A stretch of 64,000 nucleotides of DNA from Dehalococcoidia bacterium (GCA_040882355.1 JBBEBM010000017.1:1-64000); one strand, 5' to 3'; numbered from the stretch's first letter, positions 1 through 64,000 are shown. Translations and numbers: made by a program. Notes: generated by a model not told the origin, from the sequence alone.

Positions 1-213
1 CCGGCGACCGTCGAGACCTACACCGTCGCTTACGGCCGCGAAGGCCCGGAGCGCGGCATCGTCATCGGCCGCCTTGACGACGGGCGGCGCTTCCTCGCGA
101 ACACGCCGACCGACCGGGCGCTGCTCGAATCTATGACGCAGCGCGAATTCGTCGGCGTGAAGGGCGCGGTCCGGAATGACGAGGGCGCCGGCATCAACGT
201 GTTTGCGCCCTAG
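1..213 (+). CDS. Partial (3' end) thiolase-like / acetyl-CoA acetyltransferase C-terminal domain
   Basis: Frame 1 reads PATVETYTVAYGREGPERGIVIGRLDDGRRFLAN...VFAP* with TAG at 211-213; the VETYTV...G.L.DG.RFLA pattern is typical of the extra C-terminal domain of thiolase-like proteins. Confidence 0.7.
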   Translation, partial: PATVETYTVAYGREGPERGIVIGRLDDGRRFLANTPTDRALLESMTQREFVGVKGAVRNDEGAGINVFAP

Positions 214-287
214 CGCGGCGTTGTTATAGAATCAGAAGTCGCTATATATAGAGAAGTCCCGTGGCGACATTAGTGAGAGGAGGCCAC

Positions 288-800
288 ATGAACGTCCAGT
301 CCGCCGTACAAATGCAGCTCAACTCCTGGCACTCCGTGCTCGATAGCATGGTGAGCGAGTGCGATGCCGAGGCGCTGGGCAAGGAGATGCCAGGCGCCAC
401 CGTCACGTCGATTGGCTCCGTCTACGCCCACATCGTTCTGAGTGAGGACGGGATCGTCAACGGCCTGTGCCAGGGTAAGCCGACCGTGTACGAGACCGGC
501 GGCTGGAAGGACACGATCGACATCCCCTTCGACGGCACCGTCCTGTCGCCCGACTGGGCGAGGGGCCTGAAGCTCGACGTCGCGACGTTCCGAGAGTACG
601 CGAAAGCCGTCTACACCGCCACAGACGCCTACATCGCCAACCTCCCTGACGCTGAGCTGGAGCGCAAGGTGCAGACCCCGATCGGCGAGCAGACGGTCGG
701 CTGGGCGCTGGTCGCCCTCCTGGCGACGCACCTGCCGCAGCACGCGGGCGAGATCGCCGCGCTCAAGGGCGTCCAGGGGCTCAAGGGGCTGCCTTTCTAG
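288..800 (+). CDS. DinB/YfiT-like four-helix metal-binding protein
   Basis: ATG 288 after GAGGAGG; SIGSVYAH...ED near the N-terminus and H-xxx-H-x-GEI near the C-terminus. Confidence 0.8.
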   Translation: MNVQSAVQMQLNSWHSVLDSMVSECDAEALGKEMPGATVTSIGSVYAHIVLSEDGIVNGLCQGKPTVYETGGWKDTIDIPFDGTVLSPDWARGLKLDVATFREYAKAVYTATDAYIANLPDAELERKVQTPIGEQTVGWALVALLATHLPQHAGEIAALKGVQGLKGLPF

Positions 801-877
801 ACGCTCCAGCACGTGACATCCGAATCCGTCGTGCAAGGGCGCGGGCGTGACGATATACTGAACTCTAGGGTCTCCTG

Positions 878-2233
878 ATGGAACAGCAGATCGGGTTCTG
901 CACTACCTCTGACGGCATCGGCATCGCCTACGCCACGGTGGGCGACGGGCCGCCCATTGTCTACGTCTGCGGCTGGCCGGGGCACCTCGCGCTCGAATGG
1001 GAGCTGTCGCCGCGCGTCTTCCTGGAAGACCTCTCGCGCGGGGTGACGCTAGTGCGCTATGACATGCGCGGCTCCGGCCTCTCCGACCGCGAGGTGGACG
1101 ACTTCTCCGTGCCGTCGCTGGTCAAGGACCTCGAGGCCGTGGTTGACCACCTCAACATCGAGCGCTTCACGCTGCTCAGTCTCGGCTTGCTCGGTGGGCC
1201 GATCAGCATGAGCTATGCCGCCGCTCACCCCGAGCGCGTGGCCAGCCTCGTCCTGTCGAGCGCATTCCTGCGCGGCGAGGGCATCATGAGCCCGCAGCAG
1301 CAGCAAGCGATGCTGTCCTACATCGAAACGTTCGGCTACCCGCTGGCCGTTGACGCGAACATGAAGCCGGAAGATCTGAAGCAGTTCCAGGAGGTCGTCC
1401 AGATCCAGAAGGCCGCGTCCTCGAACGCGACCATGGCTCAGGTCGCGCGCAGCATGGTTGCCGCGGACCTCGCGGACGTCGTCGGGCGGTTGCCGGAGCC
1501 CATCCTGATCGTCCACGGTAGGAACGACGACATCATCCCGTTCCAGTTGGGCCGGGAGCTTGCGCTGCACGTGCCCCAGGCGCAGTTCGTACCGCTGGAG
1601 GGGAGCACCGGCTCGCCGTGGACGATGAAGTTGGCGATCCTGGCCGAGATCAGGCGCTTCCTCCGCCTGGATGTGGCTCCGTCGGCCCCGCCATCGACGG
1701 CTACCGCCGTCGGCAGCCTGGTGACGATCCTCTTCACCGATATCGAAGACTCGACTGCGCTCACGCAGCACCTCGGCGACGACCGCGCGCAGGAGATGAT
1801 CGTCTCGCACAATAGCATCGTCCGCGATGCGTTGCGCTCGCACGCGGGCAGTGAGATCAAACACACCGGCGACGGCATCATGGCGTCGTTCCCGACCGCC
1901 AGCGGCGCCCTCGAATGCGCGATCTCCATCCAGCGGGCCGTCGCGGCGCACGCCGAGGGAGTGGACGACCACCATCCCCTCAGGGTACGCATCGGGGTAA
2001 ACGCCGGCGAGCCGGTCGCGGACGGCGACGATCTCTTCGGCACGGCCGTGCAGCTCGCCCGGCGCATCTGCGACAGCAGCGGCGGCACCGAGATCTTCGT
2101 CTCGGACGTCGTGCGCCAGCTCGCCGCCGGGAAGCGCTTCCTGTTCGCCGACAGGGGCACCGAAGCGCTCAAGGGCTTCGAGGACCCGGTCCGCCTCTAC
2201 GAGCTGCGCTGGCGAGACGAAACATCGCCGTAG
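878..2233 (+). CDS. Alpha/beta hydrolase fold fused to class III adenylate/guanylate cyclase (LipJ-like)
   Basis: N-terminal RYDMRGSGLS hydrolase motif; C-terminal TILFTDIEDST, KHTGDGIMA, RIGVNAGEP, DLFG, LKGF. Confidence 0.9.
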   Translation: MEQQIGFCTTSDGIGIAYATVGDGPPIVYVCGWPGHLALEWELSPRVFLEDLSRGVTLVRYDMRGSGLSDREVDDFSVPSLVKDLEAVVDHLNIERFTLLSLGLLGGPISMSYAAAHPERVASLVLSSAFLRGEGIMSPQQQQAMLSYIETFGYPLAVDANMKPEDLKQFQEVVQIQKAASSNATMAQVARSMVAADLADVVGRLPEPILIVHGRNDDIIPFQLGRELALHVPQAQFVPLEGSTGSPWTMKLAILAEIRRFLRLDVAPSAPPSTATAVGSLVTILFTDIEDSTALTQHLGDDRAQEMIVSHNSIVRDALRSHAGSEIKHTGDGIMASFPTASGALECAISIQRAVAAHAEGVDDHHPLRVRIGVNAGEPVADGDDLFGTAVQLARRICDSSGGTEIFVSDVVRQLAAGKRFLFADRGTEALKGFEDPVRLYELRWRDETSP

Positions 2234-2249
2234 GCGATACGGACGGCTC

Positions 2250-3581
2250 ATGGAGCCCCACATCCAATACGCGAAGACCGCCGACGGAGTGCGGATAGCG
2301 TTCTCTGTTTTCGGCGAAGGTCCCCCGCTAGTGATCCCGCCAGCCCTGACAGCAAGCCACCTGCAGATGGAGTGGGAGATGCCCGACCGGCGAACCGCCT
2401 TCGAGCGTTTCGCGGAGCGGGTGACCGTTGTGCGCTACGACCCACGAGGCGTAGGTATGTCACAACGCGACGTGCCTGACTTCTCGCTCGAGGCCACGAC
2501 GCGCGACCTCGAAGCCGTCGTGGGCCACATCGGACTCGAGCGGTTCGCGCTCTACGGCCGGCTCCAGATGGGCGATCTGCCGCTCGCCTACGCCGCGCGC
2601 CACCCCGAACGGGTGAGTCATCTGGTGCTCTGGCGCCTGACGCCGGCCGACCAAACGGGGCCGGCGCGGCCGATGCGATTCACGCTGAGCTTCGTGGACC
2701 AGGAGTGGGAGCTCTTCACCAACGTCTTCTCGCGCCTCGCCACCGGCTGGGACTCGCCCGATGCCACGCCACTCGCCATGCTCTTTCGCGCGTCTCAGTC
2801 GCCGCAGTCCTTTCGCGCCGCCTACGAAGCCGTTGTCTCCACCTCCCCACTCACCTTCGCCCGGGATGTTCGCGTACGGACACTCGTCATGCACCCTGTC
2901 GGAGATGAGCGCGCTGGCCAGTTCGCCATGCAGCTCGCTTCCGAGATCCCCAGCGCCCAGGTCGCAGGCATCCCCGGCGACGGCCCGCACGGCTTCCCGA
3001 ACGCGCTCGGAATCGCCGCGATCCAGGACTTCATGAACGCCGCCCCGGCCGCGCGTGAGCAGCCGCTGGACCTGGACACGGGCGCCTTCCGCACGATCTT
3101 GTTCACCGACATCGAGGAGCACACGGCCATCATGCAGCGCCTCGGTGACGAGCGTGGCCGCGACGTGTTGCGCGAGCACGACGGCCTCACCCGGGACGCG
3201 CTGCGCACGCACGGCGGCACGGAAGTGAAGACGGTCGGCGACAGCTTTATGGCGTCGTTCCCTTCCGCCCAACGCGCCGTCGAATGCGCGATCGCGCTGC
3301 AGCAGGCGTTCGGCTCCCGAGATGTCGCCGGCGAGCGCATTCACATCCGCATCGGCCTCAATGCGGGCGAGCCGATCGCCGAGAACGACGACCTGTTCGG
3401 CTCCTCTGTGATTCTGGCGGCGCGCGCGAAGGACGCGGCGCGCGGCGGCGACATCGTCGTCACGGACGTGGTTCGCCAGCTCGTCGCCGGCAAAGGCTTC
3501 TTCTTTGAGGAACGAGGCAGCGTCGCGCTCAAGGGCTTCGAGGACGCAGTGCGCCTCTACGAGGTGCGCTGGCAGGAATAG
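2250..3581 (+). CDS. Alpha/beta hydrolase fold fused to class III adenylate/guanylate cyclase (tandem paralog)
   Basis: RYDPRGVGMS; TILFTDIEEHT, KTVGDSFMA, RIGLNAGEP, DLFG, LKGFED. Confidence 0.9.
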   Translation: MEPHIQYAKTADGVRIAFSVFGEGPPLVIPPALTASHLQMEWEMPDRRTAFERFAERVTVVRYDPRGVGMSQRDVPDFSLEATTRDLEAVVGHIGLERFALYGRLQMGDLPLAYAARHPERVSHLVLWRLTPADQTGPARPMRFTLSFVDQEWELFTNVFSRLATGWDSPDATPLAMLFRASQSPQSFRAAYEAVVSTSPLTFARDVRVRTLVMHPVGDERAGQFAMQLASEIPSAQVAGIPGDGPHGFPNALGIAAIQDFMNAAPAAREQPLDLDTGAFRTILFTDIEEHTAIMQRLGDERGRDVLREHDGLTRDALRTHGGTEVKTVGDSFMASFPSAQRAVECAIALQQAFGSRDVAGERIHIRIGLNAGEPIAENDDLFGSSVILAARAKDAARGGDIVVTDVVRQLVAGKGFFFEERGSVALKGFEDAVRLYEVRWQE

Positions 3582-3635
3582 CAGCGCTATACTGCCGCCG
3601 CACCTTAGCGTCTCTCGCTCCCAAGGAGCCTCGTC

Positions 3636-5699
3636 ATGCCCGGCAGCGTCAAGCGATCCATTCGACCCGAAGACATCTACCTGCTCAAGACCGTCTTCGA
3701 CCCGCAGCTCTCGCCCGACGGGAAGCGCGTCGCGTACACCATCTCCTGGAGCGACGAGGAGTCGGACCAGACGCAGATGGCGATCGAGGTCGCGCCAGCC
3801 GACGGCCGCGGCAAGCCCCGCCGATTCACGCAGGGCAAGCACGATCACAGCCCGCGCTGGTCGCCAGACGGCCGGCACCTCGCCTTCGTCTCGAACCGAG
3901 GCGAGCGCAGCCAGCTCTTCGTCGGGCCGCTGGACGGCGGTGAGCCGCGCCGGCTCACTAAGGCGAAGTTCGGCGTCGCACAGCCCGCCTGGTCGCCCGA
4001 CGGCAGGCGCATCGCCTACCTCACTCACACGGGCGAGTACAAGGAAGGCAAGGAGCGCAACGCCGCCGAGCGGAACGCCCCGCGCGTGATCCGCGACCTG
4101 CGCCACAAGCTGGACGGCGTCGGCTTCTTCGACGAACGCCGTGTCCACGTCTTGGTGGTCGATGCCGACACCGGTGAATCGAGGCAGGTCACCGATGGCG
4201 ACTGGCACGACGACCAACCGGCGTGGTCGCCCGACGGCAAGTGGATCGCCTTCGTCTCCGATCGTGAGCGCGCGCGCCACCAGCGCCACCTGCACAGCGA
4301 CCTCTGGCTCGTCCCATCGGCCGGCGGGCGGTCGCGCAAGCTGACGCGCAGCCGGGGCCGCGCCGGCAGCCCGGCGTTCTCGCCGGATGGACGGCAGATC
4401 GCCTTCGTCGGCGGAGAGGACGGCAACGCGGTCTGGGCGAAGAACATGCAGTTGCTCGTGGTACCCACGACGGGCGGGGGGCCGCCGCGCTCCATCAGCA
4501 GCGCGCTCGATCGCTCGGTCGTGGGCGGCCTGGGCACCGCCGGGCGCACGTTCGCGTGGTCGCGCGATGGGCAGAGCCTGCTCTTTCTCGCCGGCGACCG
4601 CGGCGCCATCTCCCTGTACCGCGCCGGTCTCGCGAACGGCTCTGCGAGCAAGGTGCTGGGCGGCGACCGGGCGATCGACGGCTTCGACCTGGCGCCGGAC
4701 GGCAGGCGTGCCGTCTTCTCGGCAAGCTGGATCACGTCACCGAGCGAGATCTACACAGCGACGCTGAGCGGGCGCGGCCCGGAGCGAACGATCAGCCGCG
4801 CGAACGACGCGCTACGTAGCTCCGTCCAGCTCGGCCGCGTGCGCCGCATGACGTATCGCGCCTCAGACGGCCTTGCGATCGAGGCGTTCGTGCTCTACCC
4901 GACCCACTACCGCCCCGGGCGGCGCTACCCAACCGTGCTGGAGATCCACGGCGGACCGCACGGCGCGCACCCGTCGCCGCTATCACTCTTGCCCTTCCAG
5001 TCGCTGGCGGCGGCGGGCTACGTCGTGCTCATGCCCAACCCGCGAGGCAGCGGCACCTACGGCGAGGCGTTCACCGAGGGCTGCGTGCGCGACTGGGGCG
5101 GCAAGGACTACGACGACATCATGGCGGGCGTCGATGCGCTGATCAGGCGCGGCGTCGCCGATCCGGATCAGCTCTACGTAGCCGGGTACTCATACGGCGG
5201 GTACATGACCTCGTGGGCGGTCGGCCACACCGACCGCTTCCGCGCGGCCGCCGTCGGCGCGCCCGTCGCCGACCTGATCAGCGGTTTCGGCGAGGGCGAC
5301 ATGCCGCAGTTCGACCTCTACGAGCTGGGCGGGCCGCCCTGGGACCGCCCGGACGGGTACCGCGAACGCTCGTCCACGAGCTACCTGCCGAACGTGAAGA
5401 CGCCCGTCCTGCTCCTGCATTGGGAGGGCGACCTGCGCTGCCCTATCGGCCAGTCGGAAGAGATCTTCACGGGCTTGAAGCTGCTCGGCAAAGAAGTCGA
5501 GTTCATGCGCTACCCGGGCGGCTCGCACGTGGTCCGCGCGCCTTCGCAGGCGCTCGACATGAACCGGAGCACGATGGCCTGGTTCAACGACCACGCCCCG
5601 AAGGCACGCGCGGCCCGCAACGGCCGCGCTGCCGTGACACCACGGACCGTTACGCGCCGGAACGGCGCCCGACCAACTCGCGCGAAGGTGACCGCGTAA
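3636..5699 (+). CDS. S9C family peptidase (acylaminoacyl peptidase-like)
   Basis: WSPDG beta-propeller repeats, IHGGP, GYSYGG nucleophile, DLRC Asp, GGSH His; SD AAGGAG. Confidence 0.93.
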   Translation: MPGSVKRSIRPEDIYLLKTVFDPQLSPDGKRVAYTISWSDEESDQTQMAIEVAPADGRGKPRRFTQGKHDHSPRWSPDGRHLAFVSNRGERSQLFVGPLDGGEPRRLTKAKFGVAQPAWSPDGRRIAYLTHTGEYKEGKERNAAERNAPRVIRDLRHKLDGVGFFDERRVHVLVVDADTGESRQVTDGDWHDDQPAWSPDGKWIAFVSDRERARHQRHLHSDLWLVPSAGGRSRKLTRSRGRAGSPAFSPDGRQIAFVGGEDGNAVWAKNMQLLVVPTTGGGPPRSISSALDRSVVGGLGTAGRTFAWSRDGQSLLFLAGDRGAISLYRAGLANGSASKVLGGDRAIDGFDLAPDGRRAVFSASWITSPSEIYTATLSGRGPERTISRANDALRSSVQLGRVRRMTYRASDGLAIEAFVLYPTHYRPGRRYPTVLEIHGGPHGAHPSPLSLLPFQSLAAAGYVVLMPNPRGSGTYGEAFTEGCVRDWGGKDYDDIMAGVDALIRRGVADPDQLYVAGYSYGGYMTSWAVGHTDRFRAAAVGAPVADLISGFGEGDMPQFDLYELGGPPWDRPDGYRERSSTSYLPNVKTPVLLLHWEGDLRCPIGQSEEIFTGLKLLGKEVEFMRYPGGSHVVRAPSQALDMNRSTMAWFNDHAPKARAARNGRAAVTPRTVTRRNGARPTRAKVTA

Positions 5700-5724
5700 C
5701 CGCACATCGAGAGAGGAGCCGAGG

Positions 5725-7800
5725 ATGCCAACGAACCAGAAGAAGCGCCCGATCAGGCCGGAAGACTTCTACCTGCTCAAGACCGTCTCCGATCCACAGC
5801 TTTCGCCGGACGCCAAACGTGTCGCCTACGTCGTTTCGTGGAACGACAAGGACTCGGACGAGATGCAATCGTCTGTCTACGTCGTGGCCGCCGATGGCGG
5901 CGCGCCAGCGCAGCGTTTCACGCAGGGCAAACGCGACAGCAGCCCGCGCTGGTCGCCGGACGGACGCTCCCTGGCCTTCGTCTCCAAGCGCGGCGACGAC
6001 GAGGCGCAGCTCTTCCTCGCGCCGCTCGACGGCGGCGAACCGCGGCAGCTCACCAAGGCGAAGTTCGGCGCCTCGCAGCCCGCGTGGTCGCCCGACGGCG
6101 AGCGCATCGCCTACGTCGCGCGTACAGGCGACCACAAGCCTGCCAAGCAGCGCAACGCGATCGAGAGGAACGCGCCGCGCGTGATCCGCAACCTGCGCTA
6201 CCGCTTCGACGGCATCGGCTACTACGACGAGCGGCGCCCGCACATCTTCACCGTCGAGGTGGAGACAGGTAAGGAAACGCAGATCACCAGTGGTGACTAC
6301 GAAGACGGCCAGCCGGCGTGGTCGCCGAACGGCAAGTGGCTCGCCTTCTCGTCCGACCGTGAGCGCCAGCGCTTCCAGCGCTTCTGGAGCAGCGACATCT
6401 GGGTCGTACCCTCGACCGGTGGGCGGCCGCGCAAGCTGACGCGCAGCCGGGGCCGAGCCGGCAGCCCGGCGTTCTCGCCGGATGGACGGCTGATCGCCTT
6501 CGTCGGGCACGAGAACGGGGTCGCGGGCTCGTCAAAGAACTCGCATCTGTACGTCGTACCCTTCGCGGGCAGCGGGGCGCAGCGCTCACTCAGCGCTCCG
6601 CTCGACCGGAGCGCCTACGCGGAGCCGGGCGTCCCTGGCGGCACCTTCGCCTGGACGCGCAACGGGCAGAGCGTGCTCTTCCTCGCCGAAGACCGCGGCG
6701 CGATCTCGCTCTTCCGAACCGGCCTGGCCAACGGCTCCGTGAGCAAGGTGGTCGGCGGCGACCGGCAGATCCTGTCGTTCGCGCTGGCGCCGGACGGCAA
6801 GCAGGTCTACTTCGCAGCGATCTGGCCGTCCGAGCCCTCGGAGATCTACGCGGCGTCGCTGAACGGCGCTGCCCGCGAGCGCAACCTGAGCCACGCCAAC
6901 GACGAGCTGCGCAACAGCGTCGAGTTCGCGCCGTTCAAGCGCATGACCTATCGCGCCGCCGACGGTCTGGCGATCGAGACGTTCATCCTGCGTCCGCCCC
7001 TCGCGCAGATCGGGCGACGTCACCCGATGACGCTCCTCATCCACGGCGGCCCGCACGCCCGCCACCCGATGCCCACGGGCGGCTGGCTGCTGCATTATCA
7101 GGCGCTCGCCGCCGCGGGTCACGTGGTGCTCGCGCCCAACCCTCGCGGCAGCGCCGGCTACGGTGAGGCGTTCAGCCTGGCCTGTGTGCGCGACTGGGGC
7201 GGCAAGGACTACGAAGACCTGATGACGGGCGTCGACGTGCTGGTGGAGCGCGGCGTCGCCGACCCGGACCGCTTGTACGTCGGCGGCCGTTCCTACGGCG
7301 GCTTCATGACGACGTGGGTCGTCGGCCATACCAACCGCTTCCGCGCGGCCGTCGTCACGGCCCCGGTCTCCGACCTCGTCAGCAAGTTCGGCACCGCCGA
7401 CATCCCGACGTGGTACCCGTACGAGATCGGCGGCATGCCCTTCGAGAACCCGGACGAGTACCGCTTCCGTTCGCCGACGACGTACCTGCCGAACGTGCGG
7501 ACGCCGGTGCTGCTTACGCACTCGGAGGGCGACCTGCGCTGCCCTATCGGCCAGTCCGAAGAGATCTTCACGACGTTGAAGATGCTCGGACGGGAGGTCG
7601 AGTTCGTTCGTTACCCGGGCGGCTTTCACGGCGTGCGGACTCCTTCGCAGGAGGTCGATCAGACGAAGCGCGTCATCGCCTGGTTCGACGCGCACGCGCC
7701 GAAAGCCCGCGCGGCCCGCAACGGACGCGCCGCGGTGACACCGAGGTCCGGCACGCGCCGCAACGGAGCACGTCCAGCGCGAGCGAAGGTCACCGCGTAG
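5725..7800 (+). CDS. S9C family peptidase (tandem paralog)
   Basis: WSPDG repeats, IHGGP, GRSYGG, DLRC, GGFH; collinear with the upstream gene. Confidence 0.93.
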   Translation: MPTNQKKRPIRPEDFYLLKTVSDPQLSPDAKRVAYVVSWNDKDSDEMQSSVYVVAADGGAPAQRFTQGKRDSSPRWSPDGRSLAFVSKRGDDEAQLFLAPLDGGEPRQLTKAKFGASQPAWSPDGERIAYVARTGDHKPAKQRNAIERNAPRVIRNLRYRFDGIGYYDERRPHIFTVEVETGKETQITSGDYEDGQPAWSPNGKWLAFSSDRERQRFQRFWSSDIWVVPSTGGRPRKLTRSRGRAGSPAFSPDGRLIAFVGHENGVAGSSKNSHLYVVPFAGSGAQRSLSAPLDRSAYAEPGVPGGTFAWTRNGQSVLFLAEDRGAISLFRTGLANGSVSKVVGGDRQILSFALAPDGKQVYFAAIWPSEPSEIYAASLNGAARERNLSHANDELRNSVEFAPFKRMTYRAADGLAIETFILRPPLAQIGRRHPMTLLIHGGPHARHPMPTGGWLLHYQALAAAGHVVLAPNPRGSAGYGEAFSLACVRDWGGKDYEDLMTGVDVLVERGVADPDRLYVGGRSYGGFMTTWVVGHTNRFRAAVVTAPVSDLVSKFGTADIPTWYPYEIGGMPFENPDEYRFRSPTTYLPNVRTPVLLTHSEGDLRCPIGQSEEIFTTLKMLGREVEFVRYPGGFHGVRTPSQEVDQTKRVIAWFDAHAPKARAARNGRAAVTPRSGTRRNGARPARAKVTA

Positions 7801-7824
7801 GGGCGGCTTGCGAGCCGGCTCTAC
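7797..7824. repeat. GTAG-family REP-like palindrome overlapping the stop codon
   Basis: GTAGGGGCGGCTTGCGAGCCGGCTCTAC, an imperfect copy of 9652-9679. Confidence 0.7.
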
Positions 7825-7939
7825 AGAGGTCACTGAGCGCACCCGCGCTGGCCTGCCAAAGTGGCTACGGCGGGCTAGATTGTACAGCGCTCACCGCGTA
7901 CGCTGATCGCGGGCACCATCTCGATCAAGGAGGAGCATC

Positions 7940-8377
7940 ATGCAAGTCCCACCGCTGAATGACAACGACCTCGAGGACCTCTTGAAGCAGCCGCTGGTCG
8001 GCAAGATCGGATCGATCTCTCGAAAGGGCGAGGTCCGCATCACGCCGATCTGGTTTGAACCGCAAGCCGACGGCTCGATCCTGATGAACACGTTCGAGGA
8101 CTCGGGCCTGGTGCGCAACCTGCGCCGCAACCCGAAGTGCTCCATCGCCATCGACTCACGGGACTGGCCGTACATCGGCGTGCACTACTGGGGCACCGGT
8201 GCCATCGAGGGCCCGGAGAACGACGCCGGCGCCATCGGCAAGCTCTTCGCGAAGTACTTCGAGGGCGACCTCGCCGCGGCGACGGACTATGGCAACCAGC
8301 TCATGGGCTGGGGAACACGCGTCTTCGTTCGTCTGCGGCCGACGCGTAAGACGACCTGGGACTTCCGCCAGGGGTAG
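7940..8377 (+). CDS. Pyridoxamine 5'-phosphate oxidase-like (PPOX, split beta-barrel, possibly F420-binding) protein
   Basis: TPIWF, RNLRRNPKCSIAID, C-terminal TWDF; SD AAGGAGG. Confidence 0.8.
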   Translation: MQVPPLNDNDLEDLLKQPLVGKIGSISRKGEVRITPIWFEPQADGSILMNTFEDSGLVRNLRRNPKCSIAIDSRDWPYIGVHYWGTGAIEGPENDAGAIGKLFAKYFEGDLAAATDYGNQLMGWGTRVFVRLRPTRKTTWDFRQG

Positions 8378-8477
8378 CACCAGCAGCCCGGCGCTATGCA
8401 TCGTCCCTTGCTTCTAGTCGGAGATTCAGCCAAGCTGTGCTCGACCGGGACGGGGTGGCAAGCGGAAGGAGACCGTA

Positions 8478-9623
8478 ATGGCACGACAGTTAACCTCTTG
8501 GCCGGCGCGCGCGCTCGTTGTGGCGCTCGCCGTTGGGCTGGGCGCTGCGGTGGCCACGCCAGGAGCCGTTCACTCCGGCCCGACCTTCGTCATCGAGCCG
8601 CCGTACGATGTGAACTACAGTCTGTCCGACCTGGGCTCGGTGCCGGGCGTGCCGTTTTCGTACGGCGGACTCACGTTCCTGGCAGGCGACCCGAACACCC
8701 TGCTCATCGGCGGCGAGGCCAACGACGCCACGGGCGACATCTACTCGATCGGCGTGACGCGCGACGGCGATGGCCACGTCACGGGCTTCACAGGCACAGC
8801 CACCCTGTTCTCGGACGGCGCGTTCATCGACGGCGGGCTCGCCTACGGACCAGGCGGCGTGCTCTTCTACACACGTTACGATACCAACGAGATCGGCCAG
8901 ATCGAACCGGGCAGTAACACCACGGATAGGGTCGTCGACCTCACGCCATTGGGCATTACCTCATCAGTCGGCACGCTGGCCTTCGTACCCGCGGGCCATC
9001 CGAATCCCGGCCAGCTCAAGATCGCCAGCTACGACGGCGACACGTGGTACAGCGCAGCGATCGCACCTGACGGGACTGGTACGTACGACATCACGTCCGC
9101 CACGTTGCAAGAGACGTTCAGCTCCGGGCCGGGACCGGAAGGCATTGTCTACGTGCCGCCAGGATCTCCTGACTTTCCCGCCCAGAGCATGCTCATCTCG
9201 GAGTACTCAAGCGACGCTGTAGGCGTCTACCAGTATGACGCCAACGGCGACCCGATCGACTCGACGCGCGCTGACTTCATCGCCAACCTGTCGGGCGCCG
9301 AGGGCGCTGTGATCGACCCGATCACCGGCGACTTCCTGTTCTCGACCTTCGGGACGGACGAAGACACCGTCATCGTTGTCGAGGGCTTTGTCCCGCCGCC
9401 ACCCGAGCAGAGCCCAACGCCGACAGCTACCGAGCCATCCAGCACCGAAGAGCCGCCCGAGGCGACGCCGAGCGCTACAGTCGGCGCTGTTGGGCTGCCT
9501 GAGACCGGAACAGGCGCCGGGAGTGAATCGACGCTCTGGTGGCCCGTGGCCGCGATCTTCGGCCTGAGTGGCGTCGCGATCACCCTCGGGTTCGCTCGCA
9601 TCCGGGCCAGCCGCGTGCGCTAG
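8478..9623 (+). CDS. Secreted probable beta-propeller protein with LPXTG sorting signal
   Basis: N-terminal signal peptide, acidic Gly-rich body, P/T/E-rich linker, LPETG, hydrophobic helix, basic tail RIRASRVR. Confidence 0.8.
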   Translation: MARQLTSWPARALVVALAVGLGAAVATPGAVHSGPTFVIEPPYDVNYSLSDLGSVPGVPFSYGGLTFLAGDPNTLLIGGEANDATGDIYSIGVTRDGDGHVTGFTGTATLFSDGAFIDGGLAYGPGGVLFYTRYDTNEIGQIEPGSNTTDRVVDLTPLGITSSVGTLAFVPAGHPNPGQLKIASYDGDTWYSAAIAPDGTGTYDITSATLQETFSSGPGPEGIVYVPPGSPDFPAQSMLISEYSSDAVGVYQYDANGDPIDSTRADFIANLSGAEGAVIDPITGDFLFSTFGTDEDTVIVVEGFVPPPPEQSPTPTATEPSSTEEPPEATPSATVGAVGLPETGTGAGSESTLWWPVAAIFGLSGVAITLGFARIRASRVR

Positions 9624-9651
9624 CAGAGCGCATCACGCCAAAGAAACGCCC

Positions 9652-9764
9652 GTAGGGGCGGCTCGCGAGCCGCCCCTACAACGTCCCTGTCTTAGGCGGC
9701 GAGTTCAACCGACAGGCTGAAGCCTGTCCCGCGGCTGGCGGGCGCGTCTGAGACCGGCCCCTAC
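9652..9764. repeat. Cluster of REP-like palindromes between convergent genes (may also act as terminator)
   Basis: Perfect 28-bp palindrome GTAGGGGCGGCTCGCGAGCCGCCCCTAC (9652-9679), GACAGGCTGAAGCCTGTC (9711-9728) and a unit ending CCCCTAC at 9764. Confidence 0.8.
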
Positions 9765-9773
9765 AAGGTTCGC

Positions 9774-11162
9774 CTACCCCATCGCGTTTTCGACGCAGAC
9801 GATTGAGCAGTCGCCGCCGTGGAGACGCTCCGCCTCAGCGATCGCGTCCTCGACGGTCGGCGTCGAGGTGAATCCGACGTGCTCCGGCACTTTCGGGTCG
9901 CGCGCGCCGGCGACGAAGATGCGCCCGGCGTGGCGCAGTCGCTTCAGCGGGTGCGTCGCCAGGATCGCGTGCACGGGATGGAATGCGACGCCGTTGCGAT
10001 AGCGCTCGATGTAGCCGGCGTGCGTCGCGAACTCTTCGCCGAAGCGCTGGGTGATCTCGTAGGGGTCGCGCGTCTCCGGCAGGACGCGCTCCCAGACCTC
10101 GCGGTACGACGGGTGGTGCTCTTCGTCCCAGTCCTCCGGGCAGGGCGTCGTCACGATCACCGAGCAGCCCGGCTTGCCGAGCGCCTCGATGTAGCCGCCC
10201 AGGTAGCCGAGCCCCGATGAGACCAGCGTCAGCAGCGGGTTCATGCGCGCGAACGTCGCGTACGGGCTCCACGCCGGCAGCCCGTAGACAACGACATCCG
10301 CCGGCTCCGCCTGGCCGCGGCGCGGCGGGTGGCGCTGCTCCAGCACCTCCTGCGCGGCCGCCCGCGTCTCGGTGACGCCGCCCGCCCAGATGCGCCCGAT
10401 CTTCGTCGCGTTGGCGAGGACGGTCTCGATCTTGAAGACGCGCTTGCCGAGCGTCGCCTCCAGGTGCGCGCCCATCTCGTTGAACACCTCGTGCATGCGG
10501 TTGTTCCGCACGGACATCGACATGCCGTCCGGCGTGTGCGTCCAGCGGATCGAGCGCCACGTCGAGAGCCCCACGCACACCGACTTCCAGCCGCCGCCGA
10601 AGCCCATGTGGCAGGCCGCGTTTACGTAGACCGTCAGGTCGCTCTCGACGACGCCGCGATGCACCTCGACGTCGTAGCCGGCCGGCGTCGTGCCGAGGTG
10701 AACGAGGTTCGCCGCGTCCTCCGCGTCGTGGCACGTCAGGCGCGGCCCGAAGCGCCGGACGAGATCGTCGCCGATCACCGACGCCAGCTCCTGGTCCGTC
10801 CACTTGCGGTGGAGCGCGTTCGCGCAGACGAGCGAGACGTTCTTCTCCGGCACCCCCGCCTCCGCCAGCTCAGCAAGCAGCGCCTCGATGGCGTAGCGGC
10901 GCACCGGCCCGTACGCCGGGACCGTCGGGTCGTCGAACGCGATGAGCACGCGCCCGCCCGCCGGCACGAGCTCGCGCACGCGCGGCATGCCCATCGGCTG
11001 CGCGAGCGCGTCGCGAACGGCCTGCGCCTGATCGGGCGCGGCCTCCAGCCGAAATCCGCCGCCGCCGTTTCTCGCGTCCCCGCCGCCTCGAATGACGCGG
11101 GCGCGGTCGGGCAGCGTCGACGTCACCGTCTCGTCGCCGTAGGGGAGCGTCACTTCAGTCAT
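9774..11162 (-). CDS. Lactate racemase (LarA)-like nickel-pincer-domain protein
   Basis: ATG 11162 after AAGGAGG; AFDDPT, ANALHRK, HDAED..LVHLGTT, HMGFGGGWKS. Substrate unknown. Confidence 0.8.
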   Translation of the reverse strand: MTEVTLPYGDETVTSTLPDRARVIRGGGDARNGGGGFRLEAAPDQAQAVRDALAQPMGMPRVRELVPAGGRVLIAFDDPTVPAYGPVRRYAIEALLAELAEAGVPEKNVSLVCANALHRKWTDQELASVIGDDLVRRFGPRLTCHDAEDAANLVHLGTTPAGYDVEVHRGVVESDLTVYVNAACHMGFGGGWKSVCVGLSTWRSIRWTHTPDGMSMSVRNNRMHEVFNEMGAHLEATLGKRVFKIETVLANATKIGRIWAGGVTETRAAAQEVLEQRHPPRRGQAEPADVVVYGLPAWSPYATFARMNPLLTLVSSGLGYLGGYIEALGKPGCSVIVTTPCPEDWDEEHHPSYREVWERVLPETRDPYEITQRFGEEFATHAGYIERYRNGVAFHPVHAILATHPLKRLRHAGRIFVAGARDPKVPEHVGFTSTPTVEDAIAEAERLHGGDCSIVCVENAMG

Positions 11163-11526
11163 CGTGCGCCTCCTTGTCGTGTGCGGCGCATTGTAGGCGC
11201 GAGCACCAGCGGATGGCAATCGGATGAGCGGAGGGCGGAGGGCTCCTCTACTGCGCGAAACGTGGCAGTTGGTTTTGCAAAATCACCTTTTTCGGCTCGA
11301 CCCGGCAGATCTCCTCCTCGACGCGAGTCTGGCGTCCGGACGCTGAGCCGGACATGCCCACGCCGGATTATCGAGGTCTAGGGTAGGGCCCTGGCGGGAG
11401 AGCGCGAAGGGGGACGTGGCGCGGGCGCCACGACCACGCCAGATTTTACAGATGTTTGACGTAGTTGCCATCGGCGGATGACGGTGACGCGCGATACTAG
11501 AGTCAACCTCTTACCAAGGCGAAAGC

Positions 11527-11569
11527 AGCAGGAACCGCGAGTATTGCTCCCCCACTCGCGGTTTCTGCT
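11527..11569. other. Long hairpin with C-rich loop (terminator or small-RNA element)
   Basis: Arms AGCAGGAACCGCGAGT / ACTCGCGGTTTCTGCT (16 bp, one G-U pair); loop ATTGCTCCCCC. Confidence 0.55.
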
Positions 11570-11753
11570 ATCTAAGCACCGGCGGACGGGGCCGACTTCG
11601 CCAACTCGCCATAGTGCGCATCTGGCTGGAGGTGCAACACGAAGACCGCGGCGCTCTCAATAGAGGCCGATTGGCCCGGGTCAATGGAGCCATTGCCACC
11701 TTGAGAGCTACCAGTCCTGTGCCTAGGCTGGGCAATGGAGTGTAGGTGCAACG

Positions 11754-12350
11754 ATGCGCTGGGTTCGAAGATTAGGGTTCGTGGCCGTTGGCGGGATTGC
11801 AGCCCTCTTGCTGATATCGGTTACCCAACCGCTGATTCGGATGATATACCCGAACGGGCGACCAAGCCCGCTTGCGCGGCGGCTGAACCGAACCTGGGCA
11901 TGGCTCGTGGCGACCGGGCTAACACCGGAGCACTGGCCGGGAAAGCCCATCGCCGGCCCAGCTTCACTAGAGGTCCGAGGACGCCGCACGGGGCTCGCCC
12001 GATCGACGATGGCGACGTGGGTGGAATACGAGGGCGAGCGTTACTTTGTCTCGATGCTTGATGAGCGTTCGGACTGGGTGCGCAACGTCCGCGCTGCGGG
12101 AGGCGAAGCGGTGTTGCGCAGGCGAACCAGACGACCGGTCCGCCTAGAGGAATTGCCGGTAGAGCAGCGGGCGCCAATCATCCGGGCCTGGTACCAACGG
12201 ACGTGGACTTCGACGCGTCCTCACCTGCACGTCGACCCAAAGGCAGGAATCGAAGAGTTCGAAGCGCTCGCGAAGACGCATCCAGTCTTCCAAATCGTTG
12301 AGCCCGGTGCCGACGACCGTGTCTCAGTGGCAGCGGCACAGGAAGCATGA
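11754..12350 (+). CDS. Deazaflavin (F420H2)-dependent nitroreductase / quinone reductase family protein
   Basis: LEVRGRRTG..R and SDWVRNVRAAGG motifs, HPVF end; start position uncertain. Confidence 0.8.
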   Translation: MRWVRRLGFVAVGGIAALLLISVTQPLIRMIYPNGRPSPLARRLNRTWAWLVATGLTPEHWPGKPIAGPASLEVRGRRTGLARSTMATWVEYEGERYFVSMLDERSDWVRNVRAAGGEAVLRRRTRRPVRLEELPVEQRAPIIRAWYQRTWTSTRPHLHVDPKAGIEEFEALAKTHPVFQIVEPGADDRVSVAAAQEA

Positions 12351-12354
12351 GCTA

Positions 12355-12552
12355 ATGGACCTCTACGATCTGGAACCTGGTGACCTGGTGCGAGTTGGTG
12401 AAGCCGGAGCCGTGGCGGAGGTCGTTCGGGCGACCGAGGACGGGCGCTCGATCCTCGTGCGTTACGTTGAGAGCCCGGAAGACCGTCACCTCGTCGGCAC
12501 CGAACGCCTGTGCGCGGAGGACGAGGTGGTCGAGAAGGTGGCCCTGAACTGA
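12355..12552 (+). CDS. Small hypothetical protein (SH3/KOW-like beta barrel suspected)
   Basis: MDLYDLEPGDLVRV...AEVV...ILVRY; starts 4 nt after the upstream stop. Confidence 0.6.
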   Translation: MDLYDLEPGDLVRVGEAGAVAEVVRATEDGRSILVRYVESPEDRHLVGTERLCAEDEVVEKVALN

Positions 12553-12756
12553 TCGCCGTGGACAGGCCACAAGAAGAGGCGCCGTGCTCTCACCGGGCGG
12601 GCCGGCCGGCGGGTCCCGCTCTGCTATAATAGCTTCGCAGCTCGTTGCTGGAGCTTCCCCCGCCTTCGGCGGGCTGGCCCGCCTTTGGCCGGGTGAGCCG
12701 CATGCCGATAACTCCAGTACGGAGGACGCTCTGCTGATGACCCCGCCGCTGGCACT

Positions 12757-13647
12757 ATGGCTTCGAAAGACAACAGGAGCGATGCATCTCGTTCCGTCCG
12801 CGGCGGAGCGTCCGACGCGCTTGCGCGCGTGCTCTTCCGGCTGTCCACCCAGCTCTTCGGCGGGCGCATGACCCCGCCGGACGGGCCGGACTGGCGGCTC
12901 GGAGGCGAACAGCCCCCGGCGAAGCAGGCACACCCCGCCGCCGAGGCCGCCCGCATCCTGGAGCGCGCCCTCGCCGAGGCGGAGACCATGCTGGGAAGGT
13001 TGGAGCGCGGCCTGCGCTCGGCCCCGCCGGCGCCGCAACCGCAGAAGGACGAAACGATGGCATCTCAGGAGCTGAGCGAGCTACAACGGAACCTCCAGGC
13101 GCTGACCGGACGCCTGGAAGAGGCGCTGGCGCGCCTCGCGAAGGAGATCGAACGGCTCGCCGCCGGCACGGTCCACCTCTCGCAACTCGTCGAACGACTC
13201 GAATCGCAACCCGTCGCTCCCGCGGCGCCCGCGCCTGCGCTCGACGAAGCCGTGCCATCGCCCGCCGCACTCGTCGCCGTCCCCGCCGCGCAAGAGCCGC
13301 GCTTCCAGCCGGGCGAGCAGGCGCTGGGCGTCGTCATCGGCGCCGTGCCCGGCTTCCAGGGGCTGATGGACGTGCAGCGCGGCCTCAGCGGCCTGCCCGC
13401 CGTCGCCGGCGCGCCCGTGCGACGCTACAAGAACGGCGAAGCCCTCCTCGAAGTCGCCCTGCGTGAGCCGGTCAGCGTCACGCAGATCGTGCAGAAGCTG
13501 GAGACGACCACCGGCCGAACGATGCTCATCGAAGAGGCGCACCCGGAATCGCTCCGGCTGCGCCTGCGCTTCGTCGACGGCGAGGGCCGCGCCCCGGACG
13601 GCGCGCCCGACCCCGAGCTCCCGGACTCTCTCCGCCGCGACGACTAG
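12757..13647 (+). CDS. Hypothetical protein with central coiled coil
   Basis: Heptad-like segment LSELQRNLQALTGRLEEALARLAKEIERL; extended -10 TGCTATAAT at 12622-12630. Confidence 0.7.
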   Translation: MASKDNRSDASRSVRGGASDALARVLFRLSTQLFGGRMTPPDGPDWRLGGEQPPAKQAHPAAEAARILERALAEAETMLGRLERGLRSAPPAPQPQKDETMASQELSELQRNLQALTGRLEEALARLAKEIERLAAGTVHLSQLVERLESQPVAPAAPAPALDEAVPSPAALVAVPAAQEPRFQPGEQALGVVIGAVPGFQGLMDVQRGLSGLPAVAGAPVRRYKNGEALLEVALREPVSVTQIVQKLETTTGRTMLIEEAHPESLRLRLRFVDGEGRAPDGAPDPELPDSLRRDD

Positions 13648-13695
13648 CGCGCGCGATCGGGACGCGGAGCGCGGCGGCGGTACAATGTGTGCCGC

Positions 13696-14868
13696 ATGTG
13701 GATCCGGCGCCTCACCCTGAGCAACTTCCGCAACTATCGCAGCCAGGAGCTCGACCTGCCGCGCGGCCCCGTGCTCCTGCTGGGCGATAACGCGCAGGGC
13801 AAGAGCAACCTGCTGGAGGCCATCTTCCTGCTCGCCACCACGCGCTCCGAGCGCGCCCAGACGGACGGCGAGCTCGTCCACTGGGACGCCCTCGCCGACC
13901 CGCAGCCGGTCGCGCGCGTCACCGCCGACGTCGAGCGCAGCGACGGGCCGCTGCGGCTCGAAGTGGTCGTCGTCGGCCGGCCGAAGGGCAGTGACCCGGC
14001 GCGCACCCCCGCGTCGAAGCGGCTGCGCGTGAACGGCCTGCCCCGGAATCGCGCGGGCGTCGTCGGCCAGCTCATCGCGGTGCTCTTCACCACCGACGAC
14101 ATGACGCTCATCGGCGGGCCGCCGGCGGACCGGCGCCGCTACCTGGACGTGACGCTGTCGCAGCTCGAGCCAACGTACCTGCGAGCGCTCCAGCGCTACA
14201 ACAAGGTGATCACGCAGCGCAACGCGCTACTCAAGCGCATCCAGGAGGGCGAGGCCCAGGCGGAAGAGCTGTCGTTTTGGGACGACGAGCTTTCGCGGGA
14301 GGGCGCCGTCGTCATCGCGCAACGCGCGCGTGCCGCCGAGGCGCTGGCCAGGCACTCCCGGGACGCCCACCTGCGCGTCAGCGACGGGCAGGAGGAGCTG
14401 GGCATCGCCTACCAGCCACGGCTCGAAGGGTGGGACGGGGCGCGGGCGGCGGGCGCACCGCCGGACGAACTGTTCGGCGCCCTGCGCGAGGCGTTCGAGG
14501 CGGGCCGGCGGCGCGACATCGGCGCGGGGCTGACGCTGAGCGGGCCGCACCGCGACGACCTGTCGTTCACGCTGAACGGCGTCGCGGCCGCGTCGTTCGC
14601 GTCGCGCGGGCAGCAACGCACCGCGGCGCTTTCGCTGCGGCTCGCCGAAGCGCGCTACATGGCGGAGCGGCGCGGCGACCGGCCCGTGGTGCTGCTCGAC
14701 GACGTGCTGTCGGAGCTGGACGAGGCGAGGCGCCGGGCGGTGCTGGAGTCGCTGGGCGAGTGGGACCAGCTCCTCATCACCTCCGCCGACGCTGACCGCT
14801 TCGGCGAGGGGTTGCTGGGGAACGCGACGGTGTTCCGGGTGGTGGGGGGGACTGTCACACTTTCGTGA
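13696..14868 (+). CDS. recF: DNA replication/repair protein RecF
   Basis: NFRNY, GDNAQGKSNLLEA, RRRYLD, GPHRDD, SRGQQR, LLDDVLSELD. Confidence 0.96.
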   Translation: MWIRRLTLSNFRNYRSQELDLPRGPVLLLGDNAQGKSNLLEAIFLLATTRSERAQTDGELVHWDALADPQPVARVTADVERSDGPLRLEVVVVGRPKGSDPARTPASKRLRVNGLPRNRAGVVGQLIAVLFTTDDMTLIGGPPADRRRYLDVTLSQLEPTYLRALQRYNKVITQRNALLKRIQEGEAQAEELSFWDDELSREGAVVIAQRARAAEALARHSRDAHLRVSDGQEELGIAYQPRLEGWDGARAAGAPPDELFGALREAFEAGRRRDIGAGLTLSGPHRDDLSFTLNGVAAASFASRGQQRTAALSLRLAEARYMAERRGDRPVVLLDDVLSELDEARRRAVLESLGEWDQLLITSADADRFGEGLLGNATVFRVVGGTVTLS

Positions 14869-14934
14869 CCAGTTTGCGCGATTCGCAAGTGTAGACTGCG
14901 TTCCATAAGCTGGAACGTGAGGGAGGACGACTTC

Positions 14935-15999
14935 ATGAGATGGCTGTACGGGTTGGTGGCCGGCGGGATCGCTGCGGTTGTCGCGGCGCTCGTGTCGCTG
15001 CCGCTGGACTCGCCGGACGACCTCGTCTTCAACACAGCGACGGTGGCGATCGGCGCGATGGCTATCGGCGTCTTCGAGGGCGTGCTCTGGCAGGCGCTGG
15101 GTACGCGTCCGCAGGGACGCCAGCTCTACATCGGCATCTCTGCGGGCGCGTTCGTCGTCGCAGCCGTGGGGATCGTCATCGGCGAGACGCTCCTTGAAGG
15201 GACGGTGCGCTTCGCGCTGCCGCTCGCGGCGCTGATCTTCATCATCACGGCGCTCCTGCCGCCGGTGCTCGATTCGCTCCAGCCGGCGCGTAACTTTGCG
15301 CTCGGCGGGGCGGCGGCGTCGCTGATCGCCGCGCTCGCGATTGGCTTCGGCCTCGCCGGCATGGGCGACGAGCCGAGCGGGCGGCTGGAGCTGCCAGACC
15401 CCGACCCGACCGATGCGCCAGCGGCATCGTCGACCGGCACGCCGTCCGAGACGGTCGACGCGCTCACGGCCGAAGACGTAGCCGGGATCACGTACGTGAT
15501 CGCTGAAGGCTCCGAACTCACCTACACGGTGCGCGAGAAGCTCGCCAGTCTGCCCGCCTCGAGCGACGCGGTCGGCCGCACGAACACCTTGTCGGGCGAG
15601 GTCACGCTGGACGGCGCAACCGCGATCAACGCCGACCTGAGCACGCTCGAGAGTGACCAGGACCGGCGCGACAATCGCGTGCGCACGATCTTCGCCAGCG
15701 ATCCGATCGCCCAGTTCGTTGTCGATAACCTGGAGCTCCCCGACGAGTACGTGCCCGGCACCGCCTACACGGGCACTGTCACGGGCACGGCCACCGTTCG
15801 CGGCGTGGAGCGGCCGCTGACCTTCGAGATCGAGGCGCGGTTGCAGGGCGACGAGCTTCAGGTGGTCGCGCGGACGGACTTCACCTGGGACGACTTCCAA
15901 CTCGAGCCGCCGAACTTCCCCGGCATCGTGCAGGTTGAGGACAACGTCCACATCGAAGTGCTGCTCATCGCCCTGGCGGATGGGGCAGCGACGGGCTAG
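14935..15999 (+). CDS. Multi-pass membrane protein with C-terminal YceI domain
   Basis: About five TM helices then YTVRE...AVGRT...L.SD...RD...GTATVRGV.R YceI pattern; SD GGAGG. Confidence 0.8.
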   Translation: MRWLYGLVAGGIAAVVAALVSLPLDSPDDLVFNTATVAIGAMAIGVFEGVLWQALGTRPQGRQLYIGISAGAFVVAAVGIVIGETLLEGTVRFALPLAALIFIITALLPPVLDSLQPARNFALGGAAASLIAALAIGFGLAGMGDEPSGRLELPDPDPTDAPAASSTGTPSETVDALTAEDVAGITYVIAEGSELTYTVREKLASLPASSDAVGRTNTLSGEVTLDGATAINADLSTLESDQDRRDNRVRTIFASDPIAQFVVDNLELPDEYVPGTAYTGTVTGTATVRGVERPLTFEIEARLQGDELQVVARTDFTWDDFQLEPPNFPGIVQVEDNVHIEVLLIALADGAATG

Positions 16000-16898
16000 C
16001 CGCCTGCGAACAGCGCGCTCTTCAGCGCGCGCGGCACGATGACGCGCAGCGCGCCCGGCGCAACCTCGAAGCGCATGGGCGTCTCGCCCAGGTACTCACC
16101 GTCCACCTGCACCGACAGGCCTGCCGTGCCCACCTCGAACGATGAGACAGGCTGGTACAGCACCTCCGGCCGCCGGTCGTGGCGTCCGAGCAGCACCCAG
16201 GGCGCGAGCCAGGCGAGGCGCAGCAGGCCGCCCCTGCGCAGCAGGCAGAGGTCGAGGCGGCCGTCGTCGGCGCGGGCGAGGTGGGTGAGGTTGAGCACAC
16301 CAGCGTAGCTGCGCGTGTTGCCCAGCAGCAGCCAGTACAGGCCGTCCGACATCGATACGCCGTCCGCGGCCAGCTCTGCCGGCCTCGTTCGATACGTGAT
16401 CGCGCGCTGGATGCCGTGGAGAAGGTACGCCGCCGCGCCGATACGGCGCTTCAGCGTCGACGACACCTCTCGCACGATCGTCGCGTCGAAGCCAACGCCG
16501 GCCATGAGCAAGAAGTAGCGTTCGCCGGCGCGTCCGAGATCGACCGTGCGGGTCTCGCCTTCGGCCAGCAGGCGGAGCGCCGGCTCGACCTTCTTCGGCA
16601 GGCGCGCCTCCTTCGCCCAGACGTTGGCGGTGCCGCCACGCACTACGGCCAGCGCCGTCGCCGATCGCGCGAGGCCGTTCGCCACCTCGTTCACGGTGCC
16701 GTCGCCACCGCAGGCGACGACCGCATCGAGCCCACGTTGCGCCGCGTCGCGGGCCAGCGCTGTCGCGTGGCCGGCCGCGTCCGTCGGCTGCAGAGCGATC
16801 TCCCATCCGTCGAGCGACCCGGCGGCGGCGCGCAACCGATCGAGCGGCGGCGCTTTGCGCGCTGCCGGGTTGTAGATCGCGAGGGCGCGCTTGGTCAT
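15996..16898 (-). CDS. Diacylglycerol kinase family lipid kinase (YegS/BmrU-like)
   Basis: IYNPAA, GGDGTVNEV, GGTANVWA, GVGFDA, QVDGE. Confidence 0.92.
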   Translation of the reverse strand: MTKRALAIYNPAARKAPPLDRLRAAAGSLDGWEIALQPTDAAGHATALARDAAQRGLDAVVACGGDGTVNEVANGLARSATALAVVRGGTANVWAKEARLPKKVEPALRLLAEGETRTVDLGRAGERYFLLMAGVGFDATIVREVSSTLKRRIGAAAYLLHGIQRAITYRTRPAELAADGVSMSDGLYWLLLGNTRSYAGVLNLTHLARADDGRLDLCLLRRGGLLRLAWLAPWVLLGRHDRRPEVLYQPVSSFEVGTAGLSVQVDGEYLGETPMRFEVAPGALRVIVPRALKSALFAGG

Positions 16899-16907
16899 GG
16901 GGGCATG

Positions 16908-17330
16908 GTCGAGGGTGAAGGGTCAGGGGTCAAGGACCCTGGTCGCTGGTTGCTGGTCGCTTGTCGCTTGTCGCTGGTACTGGCACCTGTAGAAGACGCA
17001 GGATGAGAGTGGGCAGCGCCCTATCCCGCGGCGTGAGGTTTGAGATGGAGCGGCGGTTGCCCTGGATGCTGAAGCGGCCTGCACCCGGGCTTGCATACAA
17101 GCGCTCAAGAAAGGACGTGATCTCTCCCACCCGCCCGCCCACGGATGTAGTAAATCCTGGGGGACACCCCCAGACCCCCGGCTGGGGCGCTGCGCCCCCA
17201 GCACCCCCGCTGGGTGTTCGCTGTTCGAGGTTTGAAGTGGGACAGGTTTGAGCGTGGGAGACCCTCAGCTTCGACCAGCAGCGCCTTGACGTGCGATTCG
17301 GGCGTCCAGGCTGAAGGCCTGCACTACAAG
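16908..17330. repeat. Intergenic mosaic of 7-bp tandem repeats and GC-rich hairpin repeats
   Basis: TGGTCGC/TGGTTGC/TGGTCGC/TTGTCGC/TTGTCGC (16940-16974), CTGGGGGACACCCCCAG (17157-17173), GCTGGGGCGCTGCGCCCCCAGC (17181-17202) and a REP-like AGGCTGAAGGCCTGCACTAC near 17308. Confidence 0.7.
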
Positions 17331-17355
17331 AATTGGGGTCCGACTGGGGGCACGG

Positions 17356-18333
17356 CTAGGCGCAGGAGTGGCCGAACTGCATGACGATGACGGAGATGTC
17401 GGCGGCGGTGACGGAGCCGTTGGGCGAGCCGCTGACGGCGCCGTTTGGCGAACGATCGAAGGCCGTGTGGTAGACGGGCGGCGCGGCGGGCTGCGTGAAC
17501 AGCGGGATCGCCATGCTGCCGGTCGAGCCGAAGCGACCGACCACCCGCGACATGTCGGCTACGGTTATCGCAGCGTCGCGCACGTTGGCCGCGTCGGGCG
17601 TGTCGAAGAAGTCCCAGGGGTTGTTCGGGTCGCGTCCGCCGCCGCGCGGGACGTTCGCGCTGTTTTCATAGGCATCGTCGCAGCCGTCGCCGTCGGTGTC
17701 GATGCCGCTCGCCGGCGGCAGCGGCGGCGTGGGCGTGCGAGTGGGGGTCGCGGTTGGTGTGCTCGTTGGCGTGTGGGTCGCCGTGCGTGTCGCGGTCGGC
17801 GAGGTAGGGCCGGAGTAGCCGTCCTGCACGCCGCCGAAGTCGGTCGTCCAGTACCAGTCGTAGGTGGCGCTGGAGTTGAAGTAGCGGCCGATGCCGATCG
17901 CGGTGAAGTTGCTGCTGAGCATGTTGGCGTTGTGGCCGGGGCTGTCCAACCACTGATTGAACGTCGCCTGGGCGCCGGAGTTGCCCGCGGCGATGTTCTC
18001 GCCGAGGTAGGTGTTGAAGTTGTAGCCGCAATCGCGGATGCGCTGGTCCCAGGTGCGGTTGATCGGAGTGTCGTTGTGGGCGAAGTAGTTGTTGTCCGCC
18101 ATGTGCTTCGACTTCCATGCGGCGGCCTTGTTCAGCTTGTCGGAGAGCTGGAGGGGCTGGCGGCCGTTGTTCGCGCGGTGCTGGTTGATCAGAACGAGGA
18201 AAAGCGCTTCCTCGCTGTCGATCGAGGCGTCGACTGTGCAGTTGGGGCCAGCCGAGGTGGGGCGGGCCGGCCAGCCGGCGATCGCCCCGAAGGCGAGGGC
18301 GGCAAGGGCAAGGAACAGGGCGATGCGACGCAT
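17356..18333 (-). CDS. Secreted CAP/SCP domain protein with dockerin-like C-terminal tail domain
   Basis: Signal peptide; GENIAAG, W..SPGH.ANM, YWTTDFG; P/T linker; DTDGDGC...RDP..PWDFFD...QFGHSCA. Confidence 0.88.
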   Translation of the reverse strand: MRRIALFLALAALAFGAIAGWPARPTSAGPNCTVDASIDSEEALFLVLINQHRANNGRQPLQLSDKLNKAAAWKSKHMADNNYFAHNDTPINRTWDQRIRDCGYNFNTYLGENIAAGNSGAQATFNQWLDSPGHNANMLSSNFTAIGIGRYFNSSATYDWYWTTDFGGVQDGYSGPTSPTATRTATHTPTSTPTATPTRTPTPPLPPASGIDTDGDGCDDAYENSANVPRGGGRDPNNPWDFFDTPDAANVRDAAITVADMSRVVGRFGSTGSMAIPLFTQPAAPPVYHTAFDRSPNGAVSGSPNGSVTAADISVIVMQFGHSCA

Positions 18334-18428
18334 CGGGCGGGGTCTCTCCTCCTAAGGGTCTTCCCTATAGAGATCGACCCGACCGCCAGATGCTGTTGCT
18401 ATCCGGCGGGCTGTTTATGGAAAGTTGG

Positions 18429-18480
18429 TTGACAGCCTAGCTTCGATTCACTACAATAGATGACAAAGGCAGTCAGCTTT
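18429..18480 (+). promoter_or_regulatory. Sigma70 promoter with overlapping Rrf2-type operator
   Basis: TTGACA (18429-34), 17-bp spacer, TACAAT (18452-57); box ATAGATGACAAAGGCAGTCAGCTTT (18456-80) containing TGAC-N7-GTCA. Confidence 0.8.
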
Positions 18481-18521
18481 GTCGCTATTCCCGCCGACAA
18501 TGCCCTGAAAGGGAGGACGTC

Positions 18522-20291
18522 ATGGTTCGCGAGCTGACCCGTGAGGAGATGAGCGAGCTCGACCCGCTGGAAGCGGCGGAGATCGATAACTTCGAGAAAG
18601 AGGCGAAGGAGTTCGCTTCCGGTGGGGGTCTTGGCGACGACTTCCGGCCCTTCCGCCTGCAGCACGGCATCTACGGTCAGCGGCAGGACGACGCCCAGAT
18701 GATCCGGGTGAAGATCCCGCACGGCACGATGACGGCGGAGCAGATGGACGTGCTGGGCGACATCGCGGACGACTACACGCCGCGCAAGCTGGGCCACGTC
18801 ACGACGCGGCAGGACATCCAGTACCACTTCGTGACGCTGGAGGACACGCCGACGGTGATGCGCCTCCTCGCGCAGTCGGGCCTGACCACGCGCGAGGCGT
18901 GCGGCAACACCGTGCGCAACGTCACGGCCGACCACATGTCGGGCGTCTGCCCGGACACGGTCTTCGACGTCACGCCCTACGCGGAGGCGGCGGCGCAGTT
19001 CTTCCTGCGCAACCCGATCTGCCAGAAGCTGCCGCGCAAGTTCAAGATCGCGTTCTCGGCCTGCCAGCACGACCACGGCCTGGTGCCGATCCACGACCTG
19101 GGCGCTACCGCGGTCATCAAGGACGGCAGGCGCGGCTTCCGCGTCACGGTCGGCGGCGGGCTGGGCGCCGCGCCGATGGTCGCGGAAGTGCTCCAGGAGT
19201 TCGTGCCGGAAGACGAGCTGCTCCGCGTCACGGAGGCGACGATCCGCATCTTCGACCGGCACGGCGAGCGCAAGAACCGCAACAAGGCGCGCATCAAGTT
19301 CGTCGTCAAGAAGTACGGCATCGACGAAGTGCGCCGCCTGATCCGCGAAGAGGTCGACACGCTTCCGCCGGCCGAGAACGGCAACTACCGCGCGCCGGTG
19401 TGGTCGTTCCTCGAGGAGGATGCCTCGCATCCGTCGGCCGCGTCGCTCGGGCAGAACGGGCACGCCCCGCAGTCCGGGTTCGAGGCGTGGAAGCGGACGA
19501 ACGCGCTGCCGCAGTTGCAGCCGGGCTTTCACATGGCGTACGTGCTGCTCCCCATCGGCGACCTGACCGGAACACAGTTCCACCAGATCGCCGAGATGGC
19601 GCGCAAGTACTCCGGGGGCAAGGCGCGCACCACCGCGAACCAGAACATGGTGCTGCGCTGGGTGCACGAGGAGGACCTGCCCTCGCTCCACGCCGATCTG
19701 ATTGAGGCGGGCCTGGCCGAGGACGGGGCGCTCACGCTCACCGACGTGATGACCTGCCCCGGCGCGGACACGTGCAGCCTCGGCGTGACGTCATCGAAGG
19801 GGCTGGGCACTGCCCTGCGCGATTCCCTTCGCGCCTCCAACGGTCACTTCAAGGACGACCCGCTGGTCGAGCAGATCCGGATCAAGATCAGCGGCTGCCC
19901 CAACTCGTGCGGCCACCACCACATCGCCGACATCGGGTTCTACGGCAACGCCGTCCGCTCCGGCGAGCGCATGGTGCCTTCGTTCTCGATGCTGATCGCG
20001 GGCAAGGGCGACGGCCCGGACGCGCGCATCGCCAAGCACGTGATGAAGATCTCAGCGAAGCGCGTGCCGGACGCCGTCAACAGCCTGATCGACCACTACC
20101 GCGGGGACCGCAACGAGGGCGAGCCGTTCGGCGACTGGGCGATTCGCGTCGGCAACCCCCACATCCAGGAGGTGCTCGCGGAGTACAAGGAGATGCCGGT
20201 CTACGAGAAGGACCCGATGGCCTTCGTCGATTGGGGCGCCACTAAGCTCTTCAGCCTGGACGACATGGGCGAAGGGGAGTGCGCGGTCTAG
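18522..20291 (+). CDS. sir: Siroheme nitrite/sulfite reductase (assimilatory sulfite reductase by context)
   Basis: GIYGQR, TTRQDIQ, ACGNTVRN, LPRKFK, CPGADTC and GCPNSCG ligands. Confidence 0.92.
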   Translation: MVRELTREEMSELDPLEAAEIDNFEKEAKEFASGGGLGDDFRPFRLQHGIYGQRQDDAQMIRVKIPHGTMTAEQMDVLGDIADDYTPRKLGHVTTRQDIQYHFVTLEDTPTVMRLLAQSGLTTREACGNTVRNVTADHMSGVCPDTVFDVTPYAEAAAQFFLRNPICQKLPRKFKIAFSACQHDHGLVPIHDLGATAVIKDGRRGFRVTVGGGLGAAPMVAEVLQEFVPEDELLRVTEATIRIFDRHGERKNRNKARIKFVVKKYGIDEVRRLIREEVDTLPPAENGNYRAPVWSFLEEDASHPSAASLGQNGHAPQSGFEAWKRTNALPQLQPGFHMAYVLLPIGDLTGTQFHQIAEMARKYSGGKARTTANQNMVLRWVHEEDLPSLHADLIEAGLAEDGALTLTDVMTCPGADTCSLGVTSSKGLGTALRDSLRASNGHFKDDPLVEQIRIKISGCPNSCGHHHIADIGFYGNAVRSGERMVPSFSMLIAGKGDGPDARIAKHVMKISAKRVPDAVNSLIDHYRGDRNEGEPFGDWAIRVGNPHIQEVLAEYKEMPVYEKDPMAFVDWGATKLFSLDDMGEGECAV

Positions 20292-20366
20292 GCCGAACAC
20301 GACACGCCAGGTGAACTCGGACAGCGCTCGCCTACGGCGAGCGCGTCCATGACTACGGGAGAGGGC

Positions 20367-21116
20367 ATGACCCAGGTGAAGACCTACACTGCTGACGAGC
20401 TGGCGGCGATCAGCGCGGAGATGGAGGAGCAGACCCCCCGCGAGATCCTCCGGTGGGCGGTCGACGAGTTCTTTCCCGACGTCTCGCTGGCGTGCAGTTT
20501 CGGAGGCCCGTCCGGCATGGTGCTCATCGACATGATCGCCGAGATCGAGCCGCGCGTGGAGGTCTTCTACATCGACACCGACTTTCTGTTTCCGGAGACG
20601 TACGCGACGCGCGACCGCGTCATCGAGCGTTACGGCATCCGGCCCGTCGCCTACAAATCGCAGCTCACGCCGCAGGAGCAGGCGGCCAAGTACGGCGATG
20701 AGCTGTGGCTGAGCAATCCCGACCTCTGCTGCGGCGTGCGGAAGGTGGAGCCGAACCGCCGGGCGCTCGCCGGTAAGCGGGGCTGGATCTCGGGCCTGCG
20801 TCGCGACCAGGCGACGACGCGTCGTGACACGCCGGCTGTCCAGTGGGTGAACCAGTTTGAGCTGGTCAAGATCAACCCGCTGGTTCGCTGGACGGAGGGC
20901 GACATCTGGGCCTACATCGTCAAGCACGACGTGCCCTACAACCCGCTCCACGACCAGAACTACCCCAGCCTCGGCTGCACGTACTGCACACGAGCGGTCA
21001 GTCCGGGCGACGACCCGCGCTCCGGCCGCTGGCAGGGGAACGACAAGGTGGAATGTGGCATCCACCTGGACGGCGGGCTCGTGCCCATCGCCCGGGGTGA
21101 AGAGATTACAGGATAG
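20367..21116 (+). CDS. cysH: (Phospho)adenylyl-sulfate reductase, 4Fe-4S type
   Basis: [37 protein letters not shown]; alternative ATG at 20349. Confidence 0.95.
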
Positions 21117-21127
21117 AAGGGAAGGAC

Positions 21128-21679
21128 ATGCACGAATCCGGCTTCACGATCTGGTTCACCGGGCTCTCCGGCGCGGGCAAGACGACCATCGCCGAGCAGC
21201 TCGATCGCGTCCTGCGCGACCGCGGCCTCAAGGTCGAGAGTCTGGACGGCGACGTGGTGCGCACGCACCTGAGCAAGGGCCTCGGCTTCAGCAAGGAGGA
21301 CCGCGACACGAACATCCGGCGCATCGGGTTCGTCTGCCACCTGCTCTCGCGCAACGGAGTTGTCGCCATCGCCTCCGCCATCTCGCCCTACCGCGATATT
21401 CGAGACGAGGTGCGCGCGGAGATCGGCGACTTCGTCGAGGTGTACGCGAAGTGTCCGCTGGAGGTGCTCACAGAGCGCGACGTGAAGGGCCTCTACGCCA
21501 AGGCGATCAAGGGCGAGATCAAGAACTTCACCGGCGTCTCCGACCCCTACGAGGAGCCGCTCAACGCGGAGGTCGTGCTGGAAACGGATAAGGAGACGGA
21601 AGCCGAGAGCCTGACGAAGCTCGTCGGGAAGCTGGAGGAGCTGGGCTACCTTGCGCCGCTCTCGGAGCCGGTGAGCTAG
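21128..21679 (+). CDS. cysC: Adenylyl-sulfate kinase
   Basis: [40 protein letters not shown]. Confidence 0.97.
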
Positions 21680-21682
21680 GCC

Positions 21683-22876
21683 ATGGCGGAAGCGACGGTT
21701 TCACTCGACACCCTGATCCCGCCTCACGGCGGGACGCTCATCAATCGGGAAGTCACCGGCGACGAAGCCGCCGCGCTTGCCGGGAAGGCACGCTCGCTGC
21801 CCGCGCTTCGCCTGAACTCGCGGACGCTCTGCGACCTGGAGCTGCTCGCGATCGGCGGGTTCAGCCCGCTCGAAGGCTTCATGACGAACGCGGAGTACCG
21901 CTCGGTCGTCGACGCGATGCACCTGCCGGACGGGCTGCCCTGGTCGCTGCCAGTGACGCTCGCCGCGTCGCGTGAGGAAGCGGCGTCGCTGCGGGATGGC
22001 GCGCAGGTGGCGCTGGCCGACGCCGACGGCGCGCCGCTGGCGGTGCTCGACCTGGAGGAGCGCTTCGACTACGACAAGGAGCGCGAGGCGAAGCTCGCTT
22101 ACGGCACGACCGAGGACGCCCACCCGGGCGTCGCCGCGCTGTACGCTCAGGGCGACGCGCTGCTGGCGGGGCGCGTGACCGTCTTCCGCCGGCCGCCGGC
22201 CGCTTTCGCGGAGCACCGATTGACGCCTGCTCAGACGCGCGCGGCGTTCGTCGAGCGGGGCTGGCGAACGGTCGTCGGCTTCCAGACGCGGAACCCGGTC
22301 CACCGGGCGCACGAGTACATCCAGAAGTGCGCGCTGGAGATCGTCGACGGCCTGCTGCTCCACCCGCTCGTCGGGGACACGAAAGGCGACGACATCCCCG
22401 CCGACGTGCGCATGCGCTGCTATCAGGTGCTGCTGGACGGCTACTACCCAGCGGACCGCGTGCTCCTGTCGGTGCTGCCCGCCGCGATGCGCTACGCCGG
22501 CCCGCGCGAGGCGATCTTCCACGCCATCGTGCGCAAGAACTACGGCTGCTCGCACTTCATCGTCGGGCGCGACCACGCCGGCGTTGGCAGCTACTACGGC
22601 ACGTACGACGCGCAGAAGATCTTCCTGGAGTTCGCGCCGGGCGAGCTGGGCATGACGCCGCTCTTCTTCGAGCACACGTTCTTCTGCCGCGCCTGCGAGG
22701 GCATGGCGAGCAGCAAGACCTGCCCGCACGAGAACGATCAACGCATCGCGCTCTCCGGCACCAAGGTGCGCGAGCTGCTCGCGGCGGGCGAGGCGCCGCC
22801 CCACGAGTTCACCCGGCCCGAAGTGGCGCAGGTGCTGATCGAGGCGATGTCACGGACGGTGCCTGCGGGAGGCTAG
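21683..22876 (+). CDS. sat: Sulfate adenylyltransferase
   Basis: [41 protein letters not shown]. Confidence 0.97.
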
Positions 22877-24049
22877 GTGAACGAGCCTGAGGCCCGTAGC
22901 GGCATCGTCCTCGCGCCCCGAGTCTTCGTCCACCCCGATGCGGCGGAGGAGCAGGTGACGAAAGCCGAGGCCGCGACCCCAGGGCACGCGACTCCAGGCC
23001 GGCTCCGGCTCGCCGGGCCAGTCGCCCTGCGAGTCGTCTACGTCGTTGGCGCGCTGGCGCTCTTCATCCTCTCGCTGGAGTTGATGAAGTCGGGGGCGCG
23101 AGGGCTGGAGCCGATCCTCGAACGAATTTCGGCGGATGGCGCGGCGGGCATGCTCGGTTTCGGCTGGCTGGGATCGTACATCGTCCTGAGCGGGTCGCCG
23201 GTCGCGGCGATCTCGCTCAGCCTCTTCAGCGGCGGCGTCGTCAGCGACATCGAGAGCTTCGCGATGATCAACGGCAGCCGGCTCGGGGCGTCGTTCATCG
23301 TGCTGTTCGTGGGCTTCATCTACTATCTCACGCGCAAACGCGACCCGGACAGCATCTACATCGGTGTCGTTGCGCTGCTCACGGCGTTCACACTCTGGGC
23401 GCCCGTCGTGCCCATCGGCATACTGGTTCTGCGCGAGGGCTGGTTCGACGGTGTGAGCGCCGGCTCGCCGGGCGCGCTGGTGTCGCTCGTCGACGTCATC
23501 TACGACCCGATCGTGGCGCGCGCCGACGACCACCTGCCGCGCCTGGCGCTCTTCGCGCTGGGAGTGCCCGTGCTGCTGGGCTCGTTCTTCGTCTTCGACC
23601 GCGTGCTGCCCAACCTGGAGAGCCCGGGGCCGACCTTCGAGCGGATCTCGCGGCTGGCCAGCCAGCGCCTGCCGATGTTTGGCTTCGGCGCGGGCGTGAC
23701 CCTGCTCACGCTATCGGTCTCTCTCTCGCTGACGATTCTCGTGCCGCTCACGCTCAAGGGCTACTTGCGCCGCCAGCACCTGATCCCCTACATCATGGGC
23801 GCGAATATCGCGACCTGGATCGACACGCTGTTCGCGTCGCTGTTGCTGGACACTCCGCACGCGTTCACCATCGTCTTCACGCAGATGGTCGTGGGCGCCG
23901 CCATCTCGCTCTTCGTGCTCATCTTCCTCTATGGGCCGTACTCGCGCGCGATCCTTACGCTCGCCCACAAAGCGACGGCGAACCGCCGTGGGTTCGTGGT
24001 CTTCCTCAGCGCGATCCTGCTGATGCCGCTGCTACTGCTGGCGGTGTGA
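22877..24049 (+). CDS. Membrane transporter, Na+/Pi cotransporter-like
   Basis: Two repeats (LSGS...INGSRLG; LSVS...IMGANIAT) and about ten TM segments; starts 1 nt after the sat stop. Confidence 0.75.
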   Translation: MNEPEARSGIVLAPRVFVHPDAAEEQVTKAEAATPGHATPGRLRLAGPVALRVVYVVGALALFILSLELMKSGARGLEPILERISADGAAGMLGFGWLGSYIVLSGSPVAAISLSLFSGGVVSDIESFAMINGSRLGASFIVLFVGFIYYLTRKRDPDSIYIGVVALLTAFTLWAPVVPIGILVLREGWFDGVSAGSPGALVSLVDVIYDPIVARADDHLPRLALFALGVPVLLGSFFVFDRVLPNLESPGPTFERISRLASQRLPMFGFGAGVTLLTLSVSLSLTILVPLTLKGYLRRQHLIPYIMGANIATWIDTLFASLLLDTPHAFTIVFTQMVVGAAISLFVLIFLYGPYSRAILTLAHKATANRRGFVVFLSAILLMPLLLLAV

Positions 24050-24075
24050 GGGCCCTTGGGAGCGCCTGTGGGACA

Positions 24076-24107
24076 TGCTATAATTGTTGATGAAGATAGT
24101 AAACTTT
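24076..24107 (+). promoter_or_regulatory. Extended -10 promoter with Rrf2-type operator
   Basis: TGCTATAAT (24076-84); box ATTGTTGATGAAGATAGTAAACTTT (24083-107), 17/25 identical to 18456-80. Confidence 0.75.
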
Positions 24108-24128
24108 GAATCTGTGAAAGCGTGAGAC

Positions 24129-24569
24129 GTGAAGGTATCCACTAAGGGTGACTACGGGGTGCGCGCCCTCGTCGAGCTGGCCCATCGCTACGGGCAGGGC
24201 CCGGTGCAGAGCGCCGAGATCGCCTCGCGCCAGGAGATCCCGGAGCCGTACCTGGACCAGCTCCTGACGCAGCTCCGCCGCGCCGGCTTCATTCGCAGCG
24301 TGCGCGGCCCCCAGGGCGGCCACGCGTTGATCCGCGAGCCCGACGAGGTGAAGCTGAGCGAGGTGATGAGCGCGCTCGAAGGATCGCTGGCGCCGATCGC
24401 GTGCGTGGACGATCCAAAGGCCTGCACCAGATCGGGCGGCTGCGTCCAGCGCGAGGTCTGGGAACGCGTGCGTGACGCCACATTCGATATCCTAAACGGC
24501 GTATCGATCGCCGATCTTGCCGAGAAGGAGCGCGAGCACAGCCACAATGGTGGACGCTACTACATCTGA
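24129..24569 (+). CDS. Rrf2 family transcriptional regulator (CymR/IscR-like)
   Basis: STKGDYG.RAL, PYLDQLL..L, SVRGPQGG; three Cys (C-x6-C-x5-C) in the C-terminal half. Confidence 0.93.
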   Translation: MKVSTKGDYGVRALVELAHRYGQGPVQSAEIASRQEIPEPYLDQLLTQLRRAGFIRSVRGPQGGHALIREPDEVKLSEVMSALEGSLAPIACVDDPKACTRSGGCVQREVWERVRDATFDILNGVSIADLAEKEREHSHNGGRYYI

Positions 24570-25512
24570 CCTGCGCGAGCTGAAGCCTTCGGTGCGCTCC
24601 GGCGAGGAGATCGCCGGCAGCGTGCTCGATCTCGTGGGCAACACGCCACTCGTGCGGCTGCAGCGCGTCGTGCCGGAGGGCGCGGCCGAAGTGCTCGCCA
24701 AGCTCGAGTCGGCCAACCCGGCCGGCAGCGTCAAGGACCGGATCGCCTTGAGCATGATCGAGGACGCGGAAGCGCGCGGCACGCTGACACCCGGCGCGAC
24801 GATCGTCGAGCCGACGAGCGGCAACACCGGCATCGGCCTGGCGATGGTCGCCGCGGTCAAGGGCTACCGCCTGATCCTGACGATGCCGGAAGACATGAGC
24901 GTCGAGCGCCGCAAGCTCTTCACGCGCTTCGGAGCGGAGCTCGTCCTCACCCCCGCCATCGAGGGGATGTCGGGCGCCGTCTTCGCCGCCCAGGAGATGG
25001 TGGAGAAGCACGGCTACTTCATGCCCCAGCAGTTCAACAACCAGGCGAACCCGGAAGCGCACCGCCGCACCACCGGGCCCGAGATCCTGAAGGCCACGGA
25101 CGGGCGGATCGATGCCTTCGTGGCGGGTGTGGGCACCGGCGGTACGATCACCGGTGTCGGCGAAGTCCTGAAGCAGCAGACCCCGGACGTGCTCATCGTC
25201 GCGGTGGAGCCGGCGCGCTCGCCCGTGCTCGCGGGCGGCAAGGCGAGCCTCCACGGCATCCAGGGCATCGGCGCGAGCTTCGTACCAGGCGTGCTCAATC
25301 GCGAGATTTACGACGAGCTTGTCGCCGTGACCGACGAAGACGCCTTCGCGATGTGCGCGCGTCTGACGAAGGAGGAGGGCCTGCTGGTGGGTATCTCCGC
25401 CGGCGCCAACGTGCTCGCCTCGATCCAGATCGCCGCGAGGCTCGGCGCGGGCAAGCGGGTCGTTACGATTTTGCCCGACACGGGCGAGCGGTACCTGAGC
25501 GTGAACCTGTGA
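24547..25512 (+). CDS. cysK: Cysteine synthase A (O-acetylserine sulfhydrylase)
   Basis: GNTPLV, NPAGSVKDR, EPTSGNTG, QQFNN.AN, GTGGT, HGIQGIG, PDTGERYLS; overlaps the Rrf2 3' end. Confidence 0.95.
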   Translation: MVDATTSDLRELKPSVRSGEEIAGSVLDLVGNTPLVRLQRVVPEGAAEVLAKLESANPAGSVKDRIALSMIEDAEARGTLTPGATIVEPTSGNTGIGLAMVAAVKGYRLILTMPEDMSVERRKLFTRFGAELVLTPAIEGMSGAVFAAQEMVEKHGYFMPQQFNNQANPEAHRRTTGPEILKATDGRIDAFVAGVGTGGTITGVGEVLKQQTPDVLIVAVEPARSPVLAGGKASLHGIQGIGASFVPGVLNREIYDELVAVTDEDAFAMCARLTKEEGLLVGISAGANVLASIQIAARLGAGKRVVTILPDTGERYLSVNL

Positions 25513-25545
25513 TGGTTGGGAGCATTTCGACGCACACCTGCACGT

Positions 25546-25612
25546 GTAGCCCGGGGTCTTGAGACCCCAAGGGCGAAGCCGCCCGGGCTGAAGACCCCGC
25601 CAGACCTGCAAC
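25546..25612. repeat. GTAG-family REP pair
   Basis: GTAGCCCGGGGTCTTGAGACCCC followed by an inverted-type unit CGGGCTGAAGACCCCG. Confidence 0.6.
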
Positions 25613-25683
25613 AGACGCAAGCATCGCCGGACTCAGCGAGCAACCGGCGAGAGCAGACAGACTCCCAGGTGGAGGACAGATCG

Positions 25684-26820
25684 ATGAGCGTAACAGTCTA
25701 TATTCCCACCCCGTTTCGCAGGATGACGGGGAACCGAGCGTACATCCCGGTGGAAGGCGAGACGATCGCCGAAGTGCTGGACAACCTGGACCACCAGTTC
25801 CCAGGCGTGCACGACCTGATCTACAGCAGCCAGCACGAGCTGCCGGCGCACATCAACATCTACGTGAACAACCAGGAGATCACCAGCTTGCAGGGCGACG
25901 CCACCCGCCTCTCCGAGGGCGACCAGATCGCGATCATCCCCGCCATCGCGGGCGGCAGCGCCGGCGACGGCGGCGGCGACGGGGCGCAGCCGATCGTGCT
26001 GACGCCGGAGCAGGTGAACCGCTACTCGCGCCACATCATCATGGGCCCGGTGGGCAGCACGGGCCAGCGCAAGATCATCGGGTCGAAGGTGCTGATGGTC
26101 GGCGCGGGCGGGCTCGGCTCGCCGGTGGCGCTCTACCTGGCACTCGCGGGCGTCGGCACGCTCGGCATCGTCGACTTCGACGTCGTCGATCTGTCGAACC
26201 TGCAGCGGCAGATCCTCCACCAAAACGACGACATCGGCAAGCCGAAGGTCGTCTCGGCGAAGGAGACGCTGAACGCCTACAACCCGGACGTCAACGTGAT
26301 CACCCATGAGCTGCCCCTCACGTCCGACAACGCAATCGAGATCATCTCGCAGTACGACATCGTGGTGAACGGAGCGGACAACTTCGCGGCGCGCTACCTG
26401 GTGAACGACGCCTGCGTATTTCTCAAGAAGCCGCTGGTGGACGGCAGCATCCTCCTCTTCGACGGCCAGGCTACGACATACCTGCCGGGTAAGGGCTGCT
26501 ACCGCTGCCTCTTCCCGCAGCCGCCGCCGCCCGGCCTGGTGCCGAGCTGCGCGGAGGCGGGCGTGCTGGGCGCGCTCTGCGGGCTGGTCGGCTCGATCCA
26601 GGCGACGGAGGCGCTGAAGCTCATCCTTGGCATCGGCGACCCGCTCAGCGGGCGCCTCCTGATCATCGATGCGCTCTCGATGGAGGTCCGCGCGCTCAAG
26701 ATCCGGCGCGACCCGAACTGCGTGGTCTGCGGCGACAACCCAACGGTGACCGAGCTGATCGACTACGACGCGTTCTGCGGCGCCGCGCCTCATGCCGACG
26801 CGGTATCCGCCGAAGCGTAG
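25684..26820 (+). CDS. Fusion of MoaD/ThiS/CysO ubiquitin-like domain and MoeB/ThiF (E1-like) adenylyltransferase
   Basis: ATG after GGAGG; beta-grasp domain ending PAIAGG, linker SAGDGGGDG, then RYSRH, GAGGLG, SNLQRQ, DNF, CYRC, PSCAEAG, CVVC; no rhodanese tail. Confidence 0.92.
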   Translation: MSVTVYIPTPFRRMTGNRAYIPVEGETIAEVLDNLDHQFPGVHDLIYSSQHELPAHINIYVNNQEITSLQGDATRLSEGDQIAIIPAIAGGSAGDGGGDGAQPIVLTPEQVNRYSRHIIMGPVGSTGQRKIIGSKVLMVGAGGLGSPVALYLALAGVGTLGIVDFDVVDLSNLQRQILHQNDDIGKPKVVSAKETLNAYNPDVNVITHELPLTSDNAIEIISQYDIVVNGADNFAARYLVNDACVFLKKPLVDGSILLFDGQATTYLPGKGCYRCLFPQPPPPGLVPSCAEAGVLGALCGLVGSIQATEALKLILGIGDPLSGRLLIIDALSMEVRALKIRRDPNCVVCGDNPTVTELIDYDAFCGAAPHADAVSAEA

Positions 26821-26934
26821 GGTGCGCACGGCCGGTGGACGGGGTATATTGTGCCGCACCGCCAACTGAAGTCGGCGGCGTGGCATGATGACGGTCATTC
26901 GGCTGCGGGCCGAGACCTCAGGGGTGGAGGAAGC

Positions 26935-27222
26935 ATGGCAGTTGAAGTACGCGTGACGGCAACGCTCCAGAACCTCGTTGGGGGGAAGAGTGTGAACGGC
27001 GACGGGACGACCGTGGGCGAGCTGCTGACGGACCTGGACTCACGCTATCCTGGCTTTCGCGCCCAGATCAGCGGCGAGGACGGCCAGCTCCACCGCTTCG
27101 TCAACATCTACCTGAACGACGAAGACATCCGCTACCTCCAGGCGCTCGAGACCCCGCTCAGCGAAGGCGACGTCGTGTCGATTCTCCCCGCGCTGGCCGG
27201 CGGCGGCACGCCAGCCGCATGA
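26935..27222 (+). CDS. CysO/MoaD-like sulfur carrier protein with C-terminal extension
   Basis: ATG after GGAGG; LHRFVNIYLNDEDIR; ends LPALAGG-GTPAA. Confidence 0.9.
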   Translation: MAVEVRVTATLQNLVGGKSVNGDGTTVGELLTDLDSRYPGFRAQISGEDGQLHRFVNIYLNDEDIRYLQALETPLSEGDVVSILPALAGGGTPAA

Positions 27223-27542
27223 TCTCCGAGCCGGTCGAGACCTGGATGAACCTCAAGCGGCTCGCTGCCACGGGATACGGCACGGGGGCCGTGCTGAACG
27301 ACGTGGAGCGCGGCAAGCTCGGCATCTCGCCGAGCTTCCTTGTGTTCAGCGACGGCCACAACAAGCGCAGCGGATGGATCCTGCGCGACCGCGTCGACGC
27401 CGTCCAGGTCGAAGAGAACGTGATCCGCCTGCTCGCCGCCGGGGTCGTCTATCACCTGGAGCTGGAAGGCGCAGCCGACGCAACGAAGCTCAGCGAACTG
27501 CTGAGCGACGAGCCCGGCCCCGACGAGGACGAGGACGCCTAG
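27219..27542 (+). CDS. Hypothetical protein with acidic tail
   Basis: ATGA overlap with the Ubl gene; stop 4 nt before cysM; normal codon usage. Confidence 0.75.
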   Translation: MISEPVETWMNLKRLAATGYGTGAVLNDVERGKLGISPSFLVFSDGHNKRSGWILRDRVDAVQVEENVIRLLAAGVVYHLELEGAADATKLSELLSDEPGPDEDEDA

Positions 27543-27546
27543 CGCG

Positions 27547-28485
27547 ATGCTGTACGCCAGCCTCATCGACACCATCGGCAACACGCCGCTCGTGGAGCTG
27601 CAGCGGCTCAGCCCGAAGCCGGGCGTGCGACTGTTCGCCAAGCTCGAAGGGCAGAACCCGACAGGCTCGGTCAAGGACCGCATCGCCAAGTACATGATCG
27701 AGGCGGCGGAAGCGTCGGGGGCGCTGACGCCGGACCGGATGGTGCTTGAGCCGACGAGCGGCAACACGGGCATCTCGCTGGCGATGATCTGCCGGATCAA
27801 GGGCTACCGGCTGAAGGTCGTGATGCCGGAGAGCGTGAGCGAGGAGCGCTCGCAGCTCCTGCGCGCGTTCGGCGCGGAGATCGTGCTGTCGGAAGGGCTC
27901 AAGGGCACGAACGGGTCGATCGCCGTCGCGCAGCAGATGGCGGCGGACGAGCCGAACTACTTCATGCCCTACCAGTACGGCAACGAGGCGAACCCGCGCG
28001 CCCACTACGAGACCACCGGCCCGGAGATCCTGCGCGACGTGCCGGAAATCGACGTCTTCATCGCGGGGCTGGGCACCGGCGGCACCCTAACCGGCGTCGG
28101 CCACTTCCTCAAGGAACGCAAGCCGGACGTGAAGGTCGTCGCGTGCGTGCCCCACCCGGGCGACCTGGTGCAGGGCCTTCGCAGCCTGGAGGAGGGCTTC
28201 ATCCCGCCCGTCCTCGACGAGACCGTGCTCGACGGCAAGATCGTGATCGACTCGCGGACGTCGTTCGCCGCGACGAAGGAGCTGACACAGAAGGAAGGCG
28301 TCTTCGCCGGCATCTCCGCGGGCGCTGTCCTGCGCACCGCCCAGCGCGTCGCGGAGCGGCTCGATAGCGGGAACATCGTCATGCTGCTCGCGGACGGTGG
28401 CTGGAAGTACCTCTCGACCTCACTCTGGAGCAAGGACTACGCCGACCTCAAGGAAGAGGAGATCGAGGGGAAGGTCTGGTGGTAG
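27547..28485 (+). CDS. cysM: CysM-type (sulfur-carrier-dependent) cysteine synthase
   Basis: NPTGSVKDR, YQYGN.AN, GLGTGGT, GLRSLEEGFIP, ADGGWKYLS and aromatic C-terminus KVWW, as in mycobacterial CysM. Confidence 0.88.
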   Translation: MLYASLIDTIGNTPLVELQRLSPKPGVRLFAKLEGQNPTGSVKDRIAKYMIEAAEASGALTPDRMVLEPTSGNTGISLAMICRIKGYRLKVVMPESVSEERSQLLRAFGAEIVLSEGLKGTNGSIAVAQQMAADEPNYFMPYQYGNEANPRAHYETTGPEILRDVPEIDVFIAGLGTGGTLTGVGHFLKERKPDVKVVACVPHPGDLVQGLRSLEEGFIPPVLDETVLDGKIVIDSRTSFAATKELTQKEGVFAGISAGAVLRTAQRVAERLDSGNIVMLLADGGWKYLSTSLWSKDYADLKEEEIEGKVWW

Positions 28486-29006
28486 CAAACGCGCTAGCAT
28501 TCGACATCAAAGAGACGACCACGCGGCTGAGCGACTCGCTGAGGACGATCGAGTGGGCGGTGTCACTCGTACCGGAGCAGTGGACGCACCGGCTGCCAGA
28601 GCACTACCCAGCGGACGCCTGGAGCGTAGCAATGAACATCGCGCACCTGGTGACGTACGAAGAAGGTCTGGCAGCGCCGATGCTGGAGGCCCTCGCCGCC
28701 GGATGCGACGGCACCGATGTGGTTGCCTCCGCGGACGAGCGGCTCGCCGACGCCGTCGCGATCGCCGATCAGCCGCTCGATGCGCTCATGGCGCGGTTGC
28801 GGTCGGCGCGGGGGCGGCAGATCGAGGTAGTGAAGGACTTTCCTGCGGAACGTTTCAGCGCGCCCCTGACCCCGCTTTGGGGCCGGCACTACCCACTCTA
28901 CGGCGACCATCTGCACTCAGCCGGTTGGGTGGCGAGCAAGACGTTCCAGCACACGTGGGAGCACGGCAATGCCATCCTGCGCGTCGCTCTCTATGCTCCG
29001 CGATGA
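28479..29006 (+). CDS. DinB family protein
   Basis: WSVAMNIAHL..YE and QHTWEH; overlaps the cysM stop by 7 nt. Confidence 0.8.
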   Translation: MVANALAFDIKETTTRLSDSLRTIEWAVSLVPEQWTHRLPEHYPADAWSVAMNIAHLVTYEEGLAAPMLEALAAGCDGTDVVASADERLADAVAIADQPLDALMARLRSARGRQIEVVKDFPAERFSAPLTPLWGRHYPLYGDHLHSAGWVASKTFQHTWEHGNAILRVALYAPR

Positions 29007-29039
29007 GATGTTGACTTAGTCGATAGGCTTCGATACCTT
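29007..29039 (+). promoter_or_regulatory. Internal sigma70 promoter with weaker Rrf2-like box
   Basis: TTGACT (29011-16), 17 bp, TACCTT (29034-39); GATGTTGACTTAGTCGATAGGCTTC partly matches the other two boxes. Confidence 0.55.
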
Positions 29040-29092
29040 TGAAGCGGCGGGGCTCCCGCCACCACATCGCATATCGCAAGGAGGTACACACG

Positions 29093-29926
29093 ATGCCCGG
29101 ACGGGAAGACGTGCTGGTCACCACAGATTGGGTCGCCGAGCACCTGAAGGACGCCAAGGTGAAGCTGATTGAGGTCGACGTGGACACCACAGCCTACGAC
29201 GAAGGCCATGTCGAAGGCGCTGTCGGCTTCAACTGGACGAGCCAGCTCCAGGACCAGGTGCGCCGCGACATCGCGACGAAGGGGCAGATCGAGCAGCTCT
29301 TGAGCGAGGCCGGCGCGAACAACGACGACACCATCGTCCTTTTCGGCGACAACAACAACTGGTTCGCCGCGTACGCGTTCTGGCTGCTGCGCATGTATGG
29401 CCACCAGAACCTGAAGCTGATGGACGGCGGGCGGAAGAAGTGGCTGGACGAAAGTCGCCCGACGACCAAGGACGCGCCGAAGCCCGCCCGCGCCAGCTAC
29501 AAGGCGAAGGACGCCGACCTGAGCCTGCGCGCCAAGCGCGACGAGGTGCTCGCCGGCATCAGCGACGGCAAGCACGCGCTCGTCGACGTGCGATCGCCGG
29601 ACGAGTACAACGGCAAGATCATGGCGCCGCCCGGCCTGCAGGAGACAGCCCAGCGCATGGGCCACATCCCGACAGCGCAGAGCGTGCCGTGGGCACAGGC
29701 CGTGCGCGAGGACGGCACCTTCAAGTCGGACGACGAGCTGAAGGCGCTGTACGCGCCGAAGGGCGTGACGGGCGACAAGGACGTGATCGCCTACTGCCGC
29801 ATCGGCGAGCGCTCTTCGCACACGTGGTTCGCGCTCAAGTACCTGCTCGGCTACCCCAACGTCAAGAACTACGACGGCTCGTGGACGGAGTGGGGCAGCA
29901 TGGTCGACATGCCGATCGAGAAGTAG
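29093..29926 (+). CDS. Tandem-domain rhodanese / thiosulfate sulfurtransferase (SseA/CysA type)
   Basis: ATG after AAGGAGG; YDEGH, DVRS..EY.G, GHIP, YCRIGERS active loop, YDGSWTEW. Confidence 0.95.
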   Translation: MPGREDVLVTTDWVAEHLKDAKVKLIEVDVDTTAYDEGHVEGAVGFNWTSQLQDQVRRDIATKGQIEQLLSEAGANNDDTIVLFGDNNNWFAAYAFWLLRMYGHQNLKLMDGGRKKWLDESRPTTKDAPKPARASYKAKDADLSLRAKRDEVLAGISDGKHALVDVRSPDEYNGKIMAPPGLQETAQRMGHIPTAQSVPWAQAVREDGTFKSDDELKALYAPKGVTGDKDVIAYCRIGERSSHTWFALKYLLGYPNVKNYDGSWTEWGSMVDMPIEK

Positions 29927-29954
29927 GCAACCGCGCCGAAGATCCACGCTCCAG

Positions 29955-30467
29955 ATGTCCGAGGAACGACAGATCACGTCGAGCAAGCCGCGCATGCCCG
30001 CGGCCTACGGCCTGGGCGCGGCGACGACGCGGCCTGGCGAGCGGCTGTCGTGGGAGCGCGCCGGCGAGCTGCTCGCTGCGTCGAAGAACTACTGGGTGTG
30101 CACCAGCCGCCCGGACGGCCGCCCCCATGCGATGCCGGTCTGGGGGCTCTGGCTCGACGGCTGCGTCTACTTCTCGACCGGGCGCGACTCGCGCAAGGCG
30201 CTGAACCTCGCGGCCCAGCCGTACGCGGTCGTCCACCTGGAGAGCGGCGATGAGGCGGTGATCGTCGAGGGAACGGTTGCGGAGGTGCGCGGCGTCTCGA
30301 TCCTGGAGCGCCTGCACAGCGCGTACGAGAAGAAGTATGGCATGCGGCCGGACCTGAACGCGCTGAAGGCGGCGTTCTACGTCGTTCGACCGAAGGTGGT
30401 CTTTGGCTGGCTGGAGCCCGACTTCCCGGAGAGCGCGACCCGCTGGCGGATCGAGGATGGTCGCTAG
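29955..30467 (+). CDS. Pyridoxamine 5'-phosphate oxidase-like protein
   Basis: YW..T.RPDGRPHAMPVWG.W, SRKA.NL, ATRW. Confidence 0.85.
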   Translation: MSEERQITSSKPRMPAAYGLGAATTRPGERLSWERAGELLAASKNYWVCTSRPDGRPHAMPVWGLWLDGCVYFSTGRDSRKALNLAAQPYAVVHLESGDEAVIVEGTVAEVRGVSILERLHSAYEKKYGMRPDLNALKAAFYVVRPKVVFGWLEPDFPESATRWRIEDGR

Positions 30468-30468
30468 C

Positions 30469-30846
30469 ATGGCCGACGACGCGAACCCTTACGTCGCGCT
30501 GCTCTACCGGCGCGCGTTTGCCGCGCAGGACCCCGCGCTGGTGCAGGTCAGCTTCGACGTGGCGGTCCTCGACAGGTATCGCGGGCAATCGAACTACTCG
30601 CTGATCCGCACGAACAGCGCCGGCCGCCTCAAGCGCGAGGGCGCCTGGGCGATCGACTTCGGCATCAGCGAAGACGACCGCACGATCCACGCGGGGCTGC
30701 AAGAGCTGTTCCACGCCCTGCCGGAGCCGGAGCGGGAGCACTGGGCGCTGCACGTCGCGACGCTGCCCATGAGCCGCAACTTCCTCCAGATGCGCCTTTC
30801 GGCGGGCGCGTGCATCGACGACGGCGAGGTGCGGGACTGGGCGTGA
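30469..30846 (+). CDS. Hypothetical protein
   Basis: MADDANPY...FDVAVLDRY...WAIDFGI...LPEPEREHW...GACIDDGE; ATG 1 nt after the upstream stop (alternative ATG 30457). Confidence 0.75.
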   Translation: MADDANPYVALLYRRAFAAQDPALVQVSFDVAVLDRYRGQSNYSLIRTNSAGRLKREGAWAIDFGISEDDRTIHAGLQELFHALPEPEREHWALHVATLPMSRNFLQMRLSAGACIDDGEVRDWA

Positions 30847-30884
30847 GGGCGCCCCGTTTGAGGGCGCTACTATAGGAGAAGACG

Positions 30885-31313
30885 ATGCTGACGATACCGC
30901 GCCAGTGTTTCGACGAGATCGCCGCCCACTCCAACCAGGAGTACCCGAACGAGTGCTGCGGCATCCTGATCGGCGCAGGTGACGAGATCCGCGAGGTGCT
31001 GCGCGGGCGCAACGTGCTGGAGAGCCCCTACAAGTACCAGATCCACCCACTGGACGTGCGCAAGGCCGACGACCTCGCCCGCGAACGCGACCTCGACATC
31101 CTCGCGTTCTACCACTCGCACACGGCCATCGACGCGACGAAGGTGACCGAGGCGTACCCCTCTGAGACCGACATCAACCACGCGAAGGCGATCCAGAACC
31201 TCTTCCAGGGCTACTACTTGATCATGACGCTCAAGGACCGCGACGCGCCGGAACTCCGCGCCTTTCGGATCATCGACGGAACGGTGGACGAGCAAGAGCT
31301 GCAGATCGTCTAG
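30885..31313 (+). CDS. JAMM/MPN+ (M67) metalloprotease, Mec-like
   Basis: PNECCG, FYHSH, YPSETD; SD AGGAG. Confidence 0.92.
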   Translation: MLTIPRQCFDEIAAHSNQEYPNECCGILIGAGDEIREVLRGRNVLESPYKYQIHPLDVRKADDLARERDLDILAFYHSHTAIDATKVTEAYPSETDINHAKAIQNLFQGYYLIMTLKDRDAPELRAFRIIDGTVDEQELQIV

Positions 31314-31500
31314 TCTCGAAGGAGGCCGGTCGTGGCCAACGAGGCCTCCGCAGCGCGTTCTCCGTCGAGCGGCAGGTGCAGATCAGCGCGCCGATGACGT
31401 AGTGGCCGCGATTCCTCGGCCGGCGACGACGGGCGGCCGGCGCGCGTTGTCGCGATGCGTGGGAGGGGTAGGAGGCGAACAGCCCCGCAGTCTTCGGGCG

Positions 31501-31611
31501 GGACATTCTGGTGGACATTCCTTTGGACACGCCCTAGGCCAAAACTGCTATAATCGTATCTGGATTCAGCGAGTTCATGGGGACATTCCTGTGGATATTT
31601 TGCTGGACATT
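31501..31611 (+). promoter_or_regulatory. Two triads of GGACATT direct repeats flanking an extended -10 promoter
   Basis: Units at 31501/31513/31525 and 31581/31593/31605 (12-bp period); TGCTATAAT at 31546-54. Confidence 0.75.
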
Positions 31612-31631
31612 TGCGATAGCGAGGACCTATT

Positions 31632-32765
31632 CTGCCTGTCTGGAATGTCACTTTTGACACTCGTGTCGATGTCGGAGCGCCGGACATCGTTGCTGCGGCT
31701 GCGCAGGCCGAGGCACTTGCGCGCGTCATCCGAGAGATCCCGATTCCCCCCGCGGTACAGCATCGAATCGACGCGCTGAACATTCTCAGAGCTGTTCGAG
31801 GGACGACAGGGATCGAGGGCGTCGAGCTGTCGGAAGAGGACGTCCGGCGCATCATTTCATCGCCTCCGCCCGCCGGCGCAGCTACCTCCAGTCGCGCCAG
31901 AGAAGAGCGGGAGGTCAGGAATGCCGCGCGCGTGATGGAGTACGTTGCTGAGGTGATCCGAGGAAACCCGGCGACCCCGCTCACCGAAGCCATGATCTGC
32001 AGGATTCATGAGCTCACCACCGAAGGCGTTGACTACCCGCACAACGAGCCAGGCCATTACCGCGAGCATCCCGCTTCCGCCGGCACGTACGTCCCTCCCC
32101 GAACCGGCGATGAGATCCGCTCCCTGATGAAGCAGTTCATCCAGTGGTTCAACGAAGGTCCGCCTCGCGCCTGGCCCACACCCGTCAGCGCTATCATCGC
32201 GCACTTCTATGTGGTCAGCATCCACCCCTTCGGCGATGGTAATGGCCGCACATCGAGGGCAGTCGAAAGCTTCCTCCTCTTCAGAAGCGGGATCAATGCT
32301 CGCGGATTCTACTCGCTGGCCAACTTCTACTATCAGAACCGAGCCGAATACGTGGCCTTGCTCGATAGAGTACGATTCGAGACCAACGGGAACCTGACGC
32401 CATTCGTCCGATTTGCTCTGAATGGGCTCGTAGAAGAGCTCACTGGCGTCCATCGGGCGGTGCTGGATGAAGTCAAGATCATCGCCTTCCGCGACTACGC
32501 CCGCGATCTCTTGATGGCTCAGCGGAAGCTGGGCACGAAGCCGGGCGAACGGCTGTACCACTTCTTGCTGGGCCTGGCCGGAGAGCCAGAGGTCTCGCTA
32601 ACAGCCCTGCGAAGAGGCGGGCACTGGCTGTCAGAGTCCTACCGAAACGTTACGCCAAAGACGCTGAGCCGCGATCTCAACTTTCTGCTCTCCAATCACT
32701 TGGTGGTTGTTGATGGCGATACGATTCGAGCAAACCTTGACATCATGAACGAGTTCGTACCCTAG
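31632..32765 (+). CDS. Fic family protein with N-terminal inhibitory motif and C-terminal HTH; probable CTG start
   Basis: HPFGDGNGRTSR; frame is open from 31620 and contains TTGIEG upstream of the first canonical start (31932); GAGGA lies 6 nt before CTG 31632; C-terminal VTPKTLSRDL. Confidence 0.85.
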   Translation: MPVWNVTFDTRVDVGAPDIVAAAAQAEALARVIREIPIPPAVQHRIDALNILRAVRGTTGIEGVELSEEDVRRIISSPPPAGAATSSRAREEREVRNAARVMEYVAEVIRGNPATPLTEAMICRIHELTTEGVDYPHNEPGHYREHPASAGTYVPPRTGDEIRSLMKQFIQWFNEGPPRAWPTPVSAIIAHFYVVSIHPFGDGNGRTSRAVESFLLFRSGINARGFYSLANFYYQNRAEYVALLDRVRFETNGNLTPFVRFALNGLVEELTGVHRAVLDEVKIIAFRDYARDLLMAQRKLGTKPGERLYHFLLGLAGEPEVSLTALRRGGHWLSESYRNVTPKTLSRDLNFLLSNHLVVVDGDTIRANLDIMNEFVP

Positions 32766-32780
32766 CCTGCGGATAACTCC

Positions 32781-34202
32781 TCATCGGGCGGCGACGGGCG
32801 GGCGGCGCTTCCAGAAGCTGGTCGCTTGTTCGAAGGCGTGGGCCAACTGGAGCACGCCGAAGTCGTCGTGGTGGCGACCGACGATCTGCACGCCGACGGG
32901 CAGGCCGTCCGTCGTGAATCCGCACGGTACGGAGATGGCAGGCAGGCCAACCACGGTGATGTAGTAACACGACTTCATCCAGTCGATGTACGTGCCCATC
33001 TTCACGCCGTTTATCTGCTCGACGTAGCGCTGCTCGACCGGGAACGGCGGCACCTGGTTCACGGGGAGAACCAGGAATTCGTACGTTTCCAGAAAGGCGC
33101 GCACGTGATGGAAGAGCGCGGTGCGCTTCACCTCGGCCCGCCCGACGTCCGCGCCGCTTAGCCGCTGGCCCTGCTCGATGTTCCAGAGGACAGTCTCCTT
33201 CATTTCGTGGCGGTGCTCCGCCAGCAGCCCGCCCAGGAGCAGCTCGAAGCTCCAGGCCCGCAGCGTGTGGAAGACCTCGTCCGCATCAGCGAAGTCGGGC
33301 TCGCCGTCCTCGACCTCGCAACCGAGAGACTCGAAGACGGGTCGTTGCGCGTCGATGACGGCGGTCACCGCCGGCTCGACCGGCAGCCCGCCGAGGTCGC
33401 GGCTCCAGGCAACGCGGACGCCGCGAAAGTCGCGCTCGAGCGGGCGCGAGAACGCGCTGCCAGGCTCGCTGATGGAGATCGGCGATCGCGGATCAGGACC
33501 GGCGATCACGCTGAGCATGAGCGCGACGTCCTGAACCGCGCGCGCCATCGGGCCCTGAACGTCCAACGTCGCCCATGCGGCTCTGGCGGGCCAGATGGGC
33601 ACCCTGCCCGGCGACGGCCGGAACCCCACCACATTGCAGAAGTTGGCCGGGTTGCGCAGCGACCCACCCATGTCCGAACCATCGGCGAGCGGGACCATGC
33701 CGCACGCAAGGGCCACCGCCGCGCCGCCGCTGCTGCCACCGCAGGTCTTGGTTGTGTCGTACGGATTGAGGGTCTCGCCGAAGACTTCGTTGTAGGTCTG
33801 CGATCCGGCGCCAAACTCGGGAGTGTTCGTCTTTCCGATCGTGATCGCTCCCGCGTTCCGCAGCCGCTCAACAATCAGGGCGTCCTCGTTCGGCACGAAG
33901 TCCCTGAAGATCGGCGAGCCGAAGGTTGTACGGATGCCCTTCGTGAGGGTCATGTCCTTGTGGGCGACCGGTATCCCGTGCAACGGGCCCACGTCGTCGC
34001 CCTTGGCGAGCGCTTCGTCGGCGTTCGCGGCGCGCGCCAGCACCTGCTCGGCTACCAGCGTGACGACGGCGTTCACGAGCGGGTTGACGCGCTCGATCTG
34101 TTCGAGGTGAGCCTGCACGATCTCTCGGGACGACAGCTCCCTTGCGCGGACCAGCCGGGCCAGGTCCGTCGCTGAGAGAAAGCAGATGTCCATACGAGGC
34201 AC
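32781..34202 (-). CDS. Amidase signature family enzyme
   Basis: GPLHGIPVAHKD, GKTNTPEF, GGSSGG, GSDMGGSLRNPA. Confidence 0.95.
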   Translation of the reverse strand: MPRMDICFLSATDLARLVRARELSSREIVQAHLEQIERVNPLVNAVVTLVAEQVLARAANADEALAKGDDVGPLHGIPVAHKDMTLTKGIRTTFGSPIFRDFVPNEDALIVERLRNAGAITIGKTNTPEFGAGSQTYNEVFGETLNPYDTTKTCGGSSGGAAVALACGMVPLADGSDMGGSLRNPANFCNVVGFRPSPGRVPIWPARAAWATLDVQGPMARAVQDVALMLSVIAGPDPRSPISISEPGSAFSRPLERDFRGVRVAWSRDLGGLPVEPAVTAVIDAQRPVFESLGCEVEDGEPDFADADEVFHTLRAWSFELLLGGLLAEHRHEMKETVLWNIEQGQRLSGADVGRAEVKRTALFHHVRAFLETYEFLVLPVNQVPPFPVEQRYVEQINGVKMGTYIDWMKSCYYITVVGLPAISVPCGFTTDGLPVGVQIVGRHHDDFGVLQLAHAFEQATSFWKRRPPVAAR

Positions 34203-34347
34203 GACTGGCTCCAGTCAGGAAGCGATGGCCGGGAAGACGGGCACGCGGCGCTCTGTGGCCATGGTACACGTCTGCCGCGTCTCTGGCACGATTGGGCAGA
34301 TACCGCAATAATGTACGGCCAGCACAGAACCAGGTCCCCTGAGGTGA

Positions 34348-35832
<1,485 letters not shown>

Positions 35833-35896
35833 GGCCGCAAACTTGCGTTCCTGGATGGGTCGCATCTTCCGAAGGCTACTCCAGGCCCAGTGAAAC

Positions 35897-36433
35897 ATGA
35901 GCGTGAATCACGTCTGGCTTGTAACCGGACCCCCAGGCGCAGGGAAGACCACCGTGGCGCACCTGCTGGCAGGAACGATGGAGCGAGCCGCCCACATCGA
36001 CGGCGACCTCTTGCGGCAATGCATCGTCACTGGAGGCGCGCGGCCAGAGCAGGAGCCCGCGGCCGCGGCGGTAAGGCAAATGGCGCTCAACGTCCGTAAC
36101 CAGTGTCTGCTCGCGCGTTCCTTCAGCGAGGCGGGCTTCGTGGCAGTTTTGGATTACCTTGTCACGAGCCGAGAGCTTCTGGCGACGTACCAGGATGAAC
36201 TCGAAGGACTGGGGCTTCATTTCGTAGTTCTTGCTCCCCGCCAAGAGATCTTGCTGAAGCGCGACCGGGGGCGGGCCGCCGTGCATGGCCACACCCATGA
36301 GGACTCGTTGTATCTGGCCAGCGTCTTGACAGGCGAGCTGCGAGACATCGGTCTCTGGCTGGACACGAGCGAATTGACTCCCGAAAGCACGGTCGACGAG
36401 ATCCTCAAGCGGAAGCCGGAAGCCAGGGTGTAG
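35897..36433 (+). CDS. P-loop small-molecule kinase-like (AAA_33 type) protein
   Basis: TGPPGAGKTT, HIDGD, WLDTSELT. Confidence 0.8.
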   Translation: MSVNHVWLVTGPPGAGKTTVAHLLAGTMERAAHIDGDLLRQCIVTGGARPEQEPAAAAVRQMALNVRNQCLLARSFSEAGFVAVLDYLVTSRELLATYQDELEGLGLHFVVLAPRQEILLKRDRGRAAVHGHTHEDSLYLASVLTGELRDIGLWLDTSELTPESTVDEILKRKPEARV

Positions 36434-36486
36434 CCACGGCAGACTGCGGTGTTCTCGCCCCCCTCACCATCGGCCCGCGCGAGTTC

Positions 36487-37284
36487 GTGTGGGGCGAGCG
36501 GACGTACCTGATGGGCGTGATCAACGTCTCACCGGACTCGTTCTCCGGCGACGGGCTGGCCGATGCCGACGCGGCGGTCGCGCAAGGCCGGCGCTTCGTC
36601 GAGGAAGGGGCGGACCTGCTGGACGTGGGCGGGCAGTCGACGCGGCCCGGTTTCGAGGAGCTGTCGCCGGACGAAGAGGCAGGCCGGGTGGTGCCGGTGA
36701 TAGAGCGACTCGCGCGCGAGGTGGCTGTGCCCTTGAGCGTCGACACCTACAAGGCGCCGGTGGCGCGCGCCGCGCTCGAGGCGGGCGCCCACCTGCTCAA
36801 CGACATCTGGGGCTTCCGCAACGACACCACCCTCGCGGAGTTGGCCGTCGAGTTCGGCGTGCCATGTGTCATCATGCACAATCAGCGGGGCAGGGAGTTC
36901 CGGGACGTGATCGGCGACATCCGCGCCGGATTGGAGGAGAGCATCGGCATCGCTGAGCGGGCCGGGCTGCCGCGCGAGCGGCTGATCGCCGACCCTGGCT
37001 TCGGCTTCGGCTGGACGGAGGCACAGAACCTGGAGATGCTGCGCCGGCAGGGCGAGCTGCGCGACCTTGGCCTGCCAATCCTCGCAGGTACATCACGCAA
37101 GTCGACGATCGGCGCAGTGCTCGGCGGCGTGGCAGCCGGCGAGCGCATCTTCGGCACCGCGGCGACGGTGGCGCTCGCTATCGCGAACGGCGCCGACGTC
37201 GTGCGCGTGCACGACGTGCGGGAGATGCGCGATGTGGCGCGGGTTGCGGACGCGGTGGTGCGCGGCTGGAGGAAGGAAGCGTGA
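36487..37284 (+). CDS. folP: Dihydropteroate synthase
   Basis: MGVINVSPDSFSG, GQSTRPG, DPGFGF, GTSRKS, RVHDV; start uncertain. Confidence 0.96.
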   Translation: MWGERTYLMGVINVSPDSFSGDGLADADAAVAQGRRFVEEGADLLDVGGQSTRPGFEELSPDEEAGRVVPVIERLAREVAVPLSVDTYKAPVARAALEAGAHLLNDIWGFRNDTTLAELAVEFGVPCVIMHNQRGREFRDVIGDIRAGLEESIGIAERAGLPRERLIADPGFGFGWTEAQNLEMLRRQGELRDLGLPILAGTSRKSTIGAVLGGVAAGERIFGTAATVALAIANGADVVRVHDVREMRDVARVADAVVRGWRKEA

Positions 37285-37790
37285 ACGAAGGTCTGCCCGT
37301 CGTCTACCTGGGACTGGGCTCCAACCTGGGAAACCGCCGGCGCAACCTGGCCGTGGCCCTGAGCCGGCTCGAGCCGCTCGTGCGCGTCGAGGCGGTATCG
37401 TCGCTGTACGAGACCGACCCGGTCGGCCCGCAGGACCAGCCCTCGTTTCTCAACGCGGCCTGTCGCGCGATCACGGGGCTGGGGGCGCGCGGGCTGCTGC
37501 GCCATATACAGGAAGTCGAGCGGGAGATCGGACGTCGCGCCGGCGAACCGTGGGGCCCGCGCCCGATCGACATCGACCTGCTGCTCTACGGCAACGAGGT
37601 GATCGACGAGCCGGGCCTGCAGGCGCCGCACGCCGAACTGGCGAAGCGCGCCTTTGTGCTCGCGCCGCTGGCGGAGCTTGCGCCGGACATCTCGCACTCG
37701 GCGCTCGGTCGGACGATCGGCGCGCTACTGAGCGAAGTCAGTCAAGAGGGTGTGCGAAAAGTGGAAGGGCCGGGCTGGGAGAACAAGTAA
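37281..37790 (+). CDS. folK: 2-amino-4-hydroxy-6-hydroxymethyldihydropteridine diphosphokinase
   Basis: LGLGSNLG, SSLYET, QP.FLN, WGPRPIDIDLL, RAFVL. Confidence 0.96.
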   Translation: MNEGLPVVYLGLGSNLGNRRRNLAVALSRLEPLVRVEAVSSLYETDPVGPQDQPSFLNAACRAITGLGARGLLRHIQEVEREIGRRAGEPWGPRPIDIDLLLYGNEVIDEPGLQAPHAELAKRAFVLAPLAELAPDISHSALGRTIGALLSEVSQEGVRKVEGPGWENK

Positions 37791-37802
37791 GGCGTTGCTG
37801 CC

Positions 37803-38042
37803 TCAAGAGAACGCGGGCTGGGGCTCCTCTTCCTCTTCCATGTCCAGCTCCGCAAGGTCCGGCTCCATGTTCGCCATGGTGTAGCCGACCCAGAAGAGCA
37901 GGCCGGAGACTGCAGCCATCGCGCTGAGCACCGGCAGTGCGACGGCGTAGTAGCTGCGGCGAACAACGCCGAGCGTGAAGACCAGCATCTGCAGAGCGGC
38001 CACCGCCATCAGCATCGAGCCGAGCGATTGTGAGCGTTCCAT
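37803..38042 (-). CDS. Small two-TM membrane protein with acidic tail
   Basis: Two hydrophobic segments around RRSYYAVALP; directly downstream of the Trm112-like gene. Confidence 0.7.
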   Translation of the reverse strand: MERSQSLGSMLMAVAALQMLVFTLGVVRRSYYAVALPVLSAMAAVSGLLFWVGYTMANMEPDLAELDMEEEEEPQPAFS

Positions 38043-38063
38043 GGTGGTCGTCTCCCGCGAGCG

Positions 38064-38267
38064 CTAGCCCGCCTGGGCCTCCGCAGCCTTGCGCAGGTCG
38101 GGTGGCAGCAGGTTCGGGATGCCGTCTTCGATCGGGTAGGTCTCATTGCAGGCGGCGCAGAACAGGGCGCCGCGCAGCACCTCTTCCTCGTTCTCTTCAT
38201 CGATGGTGAGCTGCAGCTCGCCCTTGCACATGGGGCAAGCGAGGATGTCCATCAGGTCCTTGCGCAT
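38064..38267 (-). CDS. Trm112/YcaR-like zinc-ribbon protein
   Basis: ATG after GAGGAGGAG; LMDILACPMCKG...CAAC..YPIEDGIPNLL. Confidence 0.9.
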   Translation of the reverse strand: MRKDLMDILACPMCKGELQLTIDEENEEEVLRGALFCAACNETYPIEDGIPNLLPPDLRKAAEAQAG

Positions 38268-38419
38268 CGCTATCTCCTCCTCAGTCTGAGAGTGACGAAG
38301 GCATTGTAGGCACCCAAACACCGGCGGTCAATGCGAGGCCGCCCCGCTGGGCACCGGTTGACGCCCTAGTGAAGCGCCAGCTACAGTAGCGGCGGAAGAC
38401 AAGTTATGAGCGTGGCGGT

Positions 38420-40237
38420 ATGAGCCGCATCGCTGTTGCCGCTTTCGGCCTTGCGCTGATGGCTTCGCTGGTGCTTGCTTGGCAGGCACCGGACGCGGCC
38501 GCCGACGCGCTCCTCTCCGCGACCACCGCGGTGACCTACGACGTCCGCCCGGACGACGGCGGCACCCGCGTCACCTGGCAGGTCGATCTGCGAAACAACG
38601 ACCCCCAGACCGTGTACCGGGACCAGGGCTATATCTACTTCTACGACCGCTACCCGCTGCCCGTGCTGCGCGGCGCGACCGGCCTGACCGCGTCCGGGCC
38701 CGGCGGCGGCCTCAGCGTGACGACGCAGGACGCAGGCGAAGGGCCGGTCGTCTCGGCCATCGTGCGCTTCGACCGCAACCTCCACTACGGGCAAAGCTAC
38801 TCGTTCAGCCTTTCGTACAGCCTCACGTCGGCCCGATCGGAGAGCCTGCTCGTGACGCCGCACTACGTGTTCGTGCCGGCCGTCACCACCGGCGACGCAT
38901 CGACCGTTCGCGTGACCACGCCGGACGACGACGCCTGGGATGTTACGGTGGAGGCGGCGGACTGTCCGGAGACGGGCACCGGCGAGTATCAGTGCGAAGC
39001 GACCGACATGGCGGTCGCCGCGGCGATCGTCGAAGTCGCTCAGCCAGCCCTGCTGGAGAGCATCGAGACGTCAGTGGCGATGCCGTCCGCCACGCTTCCT
39101 GTCACCATTCGCTACTTCCCCGGCGAGCAGGACTGGGCCGATCACATGCAAGAGCTGACAACGGCGGCCCTGCCAGTCCTCGCCGAGCTCTTCGGCTCGC
39201 CGGCTGAGGACGCTTCGCGAGTCGAGATCGCAGAGCGCGGGCAGCGAGACATCCTGGGCTACGAAGGGGTCGCAAGCTGTTTGGCCGGGTCGTGCCGGAT
39301 CGGTGTTTCGCCGATCGCGGACGACTTCGTCGCCCTGCACGAGCTGGCGCACCTGTGGACGACGCCATTCGATAGCCGCTGGCTCGCCGAGGGCCTGGCC
39401 GACTTCATGGCCGACCGCACCGCGGACCGGCTCGGCGCGCTCGTCTCCCGGGACGAGCGGCTGCCGCCGGAGCGCCTCATCGACCTGGCCCTCCACGATT
39501 GGGGCGGCATTAGGCGCCTCGTCGGGGCGACGGAGGAGGAGCGCATCCGGGAGCAGTCGGCGTACTTGGAGTCGCTGCGAATGTTCGAGACGCTTGAGGA
39601 ACGGGTCGGGCTCGCCGCGATCCAGGAGGCCAACAGATCGGCGTTCGCGCGGGAAGAGCATAGCGTGGACAGCCGTTACTACCTCGACTTCTTGGAAGAG
39701 GCCGGCGGCGCGCCACTCGACGACCTCTTCCTTGCCGAGGTGTTCCCGCCTTCCTTCGCCTCGCAGCTCGAGGACCGGCGCGAGGCGCACACGCGCCTCG
39801 CCTTCATCACGACCGCGGCCGAGAACGTTGGCCTGCGCGTGCCCGATTCGATCCAGAAGGACGTCGATGACTGGGCGTTCGGTTCAGCGTTCGACCGGCT
39901 CGATGGCGCGCAGGACGCTCTTGGCGCCTACGCCGAGGCCCAGGACAAGGTCGCTGCGTCTCGCGATCTCTGGCAGCGCTTCGGCTTGCTGGGCGAGGAC
40001 CCGGAGGGGGCGTTGGAGGAGGCCGCCGCGGCGTTCGGCGGGGGCGCATTCGCCGAATCCGGGCACCAGGCGGAGCGCGCGGGGTCGATGATCGACGACG
40101 CAGGCCAGAGCGCGCTCGTCCGGCTGCTGATGGTCCTCGCCGTGTGGGGCGGCGTCGTGGCGCTGTTCGCCGTGGCCTTCTTCGGCTGGCGACGCTTTCG
40201 CGGCCGGCGCCATCAGGCGGAATCGTCAGCCGGCTGA
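38420..40237 (+). CDS. Secreted, C-terminally anchored gluzincin (M1-like) metallopeptidase-domain protein
   Basis: Signal peptide; HELAHLW...WLAEGLA; C-terminal TM plus basic tail. Confidence 0.75.
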   Translation: MSRIAVAAFGLALMASLVLAWQAPDAAADALLSATTAVTYDVRPDDGGTRVTWQVDLRNNDPQTVYRDQGYIYFYDRYPLPVLRGATGLTASGPGGGLSVTTQDAGEGPVVSAIVRFDRNLHYGQSYSFSLSYSLTSARSESLLVTPHYVFVPAVTTGDASTVRVTTPDDDAWDVTVEAADCPETGTGEYQCEATDMAVAAAIVEVAQPALLESIETSVAMPSATLPVTIRYFPGEQDWADHMQELTTAALPVLAELFGSPAEDASRVEIAERGQRDILGYEGVASCLAGSCRIGVSPIADDFVALHELAHLWTTPFDSRWLAEGLADFMADRTADRLGALVSRDERLPPERLIDLALHDWGGIRRLVGATEEERIREQSAYLESLRMFETLEERVGLAAIQEANRSAFAREEHSVDSRYYLDFLEEAGGAPLDDLFLAEVFPPSFASQLEDRREAHTRLAFITTAAENVGLRVPDSIQKDVDDWAFGSAFDRLDGAQDALGAYAEAQDKVAASRDLWQRFGLLGEDPEGALEEAAAAFGGGAFAESGHQAERAGSMIDDAGQSALVRLLMVLAVWGGVVALFAVAFFGWRRFRGRRHQAESSAG

Positions 40238-40273
40238 GCCAAGCGCGCTTCGGAGCTATAATGATGCGCCACG

Positions 40274-40912
40274 ATGACCGAGCAGCCAGAGCGACGCGAG
40301 ATTGACCTGCACCGGCGCGTCTGCGTGATTACGCCCGAGCGCATCGACATCCGGCCCGCCCGCAGCGCCGCCATCGCGCCACTGATCGGCTTCTTCCTGG
40401 GCGTGGGCGCGTTCCTGGCCGTGCTCTTCTGGCTGGAGGCGCTGCCCTTCTACCTCGCGCTGGCGTTGATGGGGGGCGCGATCATCCTCGTGCCATTCTC
40501 CGGTATGGGCTTCGTCTACTCGATCTACGGCGCCAACGTGGTCATCGACCGGACGAAGCAGACTGCGGTCTGGCAGCAGGGGCTGTTCGGGATGGGCGTG
40601 GGGACGTCGGACCTGGCGCCCTTTGCCAAGATCGAGCAGATCGAGGTGGATGAGCTCAGTCGCGACCCACAGGAGGGCCGCGCGCAGGACTTCGCGCAGT
40701 TCGAGATCGCCGTGCGCAAGACGAGCGGCCGCAGCCTCTCGCTGGGGCAGATCACCGTACCGCGCGCGGCCGCGGCTGAAGGGCTGGCACGCGCGCGCGC
40801 GCTTGGCGAGGCGGCAGCCGCCATGACGGAGCGCCCACTCCACATCGAGACGAGCGAGCAGCGTCGCCAGCGCCGCAAGTCGCGTGAGCGCGGCGCGGCC
40901 GCGGGCGTCTAG
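40274..40912 (+). CDS. Hypothetical membrane protein
   Basis: Two TM helices then a soluble beta-rich domain; TATAAT 11 nt upstream of the ATG. Confidence 0.75.
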   Translation: MTEQPERREIDLHRRVCVITPERIDIRPARSAAIAPLIGFFLGVGAFLAVLFWLEALPFYLALALMGGAIILVPFSGMGFVYSIYGANVVIDRTKQTAVWQQGLFGMGVGTSDLAPFAKIEQIEVDELSRDPQEGRAQDFAQFEIAVRKTSGRSLSLGQITVPRAAAAEGLARARALGEAAAAMTERPLHIETSEQRRQRRKSRERGAAAGV

Positions 40913-40919
40913 TCCCGGT

Positions 40920-41705
40920 ATGACCGCCAACGTCGACGCTGATACGCCGCACCTCACCTTCGTCGTTCCCGCGTACAATGAGGAGCGCCGGCTGGTCGCC
41001 TCGCTCCAGCGGCTCATCGGGTTCGCCGCCGCGGAGCCGTGCGCGGTCGAGATCATCGTCGTGGACGACGGCAGCGCGGACCGCACGGCGGAGATCGCGC
41101 GGGAGGCGGCCTCCGGCATGCCCGCGAACGTCTCCCTGCGGCTCCTCCAGCACGAGCGGAACCGGGGCAAAGGCGCCGCGGTGCGCACCGGCGCGCTGGC
41201 CGCCCGAGGCGACTATGTCCTGTCCTTCGACGCTGACCTGGCGATGCCGCCCGAGGAGGCTTCGAAGCTGCTCGCGGCGCTGGAGGCGGGCGCGGGCGTC
41301 GCGGCGGGGACGCGCGTGCGGCCGGAGGGCGGCGACATGCGCGCGTCGCAACCGGCCTGGCGGCGCATCGGCGGGCGCCTGTTCGGGATGGTGCGGCGGC
41401 GGTTGCTGCTGTCGGACATCCAGGACACGCAGTGCGGCTTCAAGGCCTTCCGCCGCGACGTGGCGCAGGCGGTCTTCTCGCGCCAGCAGCTCGACGGCTG
41501 GGCGTTCGACCCGGAGGTGCTGTACATTGCCCGCAAGCTCGGCTACGAGATCGCGCAGGTGCCGATCGCGTGGGAGCACCAGGCGGACTCGCAGTTCCGG
41601 CTGGGCGCGCGGGCGGCGCTGCGCGAGATCCGAGACCTGCTGCGAATCCGGCGCATGCACCGCGGGCTGACGCCTCTGCCTAAGGCGGGGCCGAAAACGA
41701 CGTAG
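40920..41705 (+). CDS. GT2 glycosyltransferase, dolichyl-phosphate beta-glucosyltransferase-like
   Basis: VPAYNE, VDDGS.D, NRGKG.AVR, DAD, DTQCGFK. Confidence 0.92.
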   Translation: MTANVDADTPHLTFVVPAYNEERRLVASLQRLIGFAAAEPCAVEIIVVDDGSADRTAEIAREAASGMPANVSLRLLQHERNRGKGAAVRTGALAARGDYVLSFDADLAMPPEEASKLLAALEAGAGVAAGTRVRPEGGDMRASQPAWRRIGGRLFGMVRRRLLLSDIQDTQCGFKAFRRDVAQAVFSRQQLDGWAFDPEVLYIARKLGYEIAQVPIAWEHQADSQFRLGARAALREIRDLLRIRRMHRGLTPLPKAGPKTT

Positions 41706-41781
41706 GCGAAGCCTCTCGATCCGAAGGCCCTTGCATCCGAAGGCCAGGCTTTAACCTGGCGAACGTCGCCCCACCACGCCC

Positions 41782-41842
41782 GTAGCTGCAGACCTTCAGG
41801 TCTGCTGATCCACGGCGGGCAGGGCTAAAGCCCTGCAGCTAC
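41782..41842. repeat. REPIN-like inverted pair of GTAG REPs
   Basis: GTAGCTGCAGACCTTCAGGTCTGC (41782-805) and GCAGGGCTAAAGCCCTGCAGCTAC (41819-842). Confidence 0.75.
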
Positions 41843-41910
41843 GGCCCGGCGGCCTGCGAGGCCCGCAGCTACGGCCCCCGCTGAGGCCGACGCTGTATCA
41901 TGAAGGTGCC

Positions 41911-42891
41911 ATGCCGGAAGACCTCACGCACGCGCGCGCGGCAAACCGTCGCGCTCTTACGGTCGTACTCGCGCTGACCGCAACGGTGCTCGTCGCGGAG
42001 GTGGTGGGCGGCGTGCTCACGAACAGCCTCGCGCTGCTGGCCGACGCGGGACACATGGTGTCGGACGTGCTCGCCGTATCGCTGGCGCTGTTCGCGGTCT
42101 GGGCCGCCGGCAGGCCGGCGAGCGCGCAACGCAGCTTCGGCTACCAGCGCGCCGAGGTGCTCGCCGCAGCGGCGAACGGCGCGGTGCTGCTCCTGGTCGC
42201 CGCGTTCGTCTTCTGGCAGGCGGCCGGGCGCTTCGCCGACCCGCCGGAGGTCGAGAGCGGGCCGATGCTCGCCGTCGCCTTCGTCGGCCTGCTCGCGAAC
42301 GCGGCGAGCGCCACGATCCTGCATCGCCAGCAGGCAGCGAGCCTGAACGTGCGCGGCGCGTTCTACCACGTGATCAGCGACCTGGCCGGCTCGCTTGGCG
42401 TGATCGCAGCGGGCGTGATCATGCTCGCGAGCGGCTGGTACCTGGCCGACCCGCTGGTCAGCGTGCTGATCGCCGTGCTGATCGTTCTGGGCGCCGTCCG
42501 CCTGCTGCGAGAGTCGCTCGCGGTGCTGCTGGAGGTGACGCCAGCGCACATCGACTCGTCCGAGGTGGAGGCGGCGCTGACGGGCACGCCGGGCGTCGCC
42601 GCGCTGCACGACCTGCACATCTGGACGGTGACGTCGGGGCTCGTCGCGCTGAGCTGTCACTGCGAGCTGTCCGGCGACCGCGACTCCGATCAGGTGCTGG
42701 CGGAGCTGTGCGACATGCTCCACGAGCGGTTCGCGATCCACCACGTGACGATCCAGCCTGAGGTGCGCCGGCTCCACGGCGGCGATGAATCGCACTCGCT
42801 GCCGCGCTGCACGAGCGTGATCGGCCACGAGCACCGGCCGGCCGATGAGGGTCGCGGGTCGCCGATCGCGGGTCGTGGGCATGGCATGTAG
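41911..42891 (+). CDS. Cation diffusion facilitator (CzcD/ZitB-like) metal exporter
   Basis: SLALLADAGHM.SD, SFGY.RAE, LNVRGA..H..SD, HDLHIW, HVTIQPE. Confidence 0.93.
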   Translation: MPEDLTHARAANRRALTVVLALTATVLVAEVVGGVLTNSLALLADAGHMVSDVLAVSLALFAVWAAGRPASAQRSFGYQRAEVLAAAANGAVLLLVAAFVFWQAAGRFADPPEVESGPMLAVAFVGLLANAASATILHRQQAASLNVRGAFYHVISDLAGSLGVIAAGVIMLASGWYLADPLVSVLIAVLIVLGAVRLLRESLAVLLEVTPAHIDSSEVEAALTGTPGVAALHDLHIWTVTSGLVALSCHCELSGDRDSDQVLAELCDMLHERFAIHHVTIQPEVRRLHGGDESHSLPRCTSVIGHEHRPADEGRGSPIAGRGHGM

Positions 42892-42968
42892 CCGCGCGTT
42901 TGCGGGCGTTTGTTTTGCAGCATCGCCTCTTCGGGCGGGTGACGGCCGATCTCCTCTCCCAACGCAGA

Positions 42969-43036
42969 CCTTCGCTTCGCTCGAGGGCAGGGCTGAAGCG
43001 CGAACGGCGGCCGATGCAAGCCCCTTCGACAAGCTC
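42969..43036. repeat. CCTTCGACAAGCTC-family dispersed repeat, two units
   Basis: CCTTCGCTTCGCTCGAGGGCAGG (42969-91) and CCTTCGACAAGCTC (43023-36); reverse complement of the units at 61963-85 and 62123-58. Confidence 0.65.
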
Positions 43037-43149
43037 TCGCCCAGGCGAGTCTGCGACAGGACAGGTGCTCACGCCGGGTTGTCGTGGGTAGGGTAAGGGC
43101 GGACCGCGGCGAATCGCATCCGTCGTAGCGCCCTGGCGGACGCGGCGGG

Positions 43150-44502
43150 CTAGAACGACCAGCCGTAGAGGCGCTTCGCTTCGGCCTTGAGCTCCGCCTG
43201 GCAGTCGGGGTGGGCGATGGCGAGCAGCTCACCGACGCGCTGGCGGACCGTCTTGCCCCGCATCGTGGCGATGCCCCACTCGGTCACCACGTAGTCGACC
43301 GCGGTGCGCGGCACCGTCACCGGCGCCGCTTCGTCCAGCGTCGCGACGATGCGCGACTCGCGCACGCCGTCCTTGGTGAACGATGACGGCAGCACGATGA
43401 TGCTCCGCCCGTCCTCCGCGTGGTGGGCGGCGAGCGCGAAGGCGGTCTGGCCGCCGGGGCCGGTGTAGGGCCAGGGGCCGATCGACTCGCCATTGACCTG
43501 GCCGGTCAGGTCGACCTGCATCGCGTTGTTCACGGCGACGAGCCGCGGCTCCTGGCCGACGAAGTCGATGTCGTCGGTGTAGGTGAAGTCGTACAGCTCG
43601 TACATCGGGTTACCGTCGATGAAGGCGAGCTCCGCTGGCGAGATGAGGGCGATGCCGGTGGCGACGACCTTGCCGGGGTGTGTCGTCTTGCGCCGGCCGG
43701 TGACGACTTCGGCCTGCACGAGGTCCATGATGCCGCCGGGGAGCAGCTCGGTGTGGATGCCCAGGTCATGGCGATGGCCGAGGTAGGGCGCGAGCGCGGC
43801 GGAGACGGCGCCGGTGCCGATCTGCACCGTATCGCCGTCGCGGACGAGCTCGATGCCGACGAGCGTGCAGATCACCTCGGCGATAGCGATCTCCTCGTCG
43901 TTGCGGACCGAGGCGCGCTCCATCGCCGCGCGCACCCTGCGCCGCACGTCAGGGTCGGGCGCGACAAGCGTGTCGATGCGGTCGACGTGGATGCGATTGG
44001 CGCCGCCCGTGCGGATCGCCTGCTCGTCGACCTCGGCGACGATGACGCGGCTGTTGTCGGCGAACGTGGGGTTCATCCAGACGGAGCTGCCGAACGAGCA
44101 CCAACCTTCGTTGTCGGGCGGCGAGACGGTGCAGAGGTGGTAGTCGAACGGGCCGACGCCGTGGGGGAGGCGGCCGGTGCGCCAGAGGCCGGACGGCAGG
44201 TACTCGACGCGGCCGTCGCGCACGGCGTCGCGGTCGACATTGGTGGTGAACGGGGTGATCTGGCGGAAGGCGAGCGGGCCGCCGGCGCCTCGCCCGCCGT
44301 CGAAGCTGAACCAGGGGAAGGCGCTGACGAAGTGGAAGACCTTGACATCCTCCAGCTCCGACGCGCGCTCGCTCAGCGCCGTGCACACGGAGACCGGCAT
44401 GCCGTCCAGCATGCCGACGGCCACCCACTGGCCGGACTGCACGCCGGCGACGGCCTCCTGCGGCGACTTCAGCTTCTGGGCGTATCGCTTACGCCAGTCC
44501 AC
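43150..44502 (-). CDS. Acetyl-CoA hydrolase/transferase family (4-hydroxybutyrate CoA-transferase-like)
   Basis: DGDTVQIGTG, DLGIHTE, VDLTGQV, GGQ..F, VDYVVTEWG, IAHP; SD AGGAGGAG before GTG. Confidence 0.92.
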   Translation of the reverse strand: MDWRKRYAQKLKSPQEAVAGVQSGQWVAVGMLDGMPVSVCTALSERASELEDVKVFHFVSAFPWFSFDGGRGAGGPLAFRQITPFTTNVDRDAVRDGRVEYLPSGLWRTGRLPHGVGPFDYHLCTVSPPDNEGWCSFGSSVWMNPTFADNSRVIVAEVDEQAIRTGGANRIHVDRIDTLVAPDPDVRRRVRAAMERASVRNDEEIAIAEVICTLVGIELVRDGDTVQIGTGAVSAALAPYLGHRHDLGIHTELLPGGIMDLVQAEVVTGRRKTTHPGKVVATGIALISPAELAFIDGNPMYELYDFTYTDDIDFVGQEPRLVAVNNAMQVDLTGQVNGESIGPWPYTGPGGQTAFALAAHHAEDGRSIIVLPSSFTKDGVRESRIVATLDEAAPVTVPRTAVDYVVTEWGIATMRGKTVRQRVGELLAIAHPDCQAELKAEAKRLYGWSF

Positions 44503-44571
44503 AACTCCTCCTACGCGGGCGGGGTGGAGACAGGATAGGGGGTGGGGCGGGAGTGGGGCAAGAGTGGTGGG

Positions 44572-47500
44572 CTAGGGCGCGCCCGCGACCGCCGCTTCTC
44601 CGGCGTCACCGAGCACGTCCGAGAGGCGGGCCGTCAGGTCGTCGCTGGCGAGGACGCGGAGCTGGCTGAGGGCGATGCTCTGCGTCGCGCCGTCGAGGGT
44701 GCGCACGGTGAGGCGCACCTCGTCGTCGCCGGGGAAGTCGCGCAGGGCGGCGAGCACGAGGCGCAGGCGCTCGCGGTCGACCGCCTCGTCCTCCGTCTCG
44801 CGCAGCTCGATGCGCAGGGCGCGCGTGGCGGTCGCGACGGCGCCCGAAGGGTCGCGGGATTGGTCGTTGGTTGCTGGTCGCTCGCTGCTGGTACTGTCCG
44901 TGGCCGGGGGAATGTCCTTGGTTGGCAGGGGCGTCGCTGGTGGAGGGGCGTGGTCCGTGCGGTCGAGCCTCGAGTTTCGAGCCTCCAGCCCGTTCGATGA
45001 GCCGTTCCCGTTCGACTGCCGCAGCCAGTCGGGCGGCTGGAAGTCGACGACGGCGCCGTCACCGGCCTGGTACAGCTCGACGAGCTGGACGGCGATCTGG
45101 AGCCGGCCGCCCCGCTCGCGGGCGCGCACCTGCATGACGAGGATGTTGCCCTCGATCCACATGTCCTGCGTGCGCTCGAACAGCTCCGGCCAGACCGTGA
45201 CCTCGACCGGGCCGGAGAGGTCTTCGATCTCGGCGGCGCAGAACGGACGGCCATCGCGCGTGTAGAGGCGGCGCACGTTGTTCACCAAGCCCGCGAGCAC
45301 TGCGTCGCGGCCCTGGAGGGGCAAGGCGGCGGGCGCGGCCTCGTCGATGGCTTCGCCGTTGGTGTTCGGCGCCTGCACCTGCGACGCCTCCGCGGCGAGC
45401 TCGGCGCAGGTGGCGGAGACCATCGGCGCGAGGGCGGCGGCGGCGGCCTTGAAGGGGTGCTCGGAGACGTAGACGCCCAGCAGCTCCTTCTCCCACATCA
45501 GCTCTTCGGCGCGCGCGACGGGCGACGAGTCCAGCTCCAGCGCAGGCATCGGCGTCGAAACCTGGTCGCCGAAGAGGTCGAACATCGTCGCCTGGCCGGT
45601 CTCGCGCAGCTTCTGCTCGCGCTGGGCGAGCGAGACGAGCCGGTCGAGGTTGGCGAGCAGCGTGCCCCTGTCGCCGAACGCGTCGAGCGCTCCCGACTTC
45701 GCGAGGCTCTCCAGCGCGCGCTTGTTCACGGACTTCAGGTTGATCCGCCGGCAGAAGTCGTCGACAGAGGCGAAGGGGCCGTCGCGCTCGCGCTCCTCGA
45801 CGATGCCCTCGGCGGCGCCGGTGCCGACATTCTTGATGTGCTGCAGCCCGAAGCGAATCGCCTCACAACCATCTTCCGCCGGCTCCAGCGCGAAGTTGGC
45901 GCGGCTGCGATTGATGTCCGGCGGCAGCACGGCGATGCCCAGCTTCGCGCACTCCGAAACGGCAGCCGCGATGCGCACGTGGGCGCCCGCCGGATGGCTG
46001 GCGGCGTGGGCGAGGACGGCCGTCATGTACTCGGCCGGGTACTGCGCCTTCAGGTAGGCGGTCTGGTAGGCGATCGTGGCATAGCACGCGGCGTGCGCCT
46101 TGTTGAAGGCGTAGCCGGCGAAGGGCAGGATCAGCTCGAAGATCTCCTGCGCCTCGCCCTCGGAGTAGCGCTTGCGCTTCGCCCCTTTGACGAAGCGGTC
46201 GCGTTCGGCGCGCATCACTTCGGGAATCTTCTTGCCCATCGCCTTGCGCATCACGTCCGCCTCGCCCAGGGTGTAGCCGGCGAACTTCTGGGCGATGAGC
46301 AGGACCTGGTCCTGGTAGCAGATGACGCCGTAGGTCTCGTCCAGGATGTCGGCGAGGTCCTTGTGGGGGTAGCTGACCTTCTCCAGCCCGTGCTTCGCCC
46401 GGCAGTAGGTGGGGATGTGCTGCATCGGGCCCGGGCGGTAGAGGGCGACCATCGCCGTCAGTTCGGCGATGCTGTTGGGGCGCAACTCCTGGACGTACCG
46501 GCGCATGCCCGCCGACTCGAGCTGGAAGACGCCGAACGTCTCGCCCTTCGAGAGCATCTCGTAGCTCTTCGCGTCGCCGTCGGGCAGGGTCTGGATGTTG
46601 AGGTCGACGCCGCGCGACTCGCGGATCAGCTTGACGGCCCGGCCGAGGATCGTGAGGTTGACCAGCCCCAGCAGGTCCATCTTGAGCAGGCCGATCTGCG
46701 CGACCTGGTCCATCGCGAACTGGGTCGTCGGGATGGCCGACTCGTCGCCGCGCGAGGGGCGCTGCAGCGGCACGTGCTCCAGCAGCGGCTCGCGCGAGAT
46801 GACGATGCCCGCGGCGTGCGTGCTTGCGTGACGCGCAACGCCCTCCAGACGGCGGGCGGTGTCGACGAGACGGCGCACCTGCTCGTCGGCCTCGTAGATC
46901 GAGCCCAGCTCGTGGCTGTCCTCGAGCGCGCGCTCGATCGTCATGCCGAGAGGGAACGACGGGATGAGGCGGGCGACGCGGTCGCAGTCGCCGTAGGTCA
47001 TGCCGAGGGCGCGGCCGACGTCCCGGATCGCGGCCTTGGCGCCGAGGGTGCCGAAGGTGATGATCTGCGCGACGTGGTCCTGGCCGTACTTCTCGGACGC
47101 GTAACGGATCACCTCATCGCGGCGCTCGTCCTCGAAGTCGAGGTCGACGTCAGGCATCTCGCGGCGCTCGACGTTGAGGAAGCGCTCGAAGACGAGGCGG
47201 TGGGCCATCGGGTCGACGTCGGTGACGCCGAGGCAGTAGAGGATCAGGCTGGCGGCGGCAGAGCCGCGCACGCCCATCAGGATGCCGCGCTCGCGCGCAA
47301 AACGGCCGAAATCGTGGACGACGAGGATGTAGTTGGCGAAGCCGGTCTCGCGAACCACGTCCAACTCGTACTGGAGGCGGCGGCGCGTCTCCTCTGTGAT
47401 CGAGTCGTAGCGGCGTTCGAGGCCGGTCCACGAGAGGTTCGCGAGGTGCTCGTCGGGCGAGACGCCGGGCGGCAGGTCGGCGTCTGGCAGGTGGAGCCGG

Positions 47501-48321
47501 CCAAACTCCAGCTCCAGGTCGCAGGCGTCCGCGACGAGCTGCGTGTTGTCGACGGCCTCCGGCAGCTCGGCGAAGCGGGCGCGCACCTCGGCCTCGGACT
47601 GGACGTAGTAAACGGGCGCGTTCATGCGCATGCGCTTCTCGTCCAGCACCGACGCGTTCGTGCCGATGCAGAGGAGGACGTCGTGGTCGTCGGCGTCGGT
47701 GGGGTGGACGTAGTGGCTGTCGACGGTGGCGACGACGGGCACGCCGGTCTCGCGCGACAGCTCGACGATCTCCTTGTTGACGCGCTCGACGTCCGGCAGG
47801 CCGTTCTCCTGCATCTCCAGGTAGTAGGCGTCGAAGGCGTTGCGAGAGAAGTCGATGAGCGCCAGGGCGTCGTCGCGGCGGCCGTCCATGAGCAGGCGGT
47901 GCAGCTCGCTGGAGTTGCAGCCGGAAAGGGCGATGACGCCGCGGCCGTACTGCGCCAGCAGCTCCCGGTCCATGCGCGGCTTGTAGTAGTAGCCCTCCAG
48001 ATTGGCCTTGGTGACGAGCGCGAGCAGGTTGTTGTAGCCCTGCTTGTTGCGGGCGAGCAGCGTCAGGTGGTACGGCGACTTCTCTTGCGGGTCGCGGGAG
48101 CGCCTGTCGCCCGGCGCGACGTAGGCCTCGACGCCGATGATCGGCTTGATGCCGCGGGCGCGCGCCTCGCGGTAGAAGTCGATGGCGCCGTAGAGGGCGC
48201 CGTGGTCGGTGATGGCGCAGGCTTCCTGCCCCAGCTCCTTGGCGCGGTCGAGGAGCTGGGGTATCCGCGAGAGGCCGTCGAGCAGGCTGTACTCGGTATG
48301 AAGGTGAAGGTGCGTAAACAT
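44572..48321 (-). CDS. dnaE: DNA polymerase III alpha subunit
   Basis: FTHLHLHTEYSLLDG, RGSAAAS, FERFLN.ER..MPDVD.D, GVFQLES, YAFNKAH. Confidence 0.98.
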   Translation of the reverse strand: MFTHLHLHTEYSLLDGLSRIPQLLDRAKELGQEACAITDHGALYGAIDFYREARARGIKPIIGVEAYVAPGDRRSRDPQEKSPYHLTLLARNKQGYNNLLALVTKANLEGYYYKPRMDRELLAQYGRGVIALSGCNSSELHRLLMDGRRDDALALIDFSRNAFDAYYLEMQENGLPDVERVNKEIVELSRETGVPVVATVDSHYVHPTDADDHDVLLCIGTNASVLDEKRMRMNAPVYYVQSEAEVRARFAELPEAVDNTQLVADACDLELEFGRLHLPDADLPPGVSPDEHLANLSWTGLERRYDSITEETRRRLQYELDVVRETGFANYILVVHDFGRFARERGILMGVRGSAAASLILYCLGVTDVDPMAHRLVFERFLNVERREMPDVDLDFEDERRDEVIRYASEKYGQDHVAQIITFGTLGAKAAIRDVGRALGMTYGDCDRVARLIPSFPLGMTIERALEDSHELGSIYEADEQVRRLVDTARRLEGVARHASTHAAGIVISREPLLEHVPLQRPSRGDESAIPTTQFAMDQVAQIGLLKMDLLGLVNLTILGRAVKLIRESRGVDLNIQTLPDGDAKSYEMLSKGETFGVFQLESAGMRRYVQELRPNSIAELTAMVALYRPGPMQHIPTYCRAKHGLEKVSYPHKDLADILDETYGVICYQDQVLLIAQKFAGYTLGEADVMRKAMGKKIPEVMRAERDRFVKGAKRKRYSEGEAQEIFELILPFAGYAFNKAHAACYATIAYQTAYLKAQYPAEYMTAVLAHAASHPAGAHVRIAAAVSECAKLGIAVLPPDINRSRANFALEPAEDGCEAIRFGLQHIKNVGTGAAEGIVEERERDGPFASVDDFCRRINLKSVNKRALESLAKSGALDAFGDRGTLLANLDRLVSLAQREQKLRETGQATMFDLFGDQVSTPMPALELDSSPVARAEELMWEKELLGVYVSEHPFKAAAAALAPMVSATCAELAAEASQVQAPNTNGEAIDEAAPAALPLQGRDAVLAGLVNNVRRLYTRDGRPFCAAEIEDLSGPVEVTVWPELFERTQDMWIEGNILVMQVRARERGGRLQIAVQLVELYQAGDGAVVDFQPPDWLRQSNGNGSSNGLEARNSRLDRTDHAPPPATPLPTKDIPPATDSTSSERPATNDQSRDPSGAVATATRALRIELRETEDEAVDRERLRLVLAALRDFPGDDEVRLTVRTLDGATQSIALSQLRVLASDDLTARLSDVLGDAGEAAVAGAP

Positions 48322-48495
48322 ATGATGAGTTATGTAGGTTCGGCAAGGCTATTATAGCAGGGTCAGGCCTCAGAGGGCGGAGTGCTTATGTGAATCTGAG
48401 CGCGACCTACGCCCGGTTGGCACGCTCACCGTCGATCGCGTCATCTTCGGCCGGGTGGAGGCGTGGGTGCAGGAGCGCTGGGGGTTGGCGTAGCG

Positions 48496-49302
48496 CTACG
48501 TTGCGACCTCTCTTAGGTACGTGCGCTTCATCGCGACAGGCCGGAACCCCATCGCCGCGTAGATCTGCTTCGGGGTGTCCGAGGCGTCGGCGGTGATCGC
48601 GACGGGCCCAGCGCCGCGCTCGCGGCAGCCGGCGACGGCGCGGTGGATCAGGGCGGTGGCGAGCCCGCGATGCCGGAAGTCCGGGTGCGTGAACAAGTAC
48701 TCGACCTGACCCATTCCCTCGATTCCCGGCCACGACGCCCCGTACGCCTGTGCCTCGCCGTCGACGTAGGCCAGCCAGTAGCGCAGCGGCGGCGACTTCG
48801 CGCGGCCCGAGCGTATCGCGGACTCGAGGGCCTGCCCTGAGCTTGCCGAGCGGTCGGCTGACGCGCCCGCGCGCTCCTCGTAGTCCGGCCAGCTCGCGGC
48901 AACGAGCGCGGCGCGCGCCTGCCAGGCGGACTCGTTGTCGACGGGGCGGATGTCGGCCGGTTTCGCTTCACCCACGAGGTCGCCCTCCAGGACCGAGACG
49001 ATGGTCTCCTCGCGGCGATAGCCGTCAAGGAGCAGTCGCGCTTCGAATGCGGGCTGTGCGTCGTGGTCTACGTCGAAGCGGCGGTATGGCAGGCCGGCGA
49101 GCTCACGCTCGACACGGGTGAGCAGTCGCTCGATCTCGTCCGGAGTCGACGCGGTGACGTTCGCGACGAAGTTGGCTTCGCGCTCCAGCGGCAGCTCGCG
49201 GTTGCGGACGAACAGGGCGCCCTCCGCCTCGAACGTCTCGTTGCCGAGCGCCAGCAGCGCCAGATCAACGTCGAGGGCGCGCCGGCCGAGGGTCTCGCTC
49301 AC
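48496..49302 (-). CDS. GNAT family N-acetyltransferase
   Basis: GTG 49302 just after the upstream stop; FTHPDFRHRGLATAL, YAAMGF; paralog of 50963-51781. The longer ORF call (to 49656) overlaps the RCC1 gene. Confidence 0.88.
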   Translation of the reverse strand: MSETLGRRALDVDLALLALGNETFEAEGALFVRNRELPLEREANFVANVTASTPDEIERLLTRVERELAGLPYRRFDVDHDAQPAFEARLLLDGYRREETIVSVLEGDLVGEAKPADIRPVDNESAWQARAALVAASWPDYEERAGASADRSASSGQALESAIRSGRAKSPPLRYWLAYVDGEAQAYGASWPGIEGMGQVEYLFTHPDFRHRGLATALIHRAVAGCRERGAGPVAITADASDTPKQIYAAMGFRPVAMKRTYLREVAT

Positions 49303-49303
49303 C

Positions 49304-50941
49304 TCAGGCGCAGCTATGGCCGAACTGAACGACGGCGAACGCGATGTCCGCAACCGTAATGCTCCCATCCGGCGGGCCGAGGTCCCAGAGGTCGCGACCG
49401 GGCTGCGGCGATGACCGATCGAACGCGGTGTGGTAGCCGCTGCCCGGCGGCGTTGAGAGCGGATTGCCATTCGGAACGCCGACCGCGCCAAAGCGCTGGA
49501 CCACGCGGGCGAGGTCTCCGGCCGTGACAGCCTTGTCGCGGGCGTTCGGAGCTGCGGGCGTGTCGAAGAAGTCCCAGTGGTGCTTCGGGTCGCGGCGGCC
49601 GCCGGTGAGCTGGCTCCCAATCGCGGTTTGCTGCTCCTCGGAAGTAGTGCAGCCATCGCTGTCAGCGTCGGTACCCGTGAACAGGCCGAAGACGGCTCCC
49701 GGCGCGTTTCGGTCGGTCATCGTCGCGTTACCAAGCTGGCCGAACTCGTTCCACCCCCAGCACTCCAGGAGGGCTCCGGTCGTCATCGCGCAGGCGCTGT
49801 CGCCGCCGCCGCTGACGGAGGCGAAGGCCGGCAAGAGGGACGCGATGCACGCCGGGTCCGGGATAGCCAGGACCACCCGGCAGATATCGACTGGGGTGGT
49901 GGCCGTGTCGTTCGTTCCGTTGCCAACCTGACCCAGGCTGTTGTTGCCCCAGCACTTGATATCGGCGCCGGTGTTGAGCGCGCACGTGCTCCGGCTGGCT
50001 GCTGAGACCTGGGTATAACCGCTGGCGAGGCCGACGACAGCGACGGGCGTCATGGCGCATGGCGTGCTGGCGCACGTGTCCGGCGCGACGGCCCCGATCT
50101 GCTCGTTGACGTCCGATCCCCAACAGAAGACAGCGCCGGCGTCCGTCACGGCGCACGTGTGTATCCTCCCCGCCGAGACCATCGCCACGTTTTGGTTCAA
50201 GGGAGGTGAGACGGGGCCTGGGCCCGACACGTTGTTGGTCGTCCCGTTCCCGAGCTGCCCGAAGGCGTTTCCTCCCCAGCATCGCAGCGATCCGTCAAGA
50301 GCGGTGATCGCGCAGGTGTGATCGTCGCCCACGGCGAAGCCGCTCAGCGCGCCGGTAGTTAGATCGATCGGGACCGTGCTGCACTCGAAGTTCGACTCGC
50401 ATGTTTCCTGGGTCACCACGCCCAACTCGCCAAAGCGGTCAGAACCCCAGCAGGCCAGACCGTTCGACGCGTACGCGCAGGTGTGACCAAAGCCGGCGTC
50501 GATCGCCGTTACGCCACTCGTCAGGCCAAGGACCTGGACTGGCGTCGAGCGATTCGTGGTGGTGCCGTCGCCGAGCTGGCCGTTGTCGTTGTGGCCCCAG
50601 CACACCGCCGCTCCTGCGGCGGTCACCGCGCACGTATGGCTTCCTCCCGCTGAGATACTCGCGACGCCGCTCGACAAGCCTGCTACATCGATGGGCGTGG
50701 ATGCGCAGGGGAAGCTGTCGCCCACAGATGAGCACTCCCCGTATGCCGTGCCGCCCAACTGCCCAACGCTGTCGAATCCCCAGCATTTCGCCGCTCCCGC
50801 GTTCGTCACGGCGCACGCGTGGCTCCCCCCGACTGACACCATCGCTATTCCCGCCGCTGCCGCGGGCGGCTGCTCTCGCGCGGCGAACAGCGCCGTCGCA
50901 ACGAGTCCGCTCAGGAAGATGAGAGCCAGCGCGCGCTTCAT
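49304..50941 (-). CDS. Secreted RCC1-repeat protein with dockerin-like C-terminal tail domain
   Basis: Signal peptide; about seven HTCA...CWG.N..GQLG repeats; DADSDGC...RDP..HWDFFD...QFGHSCA. Confidence 0.9.
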   Translation of the reverse strand: MKRALALIFLSGLVATALFAAREQPPAAAAGIAMVSVGGSHACAVTNAGAAKCWGFDSVGQLGGTAYGECSSVGDSFPCASTPIDVAGLSSGVASISAGGSHTCAVTAAGAAVCWGHNDNGQLGDGTTTNRSTPVQVLGLTSGVTAIDAGFGHTCAYASNGLACWGSDRFGELGVVTQETCESNFECSTVPIDLTTGALSGFAVGDDHTCAITALDGSLRCWGGNAFGQLGNGTTNNVSGPGPVSPPLNQNVAMVSAGRIHTCAVTDAGAVFCWGSDVNEQIGAVAPDTCASTPCAMTPVAVVGLASGYTQVSAASRSTCALNTGADIKCWGNNSLGQVGNGTNDTATTPVDICRVVLAIPDPACIASLLPAFASVSGGGDSACAMTTGALLECWGWNEFGQLGNATMTDRNAPGAVFGLFTGTDADSDGCTTSEEQQTAIGSQLTGGRRDPKHHWDFFDTPAAPNARDKAVTAGDLARVVQRFGAVGVPNGNPLSTPPGSGYHTAFDRSSPQPGRDLWDLGPPDGSITVADIAFAVVQFGHSCA

Positions 50942-50962
50942 CAGGAACGCAGTATACCCATC

Positions 50963-51781
50963 CTACGAGAGCTTCTTCAGGTAGCTGCGCTTCACGGCCA
51001 CCGGCCGGAAGCCCATCACAGCGTACATCTGCTTGGGCGTGTCGCTCGGGTCGGCGACGATGACGACGTGCCCCGCCCCGTGAGCCCGCGCATCGGCGAC
51101 GCAATGGTGGATGAGCGCCGTCGCGAGGCCACGATGGCGGAAGTCCTCATGAGTGAAGAGGTCCTCGACCTGTCCGACACCGTCCGTGCCCTCCCACGAC
51201 GCGAAGTACGCGCGCGGCTCGCCGTCGAAGTATGCTAGCCAGTAGCGCGCGGGCGGCGACTTGATCCGGCGGTTCTGGAGCATCGCCGCGGCCGTCCAGG
51301 CGCTGGCCTCCTGGGCATCGCCCGGCGCGGTCCGCTCCGCGTAGTTATGCCAGTCTGTCTCGTGGAGGGCGCCGTACGCCGCCCAGGCCGCGTCGTCATC
51401 GACGAGGCGGATCTCGTAGGATTTCGGCTCGCCGATCAAGTCGCGTTCGAGGAGCATGACGAGCGCATCGTTGCGCTCGTAGCCTTCGAGCGCCAGACGC
51501 GCCTCGAACTCCGGAGGGGCGTCGAGGTCCAGGTCGAAGCGGCGGTGGCGGCAGCCGATCGTGCCGTACGCGTCGTCGGCGAGCGCCAGCAGCCGGTCGA
51601 CGTCCTCCTTCGCGCCAACGCGGACGCGCATCGCGTGGTTGGCGTCGTGGACGGCAGTCAGCGCCGGGTTGCGCACGAAGACAGCACCGTCCGCTTCGAA
51701 GATATCGTTGCCCAGGGCGAGGAGGTCTTCGTTCACGGCGAGTGCGCGGCGAATGAGATCAACTGACACGATGCTACCCAA
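50963..51781 (-). CDS. GNAT family N-acetyltransferase
   Basis: VEDLFTHEDFRHRGLATAL, DTPKQMY..MGF; start uncertain. Confidence 0.88.
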   Translation of the reverse strand: MGSIVSVDLIRRALAVNEDLLALGNDIFEADGAVFVRNPALTAVHDANHAMRVRVGAKEDVDRLLALADDAYGTIGCRHRRFDLDLDAPPEFEARLALEGYERNDALVMLLERDLIGEPKSYEIRLVDDDAAWAAYGALHETDWHNYAERTAPGDAQEASAWTAAAMLQNRRIKSPPARYWLAYFDGEPRAYFASWEGTDGVGQVEDLFTHEDFRHRGLATALIHHCVADARAHGAGHVVIVADPSDTPKQMYAVMGFRPVAVKRSYLKKLS

Positions 51782-51863
51782 TGAGCGACATTCTAGCGTA
51801 AGATGCGGCTAGCCCAAGATGACCGCGTCCTCGGGAGGGAGGCGCGCTGGAAACGGACCGGCC

Positions 51864-52295
51864 GTGACCAAGCAACGCGTCCTCTTCCTCTGCACCGGCA
51901 ACTCGGCCCGCAGTCAGATGGCCGAGGCGCTGCTGCGCCACCTGGCGCCCGAGGCGTTTGACGTCTCGAGCGCGGGCACAGCGCCGAAGGGGCTGCACCC
52001 GCTGGCGGTCCGAGCGATGGCGGAGCTGGGCATCGACATCGCCAGCCAGCGCTCGAAGTCGGTGGACGAGTACCTGAGCGAGCCGTTCGACTACGTGATC
52101 ACGCTCTGCGACGACGCCAACGAGTCGTGTCCGAGCTTCGCGAACGCGCGCGATAGGCTGCACTGGGGCTTCGAGGACCCGGCGCGGGCGACTGGCGATG
52201 AGGACCAGCAGTTGGGCGTCTTCCGCCGCGTCCGCGACGAGATCCGGGTCGCACTCGAGCGGTTCGTCGCATCCGATGAACAGGGCTCAGAGTAG
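51864..52295 (+). CDS. arsC: Arsenate reductase, thioredoxin-coupled LMW-PTP type
   Basis: LFLCTGNSARSQMAE, TLC...CP, HW.F.DP; GTG 51864 (alternative ATG 51819). Confidence 0.92.
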   Translation: MTKQRVLFLCTGNSARSQMAEALLRHLAPEAFDVSSAGTAPKGLHPLAVRAMAELGIDIASQRSKSVDEYLSEPFDYVITLCDDANESCPSFANARDRLHWGFEDPARATGDEDQQLGVFRRVRDEIRVALERFVASDEQGSE

Positions 52296-52655
52296 ATGGC
52301 CGGGAGCGCGCGGCGGTTGCTGGCGGAGTTCGCGGGCACCTTTCTTCTCGTCTTCGGCGGCTGCGGCGCGATCGCCGTCGACGATCTCTCAGGTGGCGAG
52401 CTCGGGCATGTGGGGAGCTCGCTCGCATTCGGGCTGGCGATCGCGGCGGGCGTGTTCACGCTGGGCCATGTCTCGGGCGCTCACTTCAACCCGGCGATCA
52501 GCGGCGCGCTCGCGCTGATCGGTCGCTTCCCCGTGCGCGAGATCGCGCCCTACGTACTCGCGCAGGTTGCGGGCGCCGCCTCGGCGAGCCTGGTGCTGCG
52601 GGGCCTGTACGGCAACGTCGCCGACCTGGGCGCGACTGCGCCGGCGCCTGCCTAG
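52296..52655 (+). pseudogene. Aquaporin/MIP channel, 5' fragment
   Basis: AEFAGTF, SGAHFNPA (first NPA); stops after LGATAP. Confidence 0.85.
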
Positions 52656-52745
52656 AAGGCGAACGAGTCTGCGACCTACCGGTTCCACGTTAATCTGGTA
52701 TCGAGGGCGGTCTGTCCCGCCGGGACCGTTCAAGGTGGTGCAACT

Positions 52746-53852
52746 TCAGGCCCCATCTCGAGACGGCTGGAAGAATGCGGCTTCGTGGAACAGTCTCCGC
52801 CTAGCCCACAGGGCAACGTAGACCAAACTCACGAGCACAGGCACTTCGATGAGGGGCCCGACCACGCCGGCCAAGGCCTGGCCGGATTCGATACCGAACG
52901 TGCCAATCGCGACGGCAATGGCGAGCTCAAAGTTGTTGCCGGCGGCGGTAAATGCAAGGGTCGTGGTCTTCGGATACTCAAGCCCCTGTGTCCTGCCCCA
53001 GGCAAAGGCTGTCGTCCACATGATCGCGAAGTAGAAGAGCAGGGGAACGGTAATGCGTGCGACGTCGAATGGCTGTGACGTAATCGAATCACCCTGAATC
53101 GCGAAGAGAACAACTACGGTGAAGAGCAGGCTGTACAGCGCGAACGGTCCAAGACGCTTGAGGAATGTGGTTTCGTACCAGAGGTCACCCTTCCAGCCGC
53201 GGCCGATAACGCTAGTCAAGAAGCCCGCGACTAGTGGTATACCAAGGAAGATGAGGACCGACGTGGCGATGTCCCACAGGGCGAAATCGGCGGAAATCTG
53301 GGACAGGCCCAACCATCCAGGCAAGAGTTCAAGATAGAAGTACGCCAGAATGGAATAGGCACCCACCTGAAAAATGGAGTTGAGCACGACGAGGACTGCC
53401 GCAGATTCGCCGTCACCGCAGGCCAGCGCGTTCCAGATCAGCACCATCGCGATACAGCGCGCCAGACCTACCAAGATCAGCCCGGTCCTGAATTCTGGCA
53501 AATCTGGGAGGAAAATCCAGGCAAGCGCGAACATCAGCGCTGGACCGACGATCCAATTCAGTAGGAGTGACGAAATAACCATGGGACTGTCGGAGGTTAC
53601 GCCACCTAATCGGTCGTAGCGCACCTTGGCCAGGACGGGATACATCATCCCAAGCAGGCCGAAAGCGATCGGCAGAGAGGTTGTGTCGATCTTGACCCGG
53701 TCCAGATCCTCGTTGAGGCCGGGAAGGAGGCGACCGAGCGCCAGGCCCGTCACCATTGCAAGACCTATCCAAAGGGGAAGGAACCGGTCTAGCGTCGATA
53801 GCTGATTGAGGACGGAAGCCTCCAGCTCTACCGCTTGCCTTGTTTGAGTCAC
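52746..53852 (-). CDS. acr3: ACR3 family arsenite efflux transporter
   Basis: LDRFLPLWI, MMYP.L.KV, ARCIAMVLIW, AGNNFELAIAV, GPLIEVP. Confidence 0.96.
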   Translation of the reverse strand: MTQTRQAVELEASVLNQLSTLDRFLPLWIGLAMVTGLALGRLLPGLNEDLDRVKIDTTSLPIAFGLLGMMYPVLAKVRYDRLGGVTSDSPMVISSLLLNWIVGPALMFALAWIFLPDLPEFRTGLILVGLARCIAMVLIWNALACGDGESAAVLVVLNSIFQVGAYSILAYFYLELLPGWLGLSQISADFALWDIATSVLIFLGIPLVAGFLTSVIGRGWKGDLWYETTFLKRLGPFALYSLLFTVVVLFAIQGDSITSQPFDVARITVPLLFYFAIMWTTAFAWGRTQGLEYPKTTTLAFTAAGNNFELAIAVAIGTFGIESGQALAGVVGPLIEVPVLVSLVYVALWARRRLFHEAAFFQPSRDGA

Positions 53853-53914
53853 CAGTCGGGCCCTCCAGGGCTTTCCATGCTAGCGTCGCAATCCGGCCGA
53901 TAGCCCGAAGACAG

Positions 53915-55000
53915 CTAAACACCAAACGAATCGATCAGCACGCGAGCGCGCTGGACGCCGAGCCTAGTGAGAGCGTCAAGCACGGCAGGCATCATTACCG
54001 GTGGGCCAGCGACGTAGACATCACGGCCGGCGAGGGACTCGGCTGAAGTGAGGATGGCATCCGCCAGCTTGCCAAGCTCAGGCCTAATTCCCGTTGGCAG
54101 CGCCTCGGGCACAGCGCCGTGCTCGATTGCCAGGATGCAGTGAAGATTCGCGTCGTGAGCAGCCCAAGCGCTAATTTCGTCTACCTCGTAGAGATCCTCT
54201 GCCGAGCCAACGCCCCAGAAGAGGACGATGTCACGCTGGGGGTCGAGGCCCAGTTGCTGCTCGATCATCGCCTTCACCGGGGCGAACCCGGTTCCACCGG
54301 CGGCGAAGGCCAGCGGCGTGCCGGGCTCCGAGCGAAACGTGAAGTGCCCCTGCGGACCGCGCGCATGCAGGACATCGCCCACTTGAACGCGGTCGAAGAG
54401 CCATTCGGTCATGCGCCCGCCGGGCACGCGCCGGACCTGCAGTTCGACCGAGCCATCATCGCGAGAGGCATTGCCAATCGAGTAGGCCCGCGAGAGCCAG
54501 CCACTTTGTGGCGGGAGAAGCTCTAGATATTGGCCGGCCATGAACTGACACAGGGCGTCGGCTGGAGAAAGCGGGCGCAGGGTAAGGAGCAGGGTGTGCG
54601 GGCCCGGCCGCGTCATCGCCGCAACCTTCAGATTGATAATCCGATCGGCATGAGGAACGGCGCCCGGCCAAGCCAGGTCATCGCGTCTGGCTACCAGATC
54701 ATCCTCGATTGCGTGCCTCACCTCTGGCTGCGCTTCCAACCTGAAGACCGTATCTAGTGATGGAAAGCTAATGGCGTGCGTTGGACAGGTATTCGCGCAG
54801 GTCGTACAACCGACCATGCAGTTCAGCGGGTCGGCCACCACCGCCTTGCGGCGCTCGAAGTCATACCGATATACCATCCGGCTGCACCCGGTGACACAGG
54901 TGCCACAGCCAATGCAGGCGTCCGCGTCAACCGTAGGGTGCCATTCGATTGTCTCGCGTGGGACTCCATGCCAGGGCTTCGTATATTTTGGGTCGGGCAT
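53915..55000 (-). CDS. 2x[4Fe-4S] ferredoxin fused to an FNR-type FAD/NAD(P)-binding reductase
   Basis: CIGCGTC...C and CMVGCTTC...CP; then GQY, RAYS, GGRMT, GPQG, AGGTGFAP, AGPP; ATG 55000 after GAGGAG. Confidence 0.88.
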   Translation of the reverse strand: MPDPKYTKPWHGVPRETIEWHPTVDADACIGCGTCVTGCSRMVYRYDFERRKAVVADPLNCMVGCTTCANTCPTHAISFPSLDTVFRLEAQPEVRHAIEDDLVARRDDLAWPGAVPHADRIINLKVAAMTRPGPHTLLLTLRPLSPADALCQFMAGQYLELLPPQSGWLSRAYSIGNASRDDGSVELQVRRVPGGRMTEWLFDRVQVGDVLHARGPQGHFTFRSEPGTPLAFAAGGTGFAPVKAMIEQQLGLDPQRDIVLFWGVGSAEDLYEVDEISAWAAHDANLHCILAIEHGAVPEALPTGIRPELGKLADAILTSAESLAGRDVYVAGPPVMMPAVLDALTRLGVQRARVLIDSFGV

Positions 55001-55088
55001 CGCTTCAACTCCTCGCCGATAGGCGCACCCCGCATCCATCCGTCGTCTCCCTCATAGAAGGGCATCCGCGCCCGCATCGCAAGACCGG

Positions 55089-55295
55089 GGTGCGGCGTTC
55101 CTGGGGGCGCTGCTGGGCGGGCCGGTCACCGGCGGCTCGATGAACCCGGCGTGTTCGTTCGGGCCCGCGCTTGTGGCGTGGACATTCAGCGACCTCTGGC
55201 TCTACCTGACGGCGCCGGTGCTTGGTGCGCTGGCCGGAGCGCTGCTCTATGTGCGCACAGTCGGCCTGGCACGCGCAGGCGAGGACCTGCCTTGA
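55089..55295 (+). pseudogene. Aquaporin/MIP channel, 3' fragment
   Basis: Manual translation GAAFLGALLGGPVTGGSMNPACSFGPALVAWTFSDLWLYLTAPVLGALAGALLY...* (second NPA); absent from the ORF track. Confidence 0.85.
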
Positions 55296-55443
55296 CCGCG
55301 CGCTAGACCACGGCGTCTCGAAGGACATCTACATCGTCGACACGGATGGCATCGAGATCGAGATCACGTACGACGTGCCGCCGGACCGCTGGCCCAAGGG
55401 TGACGCCTTTGCCAGCACGAGACCGCTGGTGTTCGCGAACTGA
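55290..55443 (+). pseudogene. VOC/glyoxalase-like C-terminal remnant
   Basis: DHGVSKDIYIVDTDGIEIEITYD resembles the DHG.S.S.Y..DPDG..IE motif; no N-terminal half. Confidence 0.55.
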
Positions 55444-55495
55444 GCAGGCCGGCTCATTGAGGGCCGGCCAGGGCGCGTGCTAGCATGAGATCGCG

Positions 55496-55792
55496 ATGAC
55501 ACAGCTTGCCGCTGAAGAGATCTCGTCGCTAGAGGCGCGGGTCGACCAGGCGCTGGACGACATCCGGCCGTACATCCACTCGCACGGCGGCGAGGTGAAC
55601 GTGCTCGAAGTGACCGAGGAGGGAGTGGCCCGCCTCCAGATGATCGGCTCGTGCAACGGCTGTCCCATGAGCATGCTGACGATGCGCCTCGGCATTGAGC
55701 GCCTGCTCGCCGAGAAGGTGCCCCAGCTCACGAAGGCAGAAGCGGTCTTCGTCGACGACTTCGAGTGGCCCGAAATCGACGCGGAACCCTAA
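55496..55792 (+). CDS. NifU-C / Nfu-type Fe-S carrier
   Basis: IRPYI.SHGG.V, GSCNGCPMS..T. Confidence 0.92.
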   Translation: MTQLAAEEISSLEARVDQALDDIRPYIHSHGGEVNVLEVTEEGVARLQMIGSCNGCPMSMLTMRLGIERLLAEKVPQLTKAEAVFVDDFEWPEIDAEP

Positions 55793-55888
55793 GACATCCG
55801 TTCGTCCCTCACTTTCGTCGCGAACCACTCCCTGTGTTATAGTCCAAACAGCGCCGCCAGCTTCAGATTTCGCAGGAGGCCCCCGCCG

Positions 55889-56935
55889 ATGACGCAGATC
55901 GCCGCGCGCACTTCGCGCAGACGAGCGGCTCGGTCACCCCAGGCCGAGCCCGGGCCGCGCCTAGCGCTGCTCTTTCCAGGCCAGGGCTCGCAGCAGGCGG
56001 GCATGGGCAAGCGCATCGCTGAAACGTCGCGGGCGGCACGCAAGGTCTACGACGACGCCGACGAGGCGCTGGGCTTTTCCATCTCACAGTTGTGCTTCGA
56101 GGCATCCGCTGAGGAGCTGGGCGATACAGCAAACGCTCAACCTGCGATCCTCGCGACGAGCCTCGCTCACCTTGCTTTCCTGCGGGAGCGGCTCCAGCAG
56201 ATGGGGCGCCGGCTGCGCCCTTCGTTCCTGGCCGGGCACAGTCTTGGCCAGTTCACCGCGGCTGTGGCGGCGAACTCAGTCGACTTCGGTGAAGGACTCA
56301 AGCTGGTGCTGGAGCGCGGCCGGATCATGACGGAACGGGCCCGGACCAGGCCTGGTGGCATGGTTTCCGTGATCGGCTTGGGCGAACGCGATGTGCGGCA
56401 TCTCTGCCGCGAGGTGTCGCCGGAGGGCAAGGTCGGCCTTGCTGTCGTGAACGGGCCAGAACGGACGGTTATCTCCGGCGAGGAGCTGGCGCTGCAGCGG
56501 GCGATGCAGCTCGCGCGCAAACGAGGCGCCCGCGTGCTCCGCCTCTCGATCAGCGTGCCCGGCCACATCCCGCTGATGCGCGATACCGCCCGCGAGCTGT
56601 CGCGCTTCATCTCGAAGCTCCAGTTCCGCGATCCAGAGACGCCGCTCGTGTCGAACCTCTCGGCGCGGCTGCTGACCAGCGCCGACGAGGTGCGGGAGGA
56701 GCTTTCGGACCAGATGTGCGCCGCGGTGCAGTGGGCGCGCTGCGTCGTCGCGATGGCCAACGAAGGCGCCGGCGCGTTCCTGGAGGTCGGTCCCGGCCAC
56801 GCATTAACCCGCATGGTCTCGCGCATCCGCGACGACGTGAAGGCCGTGAGCGCGGAGGAGACGTCGCCCGAGGCCATGCTCGATCTCACCGTACCCTTGC
56901 GGGGCGCTGCCCGCGTCCCCGTCCACACCGATTAA
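55889..56935 (+). CDS. fabD: Malonyl-CoA:ACP transacylase
   Basis: LFPGQGSQ, QPAI, GHSLG, EVGPG. Confidence 0.9.
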   Translation: MTQIAARTSRRRAARSPQAEPGPRLALLFPGQGSQQAGMGKRIAETSRAARKVYDDADEALGFSISQLCFEASAEELGDTANAQPAILATSLAHLAFLRERLQQMGRRLRPSFLAGHSLGQFTAAVAANSVDFGEGLKLVLERGRIMTERARTRPGGMVSVIGLGERDVRHLCREVSPEGKVGLAVVNGPERTVISGEELALQRAMQLARKRGARVLRLSISVPGHIPLMRDTARELSRFISKLQFRDPETPLVSNLSARLLTSADEVREELSDQMCAAVQWARCVVAMANEGAGAFLEVGPGHALTRMVSRIRDDVKAVSAEETSPEAMLDLTVPLRGAARVPVHTD

Positions 56936-56948
56936 ACGTGGCGGGCGC

Positions 56949-58220
56949 GTGAGCGGGGCCTACCCCCCCTTCTTCGAGCTCCCCGACGAGCAACGCGCCG
57001 TCGTCACGGGGCTGGGCTGCGTCTGTCCCCTGGGCAACGACGCGCGGACGGTCTGGCAGGCGATGGTCGAGGGCCGTTCCGGCGTAGGGCGGGTCACGAA
57101 GTTCGATGCCTCAGGACTCGAAAACGACATTGCGGCGGAGGTGCGCGACTTCCACCCGGAGGAGTTCATCGCGGCCAAGGACCTGCGCCGGATGGCGCGG
57201 CCCGCGCAGTACGCTGTTGTCGCAGCGCAAGAGGCGGTAGCGGACGCCGCCCTGGTGATTGACGACTCGAACGCGGACGAGGTGGGCGTGGTGTTCGGCT
57301 CGGCCGGCGGCGGCTACGGGCTGGTCATAGAACAGCAGCGCATCTTGCAAGAGCGCGGCTCGCGCCGGGTGAGCCCCTTCCTGATCTCGCACATGCTGCC
57401 GGACGCCTCGTCCGGACACATTGCGATCACACTGGGCGCGCGCGGGCCCAACTACTGTCCCACCTCTGCTTGCGCCACCGGCACGGCCGCGGTGGGCGAA
57501 GCGATGGAGACGATCCGCCGCGGCGACGCGCACGTCGTGATCTGCGGTGGCACGGACGAGCCGGTGCTGCCGGTCTTCATGGCCGGCTTCGGCGCGCTGC
57601 GCGGGATGGCGAGCGACCCCGACCCGGCGAAGGCCTGCAAGCCGTTCGACGCGCGACGCAATGGGTTCGTCGTGGGCGAAGGGGCCGCGGCGCTCGTGGT
57701 GGAAAGCCTGGCCTCGGCGAAGGCGCGCGGGGCGCGCTGCTACGCCGAAGTCGTGGGGTACGGCACCAGCAACGATGCCTATGACATGGAGGCCTCGCAC
57801 GAGTCCGCGCGCGGGCCGGTCCTCGCGATGCGGCTCGCTCTGCGCAAGTCGGGCCTGCCGCTGGAGGAGGTCGACTACATCAACGCTCACGGCACAGGCA
57901 CGCCGCTGAACGACCGCGTGGAGACGGCCGCGATCAAGACGGTCTTCGGCGAGCACGCCTACAGGCTGGCCGTCAGCTCCACGAAGTCGATGGTCGGCCA
58001 CCTGATGGGTGGCGCCGGGGCGCTGGAGGCGCTCGCGACCGTGATGGCCGTCCACGAGGGCGTGGTCCCGCCCACGATCAACTACGCCGAGCCCGACCCC
58101 GACTGCGACCTGGACTACGTGCCGAACGTGGCCCGGCAGGCCGAGCTGCGCGCCGCGCTCTCGAACTCGATCGGCCTGGGCGGCCACAACGCGACAGTGG
58201 TCTTCCGCCGGGTCGAGTAG
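56949..58220 (+). CDS. fabF: Beta-ketoacyl-ACP synthase II
   Basis: VVTGLG, SACATG, PFD..RNGF, NAHGTGT, KSMVGH, GGHNA. Confidence 0.93.
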   Translation: MSGAYPPFFELPDEQRAVVTGLGCVCPLGNDARTVWQAMVEGRSGVGRVTKFDASGLENDIAAEVRDFHPEEFIAAKDLRRMARPAQYAVVAAQEAVADAALVIDDSNADEVGVVFGSAGGGYGLVIEQQRILQERGSRRVSPFLISHMLPDASSGHIAITLGARGPNYCPTSACATGTAAVGEAMETIRRGDAHVVICGGTDEPVLPVFMAGFGALRGMASDPDPAKACKPFDARRNGFVVGEGAAALVVESLASAKARGARCYAEVVGYGTSNDAYDMEASHESARGPVLAMRLALRKSGLPLEEVDYINAHGTGTPLNDRVETAAIKTVFGEHAYRLAVSSTKSMVGHLMGGAGALEALATVMAVHEGVVPPTINYAEPDPDCDLDYVPNVARQAELRAALSNSIGLGGHNATVVFRRVE

Positions 58221-58349
58221 GCCCAAAGAACCGGCGCGACCGTGCACGAACTGTAGCCTCATGTGGTAGGGTGTGACGGGCCCTGGCATTGCTGACCAGA
58301 GCCTGCACCGTTGAGGCCATCCAGTAACCAAACTAGAGGAGGAAGACTC

Positions 58350-58835
58350 ATGACCGCGACTCGACAAGACCTGATCGACGGCCTGCAGGTCGTCCTGCGT
58401 GAAGGGCTGCGCGTTACGTCCGCCTTCGGCCCGGACGACTGGAAGAAGCCCGCGCTTGGCGGCGACGAGGAGGGCTGGACCCGCAAGCAGGTGTACAGCC
58501 ACCTCACCGCGCTCGCCGAAGTGACGCCGGGCCTCGTCGGCAGCCTGGCGAACCTGGAGCCCGGCCAGGACGGCGCCGCTGGCTTGGACATCGATGCGTT
58601 CAACGCGCAGACGGTCGCCGCCAAGGCCGCCATGAGCGAGGCGGATCTGATGGCCGCGTACAAGACGGGCTTCGAGAAGCTAATCGAGTTCGTCAAGGCG
58701 ATGCCGGAGGAGCAGCTTGAGCGCTCGGGTAAGTTCGGGCAACTCGAGGGCAAGGTGGCCGACGTCATGGACGGCGTGCTGGTGCTGCACGGCGTCGCTC
58801 ACGTCTACGGCGCCGGCGGCTCACCGCTGGGCTAG
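58350..58835 (+). CDS. DinB / mycothiol maleylpyruvate isomerase N-terminal-like protein
   Basis: ATG after GAGGAGG; GWT.KQV.SHL, IDAFNA, H-xxx-H. Confidence 0.75.
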   Translation: MTATRQDLIDGLQVVLREGLRVTSAFGPDDWKKPALGGDEEGWTRKQVYSHLTALAEVTPGLVGSLANLEPGQDGAAGLDIDAFNAQTVAAKAAMSEADLMAAYKTGFEKLIEFVKAMPEEQLERSGKFGQLEGKVADVMDGVLVLHGVAHVYGAGGSPLG

Positions 58836-58867
58836 CGACCGCTGAACCCCACGATGGCTGCGGCCCG

Positions 58868-60547
58868 ATGACCACCACCGTTAGCCCTCCGACAAAGCGC
58901 TGGCAGATCCGGGCAGACCCGGATGTTACGCCGCAGGGCGACTGGCCGCCGCTTATCGGGCGGCTGCTGGGCCTGCGAGGCGTGCGCACCGAGGCCGAGG
59001 CGCGGTCGTTCCTCGATCGCGACCCGCCCGCTGCGCTCCCGCCGCTCCCCGACCTCGAACGCGCAGTCGAGCGACTGGCGCATGCGTGCCGCTCGGCCGA
59101 GAGCGTCGCGGTGTACGGCGACTTCGACGTCGACGGCGTGACCTCGGCTGCGTTGCTCACCGAGGGCCTGCAGGCGCTGGGTGCGAGGCCGGTGCCCTAC
59201 ATCCCGCATCGCGTGAGCGAGGGCTACGGTCTGAACACCAAGGCGATCGAGTCGCTGAACGAGCTCGGCGCAACGCTGTTAGTCACCGCGGACTGCGGCA
59301 CCAGCTCTGTGCAGGAGATCGCGTTCGCCCGCGGACGCGGCATGGATGCGCTGGTGCTCGACCACCACACCGTGCCACCGCAGCTCCCGGCCGCGCTCGC
59401 GATCGTCAATCCGAAGCGGGACGGCGCAACCGGCGAAGAGCCTGCCGCGTGTGGCATCGCCTACTACGTGCTCGTCGCGCTCTACGAGGCGCTTGGACGC
59501 GCGCTGAACGAGGCGTCGCTGCTGGAGCTGGTCGCTCTGGGCACCGTGTGCGACCTGGCGCCGCTCGTGGGCGAGAACCGTCGACTGGTGCGCGAAGGAC
59601 TGCGCGCCGTCGCCCACACGGAGCGCCCGGGACTGCGGGCCCTGCTGGAAGTCTCCGGCTGCGACCCGCAGCGTGTGGACACGGAGGCGGTCGGCTTTTC
59701 GCTGGGGCCGCGCCTCAACGCGGCGGGCCGGCTCGCGCACGCCAGGCTCGCGTTCGACCTGCTGACCTGCCGCGAGGAAGAACGAGGGCAGGAGCTGGCG
59801 AGCGAGCTGGATGCGCTCAATCGAGAGCGGCAGCGCGCGACGCAAGACGCCTACGCGCTCGCCGACGAGCTGCTCGCCGGCGAAGGCGACCCGGCGCTGC
59901 TGATGCTGGGCCACCCGGAGCTGCCGGCGGGCATCGTCGGCCTCGTCGCCGCCAGGCTTGTCGACGCGCGGCGCCGGCCCGCGATCGTCTACCAGGAAGG
60001 CGAGGTCACCAGCCGCGCCAGCGCCCGCAGCATCCCTGAGTTCGATGTCACGGGCGCGCTGCGCACCTGTCCGGAGCTGTTCGTGCGCTTCGGCGGGCAT
60101 CGGATGGCCGCTGGCTTCACTGCCGAGAACGAACGGTTGCCGGAGATAAAGGAACGCCTGATCGCGCACGCTGAGGCGCAGCTCGCGGGCGCGGACCTTT
60201 CCCCGGCGATCCAGATCGACGCCGAGCTACCGCTCTCGTCCATTCGCGGCGACGAGATCCGCTGGCTGGCTCGCCTGGCGCCTCACGGCGTCGGCAACCC
60301 CGAGCCGACGTTCCTTAGCCGGAGCGTCACCGTCGCTGAGGCGCAGCCCGTCGGCGCTGACGGGCAGCACCTGCGGCTGAAGCTGCGCGATGGCGCGGTC
60401 GTCTGGCCGGCGATCGCGTTCCGCCAGAGCGGCGACGGCATCGAGGCGGGCGGGCGGGCGGACGTGGTGTTCAGCCTGTCCGCGGAACGGCGCACGGCCG
60501 ACGGCCTGGAGCTGCGCGTCCTCGATCTGCGACCGGCGCACCCGTAA
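58868..60547 (+). CDS. recJ: Single-stranded-DNA-specific exonuclease RecJ
   Basis: YGDFDVDG, EGYGL, DCG, DHH, PRLNAAGR, GGH..AAG, GNPEP. Confidence 0.96.
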   Translation: MTTTVSPPTKRWQIRADPDVTPQGDWPPLIGRLLGLRGVRTEAEARSFLDRDPPAALPPLPDLERAVERLAHACRSAESVAVYGDFDVDGVTSAALLTEGLQALGARPVPYIPHRVSEGYGLNTKAIESLNELGATLLVTADCGTSSVQEIAFARGRGMDALVLDHHTVPPQLPAALAIVNPKRDGATGEEPAACGIAYYVLVALYEALGRALNEASLLELVALGTVCDLAPLVGENRRLVREGLRAVAHTERPGLRALLEVSGCDPQRVDTEAVGFSLGPRLNAAGRLAHARLAFDLLTCREEERGQELASELDALNRERQRATQDAYALADELLAGEGDPALLMLGHPELPAGIVGLVAARLVDARRRPAIVYQEGEVTSRASARSIPEFDVTGALRTCPELFVRFGGHRMAAGFTAENERLPEIKERLIAHAEAQLAGADLSPAIQIDAELPLSSIRGDEIRWLARLAPHGVGNPEPTFLSRSVTVAEAQPVGADGQHLRLKLRDGAVVWPAIAFRQSGDGIEAGGRADVVFSLSAERRTADGLELRVLDLRPAHP

Positions 60548-60662
60548 GCGCGGCTCGCGAGCCGCCCTAGAGCGCCTTGATGCCGACCAGGGCGGTCGCC
60601 TCTACGTTCTTCGAGGCGAGATCAGTGTAATTCGGCGGCTCGGGCGCTATGCTTGTCCTGCA

Positions 60663-61973
60663 ATGGCGAAGCGAGGCCGGCCGCGCCACCCCGACATCCT
60701 CACCCCACGCGAGTGGGAGGTGCTGGCGCTCCTGCGCGCGGGGCTGACGAACGACCAGATCGCGGTCCGGCTCGAGATCACCGAGCGCACCGCCCGCTAC
60801 CACGTCTCGGAGATACTGAGCAAGCTCGGCGTCTCGACCCGCCAGGAGGCAGCGTCGTGGGAGTCGGAAGAACGGCGGTCGTGGTGGGCGCTGATTGGCG
60901 CGCCGCTCGCTGGCTTGAGGCAGGCGGCGTTAGGCTGGGCGCCGGCGGCGCTGGTGGGCGGCGTGGTGATGGCTATCGGTGTTGGCGTCGGCGCGCTCGT
61001 GTGGGGGCTGGCGCGGACCGATGGTGACGGCGCCGATCGGTACGCGGCGTCGGTGCCGGTCGCGCTGCCGACTCAGGTTGTGGACGCGCCGGGCGAGCTT
61101 GTGTGGGAAGGCGGCGCGGGCACCATCCGGATCGTCTCCGCAAATGAAGCGTCTTGTGGCGACCGCGCGACGGCAGGAGAATACGACCTCCCGATCGCGC
61201 TCGATAGCGCCAATTGGCCGCTAGGTCGCACGATGCTGGGCCTGGAAGCAGTGCCATACGACTACGTCCCAGCGCAGGTGCAGTCGCCAGCGCCGTGGGA
61301 GGAGTCACCGGCTGGCTGGCGTCTCAGCCTGAGGCAGAATCCTCTCGCGAAGAGCTTTGGCATGGCACGCTACCCCTCGTATGCCGAGTACTTCCTTCGC
61401 CGTCGTGACCTGCCTGACCTCCTGTTCCGCTATGGCGCCGACGTCTGCGATCCGTCGCTCATCGACGCCGAGCAGCTACGGCGCCGCACGTTCACGATCA
61501 GCGAAGAGCTGCCGCGGATCGTGATGCACCGCCAGGGCGACTACATCTCCCCGCTTGAGGCGATCGCCTCTGCGCTGCGCGCTCAGCCAGAGGGTGCCCG
61601 CCCGGTCTGGCTGGAACTCGGCAACTCGGCAGACTTTGCGGCGTCGCGCGGCGACATGAGGTTCCCGCAGCTCAACGCGAACCCGGAGGCGGTGCTTTGG
61701 GAAGTGATGTTCACCCTCGGCGATGAGGCGGGCCCGCGCCGCCCCGGGCAGGAGCTTGCTGCGTTCTCCCGGGTCGATGCGGTGACCGGCGCACGCAGCA
61801 GTTGGGGCTGCTGCTTTCACGTAATCCTGCCTCGAGGACAGGTCACTCGCATATTAGACGTGCCGCCTGTCTCTTCCACATTTCCCAACGCCCGCATACG
61901 ATTCGCCCCAACCACTACGAAAGGAGGTGGCGCCCATCCCTGGTTCATGGCGCAGTCGAAAGGCCTGTCCTGA
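60663..61973 (+). CDS. Membrane-anchored LuxR-type HTH regulator with C-terminal extracytoplasmic domain
   Basis: LTPREWEVL.LL..GLTN..IA.RL.I..RT..YHVS.ILSKLG, then a hydrophobic segment and an unknown domain. Confidence 0.82.
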   Translation: MAKRGRPRHPDILTPREWEVLALLRAGLTNDQIAVRLEITERTARYHVSEILSKLGVSTRQEAASWESEERRSWWALIGAPLAGLRQAALGWAPAALVGGVVMAIGVGVGALVWGLARTDGDGADRYAASVPVALPTQVVDAPGELVWEGGAGTIRIVSANEASCGDRATAGEYDLPIALDSANWPLGRTMLGLEAVPYDYVPAQVQSPAPWEESPAGWRLSLRQNPLAKSFGMARYPSYAEYFLRRRDLPDLLFRYGADVCDPSLIDAEQLRRRTFTISEELPRIVMHRQGDYISPLEAIASALRAQPEGARPVWLELGNSADFAASRGDMRFPQLNANPEAVLWEVMFTLGDEAGPRRPGQELAAFSRVDAVTGARSSWGCCFHVILPRGQVTRILDVPPVSSTFPNARIRFAPTTTKGGGAHPWFMAQSKGLS

Positions 61974-62158
61974 GCTCGTCGAAGGGTGTCACGGTCCGCA
62001 AGGATCAATCAAACGCCGCGTCAGATTCGCCGCCCGGATCACGTGCGCGCGGCCAGCTTCGGAGGTCGTCCGCTGAGAAAGACGTTTTTGCAAAACGGAC
62101 TGGTCAATCAAAGGGCGGCTGGGCCTGTCCTGAGCTTGTCGAAGGGCCTGTCCTGAGC
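61963..62158. repeat. GCCTGTCCTGAGC(T)TGTCGAAGG-family repeat units
   Basis: GCCTGTCCTGAGCTCGTCGAAGG from 61963; GCCTGTCCTGAGCTTGTCGAAGG-GCCTGTCCTGAGC at 62123-58. Confidence 0.7.
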
Positions 62159-62349
62159 GGCCCCTGGGAGAAGGCGCTCTCCACCGGCGGAGGAACGCGG
62201 GGAGCGTGCGGGCGAGACGCATGCCGCCCCACTTATGGGACGGTCGGGAAAGGACCGCCAGCCAGCGGTGGGCAGGTTGCCCGCGCTCCGCTTGCCTCGC
62301 TCCGCCCTCGCGTGCCACACTCCATAGCACTACGTTCTTGGAGGAGCGA

Positions 62350-64000
<1,651 letters not shown>

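Follow-up and report, generated by a model that had tools for sequence, protein, structure and literature searches.

A CysO-like carrier fused to its E1-like enzyme in a sulfur-assimilation array of a Dehalococcoidia bacterium, and its probable maturation by a JAMM peptidase

Genes of the sulfur-assimilation array

The window, a stretch of 64,000 nucleotides (GCA_040882355.1 JBBEBM010000017.1:1-64000), comes from a member of the Chloroflexota, class Dehalococcoidia, that lives in soil or sediment. Its gene content and homologies were analysed, together with sequence conservation, the gene inventory of the genome and the geometry of structural models. The host genome is 94% complete, which sets the scope of the counts made within it, and all genes described for the array lie on the plus strand. 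A sulfate-assimilation block (18522..24049) stands upstream of the carrier cluster and encodes, by Pfam, a sulfite reductase (18522-20291), a PAPS/APS reductase (20349-21116), an APS kinase (21128-21679), an ATP sulfurylase (21683-22876) and a permease of the Na/Pi-cotransporter family (22877-24049). Promoter-like sites, both recognized by consensus match only, occur at 18429-18457 (11 of 12 consensus positions) and at 24056-24084, the latter before the gene for an Rrf2-family regulator of the CymR/IscR type (24129..24569; Pfam Rrf2, E 7.2e-40), whose position is conserved in related loci. The next gene encodes CysK, a classical O-acetylserine sulfhydrylase A (24547..25512; PALP, E 3e-75), with cysteine synthases A as its top solved relatives (9jxu and 2egu, E about 1e-113). 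The CysK start is uncertain, the listed ORF beginning at 24517, and a cysE match above cut-off is found elsewhere in the genome.

The carrier cluster proper (25684..31313) opens with two ubiquitin-like (Ubl) carriers, the first fused to an E1-like enzyme, and closes with a JAMM peptidase. As the initial annotation had it, a CysM and a stand-alone rhodanese share the cluster with the JAMM gene. Two frames have no Pfam family (27219-27542 and 30403/30472-30846). The first of these frames, orf107, is a small lineage-specific frame between Ubl2 and CysM; its ATG is overlapped by the Ubl2 stop, and its GC3 of 0.91 is coding-like. No homologue of orf107 was detected across 80 related loci, and 40 other genomes of the order gave a single weak match (E 0.0011). 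Atlas feature matches of 0.91-0.93 to PH/GRAM-type clusters serve as a lead only, by which orf107 is possibly a bacterial PH/GRAM-like domain.

CysM (27547..28485) has 3dwg_A / 3dki_A, the CysM solved in complex with CysO, as its closest solved structure (E 2.6e-92), and the alignment covers residues 3-311, including the C-terminal tail. The entry is named "O-phosphoserine sulfhydrylase", and the gene product is predicted to be of the carrier-thiocarboxylate-dependent (O-phosphoserine) sulfhydrylase type, with a correspondingly predicted use of substrate. A DinB_2 superfamily protein follows (28479..29006; Pfam, E 4.4e-10), for which blastp returned no match in the 80 related loci and which is thus confined to this one. 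Next is a two-domain rhodanese of the thiosulfate/3-mercaptopyruvate sulfurtransferase type (29039..29926; Rhodanese, E 2.1e-36, in two stretches). Among the 80 related loci, 6 have an orthologue (63-64% identity) immediately 3' of CysM, as do two further loci. This rhodanese is likely the persulfide donor. A PNPOx-like protein (pyridoxamine 5'-phosphate oxidase fold; 29955..30467; Pfam, E 7.2e-13) is kept in the three closest loci that have the flank.

The second frame without a Pfam family, orf147, encodes a conserved protein of 124-125 aa (30472..30846, alternative start 30403) immediately 5' of the JAMM gene. Its 136 homologues are all unnamed, and sixteen residues are invariant, namely F29, V33, Y37, R47, R53, D63, G65, I66, P85, H91, S102, M108, C115, D118, G119 and W124. 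The AF2 model is confident (pLDDT 93), and its fold had no clear counterpart among solved structures. The family is present in 28 of 151 sampled genomes of the class, within 1.5 kb upstream of a JAB gene in 19 of these.

The Ubl1-E1 fusion and its conservation

A single uninterrupted frame of 378 aa at 25684-26820 combines a ThiS domain (residues 6-91; E 3.8e-13; 50.2 bits against a Pfam cut-off of 22.5) with a ThiF domain (residues 114-347; E 5.5e-85), and thus bears out the earlier description of a carrier joined in frame to an E1-like enzyme. The carrier part, Ubl1 (25684..25956, residues 1-91), is a CysO-like beta-grasp domain that ends in AGG (G90, G91), and its nearest solved chain, 3dwg_C (E 1.2e-14), aligns from end to end, including its own C-terminal GG. 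At the junction, also as first described, IPAIAGG runs into SAGDGGGDGAQP, and the low-complexity linker of about 12 residues (25957..25998) reads SAGDGGGDGAQPIV. Both domains are confident in an AF2 model, with residues 89-100 disordered (pLDDT below 50), and the start of the linker, between G91 and S92, is the candidate cut site. The remainder (25999..26820) is an E1-like adenylyltransferase of the MoeB/ThiF kind, the only PF00899 match in the genome, with nearly invariant CxxC pairs (C272/C275 and C346/C349) and a nearly invariant C289. Pfam found no rhodanese domain in the fusion protein, whose C-terminus lies 31 residues past the ThiF match.

The fusion is not an error, nor a feature of chance or assembly. 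Two observations could be read as signs of an artefact that masks a stop codon or frameshift between two genes: one low-depth contig of a public run (depth 5 of 44) has a 2-base insertion behind 25965, in the linker, and one related genome has both parts in different, overlapping frames. Against this stand 119 of the 120 closest homologues, from independent assemblies, in which ThiS and ThiF are both present, and the fused form in 58 of the 151 class genomes, complete chromosomes among them. Moreover, contigs from two public runs span the junction, at 25853-26297 and 25943-26297, without a gap or any differing base (the sample of origin may be among these runs), and GC3 is steady at 0.93 throughout the frame. 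The artefact reading, with a probability close to nil, was rejected on these grounds.

Conservation centres on the Gly-Gly. An xGG precedes the linker in all 119 fused close homologues, with the linker itself hypervariable in length and composition; G90 and G91 are invariant across 65 fused sequences down to 40% identity, as the reading in the initial annotation would require; and an xGG end is seen in 14 of 14 distant fused representatives whose ThiS domain is recognized by Pfam. Split forms also occur. In one locus (L086) the Ubl1 orthologue ends in AGG plus VR before a separate E1 gene, and in another (L089) the carrier stop lies directly 5' of the E1. In addition, some polyproteins contain the protease itself, in the orders JAB-ThiS-rhodanese-ThiF (P0129), JAB-Ubl-ThiF-rhodanese (P0186) and JAB-ThiF (P0267), and Ubl-ThiF-rhodanese forms occur in other lineages.

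These observations bear on the reading that Ubl1 stays attached to the E1 as a permanent, uncut domain, serving in docking or dimerization or as an autoinhibitory pseudo-substrate, with Ubl2 alone carrying sulfur to CysM and the JAMM enzyme acting only as a Mec-type hydrolase and tail trimmer. This is unlikely: nothing obvious would keep a GG invariant in a domain that is never activated, split forms stop at the GG or two residues beyond it, the linker lacks any conservation, and polyproteins that include JAB exist. In its favour, nearly every fused locus has a stand-alone carrier after the fusion, and Iyer et al. (2006; PMC1779556) argued for another role for the fused Ubl from such co-occurrence. 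Here too, a stand-alone carrier (Ubl2) shares the operon, which counts against release. One fused representative (P0235) is also without the GG, and in some relatives a few residues are all that separates the GG from the first E1 helix (GG-AGAAM-TPEMVERYSRH), so that a tail held near the active site in cis is geometrically conceivable.

The distribution of JAB genes favours the same alternative, as they are equally common in genomes without the fusion. In the class sample, tabulated by hand, Prok-JAB at E <= 1e-10 occurs in 57 of 58 fused and 53 of 55 unfused genomes, and the Mec role alone accounts for its presence, so that the co-occurrence is already explained. The homologue survey proposed at the outset upheld the fusion itself; having a JAB gene is no guide to whether a genome has the fused form. 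In 5 of the fused genomes the JAB gene comes straight after the fusion, and a JAMM gene falls inside the fetched flanks at only 19 of 55 fused loci, many of those contigs being short.

Blocked carriers and the JAMM peptidase

Ubl2 (26935..27222) is a stand-alone CysO-like carrier of 95 aa (ThiS, E 2.8e-17) with full-length matches to 4n6e_B (E 1.4e-20) and 3dwg_C (E 7.7e-20), solved CysO chains that themselves terminate in GG. As previously described, it ends in LAGG followed by GTPAA, the GG being residues 89-90. Neither carrier of the cluster has a free Gly-Gly, as claimed, with 287 residues following the GG of Ubl1. The further notion that both are made as blocked precursors holds for this cluster and fails among relatives. 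Orthologues of Ubl2 lie downstream of the fusion in related loci and have variable tails; 20 of 51 end in a free GG, and the other 31 have a tail of 1-20 unrelated residues. By this comparison the tail is not a conserved design and looks like drift, which may be tolerated because a trimming JAMM enzyme is present.

The blocked-carrier pattern extends genome-wide, beyond what the initial annotation had described. The genome holds one ThiF match, one Prok-JAB above cut-off and six ThiS-family domains. Five of these are blocked: Ubl1, fused to E1; Ubl2, with its five extra residues; a MetO-like carrier on another contig, which ends in GG plus a single A; a MoaD-MoaE fusion; and a ThiS-ThiO fusion. 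With a single E1 and a single JAMM set against six mostly blocked carriers, the JAMM enzyme is probably the general maturase for the cysteine, homocysteine, molybdopterin and thiazole sulfur carriers.

The peptidase itself (30885..31313) is a Mec-like JAMM/MPN+ metallopeptidase (Prok-JAB, E 2.8e-19) and the only Prok-JAB above cut-off in the genome. Its catalytic residues are intact, and an alignment of 14 sequences shows no variation at E23, H77, H79, S93 and D96. Six residues are inserted between HSH and PSxTD, a feature common to only 3 homologues, and bring the spacing from HSH to S to 13 residues instead of 7. The protein is an outlier: compared with loci that have an E1 more than 80% identical, its own identity to their JAMMs is about 40%.

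A complex model of Ubl1(1-108) with JAMM scored 0.65, the best of three controls reaching 0.00; 58 of 80 solved complexes attain that mark, as against 2 of 110 mismatched pairs. Contact agreement between runs is at least 88% and partner pLDDT at least 86. In the model, G90 and G91 of Ubl1 contact E23, H77, H79, S93 and D96, and the GG-S bond is set on the JAMM metal site, which argues against a permanently uncut Ubl1. Since JAMM-Ubl complexes are already solved, the pass may reflect family likeness.

The model also bears on whether Ubl1 is freed by another protease or by self-cleavage, with the JAMM enzyme hydrolysing carrier-cysteine adducts only. This is still less likely than an uncut Ubl1, as the complex model beats its controls, the catalytic residues are all in place, several lineages have JAB fused to Ubl-E1 or encoded right beside it, and linear Ubl fusions are described as cut by JAMM enzymes in Deinococcus (PMC8832034) and Haloferax (PMC4443979). 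Arguing for it are the divergence of the JAMM with an insertion in its metal-binding segment, one 93%-complete genome (G117) that is fused and shows no JAB, and the MoaX protease, described as "as yet unidentified" in a 2015 paper (PMC4326299).

Proposed pathway and its precedents

The best explanation, to which we assign a probability of roughly 65%, is that the carrier cluster forms the cysteine branch within a sulfur-assimilation array of 12.8 kb and runs a thiocarboxylate pathway of the CysO/CysM/Mec kind, in which the JAMM enzyme frees or trims the carriers, releases the product and is a probable general maturase. We infer the catalytic steps, the cut site and the identity of the cutting enzyme as follows. 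Ubl1, a CysO paralogue, would be made as the N-terminal portion of the single E1 in the genome, and a JAMM cut after Gly91 would yield Ubl1-GG and free E1; the same enzyme would trim GTPAA off Ubl2. The exposed Gly-Gly would then be adenylated by the E1 and converted to a carrier thiocarboxylate, with sulfur coming from the adjacent two-domain rhodanese or, as sulfide, by way of the upstream sulfite reductase. CysM would join the carrier thiocarboxylate with activated serine, and the JAMM enzyme would hydrolyse the carrier-cysteine adduct to cysteine and regenerated carrier. Release and trimming of the carriers together with the freeing of cysteine is most likely the work of this JAMM; the invariant GG, split forms, JAB-Ubl-E1 polyproteins and complex model make it the best-supported reading, as first proposed. 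A gating role for the JAMM enzyme and protein conjugation by the second carrier, both also suggested at the outset, are speculative. A search of the literature found no report of cleavage, adenylation or thiocarboxylation measured on any Ubl-E1 fusion.

The protein-thiocarboxylate route to cysteine in M. tuberculosis, with CysO, CysM, Mec+ and MoeZ, was reportedly described by Burns et al. in 2005, and 3dwg, 3dwm and 3dki are structures from this pathway. The Dehalococcoidia cluster resembles that pathway in its CysO-type carrier, a CysM that includes the C-terminal tail, a small JAMM in the cluster, which would likewise act after the carrier GG, and an E1-like adenylyltransferase. Pfam domains and solved-relative matches agree with the pathway type and the rhodanese-free E1 first proposed. 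In contrast to M. tuberculosis, there are two CysO paralogues rather than one, neither with a free GG and one of them in fusion with the E1; this E1, unlike MoeZ, lacks a rhodanese domain, the two-domain rhodanese of the cluster being a separate gene; the JAMM has its 6-residue insertion in the metal-binding segment; and CysK, an Rrf2 regulator and the complete sulfate-reduction block adjoin the cluster.

Short C-terminal extensions are removed by JAMM enzymes from the carriers of the HcyS/HcyD system of Wolinella and the QbsE/QbsD system of Pseudomonas fluorescens. Ubl2 and the MetO-like carrier similarly fit a pattern of GG plus one or a few residues with a JAMM gene nearby, although the Ubl2 tail is not fixed. 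Eukaryotic polyubiquitin and ubiquitin-ribosomal protein fusions are likewise linear fusions freed by cleavage after Gly-Gly; they offer an analogy only, since partner, purpose and, mostly, protease class differ, and no E2, E3 or sign of conjugation was found here.

Closer precedents for the fusion are MoaD-MoaE proteins. The activity of MoaX of M. tuberculosis requires a cut between Gly82 and Ser83 (PMC4326299), DRJAMM cleaves the MoaD-MoaE fusion of Deinococcus radiodurans (PMC8832034), and SAMP1-MoaE with HvJAMM1 of Haloferax volcanii pairs a linear Ubl fusion with a JAMM (PMC4443979). In each, as in the fusion here, an N-terminal carrier has an internal Gly-Gly that must become a C-terminus, the processing enzyme, where known, is a JAMM metalloprotease, and the present genome likewise encodes a JAMM and a MoaD-MoaE fusion. 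Here, however, cleavage is predicted, and the partner is the activating E1 rather than a downstream synthase subunit.

The Ubl-E1 layout is real but common, and both the architecture and release by JAMM were described in 2006 and 2010. Iyer, Burroughs and Aravind (2006; PMC1779556) predicted that JAB enzymes release fused ThiS/MoaD. In their catalogue Ubl-ThiF co-occurs with a stand-alone ThiS/MoaD gene (with cysteine synthase genes in a Pelobacter case), and a Chloroflexus is among the bearers of operon type 4c (ThiS/MoaD, E1, JAB and cysteine synthase). Later, Makarova and Koonin (2010; PMC2948915) noted "Ubl-E1-TBP in Thaumarchaeota", said to be common to bacteria too. The present fusion shares with the 2006 form the N-terminal Ubl on a ThiF/MoeB Rossmann domain and the stand-alone ThiS-family gene in the operon. 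The 2006 paper calls its fused domain "distinct from ThiS" and suggests a role other than carrier; the domain here is set apart from that description as a clear ThiS/CysO-family member with an invariant GG.

Finally, it is conceivable, if doubtful, that the single JAMM enzyme is an obligatory licensing step, the uncut Ubl1 shielding the carrier site of the E1 in cis. If so, one cut would unlock the E1 for all six carriers and supply its first substrate, and JAMM activity, perhaps tuned by the orf147-family protein with its invariant His, Cys and Asp, would be a master switch for the sulfur supply to cysteine, homocysteine, molybdopterin and thiamin.

Organization of the sulfur-assimilation array

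Eleven close-packed genes on the + strand, recognized from ORFs and Pfam matches, occupy positions 24129–31313. In order, they encode an Rrf2 regulator, CysK, a 378-aa fusion (25684–26820) joining a ThiS-family carrier domain (Ubl1, residues 6–91) through a linker to a ThiF-family activating enzyme (E1, residues 114–347), a second ThiS-family carrier of 95 aa (Ubl2, 26935–27222), a 107-aa frame without family (orf107, 27219–27542), CysM, a DinB_2 protein, a two-domain rhodanese, a PNPOx-like protein, a 124-aa frame without family (orf147, 30472–30846) and a Prok-JAB peptidase (JAMM, 30885–31313). Genes for sulfite reductase, PAPS/APS reductase, APS kinase, ATP sulfurylase and a permease lie directly upstream of the Rrf2 gene on the same strand, and positions 18522–31313 as a whole constitute a 12.8-kb sulfur-assimilation array. 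Two strong sigma-70-like sites, which are consensus matches only, precede the sulfite reductase and Rrf2 genes. Terminator-like sites are no commoner than in shuffled sequence (9 versus 6.6 ± 2.8), and an Rfam scan of 22000–33000 at E ≤ 1 detected no riboswitch, returning only a chance match to a microRNA family. A 16-codon mini-frame with two Cys codons (25513–25562), located between cysK and the fusion gene, was considered as a cysteine leader peptide and rejected as a regulatory element; a script found no such frame upstream of the fusion in 55 related fused loci, and its four matches in 56 entries were the window itself and three unrelated frames. An RNA run (X20) yielded short contigs of relatives only, with 5–17 differences each, and was uninformative on transcription of the array. 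Just downstream of the JAMM gene, G+C content falls to 59–63% in a stretch that encodes a Fic/DOC-family protein (31932–32765).

Several of these genes correspond to known parts of a carrier-dependent cysteine pathway. The best solved relatives of Ubl1 and Ubl2 are 3dwg_C, the CysO chain of a CysO-CysM complex, and 4n6e_B; the alignments run end to end, so that the GG of the window's carriers coincides with the two terminal residues of the solved chains, and both carriers are by this likeness of the CysO type. For CysM, the match is to the CysM chain of that complex (E 2.6e-92), C-terminal tail included. CysK is an ordinary O-acetylserine sulfhydrylase and a cysE match above its cut-off occurs elsewhere in the genome, so that the classical route coexists with the carrier route. 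The E1 carries two CxxC pairs and C289, all nearly invariant, and has no rhodanese domain in Pfam; the rhodanese is indeed a stand-alone gene, as the initial annotation held.

The two frames without a family are of different kinds. orf107 has coding-like composition (GC3 of 0.91), an acidic tail and an ATG that overlaps the Ubl2 stop. No relative was found in 80 related loci, and one weak match (E 0.0011) was found among 40 other genomes of the order. It is a lineage-specific frame that separates Ubl2 from CysM, neighbours elsewhere, and it is possibly a bacterial PH/GRAM-like domain, an Atlas lead only. orf147, which most likely starts at 30472, is a member of a 136-strong family of unnamed proteins of 124–125 aa with 16 invariant positions, including H91, C115, D118, G119 and the C-terminal W124. 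It matches no Pfam family. Although AF2 models it with confidence (pLDDT 93), it has no clear solved relative: Foldseek searches of the PDB yielded nothing at E ≤ 0.001, and the best Z of VIA-align over 48,161 chains was 4.6. Atlas gave no consistent family. These nulls are evidence for neither a novel fold nor a function. Members of the family are present in 28 of the 151 genomes sampled from the class; in 19 of the 28, compared by hand, the gene lies at most 1.5 kb upstream of a JAB gene on the same strand. As a guess, it may act with JAMM as partner or regulator, or pass persulfide on from the rhodanese.

The fusion, its junction and the second carrier

The junction, …IPAIAGG followed by SAGDGGGDGAQP…, and the Ubl2 end, …LAGG followed by GTPAA, are exactly as first described. 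That the fusion is an artefact, with an error hiding a stop codon, is scarcely conceivable: 119 of the top 120 homologues carry both Pfam domains (only P0003, of 462 aa, has ThiF alone), and contigs of two public runs, which may include the sample of origin, span the junction without any difference. The fusion is thus confirmed as real. Eighty related loci were taken from named genome assemblies, every one of them Chloroflexota and most bearing the label Dehalococcoidia or Tepidiformaceae. The fused gene is found in 55 of these loci, an E1 without a fused carrier by blastp in 24, and one locus is cut by a contig end; in the class sample, the fused form occurs in 58 of 151 genomes. One relative with this operon, Tepidiforma flava (locus L018), is in culture.

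Conservation is concentrated at the end of the carrier domain. G90 and G91 are invariant in 65 aligned fused proteins, down to 40% identity, bearing out the expectation that the internal GG would be conserved in homologues, and in all 119 fused proteins among the 120 best homologues xGG is followed by a linker highly variable in length and composition. A 2-base insertion inside the linker in one low-depth contig, and 9 bases in place of 42 linker bases in a contig from a relative's RNA library, both fit an unconstrained linker. Among representatives of 50%-identity clusters, xGG closes the Pfam ThiS domain in 14 of 14 fused proteins; P0186, P0191 and P0212 read …SGG, and P0235 is the single case without GG. 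Other representatives have the architectures ThiS-ThiF-rhodanese, ThiS-rhodanese-ThiF, JAB-ThiF and JAB-Ubl-ThiF-rhodanese, and one is a 634-aa JAB-ThiS-rhodanese-ThiF protein. The JAB-containing forms mean that in other lineages gene fusion has united the protease with the fused carrier. Split forms also occur: in L086, the Ubl1 orthologue ends in AGG plus VR and a gene of its own encodes the E1; in L089, from a genome without a strong JAB, the carrier stop comes directly before the E1; and in L085, carrier and E1 parts lie in overlapping frames. The AF2 model of the fusion (mean pLDDT 87.9, pTM 0.77) consists of two confident domains, with residues 89–100 below pLDDT 50.

The initial annotation had described both carriers as blocked precursors. 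For Ubl2, the GTPAA tail is real here, but it is not conserved: orthologues come after the fusion in related loci, and of the 51 whose end is complete, 20 terminate at GG, 16 have one further residue, 8 have two and 7 have 3–20. Judged from this variation, the tail is probably a neutral trait made harmless by a trimming JAMM. In two relatives, the Ubl2 gene (L001:4263–4634 and L051:9055–9438) has a tail that is a tandem repeat of the …PALAGG motif.

Six carriers and one candidate protease

The organism's own assembly (93.9% complete, 82 contigs) holds one ThiF-family match, one Prok-JAB over the cut-off and six ThiS-family domains; a second JAB match is weak and falls within a frame read from sequence as RadC-like. 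Besides Ubl1 and Ubl2 on the + strand of the window, the carriers comprise a CysO-like protein ending AGG plus A (contig C43, L081:6028–6309, −), a 235-aa MoaD-MoaE fusion (contig C57, L083:4423–5130, −), a 461-aa fusion of ThiS to a ThiO-like FAD oxidase (contig C29, L084:963–2348, −) and a carrier whose GG is free, encoded downstream of an aldehyde:ferredoxin oxidoreductase gene (contig C9). MoaD-MoaE (ThiS 5–81, MoaE 90–201; junction …VSGG followed by AGEGDA…) is the kind of fusion cut by JAMM enzymes in Deinococcus. In ThiS-ThiO, the genome's third carrier polyprotein, the parts are joined via GGG and a basic linker, and the gene adjoins that for thiamine-phosphate synthase. Since five of the six carriers lack a free GG, five need a cut, and one candidate enzyme was found.

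The C43 carrier lies directly downstream of a gene for a 419-aa threonine-synthase-like PLP enzyme (L081:6756–8015, −) with an N-terminal zinc-ribbon-like stretch. We take the pair to resemble the MetM/MetO homocysteine route, apparently a way to homocysteine that depends on a carrier. Several relatives have this pair 5–7 kb upstream of the cysteine cluster.

The JAMM protein keeps E23, H77, H79, S93 and D96. Between HSH and PSxTD it carries an insertion of six residues that only three close homologues share. Compared with JAMM proteins from loci where E1 identity exceeds 80%, it is only ~40% identical, having diverged far beyond the adjacent genes; a foreign JAMM may possibly have replaced the original one. 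A complex model of Ubl1(1–108) with JAMM scored 0.65, with the best of three controls at 0.00; among reference pairs, 58 of 80 solved complexes attained that mark, as did 2 of 110 mismatched pairs. Runs share at least 88% of their contacts, partner pLDDT is at least 86, and G90 and G91 contact all five of the retained JAMM residues; because solved JAMM-Ubl complexes exist, score and contacts alike show family likeness and not binding of this pair.

A survey of co-occurrence, which had been suggested as a check on cleavage, does not discriminate. In the class sample of 151 genomes, tabulated by hand with a Prok-JAB threshold of E ≤ 1e-10, a JAB is present in 57 of 58 genomes with the fused form (the exception, G117, is 93% complete), in 53 of 55 with only an unfused E1 orthologue (at least 58% identity) and in 2 of the remaining 38. 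JAB therefore tracks the E1/CysO system as a whole and not the fusion, a pattern to be expected of an enzyme that releases cysteine in the manner of Mec, and co-occurrence was dropped as a case for cleavage. In five fused genomes (G003, G025, G047, G073 and G094), a JAB gene lies directly downstream of the fusion. For a reading in which Ubl1 is a domain that stays uncut speaks the stand-alone Ubl2 in the operon, the argument of Iyer et al. (PMC1779556) for a non-carrier role of fused Ubl domains; the similar frequency of JAB in unfused genomes is compatible with it. Set against the invariant GG and the variable linker, this reading is unlikely. Release of Ubl1 by an activity other than JAMM, the one candidate enzyme among the matches over the cut-off, is improbable. 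Release by JAMM is the reading we prefer, at a probability of roughly 65%.

Proposed pathway and its significance

In the preferred reading, JAMM would cut between G91 and S92 to yield free Ubl1-GG and E1, and would also trim short tails and cut MoaD-MoaE and ThiS-ThiO. The single E1 would adenylate every carrier, and the thiocarboxylate would form from rhodanese persulfide or from sulfide of the upstream sulfite reductase. CysM would then join the thiocarboxylate to activated serine, and cysteine would be set free by JAMM.

These steps have published precedents. Release of fused ThiS/MoaD by JAB was predicted in 2006 (PMC1779556), and "Ubl-E1-TBP" of Thaumarchaeota was listed in 2010 as an architecture that bacteria share (PMC2948915). 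Moreover, MoaX requires a cut between Gly82 and Ser83 (PMC4326299), MoaD-MoaE is cut by DRJAMM (PMC8832034), and HvJAMM1 with SAMP1 offers a further precedent (PMC4443979). The literature search found no experiment on any Ubl-E1 fusion. What was first observed in this cluster is confirmed, and its interpretation only partly supported: the system is a well-conserved case of a known type, with a mechanism long proposed and, for the E1 partner, still a proposal.

The picture of how such pathways work is unchanged, the idea having been published since 2006. With one E1, one JAMM and five of six carriers blocked, this genome offers a clean system in which to ask if JAMM matures carriers in general. 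If the cut were confirmed, it would provide a bacterial example of a ubiquitin-fold protein that is translated in one polyprotein with its E1 and then freed by JAMM, extending to the activating enzyme what is shown for MoaD-MoaE. Finally, as the layout is very common in Chloroflexota, one experiment would improve the annotation of thousands of genes that at present carry just the label "MoeB" or "adenylyltransferase/sulfurtransferase".
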